Shown here: positions 1-64,000 of the stretch, in pieces
Layout: the number at the start of each line of letters is the position of its first letter
How positions within the stretch are numbered: position 1 is the stretch's first letter
Position numbers and translations under genes: made by a program
Origin: a virus
Lineage: Duplodnaviria > Caudoviricetes
Reading direction: 5' to 3' (one strand)
Virus record (IMG/VR): IMGVR_UViG_2935269657_000002
Span: 6,046-70,045 of that record
Length of the DNA stretch: 64,000 nucleotides
The notes under the pieces: generated by a model
The model's input: only the letters and a program-made list of their open reading frames with translations
Database searches by the model: none
What the model was told of the DNA's origin: nothing

Positions 1-2
1 CC

Positions 3-1028
3 GTCACGATCAACGCCCATCAACTCGGTCGACTCATCGACAAGACGATCGACCACATGGGCTCCGAGTACGTCGAGACACTCCACGGCATCCGACTCGA
101 CGTCGACGCCAAGTACCTGTACGCGGTCGCGTCCGACCGGTACACGATCGCTGTCGCCCGCTACCAGTTGAACGATGACGATCAGCAGCAGGAGCCGTGG
201 GCGCGCACTATCGCCGCTGCGTACCTGCGCTCCATCCGTGAGTGGATCCAGAGCATGGAGGGCGCCGGACTCGTCACGATCGACACAGCCGAGGACCGGC
301 TCGTCTTCAAGGGGCCGCAGAGCGACGTGAGCATCGCCGTCAGCACGGGCCTCGAATTCCCGGACTGGCGCGGCATCCTCCGCGCCCAGGTCGAGGAGAC
401 CGCCGACAGCAACACGTTCCCGGCCCTGAACGCCGGCTACCTGGCTCGGTTCCACAACGGCGACATCATCCGCGTCCGCCTCCTCGGCGACGAGAAGCCG
501 GTGCTCGTCTTCGCCAAGGACTTCATCGGCGCGCAGATGCCGACCCGCCACGCCGGTCTCTACCCGGCGGCCAAGGAGACCTTCGACGAAGCCCACCAGT
601 CGTGGCTGTGGACGCTCGCAGCTGGCTCCAAGGACGCCAGCATGGACGGCGCCGCCTACGAGGAGGACCGGCCCCGCTACGAGGTCACCACCGACATCCG
701 TAAGACCGGCGAGGGGTTGCTCCAGCAGACCCTCAGCTCGGGCTGGGACATGAGCGGCAAGTCCGCCCGCCTCCCGGACGAGTTCCTCGCCCACGTCATC
801 GGCGCGGTCAACGGCTGGGCTGCCTTCCGGTACCTCAACGCCCTGTACAACGCCGACCCGCGAGCCGCCGCTGCGATCGTCGCCGAGGTCGCCGACGAAC
901 TCGACTCCGGCGAGATCAGCGAGTTCGCGTGGGACGCCGCCAAGAAGGCCGGCTTCGACCCGCAGAAGTGGCACGACGACTACGAGGCCCACCTCAAGAA
1001 GCTCGCCGAGGCCGAGGCCGCCGCCTGA
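3..1028 (+). CDS. DNA polymerase III beta-clamp-like domain protein (start upstream of window)
   Basis: Frame open from base 3; motifs LYAVASDRYTIAVAR and FPDWRGIL resemble beta-clamp ATDRYRLA and FPDY motifs. Confidence 0.6.
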   Translation, partial: VTINAHQLGRLIDKTIDHMGSEYVETLHGIRLDVDAKYLYAVASDRYTIAVARYQLNDDDQQQEPWARTIAAAYLRSIREWIQSMEGAGLVTIDTAEDRLVFKGPQSDVSIAVSTGLEFPDWRGILRAQVEETADSNTFPALNAGYLARFHNGDIIRVRLLGDEKPVLVFAKDFIGAQMPTRHAGLYPAAKETFDEAHQSWLWTLAAGSKDASMDGAAYEEDRPRYEVTTDIRKTGEGLLQQTLSSGWDMSGKSARLPDEFLAHVIGAVNGWAAFRYLNALYNADPRAAAAIVAEVADELDSGEISEFAWDAAKKAGFDPQKWHDDYEAHLKKLAEAEAAA

Positions 1029-1156
1029 CCACACCACCCATAGCCCGCCGTGTCGAGCGAGCCAGGCCAGCTCCGCGGCATCCCAGGGCAGCTCGCCCCG
1101 CATCCCCCGGTCGGGGCGAGCTGTCCGCCCCTCAGCACACCCTCAAGGAGCGTCAC

Positions 1157-1486
1157 GTGAGCACCACAAGCCCCACTATTCCGGCAGAAACCGCCCGCCA
1201 CGTGCTGTGGCGCTACGACCGCAAGGGCGGCTGCCAGCCGGGCCCGTTCACCGAACACCTCATGGCCGCCATCGAGCACGCCGACTACCAGAACCGGGCG
1301 ATCCTGCGCGACGCCTACCCGGCGCTCTCCGAGGCCCTGCACCTCGCACGCTACGACGAGGAAGGCCTCGCCAAACTCCAGCGCATCGCCCGCGGAGAAG
1401 GCCCGCTCGGCTGCAAGTGCGGCGACACCGCCGGCCCGTTCGACCTCCAGGGCCGCTGCGAGACGTGCGCAGAGGCCGCCGCATGA
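1157..1486 (+). CDS. Hypothetical phage protein with C-terminal Cys cluster
   Basis: AAGGAG RBS before GTG; stop overlaps next ATG (ATGA). Confidence 0.75.
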   Translation: MSTTSPTIPAETARHVLWRYDRKGGCQPGPFTEHLMAAIEHADYQNRAILRDAYPALSEALHLARYDEEGLAKLQRIARGEGPLGCKCGDTAGPFDLQGRCETCAEAAA

Positions 1487-2349
1487 CCGCCGCCGTCGAG
1501 GCCGAAGCCCCGGCCGTCGTCGACGGACTCCCCGCCGACGAGTACCACGCGGACACGGCGTCGGTCTCCTCGTCCGGTCTGCGCGCCCTGCTCGCCCCGG
1601 GCTGCCCCGCACAGTTCAAGTACGACCGCGAGCACCGGCAGGCTCCGAAGCGGGAGTTCGACCTGGGGCATGCGGTGCACGCCGAAGTGCTAGGGGCGGG
1701 CGAGGAGTTCGTCGTCACCGAGTGGGATGACTGGCGCACCAAGGCCGCTCGCGAAGAGCGCGACGAGATCCGCTCGGCTGGCGCCGTACCGCTCCTGTTC
1801 CATGAGGGCGAGCAGGTCAAGGCCATGGCCGATGCTGTTCGAGCGCACCCGGACGCCGGCCCGCTGCTGGCCTTGCCCGGCACGTCCGAGCAGTCGATCT
1901 ACTGGACCGACCCTGCCACCGGCGTCCGCTGCCGTGTGCGTCCAGACCGGCTGATCCAACTGCCGCAGACCACCCTCGTCATCGACATCAAGACGACAAC
2001 GGATGCCAGCCCGGACGCGTGCAGCAAGTCGATCGAGTCCTACAGCTACCACCAGCAGGGCGCCCTCTACATCGACGGCGTTCAGGCCGCGGGACTCGCT
2101 CCCGAGGGCGCCCGCTTCATCTGGATCTTCGTGTCGAAGAAGCCGCCGCACCTCGTCACGGTCCGCGAACTCGCGGACCAGGACCAGGACATCGGCCGCG
2201 CCCGCAACGAACGCGCCCTCCGCATCTACCGCGAGTGCGAATCCACCAGCACCTGGCCGGACTGGACCGGACCCGTCCCCACCATCCCCCAGCTCGGCCT
2301 TCCGACCTGGGCCGCCATCCGACAGTTCGAGGAGTACATCGGTGAGTAA
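1483..2349 (+). CDS. recE: RecE/exonuclease VIII-like PD-(D/E)XK nuclease
   Basis: EYHAD..SSSGLRALL, EQSIYWTD, RCRVRPD, IDIKTT, YHQQGALY motifs. Confidence 0.85.
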   Translation: MTAAVEAEAPAVVDGLPADEYHADTASVSSSGLRALLAPGCPAQFKYDREHRQAPKREFDLGHAVHAEVLGAGEEFVVTEWDDWRTKAAREERDEIRSAGAVPLLFHEGEQVKAMADAVRAHPDAGPLLALPGTSEQSIYWTDPATGVRCRVRPDRLIQLPQTTLVIDIKTTTDASPDACSKSIESYSYHQQGALYIDGVQAAGLAPEGARFIWIFVSKKPPHLVTVRELADQDQDIGRARNERALRIYRECESTSTWPDWTGPVPTIPQLGLPTWAAIRQFEEYIGE

Positions 2350-3199
2350 CGAGATCGCCACCCGCGACGAGCAACAGGCTGCTGCTGTACCGCAGCCCGC
2401 CAATCAGCCGGTCGAATCGAGCCTGCAGAAGTGGGCGCAGGAAGCGTCCGCCATCTCCGGCATCGCTAATGCCATCGCCGGAACATCCCTCGCCGGCGCC
2501 TACCGCAACGACCGTGACGCCATCGTCGCCGTCATCCTCGCCGGGCACGAGGTCGGCCTCAAGCCGATGACTTCCCTGAAGAGCATCGACGTGATTCAGG
2601 GCCAGCCCGCGCTGCGGGCCCATGCCATGCGGGCCATCGTCCTCAAGGCCGGCCACGAAATCGAACTCGTCGAGTCCGACGCCCAGCACTGCGTCATGCG
2701 AGGCCGCCGCAAGGGGGCCGAGGCCTGGCAGACCGTCGAGTGGGACATGCGCCGCGCCGCACAAATGAAGCTCACCGACAAGGCCGAGTGGAAGAAGCAG
2801 CCGAAGACGATGCTGATCGCCCGCGCCACGGGCGAGATCTGCCGCCTCGTCGCAGCGGATGCGCTGCACGGCATGCCGTATGTCGCCGAAGAGTTGGGCG
2901 GCTATGTGCACGGCGAGATCGTGCAGCCCAAGCAGGCGCCGCTGTCCGTCGCAGCGCTCGCCGCGCCCGCCGAGCCGCAGCCGACCACCTCAGACGTCGT
3001 CGATGTTGAGACCGACGACGAGCACGCCGAAGCCGTCCAGGAACTCCGCGAGTTCGGCGAGCAGCAAGGTATCGCCGACGACATCGACCGGCTCGCCTAC
3101 GAAGCCCTCGGCGCCCCGCTCGAACACGTCGGCGCACAGGCCATCCGCGACCTCACCGGCAAGCTCCGCACCGCGGCACAGCAGGGCGGTGCCGCATGA
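2342..3199 (+). CDS. RecT-like single-strand annealing protein
   Basis: Follows the RecE-like gene; GHEVGLKPMTSLKSIDVIQGQP and WKKQPKTMLIARA motifs typical of actinophage RecT-like proteins. Confidence 0.75.
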   Translation: MSNEIATRDEQQAAAVPQPANQPVESSLQKWAQEASAISGIANAIAGTSLAGAYRNDRDAIVAVILAGHEVGLKPMTSLKSIDVIQGQPALRAHAMRAIVLKAGHEIELVESDAQHCVMRGRRKGAEAWQTVEWDMRRAAQMKLTDKAEWKKQPKTMLIARATGEICRLVAADALHGMPYVAEELGGYVHGEIVQPKQAPLSVAALAAPAEPQPTTSDVVDVETDDEHAEAVQELREFGEQQGIADDIDRLAYEALGAPLEHVGAQAIRDLTGKLRTAAQQGGAA

Positions 3200-3831
3200 G
3201 CATCGACCACCGTGCCGAAGCGCTCCGCCTTGCCGAGGAGTCCCACGGCGTACTGCGGCCGAACGACGAAGGCCCCTGCGAGGCCGACCGCCTCCTCATG
3301 GAAGCCCAGATGCACGCCACCCTCCACCGCGGCGACGAGCGGGCGTCCACTGCCCAAGACGTGCGGGACGCGCTCACGCTGCTGCGGCGCCGCGAGTACG
3401 CCATCCGCGAGCTCGTCTCTCAGCACATCGCGATGGGACTCGCCAGCCGCGACAAGGACCGCTGGAAGGCGGCCATCGACCTCTCCAGGGCGCTCGACGA
3501 AGCCGACTGCAACATGGACGCCCTCGTCGACGCCCGGCTCTCCGACAACGGATGGGACCCGCGGTCCGCATACAAGACCCCGGCATCCCTCACGGCGTCC
3601 GACGACCCGTGGGCGCCAACCCCGGACATCGCCGCCGCGATTCCCGACCGCGTCCGGCGTGTCCTCGTCGAGTACCTGGCCGCCGCACTCCTCAGCAAGG
3701 GCGACGCCCACGGAGTCGGCCGGACGATCACCTTCGCCCTGAAGGACGCGGGCGCCGACCTCACCGGCGACATCGAGAAGCAGATCGCCGCCCTCACCCT
3801 CGGCGCCGACCCGTCCGACCCGCCGTTCTAG
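3196..3831 (+). CDS. Hypothetical protein
   Basis: ATGA-coupled ORF with strong GC3 bias. Confidence 0.75.
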   Translation: MSIDHRAEALRLAEESHGVLRPNDEGPCEADRLLMEAQMHATLHRGDERASTAQDVRDALTLLRRREYAIRELVSQHIAMGLASRDKDRWKAAIDLSRALDEADCNMDALVDARLSDNGWDPRSAYKTPASLTASDDPWAPTPDIAAAIPDRVRRVLVEYLAAALLSKGDAHGVGRTITFALKDAGADLTGDIEKQIAALTLGADPSDPPF

Positions 3832-3893
3832 CCCGCACACGCCAGGGCCGCCCGCGGGCAGTGCGGGCGGCCCCCCCAACAGGAGACCACGAC

Positions 3894-4139
3894 ATGACCG
3901 TTCGAACCATGCACCAGGCCGAGGCGGACCTCCGGGTCGCACTCGCCGCCCTTGCCGAGAGCTGGGAGCGCAGGGCGAGGAGCGCCGAGTCCCGCGCCGA
4001 CGGCGGCACCGGCCTCGGGGTGCTCGCGGCCGTCAATGACGGTCGAGCCCGCACCTACCGCCAAGCCGCCGCAGACATCCGTGAAGTCCTTCGCGCCGGC
4101 CGCACCCCGCACCACCTGAGGGCCGACGCCGAGCAGTAG
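3894..4139 (+). CDS. Hypothetical protein
   Basis: AGGAG RBS; flanked by hairpins. Confidence 0.7.
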   Translation: MTVRTMHQAEADLRVALAALAESWERRARSAESRADGGTGLGVLAAVNDGRARTYRQAAADIREVLRAGRTPHHLRADAEQ

Positions 4140-4215
4140 CCCGCACACGTCCGAGTCGGCCGCGGGCAAGGCGGCCGACTCGGAACCCAGCATCCCACCC
4201 CGGAAGGACACCGTA

Positions 4216-4491
4216 ATGAGCAAGCCCGCCGCCCGCGTCCTCGACATAGACGAACTGGACAAGCCGGCCACCGACCTGATCGGCACGGCCCGCCGCTCCC
4301 CGAACGGTACGCGCCTCGCGATCCTCTGGCCGTCCCCGCCGAACCCTGCCCGCTGGATGGTCACCGACCGGTGGGGCTCCACCGGCTACGAAACCGACGA
4401 GGTAGTCGCCGACTGGCCCGTCGTCGGGGCCGTCCCGTTCAGCCCCGCCGCCGGGATGGAGCTCGCCGAGATCAAGGAGGCCGGGCGATGA
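4216..4491 (+). CDS. Hypothetical protein
   Basis: AAGGA RBS; overlaps next start. Confidence 0.7.
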   Translation: MSKPAARVLDIDELDKPATDLIGTARRSPNGTRLAILWPSPPNPARWMVTDRWGSTGYETDEVVADWPVVGAVPFSPAAGMELAEIKEAGR

Positions 4492-4862
4492 CCAAGCAAC
4501 TCAGCGTCGCCGAGCGCCTGGCCGCCGACAAGAAGAACCTGCTCCTCGACGACATCGTCCGCCAGTCCGAGTGGTCGCTGTTCCTCGTCGAGCAGGCCAT
4601 CCTCCACTTCGGCTCGCAGCGTGCCGAGTTCAGCTGCAACGACCTGCGGGACGTGCTGCCCGAGCTCGGCCACGGCTTCCTCGGCGCCGCCATCAACGGC
4701 CTGCGCCAAGGCAAGGTCATCGAGCGGACCGGCCAGTACGTGCCGTCGACGTCGGCCGCCACCCACGCGCACATCATCGCCGTCTGGCGACTGACCGCCG
4801 ACGGCCGGCGCATCGCCTGCCAGCGCCGCAACGCCCGCGCCCAGCAAAGGCGGGCAGCCTGA
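4488..4862 (+). CDS. Winged-helix-like hypothetical protein
   Basis: FSCNDLRDVLP...GAAINGLRQGKVIERTG...VWRLT pattern. Confidence 0.6.
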   Translation: MTKQLSVAERLAADKKNLLLDDIVRQSEWSLFLVEQAILHFGSQRAEFSCNDLRDVLPELGHGFLGAAINGLRQGKVIERTGQYVPSTSAATHAHIIAVWRLTADGRRIACQRRNARAQQRRAA

Positions 4863-4966
4863 TGTGTTTCTACGCCCTCATCGCGGGCCTGTCCGGCCTC
4901 GCCGTCAGCACGCTCGGCGCGCTGTACGCCGTCACCGCGGACCGCAGGCACAGGAGGCGGACGTGA
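4862..4966 (+). CDS. Small membrane peptide
   Basis: TGATG coupling; one hydrophobic helix followed by a basic tail. Confidence 0.5.
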   Translation: MCFYALIAGLSGLAVSTLGALYAVTADRRHRRRT

Positions 4967-5178
4967 AGGCCGATGCGCTCGCCCTGCTCGACACCTACGT
5001 GACCGCCCTGCAGTGGGCCGAACGCGCCTGGTACGCGGCGCTGACCCTCCTCCTGGCCTTCGCCGCCTGGCTGGTCATCGCCATCGGGCGCCGCGTCTTC
5101 GACCGGATCGCCGACTCGTTCACCCGCGCTCACCAGACCATCGCCGACATTCAGCAGACGAGGGAGGAGGAGCTGTGA
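4963..5178 (+). CDS. Small membrane protein
   Basis: GGAGG RBS, GTG start, hydrophobic helix. Confidence 0.6.
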   Translation: MKADALALLDTYVTALQWAERAWYAALTLLLAFAAWLVIAIGRRVFDRIADSFTRAHQTIADIQQTREEEL

Positions 5179-6065
5179 CAACTGCCGCCCCTGCCGAAGC
5201 CTTTGAACACGGCGACGAAAAGCGCTACCGCCGCGGATGCCGCTGCCAGAAGTGCCGGGCCGGAGCCAACGCGGCAAACATCCGCCGCCGCTACCTCCGC
5301 CAGACCGGACGCGGCATCGAACGCACCCCCGACCAGGCCGCCGACCACCTCCTTCGCCTGCGGGCCGCCGGCCTCAACGACAAGACCATCCGGCAGCAGA
5401 CCGGCCTGTGCCCCGACGTCATGTACCGGATCCTCCGCCGCGAGGGCACCATCCATGCCCGCACCGAACTCCGCATCACGAACGTTCCCGTACCTGCCCG
5501 CACCGGCCTGACCGGGGGACGCGCCTACATTCCCAGCCGCGGCACCGTGCGACGCCTTCGCGCGCTGATCGCGGCGGGCTGGTACATGGCCGAACTCGCC
5601 CGGCGCCTCGGCAAGCAGAAGGAAAACCTCAAGCAGATTATCGACCGCGGCGAGAACGGCCAGGTCGCCCAGTACGTAGCCGACGAGGTGCGAGCCCTCT
5701 ACGCCGAGCTGCACAACCAGAAGCCCGAAGAGCACGGCGTCTCGCGCGCCTACGCCGACCGGGCCCGCGCATACGCAGCGGCACGGAGCTGGGCGACACC
5801 GGACTACTGGGACGACGACGACTTCGACAACCCGGACTTCGTTCCCGCAGACCGCGGTGCCGAGCTCAGCCGCAACCAGCTCGGCGCCCTCCGCCGCGCC
5901 GAGATCGAGCACCTCACCACCTTCAACCTCAGCCACCAGGAGATCGCGGCACGGCTCGGGATCAGCGAGGCCTACGTCCGCGACCTCGCCCGCGAGATCA
6001 CCACCGGGGTGCGTCGCGTCAGGCCCCCCGAGGGCGCCGCAGCCAGCCCCTACCTCGCCGCGTGA
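5175..6065 (+). CDS. Multi-HTH DNA-binding protein with N-terminal H-x-CRCxxC zinc motif
   Basis: HGDEKRYRRGCRCQKC; HTH-like segments MAELARRLG and LSHQEIAARLGISEAYV. Confidence 0.7.
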   Translation: MTTAAPAEAFEHGDEKRYRRGCRCQKCRAGANAANIRRRYLRQTGRGIERTPDQAADHLLRLRAAGLNDKTIRQQTGLCPDVMYRILRREGTIHARTELRITNVPVPARTGLTGGRAYIPSRGTVRRLRALIAAGWYMAELARRLGKQKENLKQIIDRGENGQVAQYVADEVRALYAELHNQKPEEHGVSRAYADRARAYAAARSWATPDYWDDDDFDNPDFVPADRGAELSRNQLGALRRAEIEHLTTFNLSHQEIAARLGISEAYVRDLAREITTGVRRVRPPEGAAASPYLAA

Positions 6066-6151
6066 TGGCCCGTCTGCCGCGCGCCGGGCCCTGACCCCCG
6101 CCCGCACACGCCGCCAGCCCTTCATGCAGTTGCGATCGAGAGAAGACAGCC

Positions 6152-7048
6152 GTGGGAATCCGCCTGATTGTCGAGGTGCTCACCAGCGCCCCCGAGTCCC
6201 TGACGCACCGGGAGAAGCTGCTTCTTGTCGTGCTGGCCGAGGACGCCAATGAGGACACGCGCGTCACGTGGAACAGCGTCGAGCGCTCCGAAGTGCTCCG
6301 CGGCGCCAAGCTCAGTCGATCCCAGCTGTACGCGGTCCTCAAGTCGCTCACGACCAAGGGCGCGATCGAGAAGCTGACGGCTGGCCAGAAGAACGGTGCC
6401 GCGAAGTATCGGATCGCCAAGTTCCCCGAATCTCAGTGTCAGGGAAACCGGGACGCTGAGCCGCCCTCTCAGGGTCCGCAAAATCCTGACACTGAGACCC
6501 CTCAGCGTCCCGGATTCCCTGACACTGAGCCGAACGGTCAGTGTCAGGAAAACGCGGACACTGAGCCGTCTCAGTGTCAGGGAATCCGGGACGTCAGTGT
6601 CAGGGAATCCGGGACACCTACCCCTCTTAACCCCTCAACTACTACCCCTCTAGCTAGCACGCAGGGGGGAGCGCCCGGCGAGATCGACTACGGCATCCCC
6701 GAAGCGGCCCGCCCGCTCGTGGATGGGATCACCGCGGCAGGCGTCTTCGTCCGATGGCCCTTCAAGGGCAACTCGTGGTTCCCCGTGCTCGCCATGATCG
6801 ACAAGAGCGGCATCAAGGCCATGGTCGACCACGCCCTGAAGGCCGCCTCCCGGACCGACGTCGAGTCCGCGAACTACTTCCTCAAGGGCTGGGGTGAACT
6901 CCCACCCATCCCGGGGCCGGACGTCGAGCGCCCCAAGCTCCGCCCCGTCGGTAGCAAGAAGCACCAGCCGTACATGCCTCCCACTGATCACTCCGTCTAC
7001 GAGAACGGATTCCACAGCCATGCCCGAACCCAAGCCTCTGGCGAGTGA
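6152..7048 (+). CDS. Phage replication initiator (lambda O-like organisation)
   Basis: N-terminal wHTH (LTHREKLLLVVLAEDA), internal DNA repeat array, followed by a DnaC-like ATPase. Confidence 0.75.
   Translation: MGIRLIVEVLTSAPESLTHREKLLLVVLAEDANEDTRVTWNSVERSEVLRGAKLSRSQLYAVLKSLTTKGAIEKLTAGQKNGAAKYRIAKFPESQCQGNRDAEPPSQGPQNPDTETPQRPGFPDTEPNGQCQENADTEPSQCQGIRDVSVRESGTPTPLNPSTTTPLASTQGGAPGEIDYGIPEAARPLVDGITAAGVFVRWPFKGNSWFPVLAMIDKSGIKAMVDHALKAASRTDVESANYFLKGWGELPPIPGPDVERPKLRPVGSKKHQPYMPPTDHSVYENGFHSHARTQASGE
6432..6617. repeat. Iteron-like array, probable phage origin of replication
   Basis: Four 29-bp imperfect palindromes CTCAGTGTC-N11-GACACTGAG at 6432, 6468, 6501, 6537, plus two partial copies at 6570 and 6593. 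Confidence 0.8.
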
Positions 7049-7757
7049 GGCCGTCATGCAGCGCATGCAGCAGTTGCTCGAAGCGCGCGGCCTCGGTCAC
7101 GTCACCGCCGGCCCCATCGACGACGAGCCCACCCCCGACGAGCCCGGCCACCCCGAGTACCACCGCCGCCAGCGCGCCTCCATAGCTGTCGGCCGCTGGA
7201 GGACCGCCACCCCGTACCGCTACCAGAACGCCGTTGCCGACCACCCGCAGGTGACCGCCTGGGCGGAGCGGGCCATCGGCGACCCGCGCACCGCCGGAAT
7301 CCTGTTCCTCACCGGCCCGTTCGGAACCGGCAAGACCCACCAGGCCTACGGCGCGCTCCGCCGCATCGCCGAATCCGGGCCGGACCGCTTCGAGCTGATC
7401 GCCGTCACGGCTCCGGACATGTACGCCCTCATCCGGCCCGGCGGCAGCGACCGCGGACCCGAGCACGAAGTCCGGCGGCTCATGCGGATACCGCTGCTAC
7501 TGATCGACGACCTCGGCACCGAGAAGATCAGCGAGTTCACCGAGGAAGCCACCTACCGGATCTTGAACGAGCGGTACAACGAATGCCGCCCGCTGATCAT
7601 CACCAGCAACCTGCCCGTCGACTCCCGCGGCAGGGACGGCACCAAGCGAGGCCCCGACCTCCACGACCAGCTCGGCGCCCGCATCACCTCCCGCCTCGCC
7701 CAGACCACCACCGTCGTCCCCCTCGGCGGCAACGACCGACGGCTGGGGGCGGCGTGA
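7020..7757 (+). CDS. DnaC/IstB-like helicase loader ATPase
   Basis: Walker A GPFGTGKT, Walker B LLLIDDLG, ILNERY..PLIITSN, RITSRL. Confidence 0.9.
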   Translation: MPEPKPLASEAVMQRMQQLLEARGLGHVTAGPIDDEPTPDEPGHPEYHRRQRASIAVGRWRTATPYRYQNAVADHPQVTAWAERAIGDPRTAGILFLTGPFGTGKTHQAYGALRRIAESGPDRFELIAVTAPDMYALIRPGGSDRGPEHEVRRLMRIPLLLIDDLGTEKISEFTEEATYRILNERYNECRPLIITSNLPVDSRGRDGTKRGPDLHDQLGARITSRLAQTTTVVPLGGNDRRLGAA

Positions 7758-7993
7758 TGCAGAACGTCAACGACACCTGCCCGTCCTGCTGCAAGCGAGA
7801 CGTGGCGCCGCGGGTCGACGCCGAGGACTACGAGGGCAACCCGCACAGCGCCTACCGCTGCCCGGCGTGCGGCCACACCTGGTTCACCATCCGCAACGCC
7901 GAGCCCGCCCCGGACTACTACGCGACCTACGACGACCCGGATGCCTGGGAAGCCGAAGACGGCTTCAGCGACTACGACCGGCCGGAGTGGTGA
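7757..7993 (+). CDS. Zinc-ribbon protein
   Basis: CPSC...YRCPACGHTW. Confidence 0.7.
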   Translation: MQNVNDTCPSCCKRDVAPRVDAEDYEGNPHSAYRCPACGHTWFTIRNAEPAPDYYATYDDPDAWEAEDGFSDYDRPEW

Positions 7994-8328
7994 TGAGCGA
8001 CGCCCGGATCCCTGACGACGACGGCATCCAGCCCGCCGACATCAAGGCCGTGCGCAGCGAAGGCGGGGGCGAACTGCGGGCGTTGATGCGGGCGCAGATC
8101 GCGATTGGCCTGGCCCGCCGCGAACCCGCCGCCAAGGCCCCGCCGGCGCGACCTCCCGGGCACCGTCCGGGCGCGTGGCCGCCGGGTACCTCGTCGCCCG
8201 GCCCGCCGCCGGAGTGGCAGATCCCCGCCCGCGTGTGGCGGGCGGCGACCCGGCACTACAGCAACGCAATCCACCGACCTGATGAGCCCTGCGACTGCGG
8301 CAACTGCCCGCCCGAGGAGACCCGATGA
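7993..8328 (+). CDS. Hypothetical Pro-rich protein
   Basis: TGATG coupling. Confidence 0.65.
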   Translation: MSDARIPDDDGIQPADIKAVRSEGGGELRALMRAQIAIGLARREPAAKAPPARPPGHRPGAWPPGTSSPGPPPEWQIPARVWRAATRHYSNAIHRPDEPCDCGNCPPEETR

Positions 8329-8630
8329 CGATCCGTTCCGGCGCCCCGATGCCCGAGGGCCTGCGCCACTGGATGCGCGCCAAGGCCCACCCCGCCCGTT
8401 GCGTCGCCTGCCCGCACTGCGGGGCCGACGCCCACAAGCCGTGCCGTCTGCGCTCGTCCGGGCGGCTGCTCACCGAGCCGCACCCGCAGCGCATCTCCGA
8501 CTGGGCGCGCACCGTCGCCTGCTGCCCGGCCTGCCAGGTCGAGCCCGGCACCGCCTGCCACGACGACGGATGGGCTCGCCAGACGGTCCATGCCCGCCGC
8601 TACGAGGAAGCCGAGGAGACCGCCGCGTGA
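8325..8630 (+). CDS. Tandem zinc-finger protein
   Basis: Two CPxC-x6-C..H units. Confidence 0.75.
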   Translation: MTIRSGAPMPEGLRHWMRAKAHPARCVACPHCGADAHKPCRLRSSGRLLTEPHPQRISDWARTVACCPACQVEPGTACHDDGWARQTVHARRYEEAEETAA

Positions 8631-8902
8631 AGGTCCGCGCCGACATCGCCGCCCTGATCCGCGAGGGCCACACCAACGCGTCGATCGCCCACCGACTCGG
8701 CTGCACCGCAGCCGCCGTCGCACGAGCCCGCCACGCACTCCGCTACCCGCCCGCCGACACCCTCAGCCGCCTCTACGCCGAAGCAGCGCCCACCGGACGC
8801 GTCAAGGGCTACACGCCGCCCAAAGGCCGGCTGCCGCTGTCGCCGGCGCAACAGGCCGCGAACCGGGCCACGCTGCTAGCCGCGCTACGGGAGGCCGCGT
8901 GA
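8627..8902 (+). CDS. HTH protein
   Basis: LIREGHTNASIAHRLGC. Confidence 0.65.
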   Translation: MKVRADIAALIREGHTNASIAHRLGCTAAAVARARHALRYPPADTLSRLYAEAAPTGRVKGYTPPKGRLPLSPAQQAANRATLLAALREAA

Positions 8903-8983
8903 CGCCCGCCGCCTCCCGCCTACGGGGGACCGGTTTGCGGGTGTGGGGCGCGCCTGCCCCGAGAAGCTCGCCACGTTCTCGCC

Positions 8984-9017
8984 AGACGGCCTAACTCCCC
9001 GCCCGGGTCCCCTTTTC
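8984..9017. repeat. Dispersed 33-34 bp repeat, copy 1
   Basis: AGACGGCCTAACTCCCCGCCCGGGTCCCCTTTTC; first 20 bp identical to 13016-13035. Confidence 0.85.
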
Positions 9018-9104
9018 CTGTCCGCCCTCCTCCCAGCCCCTCCTGCGGCCTCTCAGCGCCTCGCGCCTCCACCCATCCCACCCCGACCTTGATCTGAAGG
9101 AGCA

Positions 9105-9872
9105 GTGATGGACCCCTACTGGCAAGACCCCGACGCTGGGCTTGCCCTGTACGTCGGCGACATGCGGGAAGTCCTGCCCGCGCTCGGCGTCACCGCGGAC
9201 CTGATCGTCACTGACCCGCCGTACCAGTCCACCACCCTCGCCTGGGACCGATGGCCGGAAGCCTGGCCCGTCCTCGCCGCCACCGTCTCGTCGTCAATGT
9301 GGTGCTTCGGATCGATGCGCATGCTCCTCGACCGCGCCCACGAGTTCGCCGACTGGAAGCTTTCCCAGGACGTGGTCTGGGAGAAGAGCAACGGCTCCGG
9401 ATTTGCTCGTGATCGGTTCCGTCGTGTCCACGAGCATGTCACCCACTGGTACCGGGGCGATTGGCGGAGCATCCATCACGAGACCCCGCGGACCGCCTAC
9501 AGCGGACCCGACAAGTCGGCCCGGGGGAGCGCTGATCGGGCCGCGCACACCGGCACAGTCGGGGCCCACGCCTACGTCGACGACGGCACTCGACTCGCCC
9601 GCTCCGTCATCCAGGCCGGAGCTGTCCGATACCAGCGGCGACACCCGACCGAGAAGCCCGTCGCCTTGCTGGAGCTGCTGATCCGGTACGGGTGCCCGCC
9701 GGGTGGCCTGGTCGTCGATCCGTTCGCGGGCTCGGGCAGCACCCTCGATGCCGCCCGCCGGCTCGGCCTCCGCGCCATCGGGATCGAACGGGATGAGGGG
9801 CACGCCGAGAAGGCCGCAGAACGTCTCGACGTGCCCTACGGCGTCGACCTGTTCGGCGAGATCCCCGCGTGA
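9105..9872 (+). CDS. DNA N6-adenine/N4-cytosine methyltransferase (beta class)
   Basis: DPPY motif before HPTEKP and DPFAGSGS; no partner restriction endonuclease seen. Confidence 0.93.
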   Translation: MMDPYWQDPDAGLALYVGDMREVLPALGVTADLIVTDPPYQSTTLAWDRWPEAWPVLAATVSSSMWCFGSMRMLLDRAHEFADWKLSQDVVWEKSNGSGFARDRFRRVHEHVTHWYRGDWRSIHHETPRTAYSGPDKSARGSADRAAHTGTVGAHAYVDDGTRLARSVIQAGAVRYQRRHPTEKPVALLELLIRYGCPPGGLVVDPFAGSGSTLDAARRLGLRAIGIERDEGHAEKAAERLDVPYGVDLFGEIPA

Positions 9873-9923
9873 CCATCCCACCCCGACCTTGATCCACCCC
9901 AACTCGACTGAAAGGGAACCCCG

Positions 9924-10382
9924 ATGACCCCGACCCGCACCAACACCCCCGACCGCCAGACCGTCAACGACGAAGGCCGCACGGTCACGACCATCACGAC
10001 CAAGCGCGCCTGCAACGGCTGCGGCGACCTCCTTGGCGACATCATCACCGGCGAGATGAACGCGGCCATCGACGGACGCCCGCTGCCCGATGTGCGCGGC
10101 GAGTGCCCGAACTGCAAGCCGGTTGTGGACCTGGAAGCGGCGGGCTGCAAGGCGTGGCGGCTCACCCCGCGGAACATCGCGGGCATCGACCACGAGATCG
10201 ACCGCTACGACACGTTCGCCAAGCAGTTCACCGAGACCGACGACGACGGGCACGTAGTCACGATCGGCCTGCGCATCGGCGAGCGCCCCAACCACGTCGT
10301 CGCCCTGTTCGGCGACTGGATCATCCGGCGCCCCGACGGGACGTGGGCTGTGCACACCGCACCCGAGGCGGTGCAGTCGTGA
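9924..10382 (+). CDS. Hypothetical protein
   Basis: RBS AAAGGG; CNGC..CPNC motif. Confidence 0.75.
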   Translation: MTPTRTNTPDRQTVNDEGRTVTTITTKRACNGCGDLLGDIITGEMNAAIDGRPLPDVRGECPNCKPVVDLEAAGCKAWRLTPRNIAGIDHEIDRYDTFAKQFTETDDDGHVVTIGLRIGERPNHVVALFGDWIIRRPDGTWAVHTAPEAVQS

Positions 10383-10552
10383 CCACCCAACCCGCCGCCG
10401 ACGAGGTCCGCCAGCTCCTCGTGCACCCGTCGGTGTGGCCGCACCTAGAACTGTGGCTCGCCTCGCACGGGATCACCGTCTCGGCGCAGCAGTTCCCCGG
10501 CGACGAACTGCCGACCTACGTGATGACCATTCAGCCGAGCCCCACCCCGTGA
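10379..10552 (+). CDS. Hypothetical protein
   Basis: GTGA coupling. Confidence 0.6.
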   Translation: MTTQPAADEVRQLLVHPSVWPHLELWLASHGITVSAQQFPGDELPTYVMTIQPSPTP

Positions 10553-10581
10553 TCCACAACCCGACCCGAAGGAGCAGCACG

Positions 10582-11088
10582 ATGACCGACCTCTACGACC
10601 ACGAGCCGAAGCAGTTCTACTGGGACGCCGCCACCGAGCACTGCCCGCACAAGCCGATCCCCGAGCGGCACACCGATGCCTGGGACGAGTGGATGACGCT
10701 CGGCCACCAGCCCCACGACGACGGCGTGCTGTGCCTTTCGGCCCCCGCCGGAATCTGCTGCCCCGCCTGCTCTGCCGAGGGCTTCGACGCCGTGCCGTGG
10801 TCCCACTGCGTCAACCGCCAGCACTCCCGCGCCTGGCAGCCCGCCGAGCCCCGCCAGCACCGGCCGGTAACGGTCGACGTCGCCGGGCTGGAGTGCCTGG
10901 AGCGCGAGTGCGACGAGTACTTCACGGACGACGGCGACGAGATCCCCGGCAAGGACGCCTGCTCGCACGTGCGGCAGCTGGAGATCTGCGAGGGCTGCTC
11001 GGATGTGCCGACGGCCAGCAACGAGTACCCGGCCGTCGTCGCATGGACCGACTGCGGGCGCGCCAAGACCGAGGCGGTGCAGTCGTGA
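10582..11088 (+). CDS. Cys-rich hypothetical protein with two similar halves
   Basis: AAGGAG RBS; CPAC..VPWSHC and CEGC..VAWTDC. Confidence 0.7.
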   Translation: MTDLYDHEPKQFYWDAATEHCPHKPIPERHTDAWDEWMTLGHQPHDDGVLCLSAPAGICCPACSAEGFDAVPWSHCVNRQHSRAWQPAEPRQHRPVTVDVAGLECLERECDEYFTDDGDEIPGKDACSHVRQLEICEGCSDVPTASNEYPAVVAWTDCGRAKTEAVQS

Positions 11089-11291
11089 CCGCCCACTCCC
11101 TCGGCACCGAGGTCTCCTGTGACGGCCCCGACACCGCACGCGCCTGCCCCGAGTCCGCCGCCATCCGCGCCCGCTTCACGTCGATGACGGCCGCCGCCGT
11201 TCGGAGGGACGGCAAGGCCGACGGCTGGGTGCGCCGCCGACGGGACGGACGGCTCGTCGACCTGTGCCCCGCCTGCAAGACCACCCCGTGA
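11085..11291 (+). CDS. Small zinc-binding protein
   Basis: SCDGP..C...GW...DLCPAC. Confidence 0.65.
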   Translation: MTAHSLGTEVSCDGPDTARACPESAAIRARFTSMTAAAVRRDGKADGWVRRRRDGRLVDLCPACKTTP

Positions 11292-11326
11292 CCGCACGCC
11301 CGTCCCGATACCACCAGGAGACCCAC

Positions 11327-11644
11327 ATGCCCACCGTCACCGTCACCGCCTCCGACGGCCCCGTCACCGTCGAGGCCGCCGAACCCGTACCCGGGCTGCG
11401 CCTCTACGAGCTGCCCGCCGAGCCGTCGCTCGCATACCGGTGGGTCCTCGCCCACCACGAAGGCCGCACCCTCGGCCTGTTCACGTCCGCCGACGGCGCG
11501 AGCGGTGCCGCTGCTGCGGTCGCGGCGATGGCGGACTGGACGCGGGGCGCGATGACCGTCGCCAACGAGATCTCGCTCGGCGGGAACGCCGAACGGCTCG
11601 GCTTCGCCCTGATCGCGCACGGCTGCGCGCCCACCTCCAAGTGA
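11327..11644 (+). CDS. Hypothetical protein
   Basis: AGGAG RBS. Confidence 0.7.
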   Translation: MPTVTVTASDGPVTVEAAEPVPGLRLYELPAEPSLAYRWVLAHHEGRTLGLFTSADGASGAAAAVAAMADWTRGAMTVANEISLGGNAERLGFALIAHGCAPTSK

Positions 11645-11661
11645 CCGAAGGGATCTTCGAC

Positions 11662-12102
11662 GTGACCGACCGCCCGTACACCGACGACGACCTCCGCCAC
11701 GAAGCCGCCCGCCAACACGCCCTGTCCACCGAGGACCCCGACTTCATGGGCATCGGCGAGCGCATGCAGGGCACCGAGATCGAAAGCCTCCTCCCGCCCG
11801 CCGACGCCAACGGAGCCGAGGGCATGCACTGGGACGACCTGCCGCGGGAGGACTTCGACGCGGCGCAGCGCAGCATCGACGACCTCCTGACCTCAGCGGC
11901 CGACGTGTCGGAGTGGGCGATCAACCTCGGCGCCGACGGCCTGGAGCCGTCCACCGAGCACGAGATCACCCTCAACGCCGGACGGCCCATCGCGCGCATC
12001 CACTTCGCGTTCGAGGGCGGCATGCCCGAGGAGATGCGCACCGCGCTCGTCGAGGGAATCGGTGACGCGCTCAACCAGGCGGGCGTCGACCAGGAGCAGT
12101 GA
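11662..12102 (+). CDS. Acidic hypothetical protein
   Basis: Coding-like codon bias. Confidence 0.7.
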   Translation: MTDRPYTDDDLRHEAARQHALSTEDPDFMGIGERMQGTEIESLLPPADANGAEGMHWDDLPREDFDAAQRSIDDLLTSAADVSEWAINLGADGLEPSTEHEITLNAGRPIARIHFAFEGGMPEEMRTALVEGIGDALNQAGVDQEQ

Positions 12103-12179
12103 TCACGCAGGACGGTCCGCCCCGCAGCAACCGGGGCGGACCGCACCCCCAGCACACCACACCGACCACGGAGACGACC

Positions 12180-12913
12180 ATGACCACCGACCCGCGTATC
12201 GCCGTCCTCGCCGCGATCTCCCGCCCCGACTGGCACCCCACCACGGCATCCCGTGCGCCTCGGAGGCGCACGGGATGCCGTGGGGTGAGGCTGAGGCGCT
12301 GCTCGCCGCCTACGACGCGTCACGTGCCGCCGCGCCGTCTGCGACCGCCGACACGATCGGCCTGTGCGGGTACTGCGGCGTCCCCCGCGAGACCCATCAC
12401 CACGGCTACGTCAGTACCGCCGCAACGCTTGCGGCCGCACCCCACCGGATCAGCTGCGAGCACGAGCGGCCGAGTGTCCGCGACACCATGGGCCCGGCCG
12501 ATGGCGGGCAGAAGATGCGGCTCCTCGACCGCCTGCACGCCAGCACGACGCCCGTGGAGGAGCCCGACGACCGGGACGTCCGCGACCGCATCGCCGACGT
12601 GCAGAGGATCGCCAAGCGTCTCGTCGCCCACGCCCGGGGATTCCAGGACGTACTCGACGAGCCCGATGGGGGCCCGTGGGCGAGTCTCGTCAGGGCCGAC
12701 ATCGACGAACTGGTCACGGCCCTCGCCGTTCTTCCCGCGCCCGCCGACCGGCCCGCCGTACTCGCCGAGGTCGAGCACGTGGTCCAGCAGGAGATCCACA
12801 ACTGCGGCTACCCGTTGAACGCAGGCTGCGACTTCTGCAACGGGGTGACCACCGTGCTGGAGAAGGTGCGCCGCCTGGCCGACGAGGCGCAGCAGGCGGG
12901 GGAGGGCCGATGA
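12180..12913 (+). pseudogene. Probable frameshifted hypothetical gene
   Basis: The RBS-preceded ATG at 12180 is in a different frame from the coding-like body; frame switch near 12235. Confidence 0.45.
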
Positions 12914-13017
12914 GCGTCCGCCCGTACCGGGTGCTCGTCACCGGAAGCCGCGCAGTGCGTCGGCGGGGGCGCCGCTCGCTCCTCGATGCCGTTTCCCGCA
13001 CGCACCGTCGTCCGTAG
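12910..13017 (+). pseudogene. Truncated SLOG/YspA-like gene remnant
   Basis: Begins MSVRPYRVLVTGSR (typical SLOG N-terminus), then runs into non-coding-like sequence. Confidence 0.55.
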
Positions 13018-13048
13018 ACGGCCTAACTCCCCGCCGAGGTCCCTTTTC
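13016..13048. repeat. Dispersed 33-34 bp repeat, copy 2
   Basis: AGACGGCCTAACTCCCCGCCGAGGTCCCTTTTC. Confidence 0.85.
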
Positions 13049-13115
13049 TAGCCCCCGACTCTTTCAGGCGCTCCTAGCCCAGATCCCTTCCCCTTCGCCC
13101 CGAGAGGACCCAGAG

Positions 13116-13382
13116 ATGCCCGACAAGCCCCCCTCGAACGCGATCGTTCACGGCGCCTGCGGCCGGTGGTGGACCGGCCTCGGCCGCGCCCACTGCCCGT
13201 CCTGCCACGTCACGTTCAGCTCCGACGCCGCCGCCAGCAAGCACCGCGTCGGCAAGTACGGCGTCGACCGCCGCTGCCTCCCGCCCGCCGAAGCCGGGCT
13301 TGAGCCCCGTGAGGCGCCGTGGGGGGCGTACTGGTCCGGCCCAGGCATCGAGGGCGACGCCTGGTTCAAGACCGCCGCCTGA
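13116..13382 (+). CDS. Putative zinc-binding protein (FDXHR-like)
   Basis: CGRWWTG..AHCPSCHVTFSS...KHR. Confidence 0.7.
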   Translation: MPDKPPSNAIVHGACGRWWTGLGRAHCPSCHVTFSSDAAASKHRVGKYGVDRRCLPPAEAGLEPREAPWGAYWSGPGIEGDAWFKTAA

Positions 13383-13457
13383 CCCATCGCAACACCGGCC
13401 GCCCCGAGCGGAATTCGGGGCGGCCGGCACCCACTAGTAGATCAACAGGAGGAACCC

Positions 13458-13544
13458 GTGTCGTACCCGCAGTTGCTCACCCCGGAAGAGAAGCTCGCCG
13501 ACGCGAAGGCCCGCCTCGTCTTCGCCGACGAGGCGGCGTCATGA
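13458..13544 (+). pseudogene. 28-codon ORF, possible deletion remnant
   Basis: Strong AGGAGG RBS but very short product. Confidence 0.4.
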
Positions 13545-13717
13545 CCGCCCCGATCCGCTGGACGCCCGACGAGCGCTCCGCGAAGATCCTCGCCGCGTTC
13601 ACCAGCCACCGCGAAACCCGCGACAGCGTCCTCCGGCGAGCGCTCGAACTCCTCGCCCAGGCCGACGGCATCGTCGACAGCCGCGGGCGGATCAAGACCA
13701 GCGGGAGGCGGACGTGA
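13541..13717 (+). CDS. Small hypothetical protein
   Basis: ATGA coupling. Confidence 0.6.
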   Translation: MTAPIRWTPDERSAKILAAFTSHRETRDSVLRRALELLAQADGIVDSRGRIKTSGRRT

Positions 13718-13950
13718 GACGCGCCCTGACCGCCCGGCAGCGGCAAGTCCTCGGACTCGTCGCCAACGGCAACACCAACCGGCAGATCGCCCGCTGGCTC
13801 GGCTGCGACCCGCGGACCGTATGCCGCCACCTCGCCGGCATCTACCGCACCCTCGGCGCCCAAGACCGCGCCCAAGCCGTCGCGCTCGGCCTGCGCTACG
13901 GCGACATCACCCAGGACGACATCCACGAACCCGCCCGGGAGGCGGCATGA
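13714..13950 (+). CDS. LuxR-type HTH regulator
   Basis: LTARQRQVLGLVANGNTNRQIARWLG...RAQAVALG. Confidence 0.88.
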   Translation: MRRALTARQRQVLGLVANGNTNRQIARWLGCDPRTVCRHLAGIYRTLGAQDRAQAVALGLRYGDITQDDIHEPAREAA

Positions 13951-14150
13951 GCAACGCTCCAACACCCCGCCAGACGGCCACAGAAAGCCCCCAGAGCGCC
14001 TCACGGCCTTCGAGCGGACCCGAGCAGCCTCCGGCGCCTCCAGGACGCTCTGAGGCGCCACAGAGCGACTCGGCCGCCCACGACGGGCCGAGCATCGCCC
14101 AAGCAGCCGCCAACGACCGCCGTTGGCCACTGGAGAAGCACGGCGAATAG
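13947..14150 (+). CDS. Small hypothetical protein
   Basis: ATGA coupling; C-terminal HDGPSIAQAAANDRRWPLE. Confidence 0.55.
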   Translation: MSNAPTPRQTATESPQSASRPSSGPEQPPAPPGRSEAPQSDSAAHDGPSIAQAAANDRRWPLEKHGE

Positions 14151-14192
14151 CCGCACCCCGAACTGCCCGCACCGCCAGCAAGGAGAACCGCC

Positions 14193-14465
14193 GTGCACGA
14201 CCTCGACGATGCGCCCCGCTGCACCAGCTGCCGCACCCTGCTCTACGCCGACGAGCTCGGCCGTCAGGCCTGCCGCCCCTGCACCCACCGAGCCGACGGA
14301 CACCTCGCCGCCCTCGCCGGACCGGACGGCCTGTACGCCCGCCTCAGCGGCACTGTCCACGGCGTCACGCTCGACACCGCCGGCGCCCGCCGCCCCGGTT
14401 ACAGAACCCGATACGGGCACACCGTGGCGCGCGGCCTGCCGCTCGCCGCGAGGAGCTCCGCGTGA
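14193..14465 (+). CDS. Zinc-ribbon protein, possibly internally deleted
   Basis: CTSC..CRPC; AAGGAG RBS. Confidence 0.55.
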   Translation: MHDLDDAPRCTSCRTLLYADELGRQACRPCTHRADGHLAALAGPDGLYARLSGTVHGVTLDTAGARRPGYRTRYGHTVARGLPLAARSSA

Positions 14466-15088
14466 CGTGCACTGCGAACGACGACGGGCGTCCCTGCGCT
14501 CTAGCGGCGGTAATGACGAGACCTGTGGCCCTTTGCCGGTTCCATCAACTTGAGGTCTGTGCAGTCGTGATTCCGGAAATGCTCAGAAGACAGCTCAGTG
14601 CCGTGCAGGAAGCGCCGCTGCTGCCGGATGGAGACGCCCGCGAGCACCCTGCGTCCAGGCCCGTGGGTGTGGACGGCTTGATGCGTGGGGTTCATGCAAG
14701 CGTCGTCTACTTCATTGCTAACGGAAGTCGCGTGAAGATCGGATACACGACCAATCTGAAGAGCCGCCTCGCGTCGCTGGCTCTTCGCCGCGAAGATGTT
14801 CTGCTTGCCCTTGAAGGCGGGCCGGATTTGGAGCGGGCGCTGCATACGCACTTCGCCGCGGACCGGAACGGGAGCACTGAGTGGTTCGATCTGTCGCCAG
14901 AGATCTTCCGGTATGTCACGGCCAGCCATCCGCAGCAGTCAGTGGAAAGTCGGCAGGACGGGCGTGACGAGCTGTTGGCTCGCGCTCGGCGCGACTTCCC
15001 TGCGGGCGCTTCGGTAAGGGCCCTCAAGTCTCGGTACAGGATTGGGCAGGCGAAAGCACAGAACCTGCGCAAGGCTCTCGCTGCCTGA
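14462..15088 (+). CDS. GIY-YIG (T5orf172/Mug113-like) nuclease domain protein with C-terminal HTH
   Basis: VVYFI...VKIGYTTNLKSRL...ERALH..F...EWF; atypical codon usage. Confidence 0.82.
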   Translation: MTCTANDDGRPCALAAVMTRPVALCRFHQLEVCAVVIPEMLRRQLSAVQEAPLLPDGDAREHPASRPVGVDGLMRGVHASVVYFIANGSRVKIGYTTNLKSRLASLALRREDVLLALEGGPDLERALHTHFAADRNGSTEWFDLSPEIFRYVTASHPQQSVESRQDGRDELLARARRDFPAGASVRALKSRYRIGQAKAQNLRKALAA

Positions 15089-15104
15089 CCAGGAAGCCCA
15101 CCCG

Positions 15105-15263
15105 CTAACCCTCCCGCGACGGCACCCGGGCGGCGAGATTCGACAGCAGACAGAACGCCATCCGCTCGTCCACCTCGCCGCCGTCCACCACCGCGGCCAG
15201 CACGGCCAGCACATCCTGCGCCTCAGTGAGGGTCAGCACCGGCAGCAGCGTCTCGTCATCCAT
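15105..15263 (-). CDS. Small hypothetical protein (52 aa)
   Basis: MDDETLLPVLTLTEAQDVLAVLAAVV...; below the ORF-track size cutoff. Confidence 0.5.
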   Translation of the reverse strand: MDDETLLPVLTLTEAQDVLAVLAAVVDGGEVDERMAFCLLSNLAARVPSREG

Positions 15264-15309
15264 GGACTGGCAACGGCAGGGGAGAGGCCGGGGACACGGG
15301 GCGGGTTGG

Positions 15310-15981
15310 CTAGGCCTTCTCCGGCGCCCGGTAACGCTCGATGAACTTGTCCACCGTGGCCGGATCGCGGCGCATCGCTGCCATCAGCTGGTTCTTGCGG
15401 AACCGCTCGCGGCCGGCTTCCAGGAGCTTCTCGTAGCCGTCGCGGGCCTCGACGATGCGCTCCACGGCGAGGAACTCGATCACGTCCTCCAGGCACGGCC
15501 GGAACCGCTTCCCGCCCACCGGGAAATGCAGGGCGGCGAGAGACCGGCCCGGGTCGCACTTCGGGGCATTCAGCGTGCTGAAGAGCTGCGATGTGGCATC
15601 AACCTGCAGGTGGGCGTCCGGGTAACCGTCGGCCTTGTCCCGTTCGTAGTCGTAGTGGAACAAGCCGTGCTTGGCATCCTGGGAGCCGAACAGTCCGACG
15701 AACGACTTGTGGACCATGAGGTGCTCGCGTTCGGCGTCCAGGCGCATCTGGAAACTGACGTCCATCCACAGCTCGGCCTTCGGTGCCCGTGGCTTCAGCT
15801 GGAAGCGCCGGGCGGTCAGTGTTCGCTTGTCGAGCAGGTGTCCGAGCATGAAAAGGCGGTCGTCACCCACCTGGAGTGCGACCGCCTTTATCTGGACGTG
15901 ACGTGCGATCGTGCCGTTCAGGAGAGTCTGGATCTCCTTGGTGAAACCGATCGTCTGGTCACGCAGCTTGTCAGAGATCAA
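15310..15981 (-). CDS. Hypothetical protein, candidate toxin or defence effector
   Basis: LFHYDYE..YPDAHLQV..LHFPVGG.RFRPCLEDVIEFL; overlaps the small upstream gene. Confidence 0.75.
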   Translation of the reverse strand: MISDKLRDQTIGFTKEIQTLLNGTIARHVQIKAVALQVGDDRLFMLGHLLDKRTLTARRFQLKPRAPKAELWMDVSFQMRLDAEREHLMVHKSFVGLFGSQDAKHGLFHYDYERDKADGYPDAHLQVDATSQLFSTLNAPKCDPGRSLAALHFPVGGKRFRPCLEDVIEFLAVERIVEARDGYEKLLEAGRERFRKNQLMAAMRRDPATVDKFIERYRAPEKA

Positions 15982-16180
15982 GTGCGCCGCCGATGGACAC
16001 CCACAGGGACTGCGCCTGAGCCGAAGGGAAGTCGCGGCGGCGGGCCATGTCGCGCAGCTCCGCGTAGGTCAGACCGAGACGCTCCAGAGCCGCGTAGGCG
16101 GCCTCGCGGAACTCCTCCTGAGTGACCTCGGTGATGACGTCATCGTCGTGGTCGGCATGCCGTTGCTCCTGGATGGTCAT
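15971..16180 (-). CDS. Small acidic protein, candidate antitoxin
   Basis: 69 aa; 11-nt overlap with downstream gene. Confidence 0.7.
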   Translation of the reverse strand: MTIQEQRHADHDDDVITEVTQEEFREAAYAALERLGLTYAELRDMARRRDFPSAQAQSLWVSIGGALDL

Positions 16181-16431
16181 TCGAATCGCCCCTACCCCCC
16201 GGTAGCTTCTCGATGACAACAGTGTCCCCCAAGGGTCTGACACCCTCGCCCAGGCCACCCGCGGCTGTCCACCTGGCTGACACTCCTGACAGATACTTCC
16301 CCCTTTCGCGTCGCCCGCACCCGCCCACTTGCACGCCCCGACGGAACCAGACCGCCACACGTTCGAAAGCGAACACACCGCACCACAACGCCCCCGCCCG
16401 GTGCGTCCGGGCGGGGGCGCGGACGCGCGGG

Positions 16432-17232
16432 TCAAGCAGCAGGGCCCAGCGGCAGCTGAAGCGGGCCCTGCCCGCCCATCCGGCGATGCAGGTAGCGCAG
16501 GCCCTGAACCGTCACCCGCAGCTGCTTGGACAGGATCGCCTCGCCGGTGTGCGGGTGGGTGTACGACGTCGGCCGCTCGGCGAGGTGCGCGGAGTGCTTC
16601 GCGTAGGGCACCCCGCCCCGGTCGACCATCTCGAACTCGCGGATGGTGCGCAGCAGCCGATTCTGACCCGTCGAGATGCCACGATCCCGGTTGAGAATGT
16701 GCGCGGCGTCGCGCAGCGCGTAGTCACCCTCCGCAGAGGCGAGGCTGTCCCAGGCCTGCGCCGACGGCTCCAGCTCGCGGACCCGCGACTCCAGCTGCTT
16801 GTTCTCCCGCACCCTGCCGAGGAGGTGGACCAGCGCCTCCTCGTAGTCCTGGGGGAGGGCGGTCTGGTTACGCGACTCCGCCTCGCGAGTCTTCACCGCG
16901 AAGTATGTCTGCGCCGCGGCGATCTCGGGCTTGCGGGGATCGCCATTCATGGCGACGAGGTAGGCGGCATATCGAGAGATCAGCCAGTCGCGGGCGGGGC
17001 GTCCGCCCTGGCTGGAGGGGTTTTTCGCGGCTCCGCGAAAGTGCTCGGCTGTCTCGTAGCCGCTGTTCCGGCAGGCGATGGTCGCTCGCTGGATCACGTC
17101 ATCGAAGCGTTCCCATCGCTCGTAGCCCATGACGGGCTGGAGCTCGCGCGCCGACCAGTAGTGCATGCCCTCCGGGGAAACGCGGCGTAGGGCATCGAAG
17201 GGGGATCCGTCGTCAGGTGGGACGATGGCCAT
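16432..17232 (-). CDS. Phage antirepressor (Bro-N/DinD-like N-terminus plus ANT/KilAC C-terminus)
   Basis: WSARELQPVMGYERW, AMNGDPRKPEIAAAQTYFA, LPQDYEEAL, TGQNRL, RVTVQG. Confidence 0.9.
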   Translation of the reverse strand: MAIVPPDDGSPFDALRRVSPEGMHYWSARELQPVMGYERWERFDDVIQRATIACRNSGYETAEHFRGAAKNPSSQGGRPARDWLISRYAAYLVAMNGDPRKPEIAAAQTYFAVKTREAESRNQTALPQDYEEALVHLLGRVRENKQLESRVRELEPSAQAWDSLASAEGDYALRDAAHILNRDRGISTGQNRLLRTIREFEMVDRGGVPYAKHSAHLAERPTSYTHPHTGEAILSKQLRVTVQGLRYLHRRMGGQGPLQLPLGPAA

Positions 17233-17396
17233 GGTGACTCCAAGGTCTGTTGGGTTCAGGCAGGAGTGATCGACTGGGCCCGCCCTGGACCGGCAAGAAC
17301 AGGGCGGGCCTGCCGCGTCTCACGGTAGCCCAATCGGATGCAGAATGTGTCAACTTCCATCAACTAGATTGAGTGGAGGTGGGAAGATCTGCCATC

Positions 17397-17816
17397 ATGG
17401 TTGACATGGACGGCATCCCCGAGAAGACGCGACTCATCCGGCTTGGCGAGCTCATGCATCAGCGAAGGCTGGAGCTCGACCTGTCCAAATTCGCAGTCGC
17501 CAGTGCCGCCGGAATCTCGATCAACACCTACCGGCGTCTCGAAGAAGGGCAGCCCGTCCGCGACGTGACCTACGCCAAAGTTGAAAGCGTTCTGGGGTGG
17601 GCCGCCGGGTCAGCGCAGCGAATCCTCAACGGCACTGGCGGTGCGGTAGAAGTCCACAAGCCCGGTCGCGGCGTTGTGGTCGAAGTCCCCGAGGAGGAGC
17701 TGACTGACTCCGTGCAGCGCGCGGCTATCGCTGTCAGCGACGATCTGACTGCCGCCCAGATCCGGGACCTGTCACGCCGTGTGCTGGAAGACCTCAAGAA
17801 GCGCGGCATCCTGTGA
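17397..17816 (+). CDS. XRE-family HTH regulator (start uncertain: 17373, 17397 or 17406)
   Basis: RRLELDLSKFAVASAAGISINTYRRLEEG. Confidence 0.85.
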   Translation: MVDMDGIPEKTRLIRLGELMHQRRLELDLSKFAVASAAGISINTYRRLEEGQPVRDVTYAKVESVLGWAAGSAQRILNGTGGAVEVHKPGRGVVVEVPEEELTDSVQRAAIAVSDDLTAAQIRDLSRRVLEDLKKRGIL

Positions 17817-17819
17817 ACC

Positions 17820-17862
17820 CATGAAGAAGGCCCCGCCCGGATTGGGCGGGGCCTTCTTCATG
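17820..17862. terminator. Bidirectional terminator hairpin
   Basis: Perfect 19-bp stem CATGAAGAAGGCCCCGCCC with 5-nt loop between convergent genes. Confidence 0.85.
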
Positions 17863-17868
17863 CCGTGG

Positions 17869-19347
17869 TCAGCGTGCCCCGTACTGCCAGGTGCTGCCGG
17901 TGCCCCGGTACTCGGAGACGGGAATCGGCTCGACACCTTCCCGCATCCGTGACCGGTACAACTGACCGTGCAGGTGGTCGACCTCGTGGGCGACGAGCCG
18001 GGCAAGGCCACGCTCGAAGATCGTGATCCGTTCGGTGCCGTCGATGTCCTGATGCTCGACAGAGATGGCGAGCGGGCGGGGCACCTTCCCGCGCACGTCG
18101 AAGAAGCTCAGGCAGCCCTCGTATTGCTCGTCGGCGTCGGGGGACTCCTCAACGATCCGCGGGTTGAACAGGGTGATCGACTCGCCCTCCGGTGTGCGGA
18201 CGATCGCGGCGGCCCGGTCGATGCCGATCTGTGGCGCCGCCATGCCCATGCCCTTGCCGAACACGTGGACTGTGGCTGCTCGTTCGCAGGCGGAGATGAG
18301 TTCGGCGACTACTCTGCGCGCGTCCTCGGCCTCGGCTGGCAGGTCGAAGGTGCGGGCCGTCTTGGAGAGGATTGGGTCGCCCTCCTGGACGACTCCGACG
18401 GCGCGCATCCTCTCGCTCGCAGTCGCTTCGGTCACGGTCTCCACCTGTCGGGACTCCTCAAGGTCGGGGCGCTGACGGAACTTCCATTCGAGCCTGTACC
18501 TGGCGTGCAGCGGCGGGTTGTCCGTCGACCATGAGTAGATCCGCCGGCCGTCTTCCTCAGTGCGCCGTATCGGCGTGCGCAAGGGGAGAGCTTCAGCGGT
18601 CATGGTCGTTTCGGTACCCCATACCGTGGGGGCGATCTCGGCGGGGAAGTCCAGGCGGACGCTCATGCGCTGCGTCGGGAGGCGCACCGCCCGTTGGAAC
18701 CAAGATCCCCACTTTTGATCGCTAACGGTATAGCTGTACTCAAGCCAGGATGATTCGCCAGGATAGAGCGGAGACTGGTCGAAGAGCAGCCAGAGTTCCT
18801 TGAACGCATCCCGGTCGTGCTTCACCCGCCACGTCAACGGTTCGCCGTCGACTGACGCACTGAGACCGATCTCCTCCCACGTCAGCGGGTTGTCTCGGTA
18901 GTGCCGGTTGGAGCGCTCGGGGTCGCCCGGGTAGCGGTCCACGGAGATGCGGATCAGGTAGCGGGTCACTGGGTCGGGCGAGTCGTTGTAGAGCCGACGC
19001 CGCTGAGTCGCCCGGTAGACGTGCCCGTCGTAATGGAGCGTCGTGTCCTCATGCTCGACGATCAGATTCGTCGTGTGCGACTCCTCGCCGTTCGGCGCGG
19101 GATGCGGGGCCACCGGGCGGCCGTGCTTCACGATGTCGCGGAACGCGCGCCGGATCGCCCCGCCGGCCTGCAGGACGTCGTCTGCCAAGGCGGCGAACTC
19201 CTCGGACGCGGGCAGCTGACCGCCCTCGACCTTCGACACATACGACGGCGTGTACCCGACCTCGCGAGCCAGCTTGGACTGGCTCTTGCCGCGGATGTCG
19301 CGCCAGTGCTTCAGCTCGGCGATGAACGCTTCGGCTGCCGCCTGCAT
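17869..19347 (-). CDS. XRE-HTH / beta-rich domain / peptide deformylase fusion
   Basis: N-terminal SQSKLAREVGYTPSYVSKVEGG; PDF motifs GMGMAAPQ, EGCLS, HEVDHL. Confidence 0.9.
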   Translation of the reverse strand: MQAAAEAFIAELKHWRDIRGKSQSKLAREVGYTPSYVSKVEGGQLPASEEFAALADDVLQAGGAIRRAFRDIVKHGRPVAPHPAPNGEESHTTNLIVEHEDTTLHYDGHVYRATQRRRLYNDSPDPVTRYLIRISVDRYPGDPERSNRHYRDNPLTWEEIGLSASVDGEPLTWRVKHDRDAFKELWLLFDQSPLYPGESSWLEYSYTVSDQKWGSWFQRAVRLPTQRMSVRLDFPAEIAPTVWGTETTMTAEALPLRTPIRRTEEDGRRIYSWSTDNPPLHARYRLEWKFRQRPDLEESRQVETVTEATASERMRAVGVVQEGDPILSKTARTFDLPAEAEDARRVVAELISACERAATVHVFGKGMGMAAPQIGIDRAAAIVRTPEGESITLFNPRIVEESPDADEQYEGCLSFFDVRGKVPRPLAISVEHQDIDGTERITIFERGLARLVAHEVDHLHGQLYRSRMREGVEPIPVSEYRGTGSTWQYGAR

Positions 19348-19466
19348 CGCTCCCCCTGTGCCTATGAGTGAGTTGTGAGTGATCGACTCTCAGGCTGCCG
19401 TCACAGCGTCACTGGCGAGTTTCCTGGCAGCTGACCAGGGAGGCTCAACGTGGCACTGGAACCGGA

Positions 19467-19724
19467 TCAGGAGGGCGATTCGCTCTCCGTGAGGCGCTCG
19501 CGATCGATCTTGTTTGCGATCTTCCGAGCCCACTCTCGGCTGTACGGGGTGTGCTCGGCGATCACGGTGAGTGGAACCCCCGCACTGCGGGCATCCGCCA
19601 CGAGTTCGTCAAGGTGTTGCCGACTCGCCTCGTATGTGGCTGCAGCGCGGTCGAGCTTGCGCAGCCACGGCCTTCTGGCGCGCTCATCAAGGAGCTTGTC
19701 GGGCTTACCTGTCATGCCCTGCAT
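19467..19724 (-). CDS. Small HTH repressor divergent from the transfer operon (Kor-like role inferred)
   Basis: ARSAGVPLTVIAEHTPYSREWARKI. Confidence 0.7.
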   Translation of the reverse strand: MQGMTGKPDKLLDERARRPWLRKLDRAAATYEASRQHLDELVADARSAGVPLTVIAEHTPYSREWARKIANKIDRERLTESESPS

Positions 19725-19739
19725 CGTCTCATGAGGCTC

Positions 19740-19860
19740 TGCCAACTGAATAGGCGCGGCGCGACCAAACAATCACTGCCAACTATGTTGCACTCGGAGC
19801 CCGTACTGTGCACTATGGAGCTGCCAACAAAATGGGCAGCCCCGCCCGGTGCTACCAACA
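19740..19860 (+). promoter_or_regulatory. Promoter and operators of the transfer operon
   Basis: TTGCAC(19788)-17 bp-CACTAT(19811), overlapped by TGCCAAC-containing imperfect palindromes. Confidence 0.55.
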
Positions 19861-19906
19861 CCGAAACGGGGCCTAGGTGCGACCCCTGCGGAAGAGGGAG
19901 CGAACC

Positions 19907-20434
19907 ATGAGCACAACCGTACAGCCCGCCCTTGCGGCGGAACCAATCATCGACCGCCTGCCGCAGACCATCACTGACACCCCCGTCCCGTACACCGTGA
20001 CCGAGGCCGGCGCCTGCGCCATCGAGGGGCCCCTCAGCAGGGCTGGCTACCGTCTGGTCCCCGCTAGGGTCGGCAGGTCCGGCGAGCTGGTCACGGTGTA
20101 TGTCGAGTGCCCGACCGGCTGGTGCGTGGTCGACCACGCCGCTGAGCCGGTCGGGAGCGTCGAAGACATCAACCACCAGGGCGCGCCCGCGGTCCTGAAC
20201 CTGGCGTCGGACCAGGTCGTCAGCGCGCCGACCGAGGTCTACCTGTCGTGGTGGCCCGGCTCCCGCGATGCCGCCGCCCGCCCGTGCCTGGCCGTCGATG
20301 TCGACTGCGAGGTCGCTGTCTATGGCCGCACCGCAGCGCTCGCCCTGGTCGACCAGATCACTGCATTCGCCGCAGACGTCCGTCGGCTGGCTGAGTCCCT
20401 GCCCGACGACTCCACGACCGAGGCGGTGCAGTGA
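19907..20434 (+). CDS. DUF6907-like protein
   Basis: CPTGWCVVDH...EDINH motif. Confidence 0.65.
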   Translation: MSTTVQPALAAEPIIDRLPQTITDTPVPYTVTEAGACAIEGPLSRAGYRLVPARVGRSGELVTVYVECPTGWCVVDHAAEPVGSVEDINHQGAPAVLNLASDQVVSAPTEVYLSWWPGSRDAAARPCLAVDVDCEVAVYGRTAALALVDQITAFAADVRRLAESLPDDSTTEAVQ

Positions 20435-20655
20435 TGACCGCCCCCGTCATGTCCGCCGCCGACGTCGCCGCGCACGAGGCGGGCTCCTACGTCCGCCGCC
20501 GGCCCCGTATGCCGCTGGATGTCTCGGACGAGTTCCTGCGTGCTCTGCACCGCGAGGACACGTGGGATGTGCCGGCCGCCGAGCGTCGTACCTGCCCCGA
20601 TCATCTGGACTGGCGTGACCGGTGCCAGCGGCTGCATGAGGCGGTGGCGTCGTGA
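20431..20655 (+). CDS. Hypothetical protein
   Basis: Coupled ORF. Confidence 0.65.
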   Translation: MMTAPVMSAADVAAHEAGSYVRRRPRMPLDVSDEFLRALHREDTWDVPAAERRTCPDHLDWRDRCQRLHEAVAS

Positions 20656-20912
20656 CGACGAAGCCGCGGTTCTCCAGCGAGTTGCAGGCCGGTATCGCTA
20701 TCGGTCGGCTGATGGGCCGGATCGACCCGGCTCCGGAGGCTGCCCCGTTCATGCGGTTCCTGTTTGAGACTCCGGCCGGCGAGTGGGCCTTTCACGGCCA
20801 CGTTTCCGAGGCTGGCGCCGTCCTGATCGCCGCCCTGCTGGAGGCGGAGGAGGACCGGCAGGTCCGTCGCCCGCCGCGTCTGGCCGTTGTTCGGCCGCTC
20901 CGCCCGGCCTAA
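20652..20912 (+). CDS. Hypothetical protein
   Basis: Coupled ORF. Confidence 0.65.
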   Translation: MTTKPRFSSELQAGIAIGRLMGRIDPAPEAAPFMRFLFETPAGEWAFHGHVSEAGAVLIAALLEAEEDRQVRRPPRLAVVRPLRPA

Positions 20913-21002
20913 CCCCCCTAGTCCGCCGCGGGTGGCGGATGTTTCGGCCCCTCCCGATCCTGCCGCCCGCGGCTCCACTTCTTGATCCTCGAAGGGATCG
21001 TC

Positions 21003-21242
21003 ATGTCTCCGTTCCTGTTCGACGCCGATTTGGGTGTCACCGGGCTGGGTCTGAGGGCCCGCTCGTCGGCCACGGTCGCCGATGTGTCCGACGCCTACGC
21101 GGCGCAGCTGATCGGCGAGTACCGCGATGCGGTCGCGGCCGGCCGTCTCGACGTGATGCAGCTGATCCGGGATCACGCGGCAGCGATCGACCCGCTGCTG
21201 CTGGACGAGCTCGACGGCTTCGACTACCCGGCGGCGGCGTGA
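21003..21242 (+). CDS. Hypothetical protein
   Basis: AAGGGA RBS. Confidence 0.65.
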   Translation: MSPFLFDADLGVTGLGLRARSSATVADVSDAYAAQLIGEYRDAVAAGRLDVMQLIRDHAAAIDPLLLDELDGFDYPAAA

Positions 21243-21382
21243 TGTTCGGCCGTCGTACCCCGGAGCAGTTGGCTGCCGCGGACCATGTGCGCCGTGCGAA
21301 GCGGCGCGGGAAGGACGCGGCCGACCTGGCCAGGCGCCTGAAAGCCGAGACGGACGCTGCGGCGAAGCGCCCCACCCCCTGA
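21242..21382 (+). CDS. Small basic protein
   Basis: TGATG coupling. Confidence 0.55.
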   Translation: MFGRRTPEQLAAADHVRRAKRRGKDAADLARRLKAETDAAAKRPTP

Positions 21383-21532
21383 TCGCCGCGCCGGCGGGGA
21401 TTCCGTTCCCCCACGGCCTCCGCCGGCGCGGCTCCCCAGCCCTTGCCCGGCCTCCACGGGCGTATGCCGCAAGTGCAGGCAAGGGCGCGACCGCCGACCG
21501 GCGGTTCATCAAATCCTTGGAAGGAGCACGTT

Positions 21533-21706
21533 ATGGGTTTTCGTCGCAGCCTGTCGGACTCGGACCTGGCGCAGAGCATGGAACTGGAATCGGAGATCGC
21601 CCAGGACGCTCACGCGAACGGCAACCGGGCGCGTGAGGAGGCGGCGCACGACAGCCTCAACGAGTACCTGGACGAGGCCGAACGCCGCGGCTGGACGAAG
21701 AAGTAA
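21533..21706 (+). CDS. Small acidic protein
   Basis: AAGGAG RBS. Confidence 0.65.
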   Translation: MGFRRSLSDSDLAQSMELESEIAQDAHANGNRAREEAAHDSLNEYLDEAERRGWTKK

Positions 21707-22158
21707 TGGCCGGGGCGATCGTCGCCGCCGTCGCCGCGCTGGCGGGTGTGCTGTTGCAGGCGCTGATCGGCGGCCGGCGGGCGCGTGCGGAGCGGCGCCG
21801 GGCCGAGTTCGTCGACACGGTCCGCGGCGTGCTGGCGGCGTATGTCGAGTTCCGCAGCGAGCAGTACCTGAAGATCGCCGCCCGGCGTGAGGGGCACGGC
21901 GACAGTGACGAGTCGCGCCGGGCCCGCTATGCGGCTCGCAGTGCGCTCACCGCGGCGATCGATGCCCTGTACACGGCCACCGACGACCAGCAGCTGCTGG
22001 CGGCAGCCGAGGAGGCCCGCGAACTGGCGGTGGCCCTCGGCGATGCCGCCCCGGCCCCGGGCCAGGTCGACGAGGCGGCGGTCGAGGAGATCGGGCAGCG
22101 CGCCCGCGAATCTCACTCCGACCTGCGTCAGGCCGCGCACAAGGCCCTGCACCACTGA
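21706..22158 (+). CDS. kilB: KilB-like protein (pIJ101 type)
   Basis: N-terminal TM helix followed by a charged helical region (ARYAARSALTAA); about 150 aa, similar in size to KilB. Confidence 0.65.
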   Translation: MAGAIVAAVAALAGVLLQALIGGRRARAERRRAEFVDTVRGVLAAYVEFRSEQYLKIAARREGHGDSDESRRARYAARSALTAAIDALYTATDDQQLLAAAEEARELAVALGDAAPAPGQVDEAAVEEIGQRARESHSDLRQAAHKALHH

Positions 22159-22252
22159 ACGTTCAGCCCCGGTGACCTGCCGCGAGGGCGCCCGATCGAC
22201 TCGGGCCCGGGGCACGCACCACAACCATTCACCGATCCGAGAGGAGCCCGTG

Positions 22253-22432
22253 ATGGGCCTGTTCAACCGCACCGACAAGCAGTGCGCGCAGGAACTGGTG
22301 GCCGCGGCGATGGTCACGAAGGACGCGGACGAGACCGCCCGGGTGATCCGGCAGAAGGGGCTGACGCAGGAGGAGATGGCCCGGGGCGCCGCGTACATCC
22401 GTTCCGGCAAGCGGGTCACCGGCCGCGGCTGA
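22253..22432 (+). CDS. Small hypothetical protein
   Basis: GAGGAG RBS. Confidence 0.65.
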   Translation: MGLFNRTDKQCAQELVAAAMVTKDADETARVIRQKGLTQEEMARGAAYIRSGKRVTGRG

Positions 22433-22456
22433 CTCACCCACCGAAAGGAGCCCGCC

Positions 22457-22570
22457 ATGGACAAGTACACGACCGACACCGGCAGCGAGGTCGAGGTGGA
22501 AGACGACGGCGACTTCACCATCACCTTCCCGATGACGGCGCCCGCGCCGGACGGCAGTGACGAGGACTGA
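22457..22570 (+). CDS. Small acidic peptide
   Basis: AAGGAG RBS. Confidence 0.55.
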   Translation: MDKYTTDTGSEVEVEDDGDFTITFPMTAPAPDGSDED

Positions 22571-22574
22571 CCCG

Positions 22575-22715
22575 GTGCCTGGCAAGCAGTGCGCGCAGTG
22601 CGAGGCGCACGCGGTCCTCCATAGCGGAAACCCCGGGTTCGGCCCCAAGAACGAACCCTGCCCGCCGTGCGAAGACCACGCGGCCAACGGATGCCCCGGC
22701 ATCAACCGCAAGTAA
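22575..22715 (+). CDS. Small Cys/His protein (pRL2-8-like)
   Basis: CAQCEAH...CPPCEDH..NG. Confidence 0.55.
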   Translation: MPGKQCAQCEAHAVLHSGNPGFGPKNEPCPPCEDHAANGCPGINRK

Positions 22716-22747
22716 CCACCAGCCCAACACCCAGAGAGGGGCCCGCT

Positions 22748-22882
22748 GTGGCCTGGAAGGAATGGCACTGCGACGGCTGCAAGACGCACTACCTGCTGCA
22801 CAAGGGCGGCAAGAACCTGCCCTGCAGCTGGTGTGAGGCCCACGCCGAAGACACGTTCTTGATCTTCTTCGACAAGAGCTGA
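22748..22882 (+). CDS. Small zinc-ribbon peptide
   Basis: CDGC...CSWC. Confidence 0.55.
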   Translation: MAWKEWHCDGCKTHYLLHKGGKNLPCSWCEAHAEDTFLIFFDKS

Positions 22883-22924
22883 CCCACCCGCCGAACCTCA
22901 ACCCCCATCCGAGAGGAGGCCGCC

Positions 22925-23137
22925 ATGCGGCCCCGATCCTGGCTGCTGCTGGCGGCCTTCCTGTTCCTGACCGGTATCTGCCCGCCGATCGCGTCGCTGC
23001 TCGGCGGCACGGTCGGCCTGGCGGTGGCCGGGGCCGTGGAGCTCCTGTCGCAGCCACCGCTGCTGGGCCTCGCCCTCGTAGTGCTGGCCGTCACCGCCTA
23101 CCGCCGCCGTCCGGTCGTCCCCCCGGGGAGGGCCTGA
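22925..23137 (+). CDS. Small membrane protein (Spd-like)
   Basis: Almost entirely hydrophobic; GAGGAGG RBS. Confidence 0.65.
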   Translation: MRPRSWLLLAAFLFLTGICPPIASLLGGTVGLAVAGAVELLSQPPLLGLALVVLAVTAYRRRPVVPPGRA

Positions 23138-23340
23138 TGCCGGTCACGTTCCGCAAGAGCTACCGGATCTTCCCCGGCGTCCGGCTCAACATCAACCGGC
23201 GCTCGTGGTCGGTCACATTCGGCGGCGGCAAAGGCCCACGCCACACGATCTCGTCGACCGGACGCCGCACCACCTCCATAGACCTGCCCGGCCCCTTCGG
23301 CTGGCGATCCACCCGCACCCGACGCAACCGAGAGGACTGA
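23137..23340 (+). CDS. DUF4236-like protein
   Basis: FRKSYRIFPGVRLNINRRS.SVTFG. Confidence 0.8.
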   Translation: MPVTFRKSYRIFPGVRLNINRRSWSVTFGGGKGPRHTISSTGRRTTSIDLPGPFGWRSTRTRRNRED

Positions 23341-23345
23341 TCACC

Positions 23346-23567
23346 GTGAGTCGCTACCTCGAAGAGGCCGCCGCCCTGCTGCGCAAGTCGGCCGAATCTA
23401 ACGAGAAGCAGAACAACGCAAAGGACTACCGCATCGACTCTCTTATGGAGGGCCGAGAGCGGATCGCCCGGCAGTTCGCCACGCTCGCCGCCATCGACAA
23501 GGGCCTGCTGCCCGCCGACATCACGGCGGACGTAGTACGCGCCCTGACGGAAAGGGCGGAGGCCTGA
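23346..23567 (+). CDS. Hypothetical protein
   Basis: RBS and GTG start. Confidence 0.6.
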   Translation: MSRYLEEAAALLRKSAESNEKQNNAKDYRIDSLMEGRERIARQFATLAAIDKGLLPADITADVVRALTERAEA

Positions 23568-23568
23568 C

Positions 23569-23763
23569 ATGCGTGCCCTCGACCTCGCCGCGATACCGCC
23601 TGCCGGTGCCGCTACCTACGGCACGATCGTCGCCCTGCAGTCGGCCGGGATGTCGGAGCGGCCCGCGCACGCCCTCGGCGCCGTCGCGATCATCCTCTAC
23701 CTCGCGCTGCTGACCACGCTCATCGACCACATCACCGCAGCCCGCACCGCCGTGCGCGACTGA
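23569..23763 (+). CDS. Small two-TM membrane protein
   Basis: Hydrophobic segments. Confidence 0.6.
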   Translation: MRALDLAAIPPAGAATYGTIVALQSAGMSERPAHALGAVAIILYLALLTTLIDHITAARTAVRD

Positions 23764-23786
23764 ACCCCTGAAAGGACTGATCCACC

Positions 23787-25088
23787 GTGGCAACCTCCGT
23801 CGACAAGAAGGTCAACGGCCACCACGCCGTGGCCTCGCCCGAGCCCCGGTTCGACCCGGTCGCCCTGGCCGAGGCGGAGGCCATCCGGACACGCGCCGCC
23901 GCCGAAGCCGAAGCCCTGCGCATCAAGGCTGAGGGTGAGGCCGACGCCGCCCGCACTCTCGCGGCCGAGCAGGCCGAGAAGGACCGCCTGGCCAACGAGC
24001 GCACCAAGATCACACTGGAGCGCAAGAAGGCCGACCACGACGCCTACATCGCCAAGAAGGCAGCCGAAGCCGCCAAGTCGCTCGCCGACAAGGAGAAGGC
24101 GGAGAAGGCCGAGGCGGAGAAGGCCGAGCGGCAGGCACGGCGGGCCGCCGAACAGCAGCGCAGCGAACGCATCTGGAAGTGGGGCGCCCGCGGCATCTAC
24201 GCCGTCGGCCTGCTCATCGCCGCACCCGTGCAGTTCATCCACTTCTGGGACCGCGAGCGCCCGTTCCTCGTCGCCGCCCCCGCCCTCCTCGAAGGGTTCG
24301 CGCTGGCACTGGCCTTCGGCGCCGCATGGGCGGTCGCGCACCGCCGCGACGTCGCCCCCTACCGGATCGGCATCATGCTCGGCGCCCTGATCGCCGCCGG
24401 CGTCAACCTGTACGGCGGCCTGGTCGACGAACGCATCGGCCTCAACGCCGGGCTCATCGGGGCGATCGCCTCGCTCGGCGGGCCGATCGTGCTCATGGCC
24501 TACGAGCACGGCCTCGCACAGAAAGCCGACGGCATCCCGTCCTGGCGCGAGCGACGTGCCGCCGACCGGGAGCAGGCGGCCCTGGCGAAGGAGCGGGAGC
24601 GGGCGCGTGCGGAGAAGGCCGCCGCGGACAAGAAGGCTGCCCTCGACAAGGACGCCGAACGGCAGCGCGCGATCGCCGAGCAGAACCGCCGCGACGCCGA
24701 CCGGCGCGACCGCCACCGAGACGTGTGGGAGGTCGCCGACGCGATGCGCTCCGCACGCGGCTCGGCCACCGTCACCGAGCAGATCTGGGCGGAAGCCTGG
24801 TACCGCGTCACCGGCTGCAAGCACGTCGGCATCACCCCGGAAATCGAAGCCCGCGCCCGCGCCGCCGAAGCCCGCATGAAGACCGCCACCGAAGCACCCG
24901 TTCTTGGATCTATGTCGCTGGTTGATTCCCAAATCAAACCTCGCCGGAAGAAGGACCCGGAGACCCCCGACGGGCGCCGCAACAACGGCGGTACACCCCC
25001 TGTCCGCCGGCCCGGAGATACCCCGCCGTACAGCCAGCTCGCCCGCCGTCAGATCGGCATCCAGCGCAGCACCGAGAAGAAGGACTGA
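23787..25088 (+). CDS. SpdB2/DUF2637-like membrane protein
   Basis: Coiled coil, four TM helices, second coiled coil; directly upstream of traB. Confidence 0.7.
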   Translation: MATSVDKKVNGHHAVASPEPRFDPVALAEAEAIRTRAAAEAEALRIKAEGEADAARTLAAEQAEKDRLANERTKITLERKKADHDAYIAKKAAEAAKSLADKEKAEKAEAEKAERQARRAAEQQRSERIWKWGARGIYAVGLLIAAPVQFIHFWDRERPFLVAAPALLEGFALALAFGAAWAVAHRRDVAPYRIGIMLGALIAAGVNLYGGLVDERIGLNAGLIGAIASLGGPIVLMAYEHGLAQKADGIPSWRERRAADREQAALAKERERARAEKAAADKKAALDKDAERQRAIAEQNRRDADRRDRHRDVWEVADAMRSARGSATVTEQIWAEAWYRVTGCKHVGITPEIEARARAAEARMKTATEAPVLGSMSLVDSQIKPRRKKDPETPDGRRNNGGTPPVRRPGDTPPYSQLARRQIGIQRSTEKKD

Positions 25089-25096
25089 GAACCGTC

Positions 25097-27145
25097 ATGG
25101 CCACCCCGACGTCCGCCCGCCAGAACCCTGCGGGCCCCGCCCCCACAGTCCCGCCGCAGCCGGCCGGGCAGCCTGTCGACAAGCGGCCCGCGACCCCGCC
25201 GCACCACCTGCCCGCATGGGTCCACTCGAAGACGGCCAACGCCCGACGCATGGCCCGCACCGTCGGCACACATCCCGCCGTGGTGTGGATCGGCTGGTCG
25301 GCGCGCGGCTGGTGGCACATCGCCCGCATCGAGCACGACAAGATGGTCGGCGACTATCCGCAGATGATCCGTACCGCCCGTGCTCACATGGCCGCCGCCA
25401 AGGGGGACATGGCCAAGGAGGCGCAGGCCGAGGCCAACGCCAACCGGCGCACCCAGCAGCTGCAGGAGCGCCGCCGCCGCTACGCCCTGACCCGCGGTCT
25501 CATGGCGGCCCCTGCCGCGGGCGGCGCCGTATACGGGCTCGTCGAGGGCGGAGTGTGGATGTCGGCGCTCTACGCGGTGGCCGCGGTCACGGTGGGCGTA
25601 TGGCGGGGCCGTCCGCGCGGGGTCGACCCCGGCAAGGTCGAGATCGCCGGCCAGGACGGCGACCCGTTCCCGATCGCCGACGCCCGCAACCGCACCGAGG
25701 CCGCCGAATGCGTGCGCCGCGCCCTGACCTCCGAAGGCATCGCGGTCGCCTCGGTGGAGGCGAACAAAAGGCACGCCTGGGGCTGGGAGATCACGGTCAG
25801 GCTCGCCAAGGGCAAGCCCGCCGACATCGTCACCAAGGCCCCCGACCTGGAGACCCCGCTCGACTTGCCGGAGAACGGGCTGCACTGCCAGCCCATGCGC
25901 GCCTCCCGCGGCCAGGTGGTGCTGCGGCTCGTCCAGTCGGACCCCTTCGAGCGGATCCCCGCGGCGCCGGAGCGGAAGCCCAATAGCCGCCGCCTGAAGG
26001 ACAAGCAGCTGGTCGCCTACCGGATGGACGGCCAGGAGTTCGAGCCGTCGCTGCTCGGCATCCACGTCATCGTGATCGCCGGGTCGGGCGGCGGGAAGTC
26101 CGTCATCCTGCGCACCCTCGCGGACACGCTGACCGCATGCGACGACGTGGTCGTCGGCGACCTGGATCCGGGCGGCAACGGGCTCGCCCCGCTCGCTGAG
26201 GCGATGGGGGTGCGGGCGATCGGCGACGACCAGATGGGGCAGATCGAGAAGATCCTCGAACAGGCCCTGAAGATCGGGAAGGCGCGGCCGAGGCTGTTCG
26301 CCAAGCACGGCATGAAGGAGAACTGGGAACCCTCCCCGGACCAGCCGGCGATCGTCCTGTTCATCGACGAGTACCCGCAGCTGTCCGACCGGGCCAAGGA
26401 ACTCGCCGTCAAGATCCTGCAGACAGGCCGCAAGTCCCGCGTGCAGCTCGTCCTCGCCGCACAGGAAGCGACCAAGGATGCGATCGGTGCGGCCATCGCC
26501 GACACCATCGCGCTGCGGATCGTCGGACCGTGCCGCCGCCAGGACGTCGTGCAGGTCTTCGGCGGGGGAGCGGGCGACCAGGGCTGGCGGCCCGACCGCC
26601 TCGACCCCGCGGAGGGCAACGCCGAGGGCGACGACCTGCGCGACGCCTCCCAGGCCTACATCCGCGGCTGCGGCTCGCGCGAGCCCCTCAAGTACAAGTT
26701 CGTCTTCCTCGACGACAAGGACGGACGCCGGCGCGGCAAGGAACGCGCGGCGGCAGGCCGGCCCGTGGTCGACCAGGAGTCGCTGATGATCGCGGGCCTG
26801 GACCGGTTCGGCGCGACCGAGGAAGACCGGCTCCGTGCCAATCTGCCGAGAATCGTGATGATGGTGCGCGGCGCGTTCGCCGCAGCCGACGACCCCGACT
26901 TCCTGTCCACCTCGGACCTGGTGACCTACCTGGGAGCGCACGACCCGCGCTCGTGGGGTGCCGAGCGGTTCGGTGACGACGAGTCCAAGGGGCACGCCGT
27001 GGCTGCCCGCCGCCTGGTCGCCGATTTGAAGGGGGCCGTCGAGGGCTTGGATCTCGACATCGACATGTCGACGGTTCAGGTCAGTGGGGTGCGCGGCTAC
27101 CGCATTGAAACGATCAAGCAGGTGACCGGAGAGAGCCCCCTCTGA
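25097..27145 (+). CDS. traB: FtsK/SpoIIIE-family conjugal DNA translocase (TraB-like)
   Basis: N-terminal TM pair, Walker A AGSGGGKS, Walker B VLFIDE, GRKSRVQLVLAAQ, C-terminal wHTH-like region (VRGYR). Confidence 0.85.
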   Translation: MATPTSARQNPAGPAPTVPPQPAGQPVDKRPATPPHHLPAWVHSKTANARRMARTVGTHPAVVWIGWSARGWWHIARIEHDKMVGDYPQMIRTARAHMAAAKGDMAKEAQAEANANRRTQQLQERRRRYALTRGLMAAPAAGGAVYGLVEGGVWMSALYAVAAVTVGVWRGRPRGVDPGKVEIAGQDGDPFPIADARNRTEAAECVRRALTSEGIAVASVEANKRHAWGWEITVRLAKGKPADIVTKAPDLETPLDLPENGLHCQPMRASRGQVVLRLVQSDPFERIPAAPERKPNSRRLKDKQLVAYRMDGQEFEPSLLGIHVIVIAGSGGGKSVILRTLADTLTACDDVVVGDLDPGGNGLAPLAEAMGVRAIGDDQMGQIEKILEQALKIGKARPRLFAKHGMKENWEPSPDQPAIVLFIDEYPQLSDRAKELAVKILQTGRKSRVQLVLAAQEATKDAIGAAIADTIALRIVGPCRRQDVVQVFGGGAGDQGWRPDRLDPAEGNAEGDDLRDASQAYIRGCGSREPLKYKFVFLDDKDGRRRGKERAAAGRPVVDQESLMIAGLDRFGATEEDRLRANLPRIVMMVRGAFAAADDPDFLSTSDLVTYLGAHDPRSWGAERFGDDESKGHAVAARRLVADLKGAVEGLDLDIDMSTVQVSGVRGYRIETIKQVTGESPL

Positions 27146-27156
27146 GGTGCTCGGAT

Positions 27157-27303
27157 GACCTGTGGCGACCCGTGAAGCCGCAGGTCACAGCCGTGAAGGT
27201 ATCTGTGACTTGCCGTGATTCCGGGCCCGTTGCCGTGAACCGGCCACAGGTCGCCACGGCAAAGGCCACGGCTCTGACCTGGACGTTCACGGGTCGCCAC
27301 GGC
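27157..27303. repeat. clt-like array of CCGTG(A/G) repeats with dyad symmetry
   Basis: CCGTGA at 27170, 27191, 27213, 27233; inverted (C/T)CACGG at 27254, 27266, 27287, 27297. Confidence 0.75.
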
Positions 27304-27338
27304 AAGGAAAGCGGCAAGAATGCGAAGGAGATCCCGAT

Positions 27339-27977
27339 ATGGGCCGCACACTCAAGGTCGTCGAAATGACGATCAACGGGCACCCGTATGTGTGCCCCGA
27401 GTGCGCCGCGGCGGCGTTCACGCTCGACGCGACCGGCTTCCTCGACGGCCTGCCCGCCTCCGGCAACTGCCCCTCCTGCGGGCACTTCTGGCAGGACCCG
27501 CTCATCACCTGCGCCGCCCTCCGCCAGATCCGCGCGTCGAGCTCCGGCCGCGAACGGGCCACGGACACCGACACGTTCGAGATCACCGTCGGCGGTGCGG
27601 TCCTCGCCGGAACCCTCCACCCGGAGGTCACCGCCGACGACCTCAAGCAGGCGGGCCGCGTGTACTGGCGGCGGATCGCCAAGCCGGCCGTGCGGCGGAA
27701 GAAGCGCGAGGTGGTCCGCGCCGTCAAGCGGCCGATCCGGGCGGCGAAGAAAGCCGCCTCCGGGCGCGTCGACGAGGCGGTCGCCACCGCCAAGGCCGCG
27801 GCCGTCGGGGCGGCCTGGAGCCTGCAGACCGGCGAGCCCGACCCCGACTGCGCGCCCGAGCCGGTCAACCCGTGCGGGGCCTGCAGGGGCAAAGGCAAGT
27901 TCAAGATCGACTCCCACCTGCACGACGCAACGACCGTCCGCTGCTCCGTTTGCTTCGGCACCGGCGAAATCGACTAG
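27339..27977 (+). CDS. Zinc-finger protein with DnaJ-like CxxCxGxG motifs
   Basis: CPEC, CPSC, CGACRGKG, CSVCFGTG. Confidence 0.75.
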   Translation: MGRTLKVVEMTINGHPYVCPECAAAAFTLDATGFLDGLPASGNCPSCGHFWQDPLITCAALRQIRASSSGRERATDTDTFEITVGGAVLAGTLHPEVTADDLKQAGRVYWRRIAKPAVRRKKREVVRAVKRPIRAAKKAASGRVDEAVATAKAAAVGAAWSLQTGEPDPDCAPEPVNPCGACRGKGKFKIDSHLHDATTVRCSVCFGTGEID

Positions 27978-27987
27978 GAGACCCGTC

Positions 27988-28488
27988 ATGTCCAGCCCGC
28001 TGCCCGAGCGGCCCCCGATCCACGCCGCACCGGCGACTGGACAGGCCGCCCTCTCCGACGCGGTCATCGAAGCCGCCATCGCCAACGCCATCGAGCAGGC
28101 CAAACGGCACGGCACCAGCCCGCAGGCCGTCATCGGCACCACCCCGCCCGTCGCCCAGCCCGGTATCCCGCCCATGGACCCGCACTACACCCAACTCGGC
28201 CGCCTGTGCCTCTACATCGGCTGCGCGACCGTACCCCCGGGGCTGGTCGGCTCCCTGTTCATGGTCGCGACCGGCTACGCAGATCCGACCGTCCTCGCCT
28301 GGTGCGCGGTCGGAGTGGCCAGCCTGGCCGTCCTCGTGATCGCGGTCGGCAAAGCCGGCAAGCGCATCATGAGCGCCGCCCCACCACCCGCCATCCACGA
28401 GCACTACACCGGCACCGTCTACCAGGACCAGCGCAACGTCCACACGTCAACCAAGGGTGTGTGGGCCAAGACCAACAACCAGCAGTGA
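27988..28488 (+). CDS. SpdD-like membrane protein
   Basis: Two TM helices; C-terminal HEHYTGTVYQD..TKGVWAKTNN. Confidence 0.6.
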   Translation: MSSPLPERPPIHAAPATGQAALSDAVIEAAIANAIEQAKRHGTSPQAVIGTTPPVAQPGIPPMDPHYTQLGRLCLYIGCATVPPGLVGSLFMVATGYADPTVLAWCAVGVASLAVLVIAVGKAGKRIMSAAPPPAIHEHYTGTVYQDQRNVHTSTKGVWAKTNNQQ

Positions 28489-28499
28489 AGGAGAACGAC

Positions 28500-28781
28500 A
28501 TGATCACCGAAACGCTCGACACCACCGACCTGCACCGGCAGGCGGTGTACCTGCTCGTCCAGTCGAAGATGGCCGACCGGGCGGGCGCCAACCCGGCCGA
28601 GTGTCCCGTGCACCGGAAGGCGCAGGACGCCGTCGAGACGGCCGTCGCCGCCGGGGCATCCCACGCCGACATCCACCGCGAGGCCGGCATCCAGGAAGCC
28701 ATCCACGTCCTGTCGTGCCAGCTGCCCGGCTACGAGCCGGCCATCGACTACGACGGCGCCAGGTACGGCGTCGCGGCCTGA
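28500..28781 (+). CDS. Hypothetical protein
   Basis: AAGGAG RBS. Confidence 0.65.
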   Translation: MITETLDTTDLHRQAVYLLVQSKMADRAGANPAECPVHRKAQDAVETAVAAGASHADIHREAGIQEAIHVLSCQLPGYEPAIDYDGARYGVAA

Positions 28782-28792
28782 GAGGAGACGAC

Positions 28793-28888
28793 ATGGACAA
28801 CGAGTGCCAGCTCTGCGGAGCACCCGGCGGATACCCGTACTGCAACGCCGCCTGCGAGGCCGCCGACAACCCTGAAGAAGAGGAGTGA
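28793..28888 (+). CDS. Small Cys-rich peptide
   Basis: GAGGAG RBS; CQLC..YCNAAC. Confidence 0.55.
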   Translation: MDNECQLCGAPGGYPYCNAACEAADNPEEEE

Positions 28889-28987
28889 TCCGCACGCGCC
28901 CAACTGGCCCGACCACCAGCTACGGCTACGAGCCGCAAGCCGCCTGACCCGCACGAGCGCGCCCCCTCCGCAGTCAGCGCGGAGCGA

Positions 28988-29182
28988 CTACCCGCCCGCG
29001 CCTAGGCCCCGGCCGCATTCCGCGTCCGGGGCCTTCGCTGTCGGTGCCGTCTTCGCGATCCACCGGTCGCCGGTGACCTGCCTCGGCGGCAGCGCGGGCA
29101 AGAGTCCGTGGGCCAGCAGCCACGCCAGGCCGGCAGCCGTCTCCGCCTCATCGTCGCCCAGCACCGAGAACCGTAACGCCAT
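28988..29182 (-). CDS. Small protein with TTA as codon 3
   Basis: ATG GCG TTA CGG TTC; 64 aa. Confidence 0.55.
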   Translation of the reverse strand: MALRFSVLGDDEAETAAGLAWLLAHGLLPALPPRQVTGDRWIAKTAPTAKAPDAECGRGLGAGG

Positions 29183-29384
29183 GCGGTGAGTGTGACCGAG
29201 CGGGCGAGGGAGCGGGGCGGGAACCGGGGGATTAGGCGTCGGAGGTGGTCTCGCAGAGCCCCAGCCCCGCCGACAGGACTGGGGCTCGCGCATTCGAGTG
29301 TGCCATTGGCTCACCGTGTCAACCGCCAGTGCAACAATTGGCTCAAGTCTCACCCTGCTTCCCGTGCCACCCGAGGAGCCTGCC

Positions 29385-30146
29385 GTGCACGACCACCCCA
29401 CTCGCAAGCCCTGTCCCGGCCCTTGCAACAACGCCTGGCGCCGCGCTGAAACAGTTCTCGCCGAGACAGGCGCCGACCACCACATCACCCCGTCCTGGGG
29501 GCAGCCCATCCAATGCTGGGACTGCGTGGGGCGAGCCCGGCGACAGATTGACGAACTTCCCGAACTCCTCACCCAGATACAGGTCGAAGCCCTCTATGGC
29601 ACCCGCCCGCAGAACACCGCCACCATAGGCAGCCGACCGAACGACGCCCCTGCGTGGCCCGGACAGGCGGCGCGACTCCTTATCGACGGCCTCCTCGGCG
29701 AGATGGAAGAACTCGTCACCGACGTCCTCACGCAACGCGGCATCTGGAGCGGCGACTTCGAACCTGACCGCATCGGCACGCGCGAGGGACGCCGCATCAG
29801 CGCCGCATGCTCGACGCTCGCCGGGCACCTCGACTGGATGATGCAGCAGCATCCGGCCGCAGCCGAACCCCACGAGACCGGCAACGCCAACCCCGCCGGA
29901 CAGATCCGTCACTGGCACGGCACCGCCCAGCGCTTCACCAAGCAGCACCCGCAGCGCGACGTCCGCAAGATGGCGCCCTGCCCACGCTGCAAAGGCCCCT
30001 ACCTCGCCGAGTCCCGCGACCTCCGACTCGTCGACGACCGGCCTTACATCGAATGCCGTGATCCCGACTGCCGGCGCATCATGACCGGCGCCGAATACGA
30101 TACTTACGTCAAGGCCCTCGCCGCAGTCGTCACTCAGGCCGCTTGA
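29385..30146 (+). CDS. Putative late-gene activator/antiterminator (zinc-binding)
   Basis: CPGPC..CWDC N-terminus, CPRC..CRDPDC C-terminus; located just before the late operon. Confidence 0.6.
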   Translation: MHDHPTRKPCPGPCNNAWRRAETVLAETGADHHITPSWGQPIQCWDCVGRARRQIDELPELLTQIQVEALYGTRPQNTATIGSRPNDAPAWPGQAARLLIDGLLGEMEELVTDVLTQRGIWSGDFEPDRIGTREGRRISAACSTLAGHLDWMMQQHPAAAEPHETGNANPAGQIRHWHGTAQRFTKQHPQRDVRKMAPCPRCKGPYLAESRDLRLVDDRPYIECRDPDCRRIMTGAEYDTYVKALAAVVTQAA

Positions 30147-30238
30147 CTTCCGCGCGCATCATGCATGATCCTGAGGCCACGCGCAGCATGCCCGCACATG
30201 CTCAAGGCCTCACGGACTATTCCGTAGAGGCCCTTTCT
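30143..30238 (+). promoter_or_regulatory. Putative late promoter followed by a terminator hairpin
   Basis: TTGACT overlapping the stop codon; hairpin GGCCTCACGGA-CTAT-TCCGTAGAGGCC followed by CTTTCT. Confidence 0.45.
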
Positions 30239-30271
30239 CATGCTCAGGCACCCTGCAAGGAGGTGGCCGAC

Positions 30272-30493
30272 ATGGTCGACCTGACCGCAGACCTGCAGAC
30301 CACCCTGTGGACCGTCGCCGAAGCAGCAGAAGCCGCCCAAGTTCGCCCCAACGTCGTCCGCAACTGGAAGTACCGCGGCGTCCTCAAGCAAGCTGGCGAA
30401 GATCACAACGGGCGCCCCCTCTTCCGCGCCATCGACGTGATCATCGCCGAGAAGGCAACCCGAGAGAAGGCACGGCGTACCTACGCCGCATAG
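30272..30493 (+). CDS. MerR/excisionase-like HTH protein
   Basis: WTVAEAAEAAQVRPNVVRNWKYRG..L..GRPLF. Confidence 0.75.
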   Translation: MVDLTADLQTTLWTVAEAAEAAQVRPNVVRNWKYRGVLKQAGEDHNGRPLFRAIDVIIAEKATREKARRTYAA

Positions 30494-30657
30494 ACCCCTG
30501 CGCACGGTGGTCGCGCAGGAAGGGCCTCGTAGCGCCACGCGCTCGGCCCACCCCGTCCGCATGCTCCGTGGGGGAGCCACGCGGACATGTCCCGCCGTCG
30601 CCCAACCCCCCAGGTTCCGGCGGCGGGACACCCCACTCATCGCGCCAGGAGGCAGCC

Positions 30658-30756
30658 ATGCCCGACGAGTACGCGCTGCGGCTGGAGGCCTCCGGCGAGG
30701 TCACCACCGCCCAACCCGACACCATCGAGCCGGAGCCCGAGGAGGCCGAGGAATGA
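30658..30756 (+). CDS. Small acidic peptide
   Basis: AGGAGG RBS; coupled to next gene. Confidence 0.55.
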   Translation: MPDEYALRLEASGEVTTAQPDTIEPEPEEAEE

Positions 30757-31151
30757 CCGCAGGACTCGCCCCCAGCCTCGTCTCCGGCTGGCTCAACACA
30801 CTGCGCTCCGCAGGCTCCGCGTACTCGGCGGTCGCCGGGACGTTCGCACAGCTGCACACCGGAGACCCCGGCGCAGCCGGCACCGCCAACGTGTCCGTCG
30901 GCTCGACGACACGGAACTCGTTCACGTTCGCCGCATCCTCGTCCGGGTCCGCCCTGGCGCTGAGCGCAGCCCCGTCGGCGTGGACCAACGGCGGCACCTC
31001 GGAGACGCTCACCCACATCTCCGTATGGACCGCGTCGACGTCCGGAACGTTCCTGTTCTCGGTGGCACTGACGGCGTCGAAGGCGTGGGCGTCCGCCGAT
31101 TCGTTCAACCTCGCCACGCTCACCGCGGCACTGACTCCACAGTCCAGCTGA
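30753..31151 (+). CDS. Small beta-rich virion fibre subunit-like protein
   Basis: QLHTGDPGAAGT, THISVWTAST.GTFL motifs typical of small actinophage fibre proteins. Confidence 0.65.
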   Translation: MTAGLAPSLVSGWLNTLRSAGSAYSAVAGTFAQLHTGDPGAAGTANVSVGSTTRNSFTFAASSSGSALALSAAPSAWTNGGTSETLTHISVWTASTSGTFLFSVALTASKAWASADSFNLATLTAALTPQSS

Positions 31152-31179
31152 CGGCGAGCGGCCGGAGGGGGAGGCCGCC

Positions 31180-32592
31180 GTGACGACCTTCACCGACGAC
31201 TTCAACCGCGCCAACTCGACTGACCTCGGCGCCAACTGGGTCGAGGTCAGCGGCGACTGGTCGATCATCTCCAATCAGCTGTCGTCGGGATCCTCGGGCG
31301 GAACGATCATCCTCCGCGCTGCCGGGGCGATGGCCACCAACGACAATTCCGCACAGGTGACGATCGCGGCGACGGCATCCGTCAGCCACGGCGTCTGGTG
31401 CAGAGGCAACACCAACATCACCAGCGGCTACCTGTGGCGCAACGACGGCACGTCCTGGAACCTCTTCGCCGTAGTCGGCGGCTCCTTCATCAGCATCGGC
31501 AGCTACGCCGCAGCAGCCGTCGCAGGCGACGTGGCGAAAGTGCAGGCCGTCGGCTCGACCATCAAGGGCTACGTCAACGGCGTCCAGCGGGTCAGCGTCA
31601 CCGACACCAACGTCGCCGCCGGCACGAGCGTCGGGATCCGCGCCGAATCCATCAGCACGCTCCGCTTCGACGACTTCACCGGAGCCGACGTCGCCACCGG
31701 CACCACCGGCGACGCCGCCCTGTCGGGAGCCGCCACACTGTCCGCGTCGGGGCTACGGTCCACCGCCGGCTCCGCCGCCCGAACGGCTACAGCCACCCTG
31801 ACCACCTCCGGCATCCGCACCACCACCGGCGGCGCGGCGCTCACACCCACCGCCGTCCTGAGCGCCGGCGGAGTGCGAGCCTCGGCCGACGACGCCAGTC
31901 TGGCGTCCACGGCCAGCCTCACGGCAGACGGAATCAGGGGCGGCTCGGCGGCGGCGGGCCTGGCCGCTTCGGCGCCGCTGACCGCAGCCGGCCAGGTCAC
32001 CGTCGTCGGCGACACCGCACTCGCGGCCACAGCAGACCTCGCGGCCACTGGGCAGCGCAGTGCCGCCACCGAAGCCGGCCTCGCCGTCACTACGGACCTG
32101 GCCGCCACCGGGCTGGCGGGCCGGGTCGCGCAGTCCGACCTCGCCGCGACCATCGAACTCACCGCGAGCGGAGCACGCCAAGCGCAGGCCGACGCAAGCC
32201 TGGCCGCCGCGGTTCTCCTGCTCGCGCAGGGGCAGGTCGACCGCAGCAGCACCGCCGCCCTGACAGTCGCAGCCGCACTAGCGGCCGACGGGGTAATGGG
32301 CGCGCCGCCCGTCCTCGGCAACGCCGCCCTCACCGCGACGGGCATCCGCTCCGCGACAGGGGAGCGCACGACAGCCGCCGTAGCCACCCTGGCCGCCGCG
32401 GCGACGCTCACCGCAGCAGGAGCAACGGCAGTCACCGCCAGCGCCGCCCTCACAGCCACAGCCACGCTCACGACCAGCGGCACGACGCTCTCCACCCACG
32501 ACGACATCGACATCACCGTCGGCGCACCCCACGGCACCTGGTCCGCAGGCGCCCCGCATCCGGATGCGTGGGAGGTGGGCGCCCCGTGGTGA
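31180..32592 (+). CDS. Putative fibre protein: lectin-like N-terminal domain plus 13 x 20-aa Ala/Thr repeats
   Basis: FTDDFNRAN...RFDDF domain, then A.L..TA.L.A.G.R repeats. Confidence 0.7.
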   Translation: MTTFTDDFNRANSTDLGANWVEVSGDWSIISNQLSSGSSGGTIILRAAGAMATNDNSAQVTIAATASVSHGVWCRGNTNITSGYLWRNDGTSWNLFAVVGGSFISIGSYAAAAVAGDVAKVQAVGSTIKGYVNGVQRVSVTDTNVAAGTSVGIRAESISTLRFDDFTGADVATGTTGDAALSGAATLSASGLRSTAGSAARTATATLTTSGIRTTTGGAALTPTAVLSAGGVRASADDASLASTASLTADGIRGGSAAAGLAASAPLTAAGQVTVVGDTALAATADLAATGQRSAATEAGLAVTTDLAATGLAGRVAQSDLAATIELTASGARQAQADASLAAAVLLLAQGQVDRSSTAALTVAAALAADGVMGAPPVLGNAALTATGIRSATGERTTAAVATLAAAATLTAAGATAVTASAALTATATLTTSGTTLSTHDDIDITVGAPHGTWSAGAPHPDAWEVGAPW

Positions 32593-32873
32593 TCCCCGCC
32601 TCCTCGACGGAGTACCTGCACATCCCCGTCACTGCCCCGGCCGGTATCGACCTCACCGGGACCCCGGTACGAATCGCCATCGTCGCCCATGATGACAACC
32701 CCGCAGACAGCGAATGGCAGACCGCAACGTGGGGCGACGACGAGGCGAACCTGCTCGTCGGCCCCGACACCGCAACCCTGCTCGATCCCGGCGACTACCA
32801 CGTGTGGATCAACGTCGACGTCCCCGGACCGGAGAACATCGTCCGTCGTTCCGGTGCCCTCACTGTCACGTGA
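32589..32873 (+). CDS. Small Ig/BppU-like structural protein
   Basis: LLVGP...LDPGDYHVWINV..PENIVR.SG.LTV. Confidence 0.6.
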   Translation: MIPASSTEYLHIPVTAPAGIDLTGTPVRIAIVAHDDNPADSEWQTATWGDDEANLLVGPDTATLLDPGDYHVWINVDVPGPENIVRRSGALTVT

Positions 32874-32906
32874 ACGTGCATCTCTACCTGCATCAACGGG
32901 GGCGAC

Positions 32907-33197
32907 GTGAGCGGTGGATGGGAAGGCAGCAACCGGCGAGCCGAACTGCCAGACGACTGGTACACACGCATCCGGCCGATGGTCCTCGAACGGGACGGGC
33001 ATCGCTGCCAAGCATGCGGACGGCCGGCCACCGACGTCGACCATATTGGCGACAAGCACGACCACAGCCTCGGCAACCTCCAAGCGCTGTGCGGCTGGTG
33101 CCACCGACAGAAGACCGCGCGGCAGGGCAACCAGTCGCCGAACCGGGCCAAGGTGACTGAGGCGAGACCGCGCGAGCAGCATCCGGGAATCACGTGA
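32907..33197 (+). CDS. HNH endonuclease (terminase-associated)
   Basis: RDGHRCQAC..VDHI..NLQALCGWCH..KT. Confidence 0.92.
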   Translation: MSGGWEGSNRRAELPDDWYTRIRPMVLERDGHRCQACGRPATDVDHIGDKHDHSLGNLQALCGWCHRQKTARQGNQSPNRAKVTEARPREQHPGIT

Positions 33198-33508
33198 CCG
33201 GCTCGAATCTGTGTGGGTCTTCCAGGCTGAAGCAGATCATGGACCCCTGGCACCCAACCCCTCCCCCCGCCCCCTGGAAGCCCGGGGAGGTGCTGTGGCT
33301 GAGGCTGGCTACGGGTCTGGTGACTTTGCCCCTTCCTGGCCCCTGTGTGGTCCTGTGGTGGCCTGTCGGGGGTCGGCTGGACTGTCGCGGGGGTGGGTTC
33401 GGGAGATGGCCGTTCAGCACTTCGCCCCTTGCGGGGTTGCCGTGTAACAGTCACGTATCCGCAGGCCAGAGCGCGGATTGGCGTTACATGCTCCGCTAGA
33501 ATGGGTGC

Positions 33509-34093
33509 ATGAAGACGAGGCGATGCGAGCACGAGCCGTGCGGCCGGCACCTGGGTGCTCGGCACGCACACAACGCCCGCTACTGCTCGGGGCGTTGCCG
33601 CACCGCAGCCTGCCGGGCACGCCGCACGATCCCGGCGGAGCTCACTCGTCGGCCGCGGTGGATCCGGCGTACCTCGCGGAAGGTGCCGGTGACGGTCCAC
33701 GGCGAGCCGGCGAGTAGCACGGCTCCGCAGACCTGGTCGCCTCACCGCGTTGCCGCGTCGAGTGCTGCGGGTGCGGGGTTGGGCTTCGTCTTGAACGGTG
33801 ACGGTGTCGCGTGCGTGGACCTGGACCATTGCCTGGTGGGCGGCGAACTGGCCGACTGGGCGAGGCGCCTGGTCGGCCTCGCGCCGGGTTGCTGGATCGA
33901 GCGATCGCAGTCCGGGGACGGTCTGCACATCTGGGGTTTCGGCCGCCTTGAGCGCGGCCGGCGCCTGTCTGTCGACGGCGGCTCGGTGGAGTTGTACGGG
34001 GACGGCAGGTATATCGCGGTCACGGGCGACACGTGGGGTGACACGCCTCGTCGCCTGGGTGATCTGAGTGGGTTGATCGACGCCTTGCTGTAG
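33509..34093 (+). CDS. Zinc finger plus primase/polymerase-like domain protein
   Basis: YCSGRCR; CVDLDHC, ERSQSGDGLHIW, VELY..GRYIAVTG. Confidence 0.75.
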   Translation: MKTRRCEHEPCGRHLGARHAHNARYCSGRCRTAACRARRTIPAELTRRPRWIRRTSRKVPVTVHGEPASSTAPQTWSPHRVAASSAAGAGLGFVLNGDGVACVDLDHCLVGGELADWARRLVGLAPGCWIERSQSGDGLHIWGFGRLERGRRLSVDGGSVELYGDGRYIAVTGDTWGDTPRRLGDLSGLIDALL

Positions 34094-34141
34094 CCGCCCG
34101 ACACGGGTGCGCCACAGCGCACCCGACACGGGAGGACCAGC

Positions 34142-34420
34142 GTGACACGTGTACAGATCCTCGAACTGCCTGACGGGGCCTCTGATGAGCGAGCGCCGTT
34201 CGTTCTGGTCGTTGACCAGTGCGAGCCGCAAGGTATTGCCCTCGGGGCAAGCGCGGCTCGGGTGCGCGACTACTGGGAATGTGTGGCCCAGAGGATCGGG
34301 GCGCAAGGTGTGATCGTGACTCCGGAAACGATCGAGATTCCGGCGAACGATGTATCCGGCTTCAGTGCGGACGCTGCAATCGCTGATCCCCTCGCGTCGC
34401 TCGAAGCAGAGGCCGAGTGA
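34142..34420 (+). CDS. Hypothetical protein
   Basis: GGAGG RBS. Confidence 0.65.
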   Translation: MTRVQILELPDGASDERAPFVLVVDQCEPQGIALGASAARVRDYWECVAQRIGAQGVIVTPETIEIPANDVSGFSADAAIADPLASLEAEAE

Positions 34421-34911
34421 TGGGCGGGGTTGGGCCGCCGCCGAAGGATCCGAAGCGCCGGGCGCGGGCGAACAAGGACCCGGTCGCGCAGACGATTTTG
34501 CGGTTCGAGCAGGCGCAGGCGCCGGAGCTGCCGGACTTCCGCATCAACTCGGATGCCGGGCTGGTCGAGTTCGTGTGGCCGGAGCGGACCCGGGAGTGGT
34601 GGGCGACGTGGGTTGCCTCTCCGCAGGCGGAGCACTTCTCGTCGACGGACTGGGAATTCCTGCTGGATACCGCGTTGATCCACGCGCGGTATTGGAATGG
34701 GGAGATGTCGGCGGCGCCGGAACTTCGGCTTCGGGTGGCGAAGTTCGGTGCCACGATGGAGGACCGGGCCAGGCTGCGCATGCAGTTCGCCGCGGCCGAC
34801 GAAGCCGACGCGAAGCGCCCGGAGCCGGGCAGTAGCGCGAAGGCCCGCTACGGAACCTTGCATGCCTTGCCGTCGGCCAAGGATAAGAAGGCGGCCGGCG
34901 GGGAGTCCTGA
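34420..34911 (+). CDS. terS: Terminase small subunit
   Basis: GPPPKDP, W..W..SPQA, ELRLRVAKFGAT.EDRARLR; coupled to terL. Confidence 0.85.
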   Translation: MGGVGPPPKDPKRRARANKDPVAQTILRFEQAQAPELPDFRINSDAGLVEFVWPERTREWWATWVASPQAEHFSSTDWEFLLDTALIHARYWNGEMSAAPELRLRVAKFGATMEDRARLRMQFAAADEADAKRPEPGSSAKARYGTLHALPSAKDKKAAGGES

Positions 34912-36572
34912 TGCCCTGGCGCGGCCCTGAGTTCGAGGGCGAGCTGCCGACGCTGGGCTACCAGGTTCTCGACTGGATCCTGGAGATGCTGGCGGCACCG
35001 GACCGGCCGGAGTACGAGCCGTTCGTGCCGACCCGGGAGCAGGCCGAGTTCATCCTCCGCTTCTACGAGCTGCACCCAGGGACGGGGAAGCGGCGTATCC
35101 GCCGCGGTGTCCTCTCGCGCCCTCGGGGCTGGGGCAAGTCGCCGCTGCTGGCGGCTATCGCCTGCTCGGAGGCGCTCGGCCCGGTGGTCCCGGACGGCTG
35201 GGATGCGAGCGGTGAACCGATCGGTATGGGCTGGGAGCGGATCCGTACCCCGCTTGTGCAGGTGGCCGCGGTGTCGGAGGACCAGACGCAGAACACGTGG
35301 GCGCCGCTCCTGGAGATGCTCCGCCTCGGCCCGGTGATCGACGAGTACCCAGGCTTGGAACCTTTGGATACATTCGTCAATCTCCCCCGAGGGAAGATCG
35401 ACCAGGTCACGTCGTCGGCCACCTCGCGTAAGGGCAACAAGGCGCTGTTCGCGGTGCTCGACCAGACGGAGGAGTGGACGCCTTCCAACGGCGGCAAACG
35501 TCTCGCGCAGGTCATGCGGTCGAATGCGGCGAAGATCGGCGGGACGACGCTGGAGTCTCCGAACGCCTACATCCCTGGCATGGGGTCGGTGGCGGAGGAG
35601 ACGGCCGCGTTCGCCAAGGCCATCAGTGAGGGCCGTACCCGCGAGGACGGCCTGCTGTGGGACCACCGCGAGGCGCCGCCGGAGACCGATCCGACAGACC
35701 GTGAATCACTGGTGGCCGGCCTGCGGTACGCCTATGGCGACAGCTCGGATCACGACGACGGCTGTGTGCTGCATTCGCCGCCGTGCGCACCGGGCTGGTC
35801 TCCGATCGACCGGCTGGTGGGCGACTTCTGGGACACGTCGAATGATCCGCAGGTGATGCGGTCGGACTTCCTCAACCAGATCACCCACGCGAGCGATTCG
35901 TGGCTGTCTCAGCCGGAGTGGGCGGGTTGCGCGGACGCGGCCCGTGTCGTCGCGGACGGCGACACGGTGGTGCTCGGGTTCGATGGTTCCCGGGCCAGGG
36001 CCCGCGGCGTCACGGATGCCACCGCGCTGGTGGGCTGCCGTGTGTCGGACGGCCATCTGTTCCTGCTGGGCTGCTGGGAGCAGCCGGAGGGCCCGGCCGG
36101 TCAGGACTGGCGGGTGCCGGTGCTGGAGGTCCTGGCGTCGGTCGAGGAGGCGTTCTCGCGGTACCGGGTGGTCGGCATGTACGCCGACCCCGCTAAATGG
36201 GAGGGCCATGTCGCGGACTGGGAGGCCCGGTGGGGGGCGGGCCTGAAGGTGAAGGCGACCCGCGACCATCCGGTCGAGTGGTGGATGACGGGCGGCCGGT
36301 CGAACCTGATCGTCCGCGCACTGGAGAAGTTTCACTCTGCGGTACTCGACAAGGAACTGACGCACGACGGATCCAGCACGCTGGCACGGCATGTGCTGAA
36401 CGCACGCCGCCGCAAGGGACGCTCCGGCATCCAGATCATGAAGGAGCACCCGGACTCTGCCCGCAAGATCGACGCGGCGGTGGCTTCGGTGCTGGCGTGG
36501 CAGGCCCGGCTGGATGCCGTGGCCAAGGGGCTGGCCGAAGAGGAAGAGCCCATGGGCGGCTTCACGTTCTGA
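34911..36572 (+). CDS. terL: Terminase large subunit
   Basis: RPRGWGKS, LGFDGS..DATAL, KIDAAVA. Confidence 0.93.
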   Translation: MPWRGPEFEGELPTLGYQVLDWILEMLAAPDRPEYEPFVPTREQAEFILRFYELHPGTGKRRIRRGVLSRPRGWGKSPLLAAIACSEALGPVVPDGWDASGEPIGMGWERIRTPLVQVAAVSEDQTQNTWAPLLEMLRLGPVIDEYPGLEPLDTFVNLPRGKIDQVTSSATSRKGNKALFAVLDQTEEWTPSNGGKRLAQVMRSNAAKIGGTTLESPNAYIPGMGSVAEETAAFAKAISEGRTREDGLLWDHREAPPETDPTDRESLVAGLRYAYGDSSDHDDGCVLHSPPCAPGWSPIDRLVGDFWDTSNDPQVMRSDFLNQITHASDSWLSQPEWAGCADAARVVADGDTVVLGFDGSRARARGVTDATALVGCRVSDGHLFLLGCWEQPEGPAGQDWRVPVLEVLASVEEAFSRYRVVGMYADPAKWEGHVADWEARWGAGLKVKATRDHPVEWWMTGGRSNLIVRALEKFHSAVLDKELTHDGSSTLARHVLNARRRKGRSGIQIMKEHPDSARKIDAAVASVLAWQARLDAVAKGLAEEEEPMGGFTF

Positions 36573-36594
36573 TGGGGAATGAGGGGGTGAGTTC

Positions 36595-38016
36595 GTGCTC
36601 GATGACACCCCCGGCAGTCCGGACTGGTGGCTGCTGAGGCTCGGCCGCAGGCTGCGGGACCGGCGCAAGGACCTGGACCGCTGGTGGGACTACTACCGGG
36701 GGAATCATCCGTTGCCGTCCCTGCCGAAGAACGCGGCAGCGGCCTTCTTGGAGTTCCAGCGCAAGTCCCGCACGAACTTCTGCCGCACGGTTGCTGACGC
36801 GCCCGTCCACAGGCTGCAGGTACTGGGCGTGATGGACGCTTCAGGGAACGCGGACGACGATGCGCTGCGCTGGTGGCAGACCAACCGCCTGGACTCGCGC
36901 CAGAAGCAGATTTACCGGACGGCGATGACTCAGGCCCAGGCCTACGTCATTGTGGGGCCGCATCCGGGCAGGAAAGAGCAGAACGGCGCCCCGTCCCCAC
37001 TGATTACAGCCGAGCATCCCCGCCAAGTGATCGTGGAGCACGATCCGGCGACCGGCGAACGCATCGCCGCACTGAAGGCCTGGTGGGACGACGTCGACCG
37101 GATCGGCCGGGCGACGGTGTACCTGCCGGGCGGGCTGCAGCGGTATGTGACACCCCGCCGATCCGGCGGGACGCTGCCGTGGGGCCGGGAGTCGTGGGAG
37201 CCGGACGAGGAGTTTGAGGAGCACGCCCTCGGTGCGGTGCCAGTCGTGCCGTTCGAGTGCCGGCCGGACCTGATGGAAGAGCCCGAGCCGGAGTTCGGAG
37301 GCGTCCTGGACATCCAGGACCGGATCAATTTGGGTGTCCTGAACCGTATGACCGCAGCACGGTACTCGGCCTTCCGGCAGGGTTACGTGACGGGGCACAA
37401 GTTCCGGAAAAGGACGGACCCTGCCACGGGACTTGAAGTGGTGGAGCAGCCGTTCGTGCCGGGCCCCTCCTCGCTCTGGGCAAGCGAGGGGGAGAACGTC
37501 AGGTTCGGCCAACTGGACGCCACCGACCTCTCCGGGTTCTTGAAGGAACACGAGAGCGATGTGCGGGACATGCTGGTTCTGTCGCACACTCCGGCCTATT
37601 ACTTCGCCTCCGATCTGGTCAACATCTCCGCGGACACGGTGAATGCGCTGGACGTCAACCACCTGGCTAAGGTCGGCGAGCATCAGGCCACGTTCGGCGA
37701 GGACTGGGAGGACGTGCTGGCACTGGCTGCTGCGCAGGCTGGTGTCGACCGGGACTACGCGCAGTCCGAAGTGCGGTGGGCGGATGCCCGTCGCCTGAAC
37801 CCCAGTGTGATCGCGGACGCGGCCACGAAGAAGCATGCGGTCGGCTACCCGCTGGCGATCCTTGCCGAGGACATGGGCGAGTCGCCGCAACGGGTGCGCC
37901 GCATCACCTCCGAGGCGGCGGGCGCCGCGCTGCTGGCCAGCACCACCGCTCCGGCGGTCCCGGCGCCTGCCGCGCCGGCGCCCGCAGACGCGGCGCCTGA
38001 ACGGACGGGGCTGTGA
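36595..38016 (+). CDS. Portal protein (SPP1 gp6-like)
   Basis: YYRGNH, LGAVPVVPF, DIQDRIN; position after terL. Confidence 0.9.
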   Translation: MLDDTPGSPDWWLLRLGRRLRDRRKDLDRWWDYYRGNHPLPSLPKNAAAAFLEFQRKSRTNFCRTVADAPVHRLQVLGVMDASGNADDDALRWWQTNRLDSRQKQIYRTAMTQAQAYVIVGPHPGRKEQNGAPSPLITAEHPRQVIVEHDPATGERIAALKAWWDDVDRIGRATVYLPGGLQRYVTPRRSGGTLPWGRESWEPDEEFEEHALGAVPVVPFECRPDLMEEPEPEFGGVLDIQDRINLGVLNRMTAARYSAFRQGYVTGHKFRKRTDPATGLEVVEQPFVPGPSSLWASEGENVRFGQLDATDLSGFLKEHESDVRDMLVLSHTPAYYFASDLVNISADTVNALDVNHLAKVGEHQATFGEDWEDVLALAAAQAGVDRDYAQSEVRWADARRLNPSVIADAATKKHAVGYPLAILAEDMGESPQRVRRITSEAAGAALLASTTAPAVPAPAAPAPADAAPERTGL

Positions 38017-38816
38017 GCGAGGCGATCCAGGCGGCCCTCGACGCCCGTTACCAGTCGGTGACCATCGCCCTGCGGCAACGCCTCATCGGCGTAGTGCTGA
38101 GGGTGTTCGGCGGCGGCAGCTACCGGGATGCGGACGCGGACGCGTTCGTCGAGCAGGTCCTTCCGGTGGTGCTGGGGGCGCAGCAGCAGATGGGCGCGCT
38201 CACCGACGCCTACCTGGCGGCGATGGTGGCCGACATGTTCGGCGGTGCGGCAGCAGCGGGCGGGGTGCAGATCCCCGACCAGGTGCGCGGCGTACCCGCT
38301 GAGGACGTGTACCGGCGGCCCTTTGTCGCGGTGTGGACGGCGCTCTCGCAGGGCAAGCCGCTGACCGAGGCCGTCCGTCAGGGCGAGACCCGGCTGGTCT
38401 CGATCGCTGGTACGGATCTGCAGCTGGCCAGGACCGAGGCGACACGCCAAGTTCTGGGCAGGGACGGGCGGGTGCAGTTCTACCGGCGGGTTCTGCGCGG
38501 CTCCTACAACTGCGCAATGTGCGTGATCGCCTCGACGCAGCGGTACCGCAAGGAGCGGCTGATGCCGATCCATCCCGGCTGCGACTGCGGCACCCGCCCG
38601 TTGCCACCTGGTAGCGATCCCGGTCAGGTCATCGAACCGGACCTGCTGGAAGCCGCGCACGACGCGGTTGCGAAGGGCACCGGGCAGGCGGACCGCGGCG
38701 GCCGGCTGCCGGACTACCGGGACATCATCATCGACCGTCAGCACGGCGAGCTGGGGCCTCTCATGGCCCTGCGCCGCCACGACTTCACTGCCTCCGAGGA
38801 CCTTCGCGGGCGGTGA
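38013..38816 (+). CDS. Minor capsid / MuF-like head morphogenesis protein
   Basis: YRRV..CAMC..HPGCDC. Confidence 0.8.
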   Translation: MSEAIQAALDARYQSVTIALRQRLIGVVLRVFGGGSYRDADADAFVEQVLPVVLGAQQQMGALTDAYLAAMVADMFGGAAAAGGVQIPDQVRGVPAEDVYRRPFVAVWTALSQGKPLTEAVRQGETRLVSIAGTDLQLARTEATRQVLGRDGRVQFYRRVLRGSYNCAMCVIASTQRYRKERLMPIHPGCDCGTRPLPPGSDPGQVIEPDLLEAAHDAVAKGTGQADRGGRLPDYRDIIIDRQHGELGPLMALRRHDFTASEDLRGR

Positions 38817-38875
38817 CCCGCGCCGCCGACACGGCCGCGCACTTCTCACACCAACCCGACACGGGAGCATCACGC

Positions 38876-39574
38876 ATGCGCGCACGCACCGCAGCTCATT
38901 GCCCGAGCATCAGCTCGGCATGGGCACACCCATACCCGGTCCACCCGTTCTCGCCGCTCCTGTACGCCGATGGCGGTGACGCGGGCGGCGGCGACGGAGG
39001 CGAAGAGGGGGCCTCGGGCGGTGACTCCGGCACGGAGGCGACACCCGAGGGCAGCGAATCCCCGAAGCCGCCGCCCAAGGACTGGCAGGCCGAGGCGGAG
39101 AAGTGGCAGGCCCTGGCCCGCAAGCACGAGACGCGGGCCAAGGAGAACGCCTCCGCGGCCAAGGAGCGCGACGACCTGAAGCGACAGTCCATGTCTGACC
39201 AGGAACGGGCTGTCGATGAGGCCTCGGCGAAGGCACGCGTCGAAGAACGCGTCCGTCTCGCCGGGAAGCTGGCCCGTCAGGGGTTTCTCGCCGCGGCGGC
39301 CGGACGCATCCCACACGCCGCAGATGTTGCCGACGACTTGAATCTCGCCAAGTACGTCAGTGACGACGGCGACATCGACGAGAAGGCGCTCGCCGCTCTT
39401 GTCGACCGTCTGGCTCCGAAGAAGGCCGACGCTGAGCCGGAGGCCGAGAAGAAGTCCGCCCCCAACGGGCGCGGCTTCGACCAGGGGCCGCGAGGATCCG
39501 CCAAGCAGGAGTCGTCGCTCTCTTCGGGACGTGAGCTGTACGCGCAGCGCAAGAAGTCCACCAGCTTCACCTGA
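38876..39574 (+). CDS. Capsid scaffolding protein
   Basis: Acidic N-terminus, KWQALARKHE.RAKEN coiled coil. Confidence 0.8.
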   Translation: MRARTAAHCPSISSAWAHPYPVHPFSPLLYADGGDAGGGDGGEEGASGGDSGTEATPEGSESPKPPPKDWQAEAEKWQALARKHETRAKENASAAKERDDLKRQSMSDQERAVDEASAKARVEERVRLAGKLARQGFLAAAAGRIPHAADVADDLNLAKYVSDDGDIDEKALAALVDRLAPKKADAEPEAEKKSAPNGRGFDQGPRGSAKQESSLSSGRELYAQRKKSTSFT

Positions 39575-39591
39575 CTCCCAAGGAACGGGAC

Positions 39592-39981
39592 ATGAATCTG
39601 ACGCAGACAGCCGAGACGTTCGGCCTCGACGACCAGTCATGGCTGGCATCCGCCCACGGTACGGACACCGGTCGTTCGATCACTCTCGACACCAGCACCT
39701 TCACCGCGGGCACCCACTACCCGACAGGGCACTTCCCGTCCGGCCTGCCCCTCGGAAAGATCACTGCGACGGGCAAGTACGGGCCCTACAACAACGCTTC
39801 ATCGGACGGCACCGAAGTCCTCGCCGGTTTCCTTCTGACCGCCGTGGACGCGCCCTCGGTCAACACCATCGACCCGCAGGGCGTGCTGCTCTGGCACGGC
39901 GCGGTCGTTGAGGCCAAGCTGCCCGTCACCGTCGACTCGGCCGGAAAGACCGACGTCGCCGGCCGTATCTCGTTCTTCTAG
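39592..39981 (+). CDS. Head decoration protein
   Basis: WLASAHG, SGLPLGKITATGKYGPY; lies between scaffold and major capsid genes. Confidence 0.8.
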   Translation: MNLTQTAETFGLDDQSWLASAHGTDTGRSITLDTSTFTAGTHYPTGHFPSGLPLGKITATGKYGPYNNASSDGTEVLAGFLLTAVDAPSVNTIDPQGVLLWHGAVVEAKLPVTVDSAGKTDVAGRISFF

Positions 39982-39997
39982 GAAGGGGTGACCCAAG

Positions 39998-41044
39998 ATG
40001 CTGATCAATACTGACTACGTCACCCCGGCCGAGCTCACGGGCTACGTCCGCGCCGCGCTCGGGGACCAGCAGCAAAACCGGTTCCGGCTCGCCGCGTGGC
40101 TGCCGAACCGCACCATCGACGACCTGCAGTACCGCTTCCTGCGCGGCGGCAGTGAGGGGCTGACCGAGGCCACGACGTTCCGCGCCTACGACGCCGAGTC
40201 GCCGATCGGAGCTCGCCCTGGCGTGACGCGTGTGACCGGCGAGCTCCCTCCGGTCTCCCGCAAGATCCGCCTCGGCGAATACGACCGGCTGCGACAGCGC
40301 AAGCTGGTCGGCCGGATCCAGCAGCAGATCCTCACCGACGCCGAGCGCATGACTCGCTCGGTCGCCGCCCGTATCGAATTGGCCCGCGGTGAGGCTCTGT
40401 GGAAGGGCAAGATCGACCTTGCGGAGAATGGTGTCATCGCCAGTGTCGACTTCGGTCGCACTGCCGGGCATACCGTCAACGCCGGCACCGCGTGGACTGA
40501 CACGGCGAACGCCACCCCGCTGACCGACCTCATCGCCTGGAAGCAGACCTACCAGGCCAGCAATGGTGTCGCCCCGGGGGCGATCCTTCTGTCGTCTGCG
40601 GTCACCGGTCTGCTGCTGCGCAACGAGGAGATCCGCGCACTGCTGTCGAACGTGAACGGCGTGCCCAACCTGGTCTCCAATGCCCAGCTCCAGGCGATCT
40701 TCCAGGCGCACGGGCTGCCGCCGTTCGAGGAGTACGACGCGCAGGTCCGTGTGAACGGGACCAGTCAGTACGTCATCCCGCGCGACAAGGTGGTGCTGCT
40801 GCCGCCCGCCGGGGACCCGAATGACGCCGAGTCGTCCGAGCTGGGCGCCACCCTGTGGGGTACGACGGCAGAGTCGCTGGAGCCCGACTTCGGACTGGAG
40901 GACGGCGAGGAGCCGGGCATCGTGGCCGGGTCCTACTCGACCAAGGATCCGGTCGCGGTGTGGACGAAGGCCGCTGCGGTCAGCCTGCCGGTGCTGGCCA
41001 ATCCGGACCTCACCTTCTGCGCGGACATCGGAACGATCTCGTGA
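39998..41044 (+). CDS. Major capsid protein (lambda gpE-like)
   Basis: FRAYDAESPI, GELPPVSRKIRLGEYD, LPVLANPD. Confidence 0.88.
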   Translation: MLINTDYVTPAELTGYVRAALGDQQQNRFRLAAWLPNRTIDDLQYRFLRGGSEGLTEATTFRAYDAESPIGARPGVTRVTGELPPVSRKIRLGEYDRLRQRKLVGRIQQQILTDAERMTRSVAARIELARGEALWKGKIDLAENGVIASVDFGRTAGHTVNAGTAWTDTANATPLTDLIAWKQTYQASNGVAPGAILLSSAVTGLLLRNEEIRALLSNVNGVPNLVSNAQLQAIFQAHGLPPFEEYDAQVRVNGTSQYVIPRDKVVLLPPAGDPNDAESSELGATLWGTTAESLEPDFGLEDGEEPGIVAGSYSTKDPVAVWTKAAAVSLPVLANPDLTFCADIGTIS

Positions 41045-41343
41045 CCCGGCGCTCCGTGGTGCACGTCCACGTCGCCAGCAAGGATGGAACCCGCCGCCAG
41101 TGGCTCGCCCCTGGCGACCAGGTGCCCGACTGGGCCGCCCTGGACGACCGCAACCTGGCACCCGAGGCGGCCCCGGCAGGTGCCGGACCGTCCCAGGCGC
41201 CCGCGCGGGCGGGGCGCGGCAGCGGCCTCAAGGAATGGCGGGCCTTCGCCGGGACTCACGGCGTCGAGGTGGCCCCGGACGCCGGCCGGGACGATGTCAT
41301 CACCGCCTGCGAGCGGGCCGGTCTCGTCGCCGCCGAGGACTGA
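41041..41343 (+). CDS. Small head-associated protein
   Basis: PGDQVPDWA; C-terminal helical module. Confidence 0.6.
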   Translation: MTRRSVVHVHVASKDGTRRQWLAPGDQVPDWAALDDRNLAPEAAPAGAGPSQAPARAGRGSGLKEWRAFAGTHGVEVAPDAGRDDVITACERAGLVAAED

Positions 41344-41346
41344 GCG

Positions 41347-41754
41347 ATGGCGGCCTACGCGACGGTCGCTGACTACCAGGCCCGCGCCGCGGTGACCCTT
41401 GCCGAGCCGCAGCTCAGCCAGGTACAGGCCTTGCTGCAGGACATCGCCGCGCTGATCCGCACGAGCATCCCAGCCGGCACAGTGCCGGACGCGGATGTCG
41501 CCAGGGCGGTCAGCGTGGCGGTGGCGCGCCGCGCCATGGCCAACCCCGGCGGCTACCGGCAGCGCACGGTGGGCCAGTACTCGGAGACCCTGGGCGAGGC
41601 GGGCGGCCTGTATCTCACCGATGCGGAGCTCGAAGCCCTCAGCGCCAACGATGAGGGCAGCGGCGGGGATGCCGCCTACTCGGTGGGGCTGCGTGACAAC
41701 TGCCCTGCCTGGTTCGAGGATCCGGGCGGCAGCATGCTGCCGTTCCGCTGGTGA
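41347..41754 (+). CDS. Head-to-tail adaptor
   Basis: YATVAD, RAMANPGG.RQ.TVGQYS, GLYLT. Confidence 0.8.
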   Translation: MAAYATVADYQARAAVTLAEPQLSQVQALLQDIAALIRTSIPAGTVPDADVARAVSVAVARRAMANPGGYRQRTVGQYSETLGEAGGLYLTDAELEALSANDEGSGGDAAYSVGLRDNCPAWFEDPGGSMLPFRW

Positions 41755-42110
41755 AAGGCGGCCTCATGTTCCACCAGGCCATCGTCCGGGTGCGTGCCGG
41801 GACCAAGACCGACCGGGGCGGCAACGCGGTCCCCGACTGGTCCGAATCAGCGGTGACACGGCTGCGGGTCGGCCAGGTCAGTGTGCAGCCCACGACACAG
41901 GCCGAGGAGAACGACGCCAGCCGCTCCCAGGTCATCACCGGCTGGCAGGTCATCTCCGCCCCGGGCGTGGATGCCGACATCCGGGCCGCGGATCGCGTCG
42001 AGTGGAACGGCACAACCCTCGAAGTGGTCGGCGAAGTGGGCCGCTTCGTCGACTTCGGTGACGCCTCGACGCACCACATCGAGTTCGTGCTGCGCCGGAC
42101 CACCGGATAG
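41751..42110 (+). CDS. Head closure/stopper protein
   Basis: DI.AADRVEW.G...EVVG. Confidence 0.8.
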   Translation: MKGGLMFHQAIVRVRAGTKTDRGGNAVPDWSESAVTRLRVGQVSVQPTTQAEENDASRSQVITGWQVISAPGVDADIRAADRVEWNGTTLEVVGEVGRFVDFGDASTHHIEFVLRRTTG

Positions 42111-42120
42111 GAGGGCTTCG

Positions 42121-42402
42121 ATGTCGCAGGTCAGTTTCCATCTGGACCGGGCCGGCGTCCGGGAGATCCTCAAGGGCCCGGAGACCCGTGAAGTCATCGA
42201 CTACTACGCGAGCGAAATCGCGGCCAATGTCGGTGCGGTCGTTCCGGGCACGCCGATCCAGGTCTACCGCTACACCACCGATCGGGCTGCGGCGTCGGTC
42301 GTGGTCGAAGACGTGCGCGCCATGGGCTGGCAGGCCCGTGACGGCATTCTCACCAGGGCGGCTGCGTTCGCGGGTCTTGAAGTCAAGGCGTGGCAGCGGT
42401 GA
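42121..42402 (+). CDS. Neck/tail completion protein
   Basis: Position; LDRAGVREIL, TDRA. Confidence 0.65.
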   Translation: MSQVSFHLDRAGVREILKGPETREVIDYYASEIAANVGAVVPGTPIQVYRYTTDRAAASVVVEDVRAMGWQARDGILTRAAAFAGLEVKAWQR

Positions 42403-42824
42403 AGCCGCTGGTGGTCTTCGGGGATGTGCAGGCCGCGGGCGCCGAGGTGCTGCGAATGGCTCTTACCGGCAGGCCGGAGGCGTTCGCGGCGGGCGTCACG
42501 GTCGGCACGAAGGTGCCTGCGGTCCGCTCGCCGGAGGACGACCGGCTGCCGTTCGTGCTGGTCCGCAAGGACTCCGACAGCCCTCATCCGTCGATGGCGA
42601 ATGCGCGGTGCACGCTGCGCTGCACGGTGTGGCACCAGGACGCCGACCAGGCGCATGACCTGGCGATGCTCTGCCAGGGGCTGTGGCTGGTGCACTCCGG
42701 GGCCGTGATCCGCGGCTTTCGCCCCGGCACCGGACCGATCCCGGCATCCGATCCCGATTCAGGCATCGACCTGAGCACCTTCACATCGATCGCCAACGTC
42801 AGGCCCCAGCCGATGACGGCGTGA
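42399..42824 (+). CDS. Tail terminator-like protein
   Basis: Position before the major tail gene. Confidence 0.65.
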   Translation: MKPLVVFGDVQAAGAEVLRMALTGRPEAFAAGVTVGTKVPAVRSPEDDRLPFVLVRKDSDSPHPSMANARCTLRCTVWHQDADQAHDLAMLCQGLWLVHSGAVIRGFRPGTGPIPASDPDSGIDLSTFTSIANVRPQPMTA

Positions 42825-42876
42825 CTTGTCTGCCGAACCGCGACACCACCCCTTGAACTGATATGAGGAGGACGCC

Positions 42877-43644
42877 GTGGCCGGCGACCCGCTGAAGGCA
42901 AATCTGTGGACGGACGCGGACGTCTACGTCTCGACCAACCTGTCCGCGACCCTGCCCGCCAACGCCGACACTGCGTTCGGCGTGGACTGGGACCTGGTCG
43001 GTCTCCTCGATGGCGACGAGGGATTTCCCGAGTCGCGGGATGAGGACACGGACGACAAGTTCGCATGGGGCGGCATCCTCGTCCGGACGAGCCGCAACCA
43101 CTTCAAGCTCACCAAGGGCTTCACGGCGCTGGAGGACAACGCCACCACCTACAGCCTGCTGTGGCCGGGATCGACGGCGACACAGATCAAGGTGCCCCGC
43201 CCGGCGAAGGTGCTGGTGGCGTTCGAGACCCGCGAGGGCGACAAGGTCCGCCGCCTCATCACCGCCAATTATGCCGAGGTCAGCCTGGACGGCGACCACG
43301 GGGAGAACGAAACCGACCTGGAGTCGATGACGTTCACCGCCACGATCTACCCCACCGGGGCGGGCGTCCTGTTCAACCGGCAGACCACGCCGATCCTGAC
43401 CAGTCTGACCGTCACGCCATCGACGCTGACGATCGCCGACGGCGACATCGGCGCGCTGACCGCTACGGCCACCTACGACGACGCCACCACTGCGGACGTG
43501 ACCGCGACAGCCTCCTGGGTGTCGTCCGCCCCGGCCGACGCCACCGTCTCCGCAGGCTTCGTCACCGGCGTCGACCCCGGCTCGGCGACCATCACCGCCA
43601 CCTACGAGGGACAGTCGGACACCTGCGCCGTCACGGTCACCTGA
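42877..43644 (+). CDS. Major tail protein with C-terminal Ig-like (Big_2) domain
   Basis: W.LVGLLDGDEG; LTVTP..ATATYDD..DVT..W.SS. Confidence 0.85.
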   Translation: MAGDPLKANLWTDADVYVSTNLSATLPANADTAFGVDWDLVGLLDGDEGFPESRDEDTDDKFAWGGILVRTSRNHFKLTKGFTALEDNATTYSLLWPGSTATQIKVPRPAKVLVAFETREGDKVRRLITANYAEVSLDGDHGENETDLESMTFTATIYPTGAGVLFNRQTTPILTSLTVTPSTLTIADGDIGALTATATYDDATTADVTATASWVSSAPADATVSAGFVTGVDPGSATITATYEGQSDTCAVTVT

Positions 43645-43727
43645 CGAGACCGCCGGGGCGCGGCAGTTCGTCGCGGTTCGGCCGCGCCCCGGTGCACCAC
43701 TTCCTTGCCACGAAGGGGAACCGCGAC

Positions 43728-44075
43728 ATGCCGATCCAGTACAGCGACGAGGAGATCGCCGCCAAGGCGGTTGCGCTCGGCCTGATCCAGGAAGGCCAGG
43801 ACCTGCCGCGCTCACAGCGCAGCCGGGCCCTGGCTGCTCTGGTGCAGGAGAGCCGGCCCGCCCGCACCCGCGGCGTGGCTCCGCAGATGGCCACGGAGAT
43901 CGTCGTCCAGCCGGGCGGCGTGATCCTCGTCGACGGTGAGCCGTTCCCGTGGCTGGTCGCCCAGCAGCCGATGGAGATCGGCCTCAACCCGGACGGCGTC
44001 AGCACGGTCCGCATGACCCTGCTTGCCAACACAGTCCAGATCATCAAGCCTGAACCGAAAGAGGAACCGCGATGA
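43728..44075 (+). CDS. Hypothetical protein
   Basis: RBS; coupled to the tail chaperone gene. Confidence 0.65.
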   Translation: MPIQYSDEEIAAKAVALGLIQEGQDLPRSQRSRALAALVQESRPARTRGVAPQMATEIVVQPGGVILVDGEPFPWLVAQQPMEIGLNPDGVSTVRMTLLANTVQIIKPEPKEEPR

Positions 44076-44413
44076 CCGCGCGAACCGCGACGAAGTCCCC
44101 CGATGACAAGCCCTTCGACTTCAACCTCGACACGGTCGAGGCCGAGGTCGACCTGTCCCCGTGGCGCGTGCACTGGGGCGGCAAGCGCTGGGAGTTCCAG
44201 CACGCCGAGAACCTGGATGTGTGGCGGCTGCTGGAAGGCGCCGAGCAGGGCGACGTCGGCGCCACCGTCGCCGTATTCAAGGTGGCCCTGGGGCCTGACC
44301 AGTGGGATCAGTTCAAGAAGATCAGCATGCCGCAGTACAAGATGAAGGCGCTGTTCGACGCCTACAAGAAGTACTGCGGGCTGGGGGAATCGGAGGCCTC
44401 GTCCAGCTCCTGA
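44072..44413 (+). CDS. Tail assembly chaperone (gpG-like)
   Basis: Position; ends at a slippery site. Confidence 0.8.
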   Translation: MTARTATKSPDDKPFDFNLDTVEAEVDLSPWRVHWGGKRWEFQHAENLDVWRLLEGAEQGDVGATVAVFKVALGPDQWDQFKKISMPQYKMKALFDAYKKYCGLGESEASSSS

Positions 44414-44844
44414 GAGAGCACGGCGAGGCCGTCGAAGCCGACCTGCGCGGGCACTACGGGGTGCGCCTGCGGGACCTGTTCATCCGGGACGCCGAAGGCC
44501 GCCGCAGGATGACCTGGAGAGAGCTCGGCATCTACATCCGCCAGCTCCCCGCCCATGCCCGCACCCGGGCCGCTACGGGAGACGAAGACAGCATCTGGGG
44601 TCTGCAGGAACACCTGACGGCGATCCTCATCGATGAGACCCGCACAGCGAACTGGCAGCGCGCCAATGAAGGCGCACCCACCGGTAAGCAGTCACCCCGC
44701 CCCAAACCGTTCCCCCGACCTGGAGCAGGCGGCGGGAGAAGAAGCACGGGCGGCGCCAGTGCGCACCGCCAGGAGGCCCGGCAGCGGGCACTGAAGCGGG
44801 CCGCGGACCGTAGGCGGGCCATCGCCGAAGGCGCCATCACATAG
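44383..44844 (+). CDS. Tail assembly chaperone -1 frameshift extension (gpGT-like)
   Basis: GGGGGAA at 44383-44389; the -1 frame reads LLREHGEAVEADL..YG. Confidence 0.8.
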   Translation, partial: GGIGGLVQLLREHGEAVEADLRGHYGVRLRDLFIRDAEGRRRMTWRELGIYIRQLPAHARTRAATGDEDSIWGLQEHLTAILIDETRTANWQRANEGAPTGKQSPRPKPFPRPGAGGGRRSTGGASAHRQEARQRALKRAADRRRAIAEGAIT

Positions 44845-44863
44845 AACCGGCAGGGGGTGCACG

Positions 44864-47800
44864 ATGCCCTCGGTCGGCTACGCAACGCTGCAGGTCATCC
44901 CGAGTGTCCGCGGGATCTCCAACGACATCCGCCGCCAGCTCGTCGGGCCTGCCGGGGACGCCGGCCAGCAGGCCGGTCAGGCGGCAGGCGGTGGTCTGCG
45001 GGACAAGCTGAAGCTCGGCGCGGCTGCCGCCGGGGCCGCGGCCGGGGCCGTCTTGGTCAAGGGCCTGACCGACGCGCTCGACCAGGCCAACATCACGTCC
45101 ACGCTGCAGGCGCAGCTGGGCACGTCGGCGAAAGTGGCCTCCCAGCAGGGCAAGCTCGCCGGGAAGCTGTACAGCTCCGGTGTCTCCGGCTCGTTCCAGG
45201 AGGCCGCGGACGCCATCAAGAGCGTGATGCAGGCGGGCCTGGCGCCGCCTGGAGCCACGACGAAACAGCTGGAGGTGCTGGCGACCAAGGCCAGCGACGT
45301 CGCGAACGTCTTCGGGCAGGACCTGGGCGGCGTCACGAACGCGGTGTCGCAGATGATGCGCACCGGCCTCGCGAAAAACTCCACCGAGGCGTTTGACGTC
45401 ATCACCAAGGGCTTCCAGGCCGGTGCCGACAAGGGCGGCGACCTGCTCGACACCGTCAACGAATACGGGACGTCCTTCCGGACCCTTGGCCTGAACGGCC
45501 GGGACGCGATGGGGCTTCTGTCGCAGGGCCTCAAGGGCGGCGCGCGCGACGCTGACCAGGTCGCGGACGCACTCAAGGAGTTCTCCCTGGTCGCGAGCCA
45601 GGGAGGCAAGGCGACAGAGGGCACGTTCAAGTCGATCGGCCTCAACGGCAAGCAGATCGTCAAGGATGTTGCGGCGGGCGGTGACAGCGCGCGGGACGCG
45701 CTGGCCAAGGTCTTGTCGACGATGCAGAAGCTGCCGAACTCGGCGGCCAAGGCCAGCGCGGTCAAGACTCTGTTCGGTGGCCCTGGTGAGGATCTCGGGG
45801 CAGCCCTGTTCTCGCTCAACCTGAACAAGGCGGGGGCCGCGCTCGGGACGTTCGATGGTGCCGCGGACAAGGTGGGCAAGACCATCCGATCCGGCCCGTC
45901 GCACGAGATCGAAGTCTTCACCCGCACCCTCAAGCAGGGATTCGTCGACTTCATCGGCGGCCAGGTGCTGCCGGTCGTCTCCACGCTTGCGCACGGCTTC
46001 AACACGTACCTGCTGCCGCCCCTGCGCGTCACCGCGTCGGTGGTCGCGGCGGTGCTCATCCCTGCCCTGGCCGCGGTCTGGCAGGCCGGTGGTGCGGTCG
46101 TGTCGTGGCTGCAGGACATGGGCACCTGGCTGATCCCGATCGGGATCGCGGTGGGCGGCCTGACGTTGGCGATGACCGCCAACGCGATCGCCACCGGTGC
46201 GGTCACTGCGGTGTTCGCCGTGTACCGGGCGGCGATGATCGTGGGTACAGCCGTCACGAACGGCATGGCTGCGGCGCAGGGCTTCTTGAACCTGGTGATG
46301 CGTGCCAATCCGATCATTCTGGTCGTCACGGCGGTCCTTGCGCTCGGCGCTGCCCTGGTTGTCGCCTACCAGCGCTCAGAGACGTTCCGCGGCATCGTGC
46401 AGGGAGCCTGGGCGGGTATCCAGACCGCTGCGTCGGTCGCCTGGAACTCGGTCATCAAGCCCGCCCTGGCCGGTTTCATGACCGGGCTGCGCGCGGTGGG
46501 CACCGCCGTGATGTGGCTGTGGACGACCATCCTGCAGCCCGCGCTCTCCGGCATCGGCACCGCCGCGAAGATCCTTGCGGTGGTCATCGTCGTGGCCGTG
46601 GTCGCGCCGATCGTCGCCGCCCTGAAGGTCTTCGGCGCGATCGGCGGATGGCTGTGGAAGACGGCCATCGGACCGGCGTTCCGGGGGATTGGCGCACTGG
46701 GCAAGTGGCTGTGGTTCAACGTCCTGGCACCCGCGTTTGCCGCTGCCCGTGTGGGCTTCCGGGCGCTCGGCCAGGCCGGACTGTGGCTGTGGCGCAACGC
46801 GCTCGGTCCGGCGTTCCGGGGGAGCGTTGCGGTCGGTCGGCTGTTCGCGTCCGGCGTGAAGGCCTCCCTCGGCCTGGTCCGCTCGTACATCCTCGGCCCG
46901 CTCGCATCGGGGTTCCGCTACCTGCGAGACAACGTCGTGAAGCCCGTAATGTCCGGCATCCGCTCGACGATCTCCACCGTCGTCAATGCAGGGATCAAGC
47001 CGGTGTTCAACGCGCTGAAGTCGGCGACGGGACAGGTGGTGAAGTCTTTCATCGCGGCAAAGAACGGGATCAAGGCAGCCTGGGACAAGGTGAAGGGCAT
47101 CGCCAAGGCGCCCGTCGCATTCGTAATCAAAACGGTCTACAACGGTGGCATCGTCCCGGTCTGGAACAAGGTCGCCTCCGCGTTCGGCGCCCCCGAGCTC
47201 GACAAGATCAAGGGATGGGCGACCGGCGGGCCGGTCTTCGGTGCCGGCACCGAGACCTCGGACGACGTTCCGGCCTGGCTGTCGAGGAACGAGCACGTAT
47301 GGACCGCGAAGGAGGTCCGCGGCGCGGGCGGGCACGGCGCGGTCATGGCGATGCGCAAGTGGGCCGCAGCCGGCGGCACCGGCGCCCTGCCCGGCTTCAA
47401 GGACGGCGGCGGCCTGTTCGGCTGGATCGGGTCGGCGGCCTCCACCGCCAAGGGCTGGGGCTCCGCCGCCTGGGACAAGGTGAAGGAGGGGGCGAGCTGG
47501 CTGAAGGACACCCTGGCGGGGAGCGTCCGCGCCGGCGTCAACGCCGTCGTCAAGCCGCTCATCAAGCGGATCCCGGGGCTGGACAACGCGTTCGGCAGGG
47601 CCATCGCGAACCTGCCGAACAAGATGATCGACGCCCTGTTCGGGTACGCCGACAAGGCCGACAAGAAGGGCGCCTCGGACTCGTCCTTCGGGGGCGGGAA
47701 AATCCCCAAGGGCCAGCACAAGGCGATCATCACGCGCGCGCTGAAAGCGGCGGGCGTGCCGCCTCCCGGCTCGCTCGGACAGTGGCTGTCCGGCCTCAAC

Positions 47801-49213
47801 ACGCTCATCACGCGCGAATCCGGCTGGAACGCATCGGCGATCAACCGCACCGACTCCAACGCCAAGGCCGGACACCCCTCGCAGGGGCTGGCCCAGACGA
47901 TCCCGGGAACCTTCAACGCCTACGTGCCCAAGTCGCTGCGCAGCCGCGGCATCTTGGACCCGGTCGCCAACGTCGCCGCGGCCATCCGCTACATCGTGGC
48001 CAACTACGGCAACATCACCAAAGTGCAGCAGGCCAACGCCAACGCCTCCCCCAAGGGGTACGCCGGCGGCGGGCACCCGCGGGCGGGTGAGCTGGCCTGG
48101 GTCGGCGAGAAGGGCCCGGAACTGGTGCGGTTCGGGGCCGGCGGGGCCACGGTGTGGGACGCGCACACCTCCCAGGAGCTGGCCGCCGGACTGATGCTGC
48201 GCGGTTTCGCCAAGGGCACCAGCGGTGCCCGGGCGCGGGCAGCCGCACGCAAGGACATCCCCGGCGATCTGGCCGGAGCGTCCAAGGCCCTGACCGCGTC
48301 GGCGGCCGACATCAAGAAGGCCTTCGACGAGCTGACCAAGGACCTGCGGGCCGCAGGCGGGGCCGGCAAGACGCTGGCCGCGTCGTCGGCCAAGGCCTCC
48401 GCCAAGCTGCAGGCACTGGCCAAGCAGCGGGACTCCGTGGCCCAGCGGCTGGCAGATGCCAAGCAGGCCGCATCCGACCAGAAGAAGGCCGCCGCCGACT
48501 TCTTCAGCCTGTCCAACCTCGGCACACCGGACTCGGTCGCCGACCTGGTCGCCCAGCTGCGCAACCGCCAGGGCACGGTGAAGAACTTCCAGTCCGTCAT
48601 CGCGTCGCTGTCGAAGAAGGGCCTGGACCAGTCGCTGATCCAGCAGCTGGTCGCCCAGGGGCCCGACAGCGCGCTGGCCGGCCTGCTGGCGGGCGCCAGC
48701 ACCAGTCAGATCGGCCAGCTCAATGCCCTGGCCAAGACCGGGGCCAGCCTGTCCACCAGCTTCGGCCGCACCATGGCCGACGCCATGTACGACGCCGGAA
48801 AGAACGCCTCCAAGGGCTTCCTCACCGGTCTGCAGTCGCAGGACAAGGAGTTGCAGGCAGCGATGAACAAGCTGGGCTCCGGACTGGTCAGGGCCATCAA
48901 GAAGGCCCTGAAGATCAAATCTCCGTCGCGGGTGACGATGCCGCTGGGTGCCTCCACCGGGCAGGGCTTCGCCATCGGACTGGACTCCACCGCCGCCCAG
49001 GTCGCCTCCGCGGCAGCCCGCGTCTCCGACGCCGCGCTGCCCGCAGTGGCTGCGCCGCGCCCGGCCGCCACGGGCCCGGCAGGACTGCAGCCCGGGAACA
49101 AGGTCCGCCTGGTCGTCCGGGACCGGGAGTTCGACGCCTTCCTTGAGGAGGTGGCCGATGACCGGGTCGCCGCCGGGCTGGATCAGGTTCGCCGCGCCTA
49201 CAGCCGCCGGTAG
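44864..49213 (+). CDS. Tape measure protein with lytic transglycosylase (SLT) domain
   Basis: 1449 aa, Ala/Gly-rich with aromatic periodicity; RESGWN..A.N..D.N, GLAQTI..TF. Confidence 0.93.
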   Translation: MPSVGYATLQVIPSVRGISNDIRRQLVGPAGDAGQQAGQAAGGGLRDKLKLGAAAAGAAAGAVLVKGLTDALDQANITSTLQAQLGTSAKVASQQGKLAGKLYSSGVSGSFQEAADAIKSVMQAGLAPPGATTKQLEVLATKASDVANVFGQDLGGVTNAVSQMMRTGLAKNSTEAFDVITKGFQAGADKGGDLLDTVNEYGTSFRTLGLNGRDAMGLLSQGLKGGARDADQVADALKEFSLVASQGGKATEGTFKSIGLNGKQIVKDVAAGGDSARDALAKVLSTMQKLPNSAAKASAVKTLFGGPGEDLGAALFSLNLNKAGAALGTFDGAADKVGKTIRSGPSHEIEVFTRTLKQGFVDFIGGQVLPVVSTLAHGFNTYLLPPLRVTASVVAAVLIPALAAVWQAGGAVVSWLQDMGTWLIPIGIAVGGLTLAMTANAIATGAVTAVFAVYRAAMIVGTAVTNGMAAAQGFLNLVMRANPIILVVTAVLALGAALVVAYQRSETFRGIVQGAWAGIQTAASVAWNSVIKPALAGFMTGLRAVGTAVMWLWTTILQPALSGIGTAAKILAVVIVVAVVAPIVAALKVFGAIGGWLWKTAIGPAFRGIGALGKWLWFNVLAPAFAAARVGFRALGQAGLWLWRNALGPAFRGSVAVGRLFASGVKASLGLVRSYILGPLASGFRYLRDNVVKPVMSGIRSTISTVVNAGIKPVFNALKSATGQVVKSFIAAKNGIKAAWDKVKGIAKAPVAFVIKTVYNGGIVPVWNKVASAFGAPELDKIKGWATGGPVFGAGTETSDDVPAWLSRNEHVWTAKEVRGAGGHGAVMAMRKWAAAGGTGALPGFKDGGGLFGWIGSAASTAKGWGSAAWDKVKEGASWLKDTLAGSVRAGVNAVVKPLIKRIPGLDNAFGRAIANLPNKMIDALFGYADKADKKGASDSSFGGGKIPKGQHKAIITRALKAAGVPPPGSLGQWLSGLNTLITRESGWNASAINRTDSNAKAGHPSQGLAQTIPGTFNAYVPKSLRSRGILDPVANVAAAIRYIVANYGNITKVQQANANASPKGYAGGGHPRAGELAWVGEKGPELVRFGAGGATVWDAHTSQELAAGLMLRGFAKGTSGARARAAARKDIPGDLAGASKALTASAADIKKAFDELTKDLRAAGGAGKTLAASSAKASAKLQALAKQRDSVAQRLADAKQAASDQKKAAADFFSLSNLGTPDSVADLVAQLRNRQGTVKNFQSVIASLSKKGLDQSLIQQLVAQGPDSALAGLLAGASTSQIGQLNALAKTGASLSTSFGRTMADAMYDAGKNASKGFLTGLQSQDKELQAAMNKLGSGLVRAIKKALKIKSPSRVTMPLGASTGQGFAIGLDSTAAQVASAAARVSDAALPAVAAPRPAATGPAGLQPGNKVRLVVRDREFDAFLEEVADDRVAAGLDQVRRAYSRR

Positions 49214-49225
49214 AGGAGGACCGTC

Positions 49226-50104
49226 ATGCCGATGATCGTCAACCTGTCGGCGCCCGTGGTGGCCCTGCCCAGTCCGGCAGTCAGCGTCGATGGGTGGCTG
49301 ACCGCCACCCTCGATCCCGCCTATGCGGGGGTCGTGCTGGACGTCAACTACACGGCCGACACCCCGCTGCCCGGTGCGGCCAACGTGCGCAGGGCCCGCA
49401 TCAGCCGCCTCGACACCGGGTCATCCGCAGCCGTCCCGGTCCGCTCCGCCGACCCGGCCTGGACCATCGGCGGCATCGGCGTCGCCTACGACCACGAGGC
49501 CCCCTTGGGGGCCGCCGTGGCCTACCAGGTGGTGCCCGAGTACGCCGACGGAAGCCTCGGCCCCACTTCTCAGGTGGCGGTGACCCTGGCCGACCCCGAG
49601 GCGCCGCTCGACGTGTGGATCAAGTCCCTGGACATGCCCGGCATGTCCGCGCTGGTCACCGTCACCGCCTGGCCTCAACTGCAGTGGGCCGAACGCATCG
49701 ACCGCGCCGACGTCCTCGGCAGCCGCTACCCGGCCACCGTTCAGGACGTGTACGGGGCGGCCACCGGTGACATCGCCCTGGATGCCGAGGGCGATGCCAT
49801 CGAGACCCTCCGCACGCTGCTCACCACCCCGGGCGTGCGGCTCCTGCAGACCCGCTCGGACTACCACCGCCCCGACCTGTACGCAGTGTTCTCCCAACCG
49901 GCCGAGAGCATCGACGCCGCCCCCACCGGGGCGCGCACCTTCACAGCCCAGGTCACCGAAGTCGAACGCCCCGACACGGCGGGCCAGCCGCTGCGCATGC
50001 CCGGCTGGTCCTATGACACCGTCGCCGACACCTACGCCAGCTACGCCGCTGTCGAGGCCGCCTACAGTACCTACGCCTCGCTGGCCACCAACGGGGTCGC
50101 CTGA
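49226..50104 (+). CDS. Distal/minor tail protein
   Basis: Position; YDHEAPLG. Confidence 0.7.
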   Translation: MPMIVNLSAPVVALPSPAVSVDGWLTATLDPAYAGVVLDVNYTADTPLPGAANVRRARISRLDTGSSAAVPVRSADPAWTIGGIGVAYDHEAPLGAAVAYQVVPEYADGSLGPTSQVAVTLADPEAPLDVWIKSLDMPGMSALVTVTAWPQLQWAERIDRADVLGSRYPATVQDVYGAATGDIALDAEGDAIETLRTLLTTPGVRLLQTRSDYHRPDLYAVFSQPAESIDAAPTGARTFTAQVTEVERPDTAGQPLRMPGWSYDTVADTYASYAAVEAAYSTYASLATNGVA

Positions 50105-51267
50105 TGCTGCCCACTACAGCGCAGGTGCTGGCCGCGCTGCCGCAGGCACTGCGGCGGCCCTGCTGGGCGGAATGGAGCAACGACGGCGGCCTGACCTGGA
50201 CGCGCTGCGACCTGGTGGCCGGATCTGCCTCCATCACCGCCGACCGCACCGCCGACGTGCGCTACACCGCATCCGCCGAGCTGTCCGGCGTCACCGACGG
50301 CCGCAACGGCATCAACGTGGTCTCCACCAACATCCGTCTGTGGCAGGGCGTGCAGATGCCGCGCACCGCACCCATCTGGTTCGCGGCCGGCCGGTACACC
50401 GTCACCCGCGGCAAGCGCACCAAGACCGGCAGCCTGCAGGTCGAACTCGACGGCCTGGAAGACGAGCTGCGCGCCGCGACCTTCCCCACGGCGCGCACCG
50501 TCGGCCCCGGCCGGGCCGGTGACTTGGTGGACACCCTCGTCGCCGAGGCCCTGCCGGGCATCCCGGTGGCCTGGCGCCCGGGCGTGGACGCCGACCTGCA
50601 GGTGCCGCAGATCGTGGCGTCCGAGGACCGGTGGGCCGTGCTGTCCAAGGGCACCGACTCCACCGGCACGGACACCGGCATTGCGGCAGCCCTGGCCGGG
50701 GAGATCTGGGTGGATGCGCGCGGCGTCGTCACGCTGGGGCCGGTGCCGACCCTGGAGGATCCGGTGGTGTGGCGGATCGCCCGCGGTGCGGGTGGCGCTC
50801 TGGTGGAACCGCAGGCGGAGCAGAGCAGTGAGGGCCTGGCCAACGTGTGGTGTGTAACCGGAGACGGCGGGGACGGCGCGCCCGCCATCGGCCCGGCCTT
50901 CGCCTGGGACGATGAGCCCGCCAGCCTCACCTACGCGGGCCCGGACCCGGTCAACGACCCACTCGCCCCGCAGCGTGAGGGACTGTACGGGGTGCGGCTG
51001 CGCGTCCAGCGCCACTCCTCCGCACTGATCACCACGTTCAACCAGGCCGCCGATGTGGCCCGCGCCAAGCTCGCCGACAGCCTTGGCGTGAAGGCCTCCC
51101 TGTCACTGACCGCGGTGTGCAATCCCGCACTGGAGCCCGGCGACCTCGTCGAGGTCGAAGTGGACGGCGGCGTCTGGGAGAAACACATCATCGACTCCTT
51201 GTCGTACACGCTCGGCGCCGCCTCCATGACCTGCTCCACCCGCACCACCACCCGGAGGCTGACGTGA
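50104..51267 (+). CDS. Minor tail/baseplate hub protein (DUF5047-like)
   Basis: Position; NPALEPGDLVEV. Confidence 0.75.
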   Translation: MLPTTAQVLAALPQALRRPCWAEWSNDGGLTWTRCDLVAGSASITADRTADVRYTASAELSGVTDGRNGINVVSTNIRLWQGVQMPRTAPIWFAAGRYTVTRGKRTKTGSLQVELDGLEDELRAATFPTARTVGPGRAGDLVDTLVAEALPGIPVAWRPGVDADLQVPQIVASEDRWAVLSKGTDSTGTDTGIAAALAGEIWVDARGVVTLGPVPTLEDPVVWRIARGAGGALVEPQAEQSSEGLANVWCVTGDGGDGAPAIGPAFAWDDEPASLTYAGPDPVNDPLAPQREGLYGVRLRVQRHSSALITTFNQAADVARAKLADSLGVKASLSLTAVCNPALEPGDLVEVEVDGGVWEKHIIDSLSYTLGAASMTCSTRTTTRRLT

Positions 51268-52193
51268 GCAATCCCGCCGATCTGCTGGGCGGCCTTCTCG
51301 CCCAGACCGGGCAGCGCGCCACCGATGTTCTCTCCGCGCAGGTCGCCGACGTCACCGCATCCGGGCGCGTCAACCTCTTCCTCGGCAACGGCGACCTCCT
51401 GCTGGAGGTGGCCTGCCCGGACTCCTACCGCAACCGTGCCGCGGGCGACTGGGTGGCGGTCCGCATGTCCAGCGTGCCGGTGGTGCTGTGGCGGCTGGGC
51501 CAGGACCCCGGCGAAGCCGATGAGACCCGGGCCCAGGAACTGGCCGAGCAGGTCGCATACGACCTGCAGGCCGTCCGGGCCGCCACCTACGGCACCGGCG
51601 CCCCGGCAGGATCGGGCTGGCAGCAGGCCTCCGAAATCCACGTCCGCAAGGTCGACGGCAAGCTGGAGCTGTACTTCAAGGTCGCCTCCACCACGGACCC
51701 CTCACCGTCCACGCCCGGCGCCCGCGCCCCCAAGGCCGTCACCGTCCCCGCTTCGGACACGGGCTCGTGGCGTGGGGGCCGCCCGGACGAGTACCACTCC
51801 ACCCCGACCCAGGGCGACTGGACGGGGAGAGGCAACCTGCGAGGGGCCTGGTTCTACGGCTCCGCCATCCAGAACGCCTGCTCTGGCAAGACCGTCGCTT
51901 CCATGAAGGTCGCCTTCGCACGCAGGAGCGGGTCCGGCGCGAACGCGAAACGGCCGCTGCACCTGTACCTCCACGACCACGGCTCGGCGCCGTCCGGCCA
52001 GCTCGACCTCGACGACGGGCCCGAAGAGTTGCTCTCCCTGTCGGCGGGGGCCGCAGGCAGCGCCAGCCTGTCCTCCTCCTGGCGCTCTCAGCTGGCCTCC
52101 GGCGCCGCCAAAGGGCTGGCCATCTACGCGCAGGGCTCCCGCGACTACATGGCCGTCACCGGCGGCAAGATCACAATCTCGTTCTCTGCCTGA
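51264..52193 (+). CDS. Minor tail protein
   Basis: OB-like N-terminus; QGDW....RGAWFYG. Confidence 0.7.
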   Translation: MSNPADLLGGLLAQTGQRATDVLSAQVADVTASGRVNLFLGNGDLLLEVACPDSYRNRAAGDWVAVRMSSVPVVLWRLGQDPGEADETRAQELAEQVAYDLQAVRAATYGTGAPAGSGWQQASEIHVRKVDGKLELYFKVASTTDPSPSTPGARAPKAVTVPASDTGSWRGGRPDEYHSTPTQGDWTGRGNLRGAWFYGSAIQNACSGKTVASMKVAFARRSGSGANAKRPLHLYLHDHGSAPSGQLDLDDGPEELLSLSAGAAGSASLSSSWRSQLASGAAKGLAIYAQGSRDYMAVTGGKITISFSA

Positions 52194-52204
52194 GGGAGAC
52201 CGCC

Positions 52205-52828
52205 TTGCCCACCATCGGATACGAGGAACTCCCCGTCCCCGCGGGGGGTAACGGCCCCGACGTTCCTGCCGACATCGCCGCCCTGGCCACAGCCATCGAC
52301 CCGCGCCTCGTGCACGATGTCACCGACCTCGCCGACCGCAACTCCCGCTTCTCCACCGCCCCCCAGCACACACTGTGCGTGGCCGGCGACGGCACCACGT
52401 GGGTCAAGACCGCCTCCGGCTCCAACACCTGGGCCACCCTGTGGGAGCCCCTGCCGGCCTGGCAGGCGGTCACACCGCTGTCCGGGTACGAGGCCGGCAC
52501 CTACCCGCTGCAGGCCCGAAAAGTCGGCAGCCAGGTGTGGCTGCGCGGCCGGATCCAGCGCACCGACGGGCAGGTAATCCCCAACAACGGGGTCGCCATC
52601 GCCACCGTCCCCACCGCCTGCATCCCCCAGGTGCAGATCGGCTCCTACGCGGCGAACTCCTCACTGGCCGGGGATGTCGTCATCGGCGTCGGGAAACTGG
52701 AGATCCTGGACGTCAACACCGCCTCCAGCCTGGGCGATCCGGGCACGGTTCTGTGGTGGTCTCAGGACGGCGCCACCGCGGGCGGCACCCCGTGGGTGAA
52801 CATCTCCGGCTCCTACTGGACCGACTGA
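52205..52828 (+). CDS. Minor tail/fibre protein
   Basis: TTG start with RBS; VWLRGRI, IATVP..C.P. Confidence 0.65.
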   Translation: MPTIGYEELPVPAGGNGPDVPADIAALATAIDPRLVHDVTDLADRNSRFSTAPQHTLCVAGDGTTWVKTASGSNTWATLWEPLPAWQAVTPLSGYEAGTYPLQARKVGSQVWLRGRIQRTDGQVIPNNGVAIATVPTACIPQVQIGSYAANSSLAGDVVIGVGKLEILDVNTASSLGDPGTVLWWSQDGATAGGTPWVNISGSYWTD

Positions 52829-52840
52829 GGGGGCTAGCCT

Positions 52841-55414
52841 GTGGCGCTCTACACCTTCGGCGGCACTCCTGCCGACGTGCTCACCGACTTCGCCGGCAAT
52901 GTCATCCCCAACTACCTGGTCCTCGTCTACCGGGCCGGGACCAACGAGCTCGTCACGGCCCTGTTCGAAGCCGACGGCGCCACCCCGATCTCCGAACTGC
53001 GCACCAACGCCAGCGGCAGTGCCACCCCGGGCGCAATTCGCACCTTCAAGACCGAAGGCGTGACCGCCATCGAGTACCAGTACAACGGGCCCGGCGGGGT
53101 GCCGGTGCGCTGGTACCAGGCCGCACGGGAACTTGCTCAGGAAGCCGTCGGTGGCGCGGCCGACGCCCTGTCCAAGAGTGCGGGCGGCACCGTCACCGCC
53201 CCGGTCACCATGGGCGACGGACTGGCGGTCGAAGAAGGCCTGACCGTCACCGGGGGAATCACCGCCGACGGCGCCGCCATCACCGGCGAACTGACGGTGA
53301 CGGGCACATTCACCCCGTCCAGCCTGCAGCTGTCTGGGATGCGGATCTACAACCCACGCGTCTACGGCGCTGCGGGGAATGGCACCGGAAACGACGCCAC
53401 CGGCATCCAGGCGGCCCTGAATGCCGCCCGCACGGCAGGCGGCGGCTGGGTCCTGGTGCCCTCCGGCACATACATGATCGGTGCCACACTGAGGATCTAC
53501 TCCAACACGCGTCTCACCCTGATGCCCGGGGTCGAATTCCGGCGCAATGTCGCCGCCACCATGCTCCTCAACGGCGACGCCGACCAGAACCTGAGTGGCT
53601 ACAACGGCCAGTCCAACATCCTCATCGAGGGTGGCCTGTGGAACATGCGCGGCACCACCGCCGGGCTCACCGCGAGCGCGATGTGCATCTCCATCGGGCA
53701 CGCCGCGCGCATCACTATCCAGGACATCGAAGTCCGCGATCTGCCCGGCTACCACGCCATCGAGCTGAACAGCACCCGTACCGGCAGGATCATCGACTGC
53801 CGGTTCCGCGGCTACGTCGACCCCGGCGGCCGTGATTTCTCCGAGGCTGTCCAGATCGACCTCGCCAAAAGCGCCGGTGTCTTCGGCGGATTCGGGCCCT
53901 ACGACCACGCGGTCTGCGAGGACATCGAGGTCCGCGGCTGCTACTTCGCCGGCTCCGCCACTGCGGGAACCGTGGCCTGGCCGCGCGGTGTCGGCTCCCA
54001 CTCCGCCACCATCGGCACCCGACACTCCAGTATCCGCATCCTCGGCAACACCTTCGAGGACGCGGCTCAGTACGCCATCGGCGGCTACAACTGGCAGGAT
54101 GTCGTCGTCGACAACAACACGATCAACAGTTGTGGTGCCGGAGTCCGCATGCGCACCGTCGACACCGCCGACACCGAGGACACCAAGAACACGTCCGGCA
54201 CACAGACATCCGCCTCGCAGGCTATGCGGAACATCGCAATCACCGACAACGTCATCTCCGGCACGACCGGGTACGACGACTGCATCATCGTGCGCGGCGA
54301 GGCCACCGGCCGGGTCATCGACGTCACGATCGACGGCAACATCCTCGACGGCAACAGCAGCGGCGGCGAGAACGGCATCCGTATCGAGTACGCCGACGAC
54401 TACGCCCTGGGAGACAACGTAGTCCGTGACACCGCGGGCACCGGTATCAGCCAGGAGCAGACCACCGGCGGAGTCCTCACCGGCAACAGAGTCAGGGGCA
54501 CCACCGGCTCCGGAATCGCGTGCACCTCCTGCTCCGAGATCGAGATCGCAGACAACAACCTGCGGGAGCTCGGCGTCAACGGAGTCCACGTCCTCGGCGG
54601 CACGGATGTGACGATCGCCAAGAACTACATCAAGGGCGCCAGCCGCGCGGCAGCCGGGTCGTGGGGCATCCGGGCCTCGACGTCCTCCGACGGGCTGCTC
54701 ATCACGGGCAACAAGGTCCGCAAGTACGGGTCCGGCAACGAGGTCGCCAACGGCATCGGCATCACCAACACCTGCACGAACGTGCGCCGCTACGGCAACG
54801 ACCTCGGCGACACCGGCATCGATGACCAGTCCACCGGGCCTGAGACGAGCCCGTTCGACACGCAGGGCAACCTGGAAGATCTGATGCGGCCCGCAGGCCG
54901 GTACGAGACGACGTCCAGGCTGCGGGCCGGGGCCACCACCACCGCCATGGTGTCCGGCACCCTGTACCTGGTACCGATCTGGCTGCCAAAGGGGCTGGTC
55001 GTCTCCAACATCAGCTTCATGAACGGGGCCACCGCCGCCGGCACGCCGACGAACTGGTGGTTCACCCTGCACGACCGCAGCCGGGTAGCTCTGGCGCGCA
55101 CGGCCGACCAGACGACCGCGGCGTGGGCCGCCAACACCGTCAAGACCCTTGCCGTCGCGCAGACGACAGCGGGCAGCGCGACGACGTACACGACCACGTA
55201 TGCCGGGCTGCACTACCTCGGCGTCATGGTCAAGGCGACCACGCTGCCCAACCTCGTTGGCGAAGGGTCCATGGCCACCGGCTCTGGCAGCAGCCCTGGC
55301 TTCGGCGACACCAGCACCGGCCAGACCACACCGCCGACCGTCACGGGCGGCGCGTTCACCGCTGCAGCGTTCGGCGGCAACGTCGGCCTCCTCGCCTACG
55401 GCTACGTCTCCTAG
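52841..55414 (+). CDS. Tail spike / depolymerase with right-handed beta-helix (pectate lyase-like)
   Basis: YGAAGNG..DA..IQAALNA, VPSGTY, repeated I.GN/GI motifs. Confidence 0.85.
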   Translation: MALYTFGGTPADVLTDFAGNVIPNYLVLVYRAGTNELVTALFEADGATPISELRTNASGSATPGAIRTFKTEGVTAIEYQYNGPGGVPVRWYQAARELAQEAVGGAADALSKSAGGTVTAPVTMGDGLAVEEGLTVTGGITADGAAITGELTVTGTFTPSSLQLSGMRIYNPRVYGAAGNGTGNDATGIQAALNAARTAGGGWVLVPSGTYMIGATLRIYSNTRLTLMPGVEFRRNVAATMLLNGDADQNLSGYNGQSNILIEGGLWNMRGTTAGLTASAMCISIGHAARITIQDIEVRDLPGYHAIELNSTRTGRIIDCRFRGYVDPGGRDFSEAVQIDLAKSAGVFGGFGPYDHAVCEDIEVRGCYFAGSATAGTVAWPRGVGSHSATIGTRHSSIRILGNTFEDAAQYAIGGYNWQDVVVDNNTINSCGAGVRMRTVDTADTEDTKNTSGTQTSASQAMRNIAITDNVISGTTGYDDCIIVRGEATGRVIDVTIDGNILDGNSSGGENGIRIEYADDYALGDNVVRDTAGTGISQEQTTGGVLTGNRVRGTTGSGIACTSCSEIEIADNNLRELGVNGVHVLGGTDVTIAKNYIKGASRAAAGSWGIRASTSSDGLLITGNKVRKYGSGNEVANGIGITNTCTNVRRYGNDLGDTGIDDQSTGPETSPFDTQGNLEDLMRPAGRYETTSRLRAGATTTAMVSGTLYLVPIWLPKGLVVSNISFMNGATAAGTPTNWWFTLHDRSRVALARTADQTTAAWAANTVKTLAVAQTTAGSATTYTTTYAGLHYLGVMVKATTLPNLVGEGSMATGSGSSPGFGDTSTGQTTPPTVTGGAFTAAAFGGNVGLLAYGYVS

Positions 55415-55475
55415 TCGCGCCCCGGCGCCAAAGCTCTCCCAACTGCCAGGACAGCACGGTGAGGAGACCCGCCCA

Positions 55476-55949
55476 ATGACCGTCCTCGTGTGCTCGCTGA
55501 AGACCGACACTCCTCAGTCCATTCCCAGCGGCGCCTACGCCGTGGTCCGCTTCCCCTACACCGACGAGCCCTACGACGTGCACGGCATGCACGCCAAGAT
55601 CGACCCGCTCGGCTACGAGGTCCGGGACTGGCAGCGCGACGACCGCTCAGGGCTGATCTGGCCGAGCGCGGATGGCTGGGGCTCGCTGACCTCGCTCATC
55701 TACTGGGAGGCCGGCGACTATGACGAGCTGCGTGACCGGTACGTGCGTGACCCGCTCGACCTGACGACCGGCGCCGACTCGACGGCCACCGAGCACCGGC
55801 CGCCCTCCCCGGGCATGCAGTGCTTCCACAAGTGCCACGAGATGTTCGTGCGCACGGACACCCCGATCGCGCTGCTCGTCGCACACGACGCACCCCGCAC
55901 GGCGCGGATCACGCTGGCGGAGTTCAAGCTCGCCATCCACCCCGCCTGA
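55476..55949 (+). CDS. Hypothetical tail-region protein
   Basis: GAGGAG RBS. Confidence 0.65.
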   Translation: MTVLVCSLKTDTPQSIPSGAYAVVRFPYTDEPYDVHGMHAKIDPLGYEVRDWQRDDRSGLIWPSADGWGSLTSLIYWEAGDYDELRDRYVRDPLDLTTGADSTATEHRPPSPGMQCFHKCHEMFVRTDTPIALLVAHDAPRTARITLAEFKLAIHPA

Positions 55950-55996
55950 CCTCGCACCATCCGCCAGCCCCGTGCCGCACGGCCGGGGCTTTCGTC

Positions 55997-56770
55997 ATGT
56001 CTGGAGTCGTCTTGGCCTCGCCCATGTCTGCTGACCAGTTCCTCAAGGCTCTTCGGGACGAAGGCGTGACCGTCGTCGAGGTCGGCGACTGGGAGCACCA
56101 CAACCGCAACCACAAAGGCCCCTGGGGCCCCGTCCACGGCGTGGTGATCCACCACACGGTGACGTCGGGCAGCCGGCGCACGGTGGAGATCTGCCGCGAC
56201 GGCTTCGCCTCGCTGCCCGGCCCGCTGTGCCACGGCGTCATCACCAAGAACGGCCGCGTCCACCTCGTGGGCTACGGCCGCGCCAACCACGCGGGCCTGG
56301 GTGACGACGACGTCCTCCAGGCCGTCATCAACGAGACGCCGCTGCCGCCGGACAACGAGGCGAACACCGACGGCAACCGGCACTTCTACGGCTTCGAGTG
56401 CGAGAACCTCGGCGACGGCCGCGATCCGTGGCCGGCCGTCCAGCTCGACGCCATCGCCCGCATCTCGGCGGCGATCTGCCGTCACCACGGCTGGACGGAA
56501 CGTTCCGTCATCGGCCACCTGGAGTGGCAGCCCGGCAAGGTCGACCCCCGCGGCTTCGGCATGGACTGGATGCGGGGGCAGATCCGCGAGCATCTCGCGG
56601 CCAAGCCGGGCGGCGGCACGTACACGGTGAAGAAGGGCGACAGCCTCAGCTCCATCGCCAAGGCCAAGCTCGGCGACGCCACCAGATGGCGCGAGATCGC
56701 CGACCTCAACCACCTCCGCGATCCCGACGAGATCGCTGTCGGCCAGAAGCTCAAGCTCCCCAAGAAGTGA
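55997..56770 (+). CDS. Endolysin: N-acetylmuramoyl-L-alanine amidase plus LysM (start may be TTG at 56012)
   Basis: VIHHT, GRANHAG, GFECEN, IGHLEW..KVDP; YTVKKGDSLSSIA. Confidence 0.92.
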   Translation: MSGVVLASPMSADQFLKALRDEGVTVVEVGDWEHHNRNHKGPWGPVHGVVIHHTVTSGSRRTVEICRDGFASLPGPLCHGVITKNGRVHLVGYGRANHAGLGDDDVLQAVINETPLPPDNEANTDGNRHFYGFECENLGDGRDPWPAVQLDAIARISAAICRHHGWTERSVIGHLEWQPGKVDPRGFGMDWMRGQIREHLAAKPGGGTYTVKKGDSLSSIAKAKLGDATRWREIADLNHLRDPDEIAVGQKLKLPKK

Positions 56771-56777
56771 GGCACCC

Positions 56778-57125
56778 ATGAAGATCTTCGGCAGAGAGCC
56801 CGCTCTCGTCATCGCCACCATCAGCGCCGGACTGTCCCTGCTCGTGTCCTTCGGCTTCGACGGCCTCTCGGCGGAGCAGGCCGCTGCGATCATCGCCGTC
56901 ATCTCCGCCGTGTTCGCTGCGGCCACGGCGGCCATCACCCGCCCGATCGCGCCGTCAGCGTTCACGGGCCTCGCCGCTGCGGGCTTCGCGCTCCTGGCGG
57001 CCTACGGCCTCGACGTCTCCCAGGAGACCGTGGGTGCCGTCAACGCGGTTATCCTCGCCGTGCTGGGACTGCTGACCCGTGGCCAGGTGTCGCCGGCCAC
57101 GCCCACTGTCCGCCCGGTGGTGTAG
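56778..57125 (+). CDS. Holin
   Basis: MKIFGREPAL, multiple TM helices, TRGQVSP; follows the endolysin. Confidence 0.8.
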   Translation: MKIFGREPALVIATISAGLSLLVSFGFDGLSAEQAAAIIAVISAVFAAATAAITRPIAPSAFTGLAAAGFALLAAYGLDVSQETVGAVNAVILAVLGLLTRGQVSPATPTVRPVV

Positions 57126-57569
57126 ATGCCGCGCCGCGCGGCCAGCGGGCTGCGCAGGCGGCTCGGCCGCCGCGGCGCCTTCCTGCTGATCATCGGCACG
57201 GGCAAGGCCTGCTGGGGCGCGAGCTTCCTCGCCGACCCGCCGCCCACGCAGGGCCTGCGACTGCTGACGAACCTGTGCGACATCCGGCACTGGGCATGGC
57301 TGTGGATCGGCGCCGGGATCATCACCGGCGGCTCCGCGTTCCTGCGCGTCGGCCGTGACTGGGCCGGCTTCGTCGCGGCGCTGCTTCCCCCCACCGTGTG
57401 GGCGACCGCCTACACCGTTGCCGCGATCTCCGGCGACTACTCCCGTGGCGGCTACGTCGCCGTCTGGTACCTGACCTCCCACGTCGGGGTCATTCTGTGG
57501 GCGGCCACGGTGCCCGAGCATTCGGTCCCTCACGTGCCGAGAGCCGCCAGGAGAGGCGGCGCACCGTGA
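57126..57569 (+). CDS. Lysis-cassette membrane protein
   Basis: Four TM helices; LGRRGAFL. Confidence 0.7.
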   Translation: MPRRAASGLRRRLGRRGAFLLIIGTGKACWGASFLADPPPTQGLRLLTNLCDIRHWAWLWIGAGIITGGSAFLRVGRDWAGFVAALLPPTVWATAYTVAAISGDYSRGGYVAVWYLTSHVGVILWAATVPEHSVPHVPRAARRGGAP

Positions 57570-57925
57570 CGGTGTGGGCAGGAATCGTGGCCGTGATCGG
57601 AACCGTGGGCATGGTCGTCGCCGGGCTCTTCGCGGCGCGGGCCACGACACGGGCCGCTGCTGCGACGGCGGAGGCTACGCAGGCGGCAGCCCGGGTGCAG
57701 GCGGAGCCGAACCAGCGGGCCGAGGACCGGGCCGCGTTCGATGCGATCAAGACGGAGTTGCGGCAGGAACTCACCTCCACCCGCGAAGAGGTCCGGTCGC
57801 TCAGGTCGCTCGTCCGCGCGTTCGCCTGGTACGTGGGGGAGCTGACGACGCAGATGCGCGGGCACGGCATCGAGCCCCCCGCGCCGCCGTCGCGCGTCGA
57901 CGAGTACAACCGCACAGGAGTGTGA
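57566..57925 (+). CDS. Membrane-anchored coiled-coil lysis-cassette protein
   Basis: N-terminal TM helix, coiled coil, GIEPP. Confidence 0.7.
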   Translation: MTVWAGIVAVIGTVGMVVAGLFAARATTRAAAATAEATQAAARVQAEPNQRAEDRAAFDAIKTELRQELTSTREEVRSLRSLVRAFAWYVGELTTQMRGHGIEPPAPPSRVDEYNRTGV

Positions 57926-57927
57926 CC

Positions 57928-58080
57928 ATGCCAGACCCGCGCCCCATGGCCCGACGCGTCGACGACAGCGCCGCCGACATTACGAGCCTCGTCGACCTCG
58001 GCCTCGTCGAAGAGCCGCCCGAACCGAGCTACGAAGGGCTGTTCGTCGAGCCGGACATCCCACCGGAAGAGACAGCCTGA
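57928..58080 (+). CDS. Small acidic protein
   Basis: AGGAG RBS. Confidence 0.5.
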   Translation: MPDPRPMARRVDDSAADITSLVDLGLVEEPPEPSYEGLFVEPDIPPEETA

Positions 58081-58086
58081 ACAACT

Positions 58087-58184
58087 GCGCCCCGCCCCTC
58101 TGCTTCGGCAGGGGAGCGGGGCGCTTCGTCGTGTCCAGGGTAAGGTTCGGGGAGGTCCCCGCCTGTTAACGGCAGGCGGGGACT
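58087..58184. terminator. Two terminator hairpins at the convergence of the late operon and right arm
   Basis: GCGCCCCGC..GCGGGGCGC and GTCCCCGCCTG..CAGGCGGGGAC. Confidence 0.6.
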
Positions 58185-58186
58185 CC

Positions 58187-59080
58187 TCACTTCTCGTCTT
58201 CGCCCCACCCGATGGCCTCGACGCCGGACTGGTATCCATGCCCGGCCGAGACGACTCCGGTCGGCGCCCATCCGGCATCGATGAACTTGCGGGCCGTCTC
58301 GGCGGGCGCCCAGCGATCGCCGCGCTCCGGATCGGACATCCACCCGGCGAGTCCGTCAGCGGTTGCGAACACAGGACTGACGGGAGAGCCTTCGCTTACG
58401 GTCTCCCAGAGCTGCCAGCCTTCACCCTTGGGCGGGTCGGTGGGCTCCCAAGCCTCAGCCTCGGCGCGCTGCCCCTCGTACCTCTCCAGACTGGCGTGCC
58501 CCTTGCAGGTCGGGCACGTGTCGTCGATACCCTCGCGCTCGCAGCGGGCACGGATCACGATGCCCGCGTTGATGGCATCGTGGCCTAGACCGCTCAGGGA
58601 CCACTCGTTCACTTCGGCGGCCGTGGGCGTCACGGCCGGATCCTTGGCCTGCCAGCCCTTGCCGGGAACGAAGTCGCACATGAAGTCGTGCAGGCGTGAG
58701 CCTGCGACGAGAGAGTCGACGTCCGCCTGGTCGAGGTGGTGCATCCAACCGCTATTGAAGTGGTCGGCCAGCCGCTGCGCTTCGCGGGCGATGGCCGTCT
58801 CGCCCTCCCCGTAGAACTCCGGCGCGCTTGCGATGTTCCGTTCGGCGCGAGCACGGATTGCCGGGGTGTCCGGCCGCCACGGTGTCGATCCGGTGGTCGT
58901 GGGGTCGAACGGGATCTTGCCGTACCAGAGGTCGTACAGGTTCTGCGCTCGCGGCGCGTAGCCGTTCACGCAGTCGGGGCACTTCTCCTCGTCGAACCGG
59001 TCGGGCATCAGGAAGCCCTCCCAGACCTTGTTCAGCGGCCAGTCGAAGGTGAGCGGCACGCGGCGTACTTGTCGACTCAT
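58187..59080 (-). CDS. Conserved-looking phage protein with split CxxCxG motifs
   Basis: RRVPL.FDWPL..VW.GF, CPDC, CPTCKG, GWQLWETVSEGSPVSPVF. Confidence 0.8.
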   Translation of the reverse strand: MSRQVRRVPLTFDWPLNKVWEGFLMPDRFDEEKCPDCVNGYAPRAQNLYDLWYGKIPFDPTTTGSTPWRPDTPAIRARAERNIASAPEFYGEGETAIAREAQRLADHFNSGWMHHLDQADVDSLVAGSRLHDFMCDFVPGKGWQAKDPAVTPTAAEVNEWSLSGLGHDAINAGIVIRARCEREGIDDTCPTCKGHASLERYEGQRAEAEAWEPTDPPKGEGWQLWETVSEGSPVSPVFATADGLAGWMSDPERGDRWAPAETARKFIDAGWAPTGVVSAGHGYQSGVEAIGWGEDEK

Positions 59081-59090
59081 GGTCAGATCC

Positions 59091-59339
59091 TCACTTCTCG
59101 TCGGCGATGCGGATGTCGAGGCTGATGGCGTACACGCGGTCGCGGTCGGTGTCGTAGGAGCTGAACTTGTTGTGGAGCTCCTTCTCTGCCTCGTCTTTGT
59201 GGTCGTAGACGCCGTAGCTGTCCGCCTTGCCCTCGGTCTTGGCGGACAGGTAGGCGAGGGCCATGTCGCCCGCGCGCTCGGCAGACGTGGTGATGGCGTA
59301 GATGGTGCCGCTGATGCGGTCCGAGTGGACGATCGGCAT
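59091..59339 (-). CDS. Hypothetical protein
   Basis: GGAG RBS. Confidence 0.65.
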   Translation of the reverse strand: MPIVHSDRISGTIYAITTSAERAGDMALAYLSAKTEGKADSYGVYDHKDEAEKELHNKFSSYDTDRDRVYAISLDIRIADEK

Positions 59340-59341
59340 GC

Positions 59342-59533
59342 TCAACTCTCCTGGGTCAGGTCCGAGGTGCGGAAAGCCACGGGGAGTTGATCCTCGTCCT
59401 CGTCGAGAAGCACGGGACACTCCGCGAGGTACCCGTGGCCGCTCTTCACCGTGCCGAGCATTCCTGCCAGGCCCTCGACGTGCGGTGCCACTCGCACGCG
59501 GTCGCCTTCGCTGAACTCCGTTGTCACGGTCAA
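59342..59533 (-). CDS. Small SH3/KOW-like protein
   Basis: FSEGDRVRV..GMLGTV. Confidence 0.6.
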   Translation of the reverse strand: MTVTTEFSEGDRVRVAPHVEGLAGMLGTVKSGHGYLAECPVLLDEDEDQLPVAFRTSDLTQES

Positions 59534-59625
59534 CTCTCCTTGTTCGTGTGGTGTTTACGCACATGGTTGGTGACGCTGGCGGGGGGGGGCGCCGACGTAG
59601 CCGCGCGGGCACAGTTGCCAGCCTC

Positions 59626-59841
59626 CTACTTGCTGCGGTCGGTGGGCTCGATCCCGCGCGCACGGAGGGCGGAGTACAGGGTCGTGCGGGACAGTCCGGT
59701 GAGCCGCCCGAGTTCCCGGACGTTCTCCAGGCCGTCCCGCCACAACTCGGCGGCCACGTCCTTCAGGCGCACGGTGGCCAAGGCGCGCTCGTCGCGCAGT
59801 TCTTCGGCGCGGCGACTCAGCTTCTCGCGGTGCTCGGTCAC
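59626..59841 (-). CDS. Small HTH protein
   Basis: NVRELGRLTGLSRTTLY. Confidence 0.75.
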   Translation of the reverse strand: MTEHREKLSRRAEELRDERALATVRLKDVAAELWRDGLENVRELGRLTGLSRTTLYSALRARGIEPTDRSK

Positions 59842-60434
59842 TGCCCGGCCGCCACTCGCGCAGCGTTCGCCATGTCGTCCTCGGTCTGCGGCGTGCCGCC
59901 GCCGTTGACGAGGACGTAGATCGCCGCCTCCTCCTGCACCGTGGCCACTCGGGCGGTGGCGACCGTGAGGTGGGCCCGGTTGGCGAAGTGCCGCTGACGG
60001 GGAAGCGCCAGGCCGCTCCATCGCACGTAGGGCCCGTCGTCGGTGTCCTCGGTAGCGGTCACGTCGGCGGGGTTGAACCACGAGGCGGGCACGGCGAGTT
60101 CGCCGCCGAACCAGTCCTTGGCGGCGGTGATGCGCTGCCGGCCGTCGATGCAGGCATAGATGGCCTCGTCGCGCTCGGTCGGGTCGTAGCCGTTCGCGGC
60201 CTTCCATTCCGGGGTCGAGCGGTCGTTGAAGATGACGACGCCGGTCGGGGTTCCGGTGAGCCGCGACCGGACGAGGGCAATCTTCTGGTCCTCGGTCCAG
60301 ACTCGGCCGCGCTGATAGGGCGGGTTGAGGTCGAGACCGAACGACTCGCTGAACGAGCGGACGATCTCGCGGGCCTGGCGGTCGGCGGCGTTCAGGCTCA
60401 GGTGTTCGAGTGGGGCACTAGTCTGTCGCGTCAT
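59838..60434 (-). CDS. Stand-alone DUF262/ParB-like domain protein
   Basis: NPPYQRGRVW, CIDGRQRIT, VNGGGTP. Confidence 0.8.
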   Translation of the reverse strand: MTRQTSAPLEHLSLNAADRQAREIVRSFSESFGLDLNPPYQRGRVWTEDQKIALVRSRLTGTPTGVVIFNDRSTPEWKAANGYDPTERDEAIYACIDGRQRITAAKDWFGGELAVPASWFNPADVTATEDTDDGPYVRWSGLALPRQRHFANRAHLTVATARVATVQEEAAIYVLVNGGGTPQTEDDMANAARVAAGQ

Positions 60435-60449
60435 GTCCATCAAGCTACA

Positions 60450-60465
60450 TGTCCAGCAGTGGACA
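60450..60465. promoter_or_regulatory. Palindromic operator upstream of the DUF262-HTH operon
   Basis: TGTCCA-GCAG-TGGACA. Confidence 0.5.
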
Positions 60466-60552
60466 CGCAAGGGGAGGGTTAGCGCATAACGTTCCCTGAA
60501 GCGCGCCCAGTTGACCGTGAATCACTCTCGATAACATGCCATATCGCGGGAG

Positions 60553-60771
60553 TTATTTGGGGTGATTGTCCGACTCTCCGGAGTGCCGCGACTCGCCGTC
60601 GAGAGCACCCCGTTCGCGCCGTCGCCGGTTCACGTACCGGTGCAGGTCGCTCACGATGACGTCGGTCAGCGACCGCCCCTCCTCTTTCGCCTCTGTCATA
60701 GCGGCGGCCCAGAGTTCGTCGGGCACGCGGACGTTGCGCAGTGGCGTCTTGCCGGTGGCTGGCCTGGCCAT
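60553..60771 (-). CDS. Ribbon-helix-helix regulator
   Basis: TPLRNVRVPDELW.AA...GRSLTDVI. Confidence 0.8.
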   Translation of the reverse strand: MARPATGKTPLRNVRVPDELWAAAMTEAKEEGRSLTDVIVSDLHRYVNRRRRERGALDGESRHSGESDNHPK

Positions 60772-60787
60772 CTCTCCCCCTTGGGTG

Positions 60788-60892
60788 TGTAGGTACAGAA
60801 ACTAGCATCCATCTCGCCGGATGACTTGACAAGGTGTCCGCCTAGGCGCATTCTGTAGGTACAGAAACTGGCGTCGAGCAGGAGGTACAGAA
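60788..60892. promoter_or_regulatory. Divergent promoter region with repeated operator
   Basis: TGTAGGTACAGAAACT at 60788 and 60854; TTGACA(60826)-17 bp-CATTCT(60849). Confidence 0.7.
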
Positions 60893-61473
60893 TGACTCGC
60901 ACGATCAACTGGCCCACGCGTGAAGAGTGGCAAGCCAAGGCCGAGCAATCCGCGCAAACCAGTTGCTTCGCCCGTGAGCGCGTCAGCTCCGACCCCACCG
61001 ACTGGATCTCTGTCGACGAGATGACCGAAGGGCGGGAGCTGGCCGCCAAGCTGGTCCGCGCCACACGCATCGCCCTCGGAAAGGCTGGGCGCGCAGGTGA
61101 TCGACCCTCCCTGAACCAGTGGAACCGGGACGCACTCGACGAGTACGCCACCGTCGACGACGTCGCCTCCGGCTGGTGGCAGATCGCTCGCTACGCCCGC
61201 AGCGTCGACGTGATGCCCGAGGCGGCGGACCGCCTCACGACCCTCTCAGAGTCCATGCGGCAGAAGCGAGATGCCGCTGGCGAGGCCGCCGAGGAGCAGG
61301 CGGTTGCCAAGGCAGTCGCCGAGCGGGCTACGGACGAAGCCTGGGAGAAGGAGCTGAAGCGCCGGGCTCGCGTCGAGCGGGGGCCGCAGTTGACGACGAT
61401 CACGGTGCATGAAGACGGCAGCACCACCGTTAGCGAGCCGGTCCCGTTCCGCCCGCCGTGGCCGAGCTACTGA
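60892..61473 (+). CDS. Hypothetical protein
   Basis: GGAGG RBS; 193 aa. Confidence 0.7.
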   Translation: MTRTINWPTREEWQAKAEQSAQTSCFARERVSSDPTDWISVDEMTEGRELAAKLVRATRIALGKAGRAGDRPSLNQWNRDALDEYATVDDVASGWWQIARYARSVDVMPEAADRLTTLSESMRQKRDAAGEAAEEQAVAKAVAERATDEAWEKELKRRARVERGPQLTTITVHEDGSTTVSEPVPFRPPWPSY

Positions 61474-61556
61474 ACAGCGTGACCCCGAATGTGGCGATGC
61501 CCCGGCTGAAGGAAGCAGCCGGGGCATCGCCCGTACCGTACCTGACTGGAGAGCCC

Positions 61557-62576
61557 ATGACCGACCTCGTCCCCCACCAGCCGGACGCCACCCCTGCCGT
61601 CTACGACGCGGCGACGCTCGCCGTCCTGGCCGCCATGGAAGAAGCCGCCGAGAAGCACCTCGACGCCATCCGCCCCCACAACACGAAGCGCGGCTACGCC
61701 AACGACTGGGCGCTCTGGGAGGAGTTCCACGACTGGCTCGGCGAACGCACCGGTCACCGGATCGCGTCGACCAACGTCACCAAGGGCACGCTCGTCGGGT
61801 TCGTCGTCTGGCTCGACACTATCAAGCTCGCCGCACCCAACAGCATCGACCGCCGCATCACCGGCGTCACCGTCACCGCCCGGAACGAACACGGCGTCGA
61901 AGTCCCCAAAGCCGCAACCGCCGCCGCCCGGCAGGCGCTCAAGCCGCTCAAGAACGACCCCGAACGCATGGCGCGCGGACGCGGGAAGGCTGCCGCAGTC
62001 ACCCCCGGCCAGCTGCGACAGATGAACGCCGCCGTCGCCGACGGGCTCACCGGACTCCGCGACCGCGCCCTCTGGCTCATGGCCTTCGGCATCGCCGGAC
62101 GCTCAGCCGAAGTCGCCGCGCTGCGAGCCGAGTCCGTCGCCCACGTCAGCCAGGGACTCGAAGTCCACGTTCCAGCCGTGAAGGGCCGCCCACCCCGGGA
62201 CGTCGTCGTCAGCTACGGCAAGAACGCCGACACCTGCCCCGTCCGCGCCTGGCTCACCTGGCGCGCCGCCTCCGGGGTCACCGCCGGACCTGCCTTCCTG
62301 CCCATCGACGTCTGGGGCCACATAGGCGACCACGCCCTATCCGCCGAAGCCTGCCGCGAGATCATCGCCCGCAACGCCGAACGAGCAGGCCTCACCGTCC
62401 GACTCACCGGACACTCCATGCGAGCCGGATTCATCACCACCTCTCGACGCGCAGGGAAGCGCGAGGAGAAGATCCGCGCCCAGTCCGGCCACGCAGAGAA
62501 CAGCCCCGCCTTCTGGGGCTATATTCGCGAGGCTGACAAATGGACCGACGCCGCGAGCGAGGACATCGGGCTCTGA
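61557..62576 (+). CDS. Tyrosine recombinase (Cre/Xer-like, no obvious arm-binding domain)
   Basis: RDRAL..GRSAEV, HSMRAG, SGH, GYIR catalytic pattern. Confidence 0.9.
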   Translation: MTDLVPHQPDATPAVYDAATLAVLAAMEEAAEKHLDAIRPHNTKRGYANDWALWEEFHDWLGERTGHRIASTNVTKGTLVGFVVWLDTIKLAAPNSIDRRITGVTVTARNEHGVEVPKAATAAARQALKPLKNDPERMARGRGKAAAVTPGQLRQMNAAVADGLTGLRDRALWLMAFGIAGRSAEVAALRAESVAHVSQGLEVHVPAVKGRPPRDVVVSYGKNADTCPVRAWLTWRAASGVTAGPAFLPIDVWGHIGDHALSAEACREIIARNAERAGLTVRLTGHSMRAGFITTSRRAGKREEKIRAQSGHAENSPAFWGYIREADKWTDAASEDIGL

Positions 62577-62693
62577 ACGCAAAGGTGCGGCCACCGAGGT
62601 CCCGAAGGACTCCACCGAAGTGGCTGCGAACTCAAGTGGCCGCCCGTTCACGGTACGCGCGCTGCGTCTCCGTGTCAGCCGTCATGCACAAGC

Positions 62694-63035
62694 TCACTCC
62701 AGCACCCCGAGTGCGGTGTCGGGGCGGCAGTGCAGGCAGGCCCGCACGCCGTCCGCCAGGGCGTGCCGCGCCTCCTGCTCGCTGACCGGCCGCCGTCGTT
62801 TCCCGGCTGCGTGGCAGTCGCCGCGGTGGACTTCGATGGGGGGGCCGCCGTTACCGATGCCGCGCTCGATGATCCAGTCGGGGGTGGGCGGTCTGTGCTG
62901 TTCGCCGCGCCGCTGTTCGGCCTGGCGCTGTTCTTCCTCGGCGATCCAGCGTTCGACCTGGGCGAGCTGGTGGCGGAGGAAGCCTTCGATGGTGCGGAGC
63001 TTCTCCAGGCGCGACTGCGGACGTTCATCGGACAT
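62694..63035 (-). CDS. DUF6233-like protein
   Basis: VHRGDC...AR.AL..GVRAC.HCRPDTALG. Confidence 0.8.
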   Translation of the reverse strand: MSDERPQSRLEKLRTIEGFLRHQLAQVERWIAEEEQRQAEQRRGEQHRPPTPDWIIERGIGNGGPPIEVHRGDCHAAGKRRRPVSEQEARHALADGVRACLHCRPDTALGVLE

Positions 63036-63043
63036 GCGTTCGA
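63028..63043. promoter_or_regulatory. LexA (SOS) box
   Basis: TCGGAC-ATGC-GTTCGA, one mismatch to the actinobacterial consensus TCGAAC-N4-GTTCGA; overlaps the start codon. Confidence 0.65.
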
Positions 63044-63138
63044 GTCTACGGGTATCGGCCATGCCCGCGGCCTCGCCGGAGTGATGCCCGGCGGGGCGAC
63101 CTGCCGCCAGGGCGCGAGGCAGGGGGTCTGGCGCGCGC

Positions 63139-63348
63139 TCAGGCCGCGTCGCTCTCCGGCTCCGGATGCCGCACCAGCTTCTTCAGCTCGGTCTCGACGG
63201 CGAGCCGCGATTCCCCGGACTCGGCGGCGAACGCGACGATCGCAGCCTGCACGGCCTGCGCCGTCTCTACGGTCAGCTCGCCCCGCTGGATCGCCTCCCA
63301 GGCGGAACGTTCCAGCGCAATCAGGTCAGCGGGGAGTTCGATAGCCAC
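63139..63348 (-). CDS. Small hypothetical protein
   Basis: 69 aa, coding-like. Confidence 0.65.
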   Translation of the reverse strand: MAIELPADLIALERSAWEAIQRGELTVETAQAVQAAIVAFAAESGESRLAVETELKKLVRHPEPESDAA

Positions 63349-63522
63349 GACGGGATCATAGAACGTTCACGCATCGCCTGCGGTGGCGCCGCTCCGAGGC
63401 GTATTTTGGAGGCCCGGCAAGGCGTGCACGCCGGAGCCCAGCGTCCAGGGGACGTAGCGGCCAAGGTCTCTCGGGGCCCACGCAAAACACCCCGCCCCCT
63501 CGTTGGGGCGGGGTTTTCCACG

Positions 63523-63702
63523 TCAGGCAGCCTCCACGACCTCGCCGCGTACCGCTGCCGCCCACTCCACGACGAGCAGCTCATACCGGGCCCGCTGCTC
63601 CGTCGACAGGCGCACCGCAGGGTGCGGCCACAACTCGCGGATCTCGTCGTTCACGACGGCCGCGGACCGTGCGGAACCACGAACCGGGGGAGTGGGGATC
63701 AT
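63523..63702 (-). CDS. Small hypothetical protein
   Basis: RSAAVVNDEIR.L...Y..L..EW..A. Confidence 0.65.
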   Translation of the reverse strand: MIPTPPVRGSARSAAVVNDEIRELWPHPAVRLSTEQRARYELLVVEWAAAVRGEVVEAA

Positions 63703-63766
63703 GCCCAGAAGTCTAGGCGCCGGGTCTGACAGCGCCCAGGACGCGGACGCGACCGGCATATGACGA

Positions 63767-64000
63767 TCAGTCGTCGGCGACGAACGTCCCGAGCCCGACC
63801 TCGGCCCGCACCAGGCCCTCGGCCTTGAGGTGAGCGAGCACCTTCTGCGCCGTGGACGCGGCCACCCCGAACTCGGTCGACAGCTCGACGACCGACGGCA
63901 CACGGGAGCCCGCCGGATAGGTGCCGTCCTCGATGCGCCCGATGACGATCGCGGCGACCTGCCGCCAGATCGGACGCGTCCGGTCAAGATCAGTACTCAC
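63767..64000 (-). CDS. GntR-family winged-helix regulator (HTH only)
   Basis: PIWRQVA..I..G.YP.G.RVPS..EL..EFGV, GLGTFV. Confidence 0.88.
   Translation of the reverse strand: MSTDLDRTRPIWRQVAAIVIGRIEDGTYPAGSRVPSVVELSTEFGVAASTAQKVLAHLKAEGLVRAEVGLGTFVADD

Follow-up and report, generated by a model that had tools for sequence, protein, structure and literature searches.

A putative plasmid-type DNA transfer and spread module ahead of the head genes of a Streptomyces prophage

The window analyzed here is a stretch of 64,000 nt that spans bases 6046-70045 of a 70,045-bp IMG/VR record, which is rated 100% complete and classed as an integrated provirus. The element is a complete Streptomyces prophage of the siphovirus type, with open frames for head, tail and lysis genes alike, and no tRNA was found anywhere in the record. 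Plus-strand genes form a co-oriented run (19877-28781) that separates a reverse-strand regulatory block from the late genes and follows the direction of lytic transcription between early and late functions. The core of this run (23787-27338), placed just ahead of the prophage head genes, consists of an SpdB2-like membrane protein, an FtsK/TraB-like ATPase and a repeat array. The original prediction had described such a run and core, accompanied by several small membrane proteins, within an intact phage, and in all these respects it stands; the KilB and SpdD labels that it gave to two other products are unsupported, and the divergent small repressor that it placed ahead of the run is doubtful. 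The latter corresponds to a reverse-strand ORF (19467-19772) that starts with TTG, has a weak GC3 (0.72) and gave exclusively sub-threshold family matches (Pfam, PHROGs), but its one homologue, 56% identical and at the matching position in locus L013, suggests that it may be a real gene. The reverse-strand block contains an antirepressor (16432-17232) and, outside the core, a candidate divergent regulator of 492 aa (17869-19347) that fuses an XRE-type HTH domain (Pfam HTH_31, E 3e-11) to a peptide deformylase (Pep_deformylase, E 1.7e-31) and has homologues of 71% identity in the corresponding position of L014 and L020.

The run opens with a 185-aa DUF6907 protein (19877-20434; Pfam PF21848, E 5.8e-18) and ends with a 98-aa product (28485-28781; GC3 0.95) that yielded no family match in Pfam, PHROGs or NCBIfam. 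Small membrane proteins are encoded at 21706-22158 (150 aa, one N-terminal hydrophobic helix at residues 3-21), 22925-23137 (70 aa, with two to three hydrophobic segments and homologous proteins in L008 and L012), 23569-23763 (64 aa, one hydrophobic helix at residues 34-52) and 27988-28488 (166 aa, two hydrophobic segments; phrog_19266, E 7e-25). The first of these, formerly labelled KilB-like, has a coding-type GC pattern (0.83/0.52/0.89) and a 54%-identical homologue in L012, and it matched no family in Pfam, PHROGs, NCBIfam or PADLOC; a reverse-strand ORF that overlaps it (21610-22524) was taken as a shadow frame. A 67-aa DUF4236 protein (23137-23340; Pfam PF14020, E 1.4e-16) is 72-80% identical in L007, L008 and L012. 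The product labelled SpdD-like (27339-27977), encoded directly after the array, has 212 aa and carries CxxC pairs at each end; within the window's clade, homologues 47-59% identical to it occur in eight loci (L006-L012 and L018). The product matched no family in PHROGs, NCBIfam or PADLOC and none at the curated Pfam threshold, its weak similarity being to a zinc ribbon (PF08271, E 0.0091, with 16 bits where the cut-off is 29).

The assignment of the 682-aa product of 25097-27145 as an FtsK/SpoIIIE ATPase, a likely dsDNA translocase, is borne out by its match to phrog_12531 ('FtsK/SpoIIIE-like', E 3.3e-109), by the Walker A and Walker B motifs (G331-S335 and D424 E425, respectively), which are invariant in 23/23 aligned relatives, and by an AF2 model that Foldseek matches best to the motor domain of FtsK (2iut, E 3.5e-11), with TcpA, a conjugation coupling protein, next and EssC/EccC after it. 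The protein does not match Pfam PF01580 at E 0.01 and so is not closely related to classical TraB of the pSVH1/pIJ101 type. Two further features attributed to it hold in part: the TM anchor is represented by one weak hydrophobic stretch around residues 148-170 (Kyte-Doolittle 1.56), and the C-terminal domain has a confident fold (pLDDT 86), but its likeness to a winged helix is middling (Z 5.5, VIA-align), with no Foldseek match at E <= 0.001.

The upstream partner gene (23787-25088) encodes a 433-aa protein with an A/E/K-rich, coiled-coil-like N-terminus (81% A/E/K/R/D/Q in residues 26-128), four TM segments (hydrophobic peaks near residues 136, 160, 194 and 219) and a C-terminal domain. SpdB2, as described by Thoma et al. 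(2015), has the same layout, combining a coiled coil at the N-terminus with four TM helices and a C-terminal domain. Direct Pfam hmmscan of the protein at E 0.01 gave no match, DUF2637 included, and the relation to SpdB2 emerges from profile comparison, in which its family (17 members) aligns with a DUF2637 set by hhalign (probability 98.2%, E 4.7e-14), from BLASTP against the DUF2637 protein of plasmid pFP1 (E 3e-8) and from an Atlas search that placed a 'putative SpdB2 protein' at rank 4 with a score of 0.87.

The third component of the core is a 193-bp palindromic iteron array (27146-27338), a candidate clt-like cis site; the original prediction had likewise noted a repeat array. Five direct CYGTGA words are followed by inverted TCACRG/CCACRG words, with a bracket formed by CAGGTCA at 27181 and TGACCTG at 27275, and the array runs as far as the next gene's ribosome-binding site. 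The array is kept in register in L006 and L007, and the CAGGTCA...TGACCTG-bracketed architecture recurs in 18 of 21 other loci and in 7 of 9 further IMG/VR loci of 19-75 kb, the 7-bp bracket being invariant across loci and the spacing fixed at 94-95 bp. The repeat words are lineage-specific (CGTGAC, AACCGCT, GTGACA, GGGTGCTC, CTCTAC and CCTGTC), and the two halves of the array change together through compensatory changes; as single-stranded DNA, the array folds as a long hairpin (z -4.83). Thoma et al. (2015) describe clt in Streptomyces plasmids as 8-bp repeats that the cognate TraB recognizes, and a cognate cis site would be expected to differ in its repeat word between lineages, as the array does. 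Repeat word and translocase do not correspond perfectly, since two translocase clades with C-terminal domains ~30% identical both use CGTGAC and the L008 translocase, 76% identical overall and differing mainly in residues 80-160, goes with the word AACCGCT, so that the array may be read by a protein other than the ATPase. It could also serve as an operator for the next gene.

The closest non-phage relatives of the ATPase are plasmid translocases. That of pFP1-type plasmids (NC_006912, NZ_CP108056) is 45% identical over 422 residues, although, at ~860 aa, it carries an N-terminal FtsK-gamma domain that the phage ATPase lacks. Just upstream of it, these plasmids encode a 480-aa protein weakly similar to the 433-aa protein, which is annotated as DUF2637 in RefSeq for pFP1 and the NBC_00285 plasmid copy of which gave no Pfam match at E 0.001. 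Downstream lies an array with the same CAGGTCA...TGACCTG bracket as in the window, but with CTCTAC as the repeat word instead of CGTGA. The annotation of these plasmids is devoid of phage genes, and pFP1 is among the Streptomyces conjugative plasmids with Tra proteins analyzed by Ghinet et al. (2011). Because of the ATPase identity, the partner match and the common array architecture, homology of the module to a putative Streptomyces plasmid transfer locus, as originally proposed, is supported. By published description, the module also resembles the TraB/SpdB2 system of pSVH1, with its FtsK-like pump, SpdB2, small Spd membrane proteins and a cis site of short repeats near the pump gene (Vogelmann et al. 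2011; Thoma et al. 2015), even if the repeats of the window's array converge to form a palindrome whereas direct repeats are described for clt.

The idea of phage-borne transfer is not new, as both plasmid-phages and phage SpdB2 homologues provide precedents. According to secondary literature, pZL12 and pFP4 are plasmid-phages that conjugate in episomal form and produce infective particles, and transfer of pZL12 depends on a major tra gene together with two neighboring genes. Both are virion-forming and endowed with a transfer function, as is predicted for the window's element. The structural genes of pZL12 (phiZL12, GQ919031) are immediately preceded by a co-oriented FtsK-like gene, pZL12.71c, which is accompanied by a divergent GntR regulator. 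The ATPase core that it encodes shows a remote relationship to that of the window (hhalign probability 94%, E 1.4e-7); a tblastn search using the window's ATPase as query missed pZL12 even at E 10, and the two genes adjoining pZL12.71c have no detectable relation to the SpdB2-like family. Moreover, the record of pZL12 is circular, has 90 kb and includes ParA/ParB in its annotation, whereas the window belongs by class to an integrated provirus. The original prediction invoked pZL12 as a partial precedent, which holds but understates the case, given the reported combination of conjugation and virions in pZL12 and pFP4 and the equivalent FtsK-like gene. Phage VWB, the late genes of which are 40-70% identical to those of the window, encodes a DUF2637 protein (gp24, E 1.2e-35) in the same position as the 433-aa protein, upstream of HNH, prim-pol-like and terminase genes that share 44-70% identity with the window's counterparts, but it lacks an FtsK-like ATPase, with no Walker A in the three plus-strand frames after gp24 and an hhalign probability of 0.1. 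The SpdB2 homologues of phiC31 and VWB have already been proposed to spread phage DNA (Thoma et al. 2015).

Comparison with related prophages reveals that the position of the module is conserved. A partner gene of 373-509 aa adjoins the translocase gene upstream in 15 of 18 genome loci, and a partner-family match lies upstream, across a gap of at most ~500 bp, in all nine further IMG/VR loci (19-75 kb). Terminase and/or portal genes are found within 10 kb downstream in 13 of the 18 genome loci, among which at least four types of head module follow. The trio of partner, translocase and array also precedes the late genes in further IMG/VR proviruses. Judged from these comparisons, the module is a conserved part of a large Streptomyces prophage family with mosaic head modules, and not a one-off cargo. 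Members of the ATPase family, 41-49% identical and assigned to the same PHROG, are also present in lytic Streptomyces phages of ~130 kb (BE-type; Jay2Jay gp111 and relatives). There the ATPase stands alone among tRNA genes, and an SpdB2-like gene or a bracketed array occurs in 0 of the 9 loci searched, whereas the window has both, which may point to a pump role needing neither partner nor array.

Taking together the observed homologies, domain anatomy, gene order and conservation of the cis array, we see about an even chance that the block provides the phage with its own apparatus for dsDNA transfer and spread, of the Streptomyces plasmid type, which distributes phage DNA among hyphal compartments. 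A hexameric FtsK-type pump (the 25097-27145 product) would be held at the membrane or septum in partnership with the putatively pore-forming SpdB2-like protein and several small membrane proteins, and would be loaded on the phage genome at the palindromic array, just downstream of the pump gene. Double-stranded phage DNA would then be pumped via cross-walls or hyphal contacts into neighboring compartments. The location of genes in lytic direction between early and late genes favors spread during lytic development, so that the most likely setting would be replicating phage DNA spreading through the mycelium after infection or induction, with transfer into another mycelium as a possible extension. 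We infer here that DNA is pumped, which protein recognizes the array, when the module acts and what the phage gains from it; if the proposal is correct, phage DNA would move between hyphal compartments without virions.

The plasmid transfer homologies of ATPase, partner and array might also be read as conjugation from lysogens, in which the excised prophage circle would pass to another mycelium by the TraB-like pump via the array, without lysis, thus providing a virion-independent route indifferent to receptor resistance. Plasmid-phages described as both conjugating and particle-forming are in line with such a role, and so are the GntR/UTRA and NUDIX genes found beside the module in related prophages, which correspond to the KorSA/Pif pair that, according to a review, controls transfer of the AICE pSAM2. 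We nonetheless deem conjugation from lysogens unlikely for an element classed as an integrated provirus: the module is co-oriented with flanking early and late lytic genes and its expression therefore probably coincides with commitment to lysis, while retention of the ATPase in lytic phages would be left unexplained. Because of this lytic-direction position and of the lone ATPase in lytic phages, the passage of replicating phage DNA between compartments is at least as good a fit as the conjugation of a prophage after excision. The lone ATPase among tRNA genes is also what might be expected if the pump and its membrane partners acted on septation or chromosome segregation, or blocked competitor DNA, without moving the phage genome, the array being only a promoter/operator or terminator for downstream genes. 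The PHROGs category of phrog_12531 ('moron, auxiliary metabolic gene and host takeover'), a weak PADLOC match of the ATPase core to the candidate defence protein mad8 (E 7.7e-8) and the hairpin-forming array that abuts the next ribosome-binding site all agree with such host takeover or exclusion, which we regard as quite improbable. PADLOC recognized no complete defence system, matching 1 of the 20 block proteins scanned; a consensus scan of 19000-30000 found no promoter-like site, and none of the eight terminator-like sites in that interval falls within the array. Furthermore, the bracketed array architecture is shared with pFP1-type plasmids and stays linked to the translocase gene, whereas the gene directly downstream of it changes between clades.

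The affinity of the ATPase to plasmid translocases could alternatively denote an independent AICE or plasmid remnant, inserted in the prophage and unrelated to phage biology, and L007 does present an AICE-like neighborhood (GntR, an HTH_17 excisionase-like protein and NUDIX) with no structural genes within its available 22 kb. For the block studied here this origin is extremely improbable, in agreement with the original prediction. Integrase, Rep and excisionase families had no match in the block (Pfam, PHROGs and further family searches), and the longest direct repeat flanking it is 13 nt, at chance level, with no att-like repeat. In addition, GC content is even throughout the region, and the placement ahead of late genes in the same 13 of 18 genome loci persists across differing head types. 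Prophage translocases are likewise set apart in the translocase tree, where the 24 sequences labelled prophage-context form one clade (SH-aLRT 99), so that, of the domesticated phage cargo initially envisaged, phage ownership can be retained, whereas occasional cargo gives way to a conserved module of the prophage family.

The core observation of the original prediction, namely that a prophage equipped for virion formation carries an FtsK/TraB-type ATPase gene together with an SpdB2-like gene and a repeat array, was confirmed. The record that contains the window spans 70,045 bp, is classed as a provirus and is rated 100% complete in IMG/VR, and GC content stays close to 70% across the whole window. 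Gene calls, based on codon-position GC bias and scanned against Pfam, PHROGs and NCBIfam, place early genes on the + strand up to approximately 14.5 kb (RecE/RecT-like proteins, a replication initiator, a DnaC-like loader and a methylase), followed by a regulatory block on the - strand (15105-19347) that encodes an antirepressor and a HTH/peptide-deformylase fusion, and by a run of co-oriented + strand genes (19877-28781) that contains the module. Downstream of this run lies a full late region, which encodes HNH and prim-pol-like proteins, the small and large terminase subunits, portal, protease and scaffold, the decoration and major head proteins, connectors, tail tube, tape measure, tail tip and spike, endolysin and holin. 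In the right arm, the interval 59838-62576 holds genes for a phrog_1583 protein of 201 aa and for an Arc/ParG-like one (60553-60771), together with a weak tyrosine-recombinase-like gene (61458-62576). The late genes share 40-70% identity with those of the temperate Streptomyces phage VWB, and the portal is 60-63% identical to the portals of VWB, SF1 and SF3. A complete set of virion and lysis genes was found alongside the FtsK-type gene, and these genes look intact, as originally noted. Neither the prophage ends nor the attachment site were found within the record, the sole notable match between its two ends being a 19-nt inverted one, and a tRNA search of the whole record returned none.

The assignment of the 682-aa product (25097-27145) as an FtsK/SpoIIIE-type ATPase is well founded. 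It matches the PHROGs family phrog_12531, annotated as 'FtsK/SpoIIIE-like protein', with an E-value of 3.3e-109, and both its Walker A (GGGKS, G331-S335) and Walker B (DE, D424 E425) motifs are invariant in the 23 aligned relatives. In a Foldseek search with the AF2 model (mean pLDDT 68.6), FtsK motor domains rank best (2iut, E 3.5e-11, TM-score to target 0.64), followed by the clostridial conjugation coupling protein TcpA and then by type VII secretion ATPases. The match by sequence to solved FtsK structures is marginal (E 0.2), and PF01580 (FtsK_SpoIIIE) gave no match at E 0.01 for this protein or for five of its relatives (L004, L013, L021, L023 and L024), and the translocase of the plasmid-like locus L022 reached no more than E 0.0023, below the cut-off. 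The N-terminal region presents a single moderately hydrophobic stretch at residues ~148-170 (Kyte-Doolittle 1.56), weak as a membrane anchor, where the model places helices with pLDDT below 50. The C-terminal 123 residues fold confidently alone (pLDDT 86), and their best VIA-align matches are winged-helix DNA-binding domains. Given that these matches have a Z of 5.5 or less and that Foldseek yields none at E <= 0.001 for this domain, its predicted wHTH-like character is plausible, but not established.

The 433-aa product of the adjacent gene (23787-25088) presents an A/E/K-rich N-terminus (residues 26-128 are 81% A/E/K/R/D/Q), four hydrophobic segments and a C-terminal domain. This arrangement agrees with the layout published for SpdB2 of pSVH1, which is described as consisting of an N-terminal coiled coil, four TM helices and a C-terminal domain (Thoma et al. 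2015). Direct hmmscan with DUF2637 (PF10935) at E 0.01 matched neither this protein nor 16 homologues from loci L007-L024, Pfam and NCBIfam returned nothing at threshold for it or for most small proteins of the block, and a tblastn search against 50,697 phage records was equally negative. At the profile level, a profile of 17 partner-family members matches a set of five upstream-partner proteins with a probability of 98.2% (E 4.7e-14); in this set, VWB gp24 and the L025 protein match DUF2637 directly, the L022 protein lies below the cut-off and two members from pFP1-type Streptomyces plasmids were included by RefSeq annotation or position. The ESM Atlas also locates a cluster named 'putative SpdB2 protein' near the 433-aa protein (score 0.87).

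The third element of the module is the 193-bp spacer 3' of the ATPase gene (27146-27338), which harbors five direct CYGTGA words followed by inverted TCACRG/CCACRG words, the words being bracketed by CAGGTCA (27181) and TGACCTG (27275), 94 bp apart in the window. Of the exact CCGTGAA sites, which number 15 across the window, four fall within this spacer, and the array aligns in register with the matching spacers of two related viral contigs. The presence of a repeat array had been predicted, and its architecture, bracketed and directly downstream of the ATPase gene, turns out to be kept in 18 of 21 other loci, in which both bracket words occur in the spacer after the translocase gene, 95 bp apart wherever the spacing was measured. 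The exceptions are L017, in which the gene call cuts the spacer short, L022, with one bracket word, and L025, with neither. The repeat word itself varies with the lineage: it is CGTGAC both in the clade of the window and in another approximately 50% identical to it, AACCGCT in L008, GTGACA in L019, GGGTGCTC in L023 and L024, CTCTAC in the pFP1-type plasmids and CCTGTC in L025. Moreover, the two array halves co-vary: of the five paired repeat positions, four have two-sided changes, in 3 to 9 sequences. As a single strand, the array is predicted to form a long hairpin (z -4.83). A promoter scan of 19000-30000 returned none, and the same interval contains eight terminator-like sites (4.3 expected), all of which lie outside the array. 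In Streptomyces plasmids, clt sites have been described as 8-bp repeats read by the plasmid's own TraB (Thoma et al. 2015). A lineage-specific repeat word and two halves that change together are what would be expected of a cognate cis site, and the best reading of the array is that of a clt-like candidate cis site. A conserved, lineage-specific palindromic site common to phages and plasmids is also the most useful new element to emerge from this analysis.

The covariation of translocase and repeat word was considered as a sign that the C-terminal domain of the ATPase reads the repeats, but this line of evidence, though promising, is not clean. Two clades with C-terminal domains only ~30% identical use one common repeat word, and the L008 translocase departs from its clade mainly at residues 80-160, and not in the C-terminal domain. 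For these reasons the claim was dropped, and we do not name the ATPase as the reader of the array. The L008 locus itself encodes a translocase 76% identical to that of the window (7890-9953), followed by an array (9954-10135) with AACCGCT words instead of CGTGA.

The comparative analysis addresses whether the module is accidental cargo or an established phage component. The ATPase family comprises 180 clusters at E <= 1e-10, the best 120 of which are 50-84% identical; the named clusters among these 120 come nearly all from Streptomyces. A genome scan with one genome per species provided 18 loci, 15 of which carry a partner gene of 373-509 aa directly upstream. In 13 of the 18, a terminase and/or portal gene follows no more than 10 kb downstream, identified by Pfam in 12 and, in L016, by its resemblance to the terminase of the window. 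At least four types of head module are represented among the loci: an SPP1-type portal with VG15, a Phage_portal with S78 protease and HK97-type capsid, a Terminase_3 with MuF protein, and a Terminase_6N with minor capsid protein 2. As for the remaining five loci, the contig of L018 measures 4 kb, L008 has pre-late genes in common with the window but stops at its contig end, L009 is without structural genes within reach, and L022 and L025 look plasmid- or AICE-like. In IMG/VR, a profile scan yielded 20 loci, including the viral contigs L006 and L007 already compared. In nine further loci (contigs of 19-75 kb), a partner-family match is found upstream in all nine and the bracketed array in seven, and in nine loci from BE-type lytic phages (contigs of 14.6-136 kb, eight of them ~122-136 kb) neither partner nor array is found in any. 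In a maximum-likelihood tree obtained by a quick search, with midpoint root only and some rows left out, the 24 translocases labelled as prophage-context form one clade (SH-aLRT 99), outside which fall a lytic-phage clade and a pFP1-type plasmid clade whose branching order is not resolved.

The block is thus conserved at this position in related prophages, and its recurrence ahead of varied head modules, together with the single clade of prophage translocases, argues that, as judged from sequence, the module belongs by inheritance to a mosaic phage family and is not an AICE that fell into this prophage by chance. Hence, of the proposal that the block is domesticated phage cargo, phage ownership is retained, but not the notion of a one-off acquisition, since the trio recurs across related prophages. 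A nested AICE that landed in the prophage is essentially excluded, for the block lacks an integrase, a Rep and flanking repeats of its own: scans of 19467-29182 with Pfam, PHROGs and NCBIfam found no integrase, Rep or excisionase families, and no flanking direct repeats exceed 13 nt, in agreement with the absences noted originally.

Relatives of the ATPase are also present in 91 phage records, all of them Streptomyces phages, and every one of the roughly 60 listed among these has a genome of ~120-136 kb, including Gilgamesh. In phage Jay2Jay (L004, 6680-8488), the one lytic phage inspected, the ATPase gene stands alone within a tRNA gene cluster. In the lytic ~130-kb phages (L004 and L036-L044), the FtsK-like ATPase is kept with neither an SpdB2-like gene nor a bracketed array, so the pump may serve a purpose for which they are not needed.

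Outside phages, the nearest relatives are the pFP1-type translocases (NC_006912 and NZ_CP108056), encoded on Streptomyces plasmids of 39-63 kb and 45% identical over 422 residues. As in the window, these plasmids have a partner-like gene upstream and a bracketed array downstream of the translocase, and pFP1 is among the conjugative plasmids whose Tra proteins were analysed by Ghinet et al. (2011). The plasmid-phage pZL12 carries, directly upstream of its structural genes, an FtsK-like gene with a divergent GntR regulator; the ATPase core of its product is remotely related to the window's family, and the genes neighbouring it are not related to the partner family. The window resembles plasmid-phages of the pZL12/pFP4 type in combining complete virion and lysis genes with an FtsK-type gene; as regards maintenance, the record is classed as a provirus, and its right arm holds the Arc/ParG-like and tyrosine-recombinase-like genes. 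In VWB, gp24 matches DUF2637 strongly (E 1.2e-35) and occupies the position of the partner, but there is no FtsK-like ATPase, with no Walker A motif in any + frame of 10733-13915. The deposited frames of VWB gp25 and gp26 look wrong, overlapping and being rich in proline and arginine, and another frame reads as membrane proteins. A GntR/UTRA regulator lies upstream of the module in seven related loci (L009, L010, L012, L015, L017, L021 and L023) and a NUDIX hydrolase beside it in four (L007, L008, L013 and L024). According to a review, the transfer of AICE pSAM2 is controlled by the same two types of protein, KorSA and Pif. The concept of a virion-independent spread or transfer of phage DNA is already in print, including in Thoma et al.; in the open-access literature searched we met only general statements, and found no description of integrated prophages with an ATPase, an SpdB2-like gene and a shared cis array. 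The original interpretation is partly supported, with a stronger precedent and a more general module than had been thought.

The most likely function of the module is that of a dsDNA translocation apparatus acting on the phage genome. Together with the small membrane proteins and the SpdB2-like pore, the pump would assemble at the membrane or septum, load at the array and drive phage DNA into neighbouring compartments. Of the possible settings, we consider it more likely that replicating phage DNA is spread in the course of lytic growth than that an excised prophage conjugates from a quiet lysogen, since the module genes lie between the early and late lytic genes in the same direction and strictly lytic relatives retain the pump. 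A rival to translocation is a role in host takeover or exclusion, in which case the array would be merely an operator. It is possible, though on balance doubtful, that a large family of temperate Streptomyces phages has a second, virion-free infection route, by which the genome would spread from cell to cell via the mycelium, and perhaps between mycelia, through a phage-lineage FtsK-type pump and an SpdB2-like pore; the direction of pumping would then be given by the convergent repeats of the palindromic site, in the manner of KOPS motifs around dif, and the site architecture common to phages and pFP1-type plasmids would make both of them users of one ancient transfer system.

If the module does move phage DNA from one hyphal compartment to another, multicellular bacteria would have phages with an infection route that skips adsorption, which would change the current view of phage spread, plaque formation and resistance in Streptomyces and make prophages, AICEs and conjugative plasmids harder to tell apart. 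As a system, the conserved trio is open to direct testing in standard laboratory strains, and its array may serve genetic tools as a mobilisation site. Even if no such transfer takes place, the analysis defines a prophage module that is widespread but has no name, along with its cis element.

The remaining genes of the block (19467-29182) bear out the original prediction in part. Several small membrane proteins are indeed present, as judged by their hydrophobic segments, but the KilB-like (21706-22158) and SpdD-like (27339-27977) labels have no supported library match and so rest on nothing measurable, the ESM Atlas being uninformative on the 212-aa product of the latter (best score 0.81). The ORF proposed to encode a small divergent repressor (19467-19772) is weak and has one homologue, in L013. 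Antisense to 21706-22158, and overlapping it, runs a - strand ORF of 304 aa (21610-22524) whose GC3 is high; it was taken as a shadow frame, since it is the + frame that shows the typical GC1/GC2/GC3 pattern and that has a homologue in L012 (54% identity). Two adjacent small proteins encoded on the + strand (22557-22715, 52 aa; 22748-22882, 44 aa) each contain two CxxC pairs and have homologues in L008, L017 and L020. Divergent from the module, the 492-aa fusion of an XRE-type HTH and a peptide-deformylase domain (17869-19347, - strand) has homologues (71% identity) at the matching position of L014 and L020; it may regulate the prophage, with the metalloprotease-like domain acting in sensing or processing. 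Prim-Pol proteins serve some AICEs as a replication module, and the small prim-pol-like protein of the window (33509-34093, + strand; phrog_8643, E 3e-67) is encoded between the HNH gene and the small terminase, an arrangement also found in VWB (62% identity).
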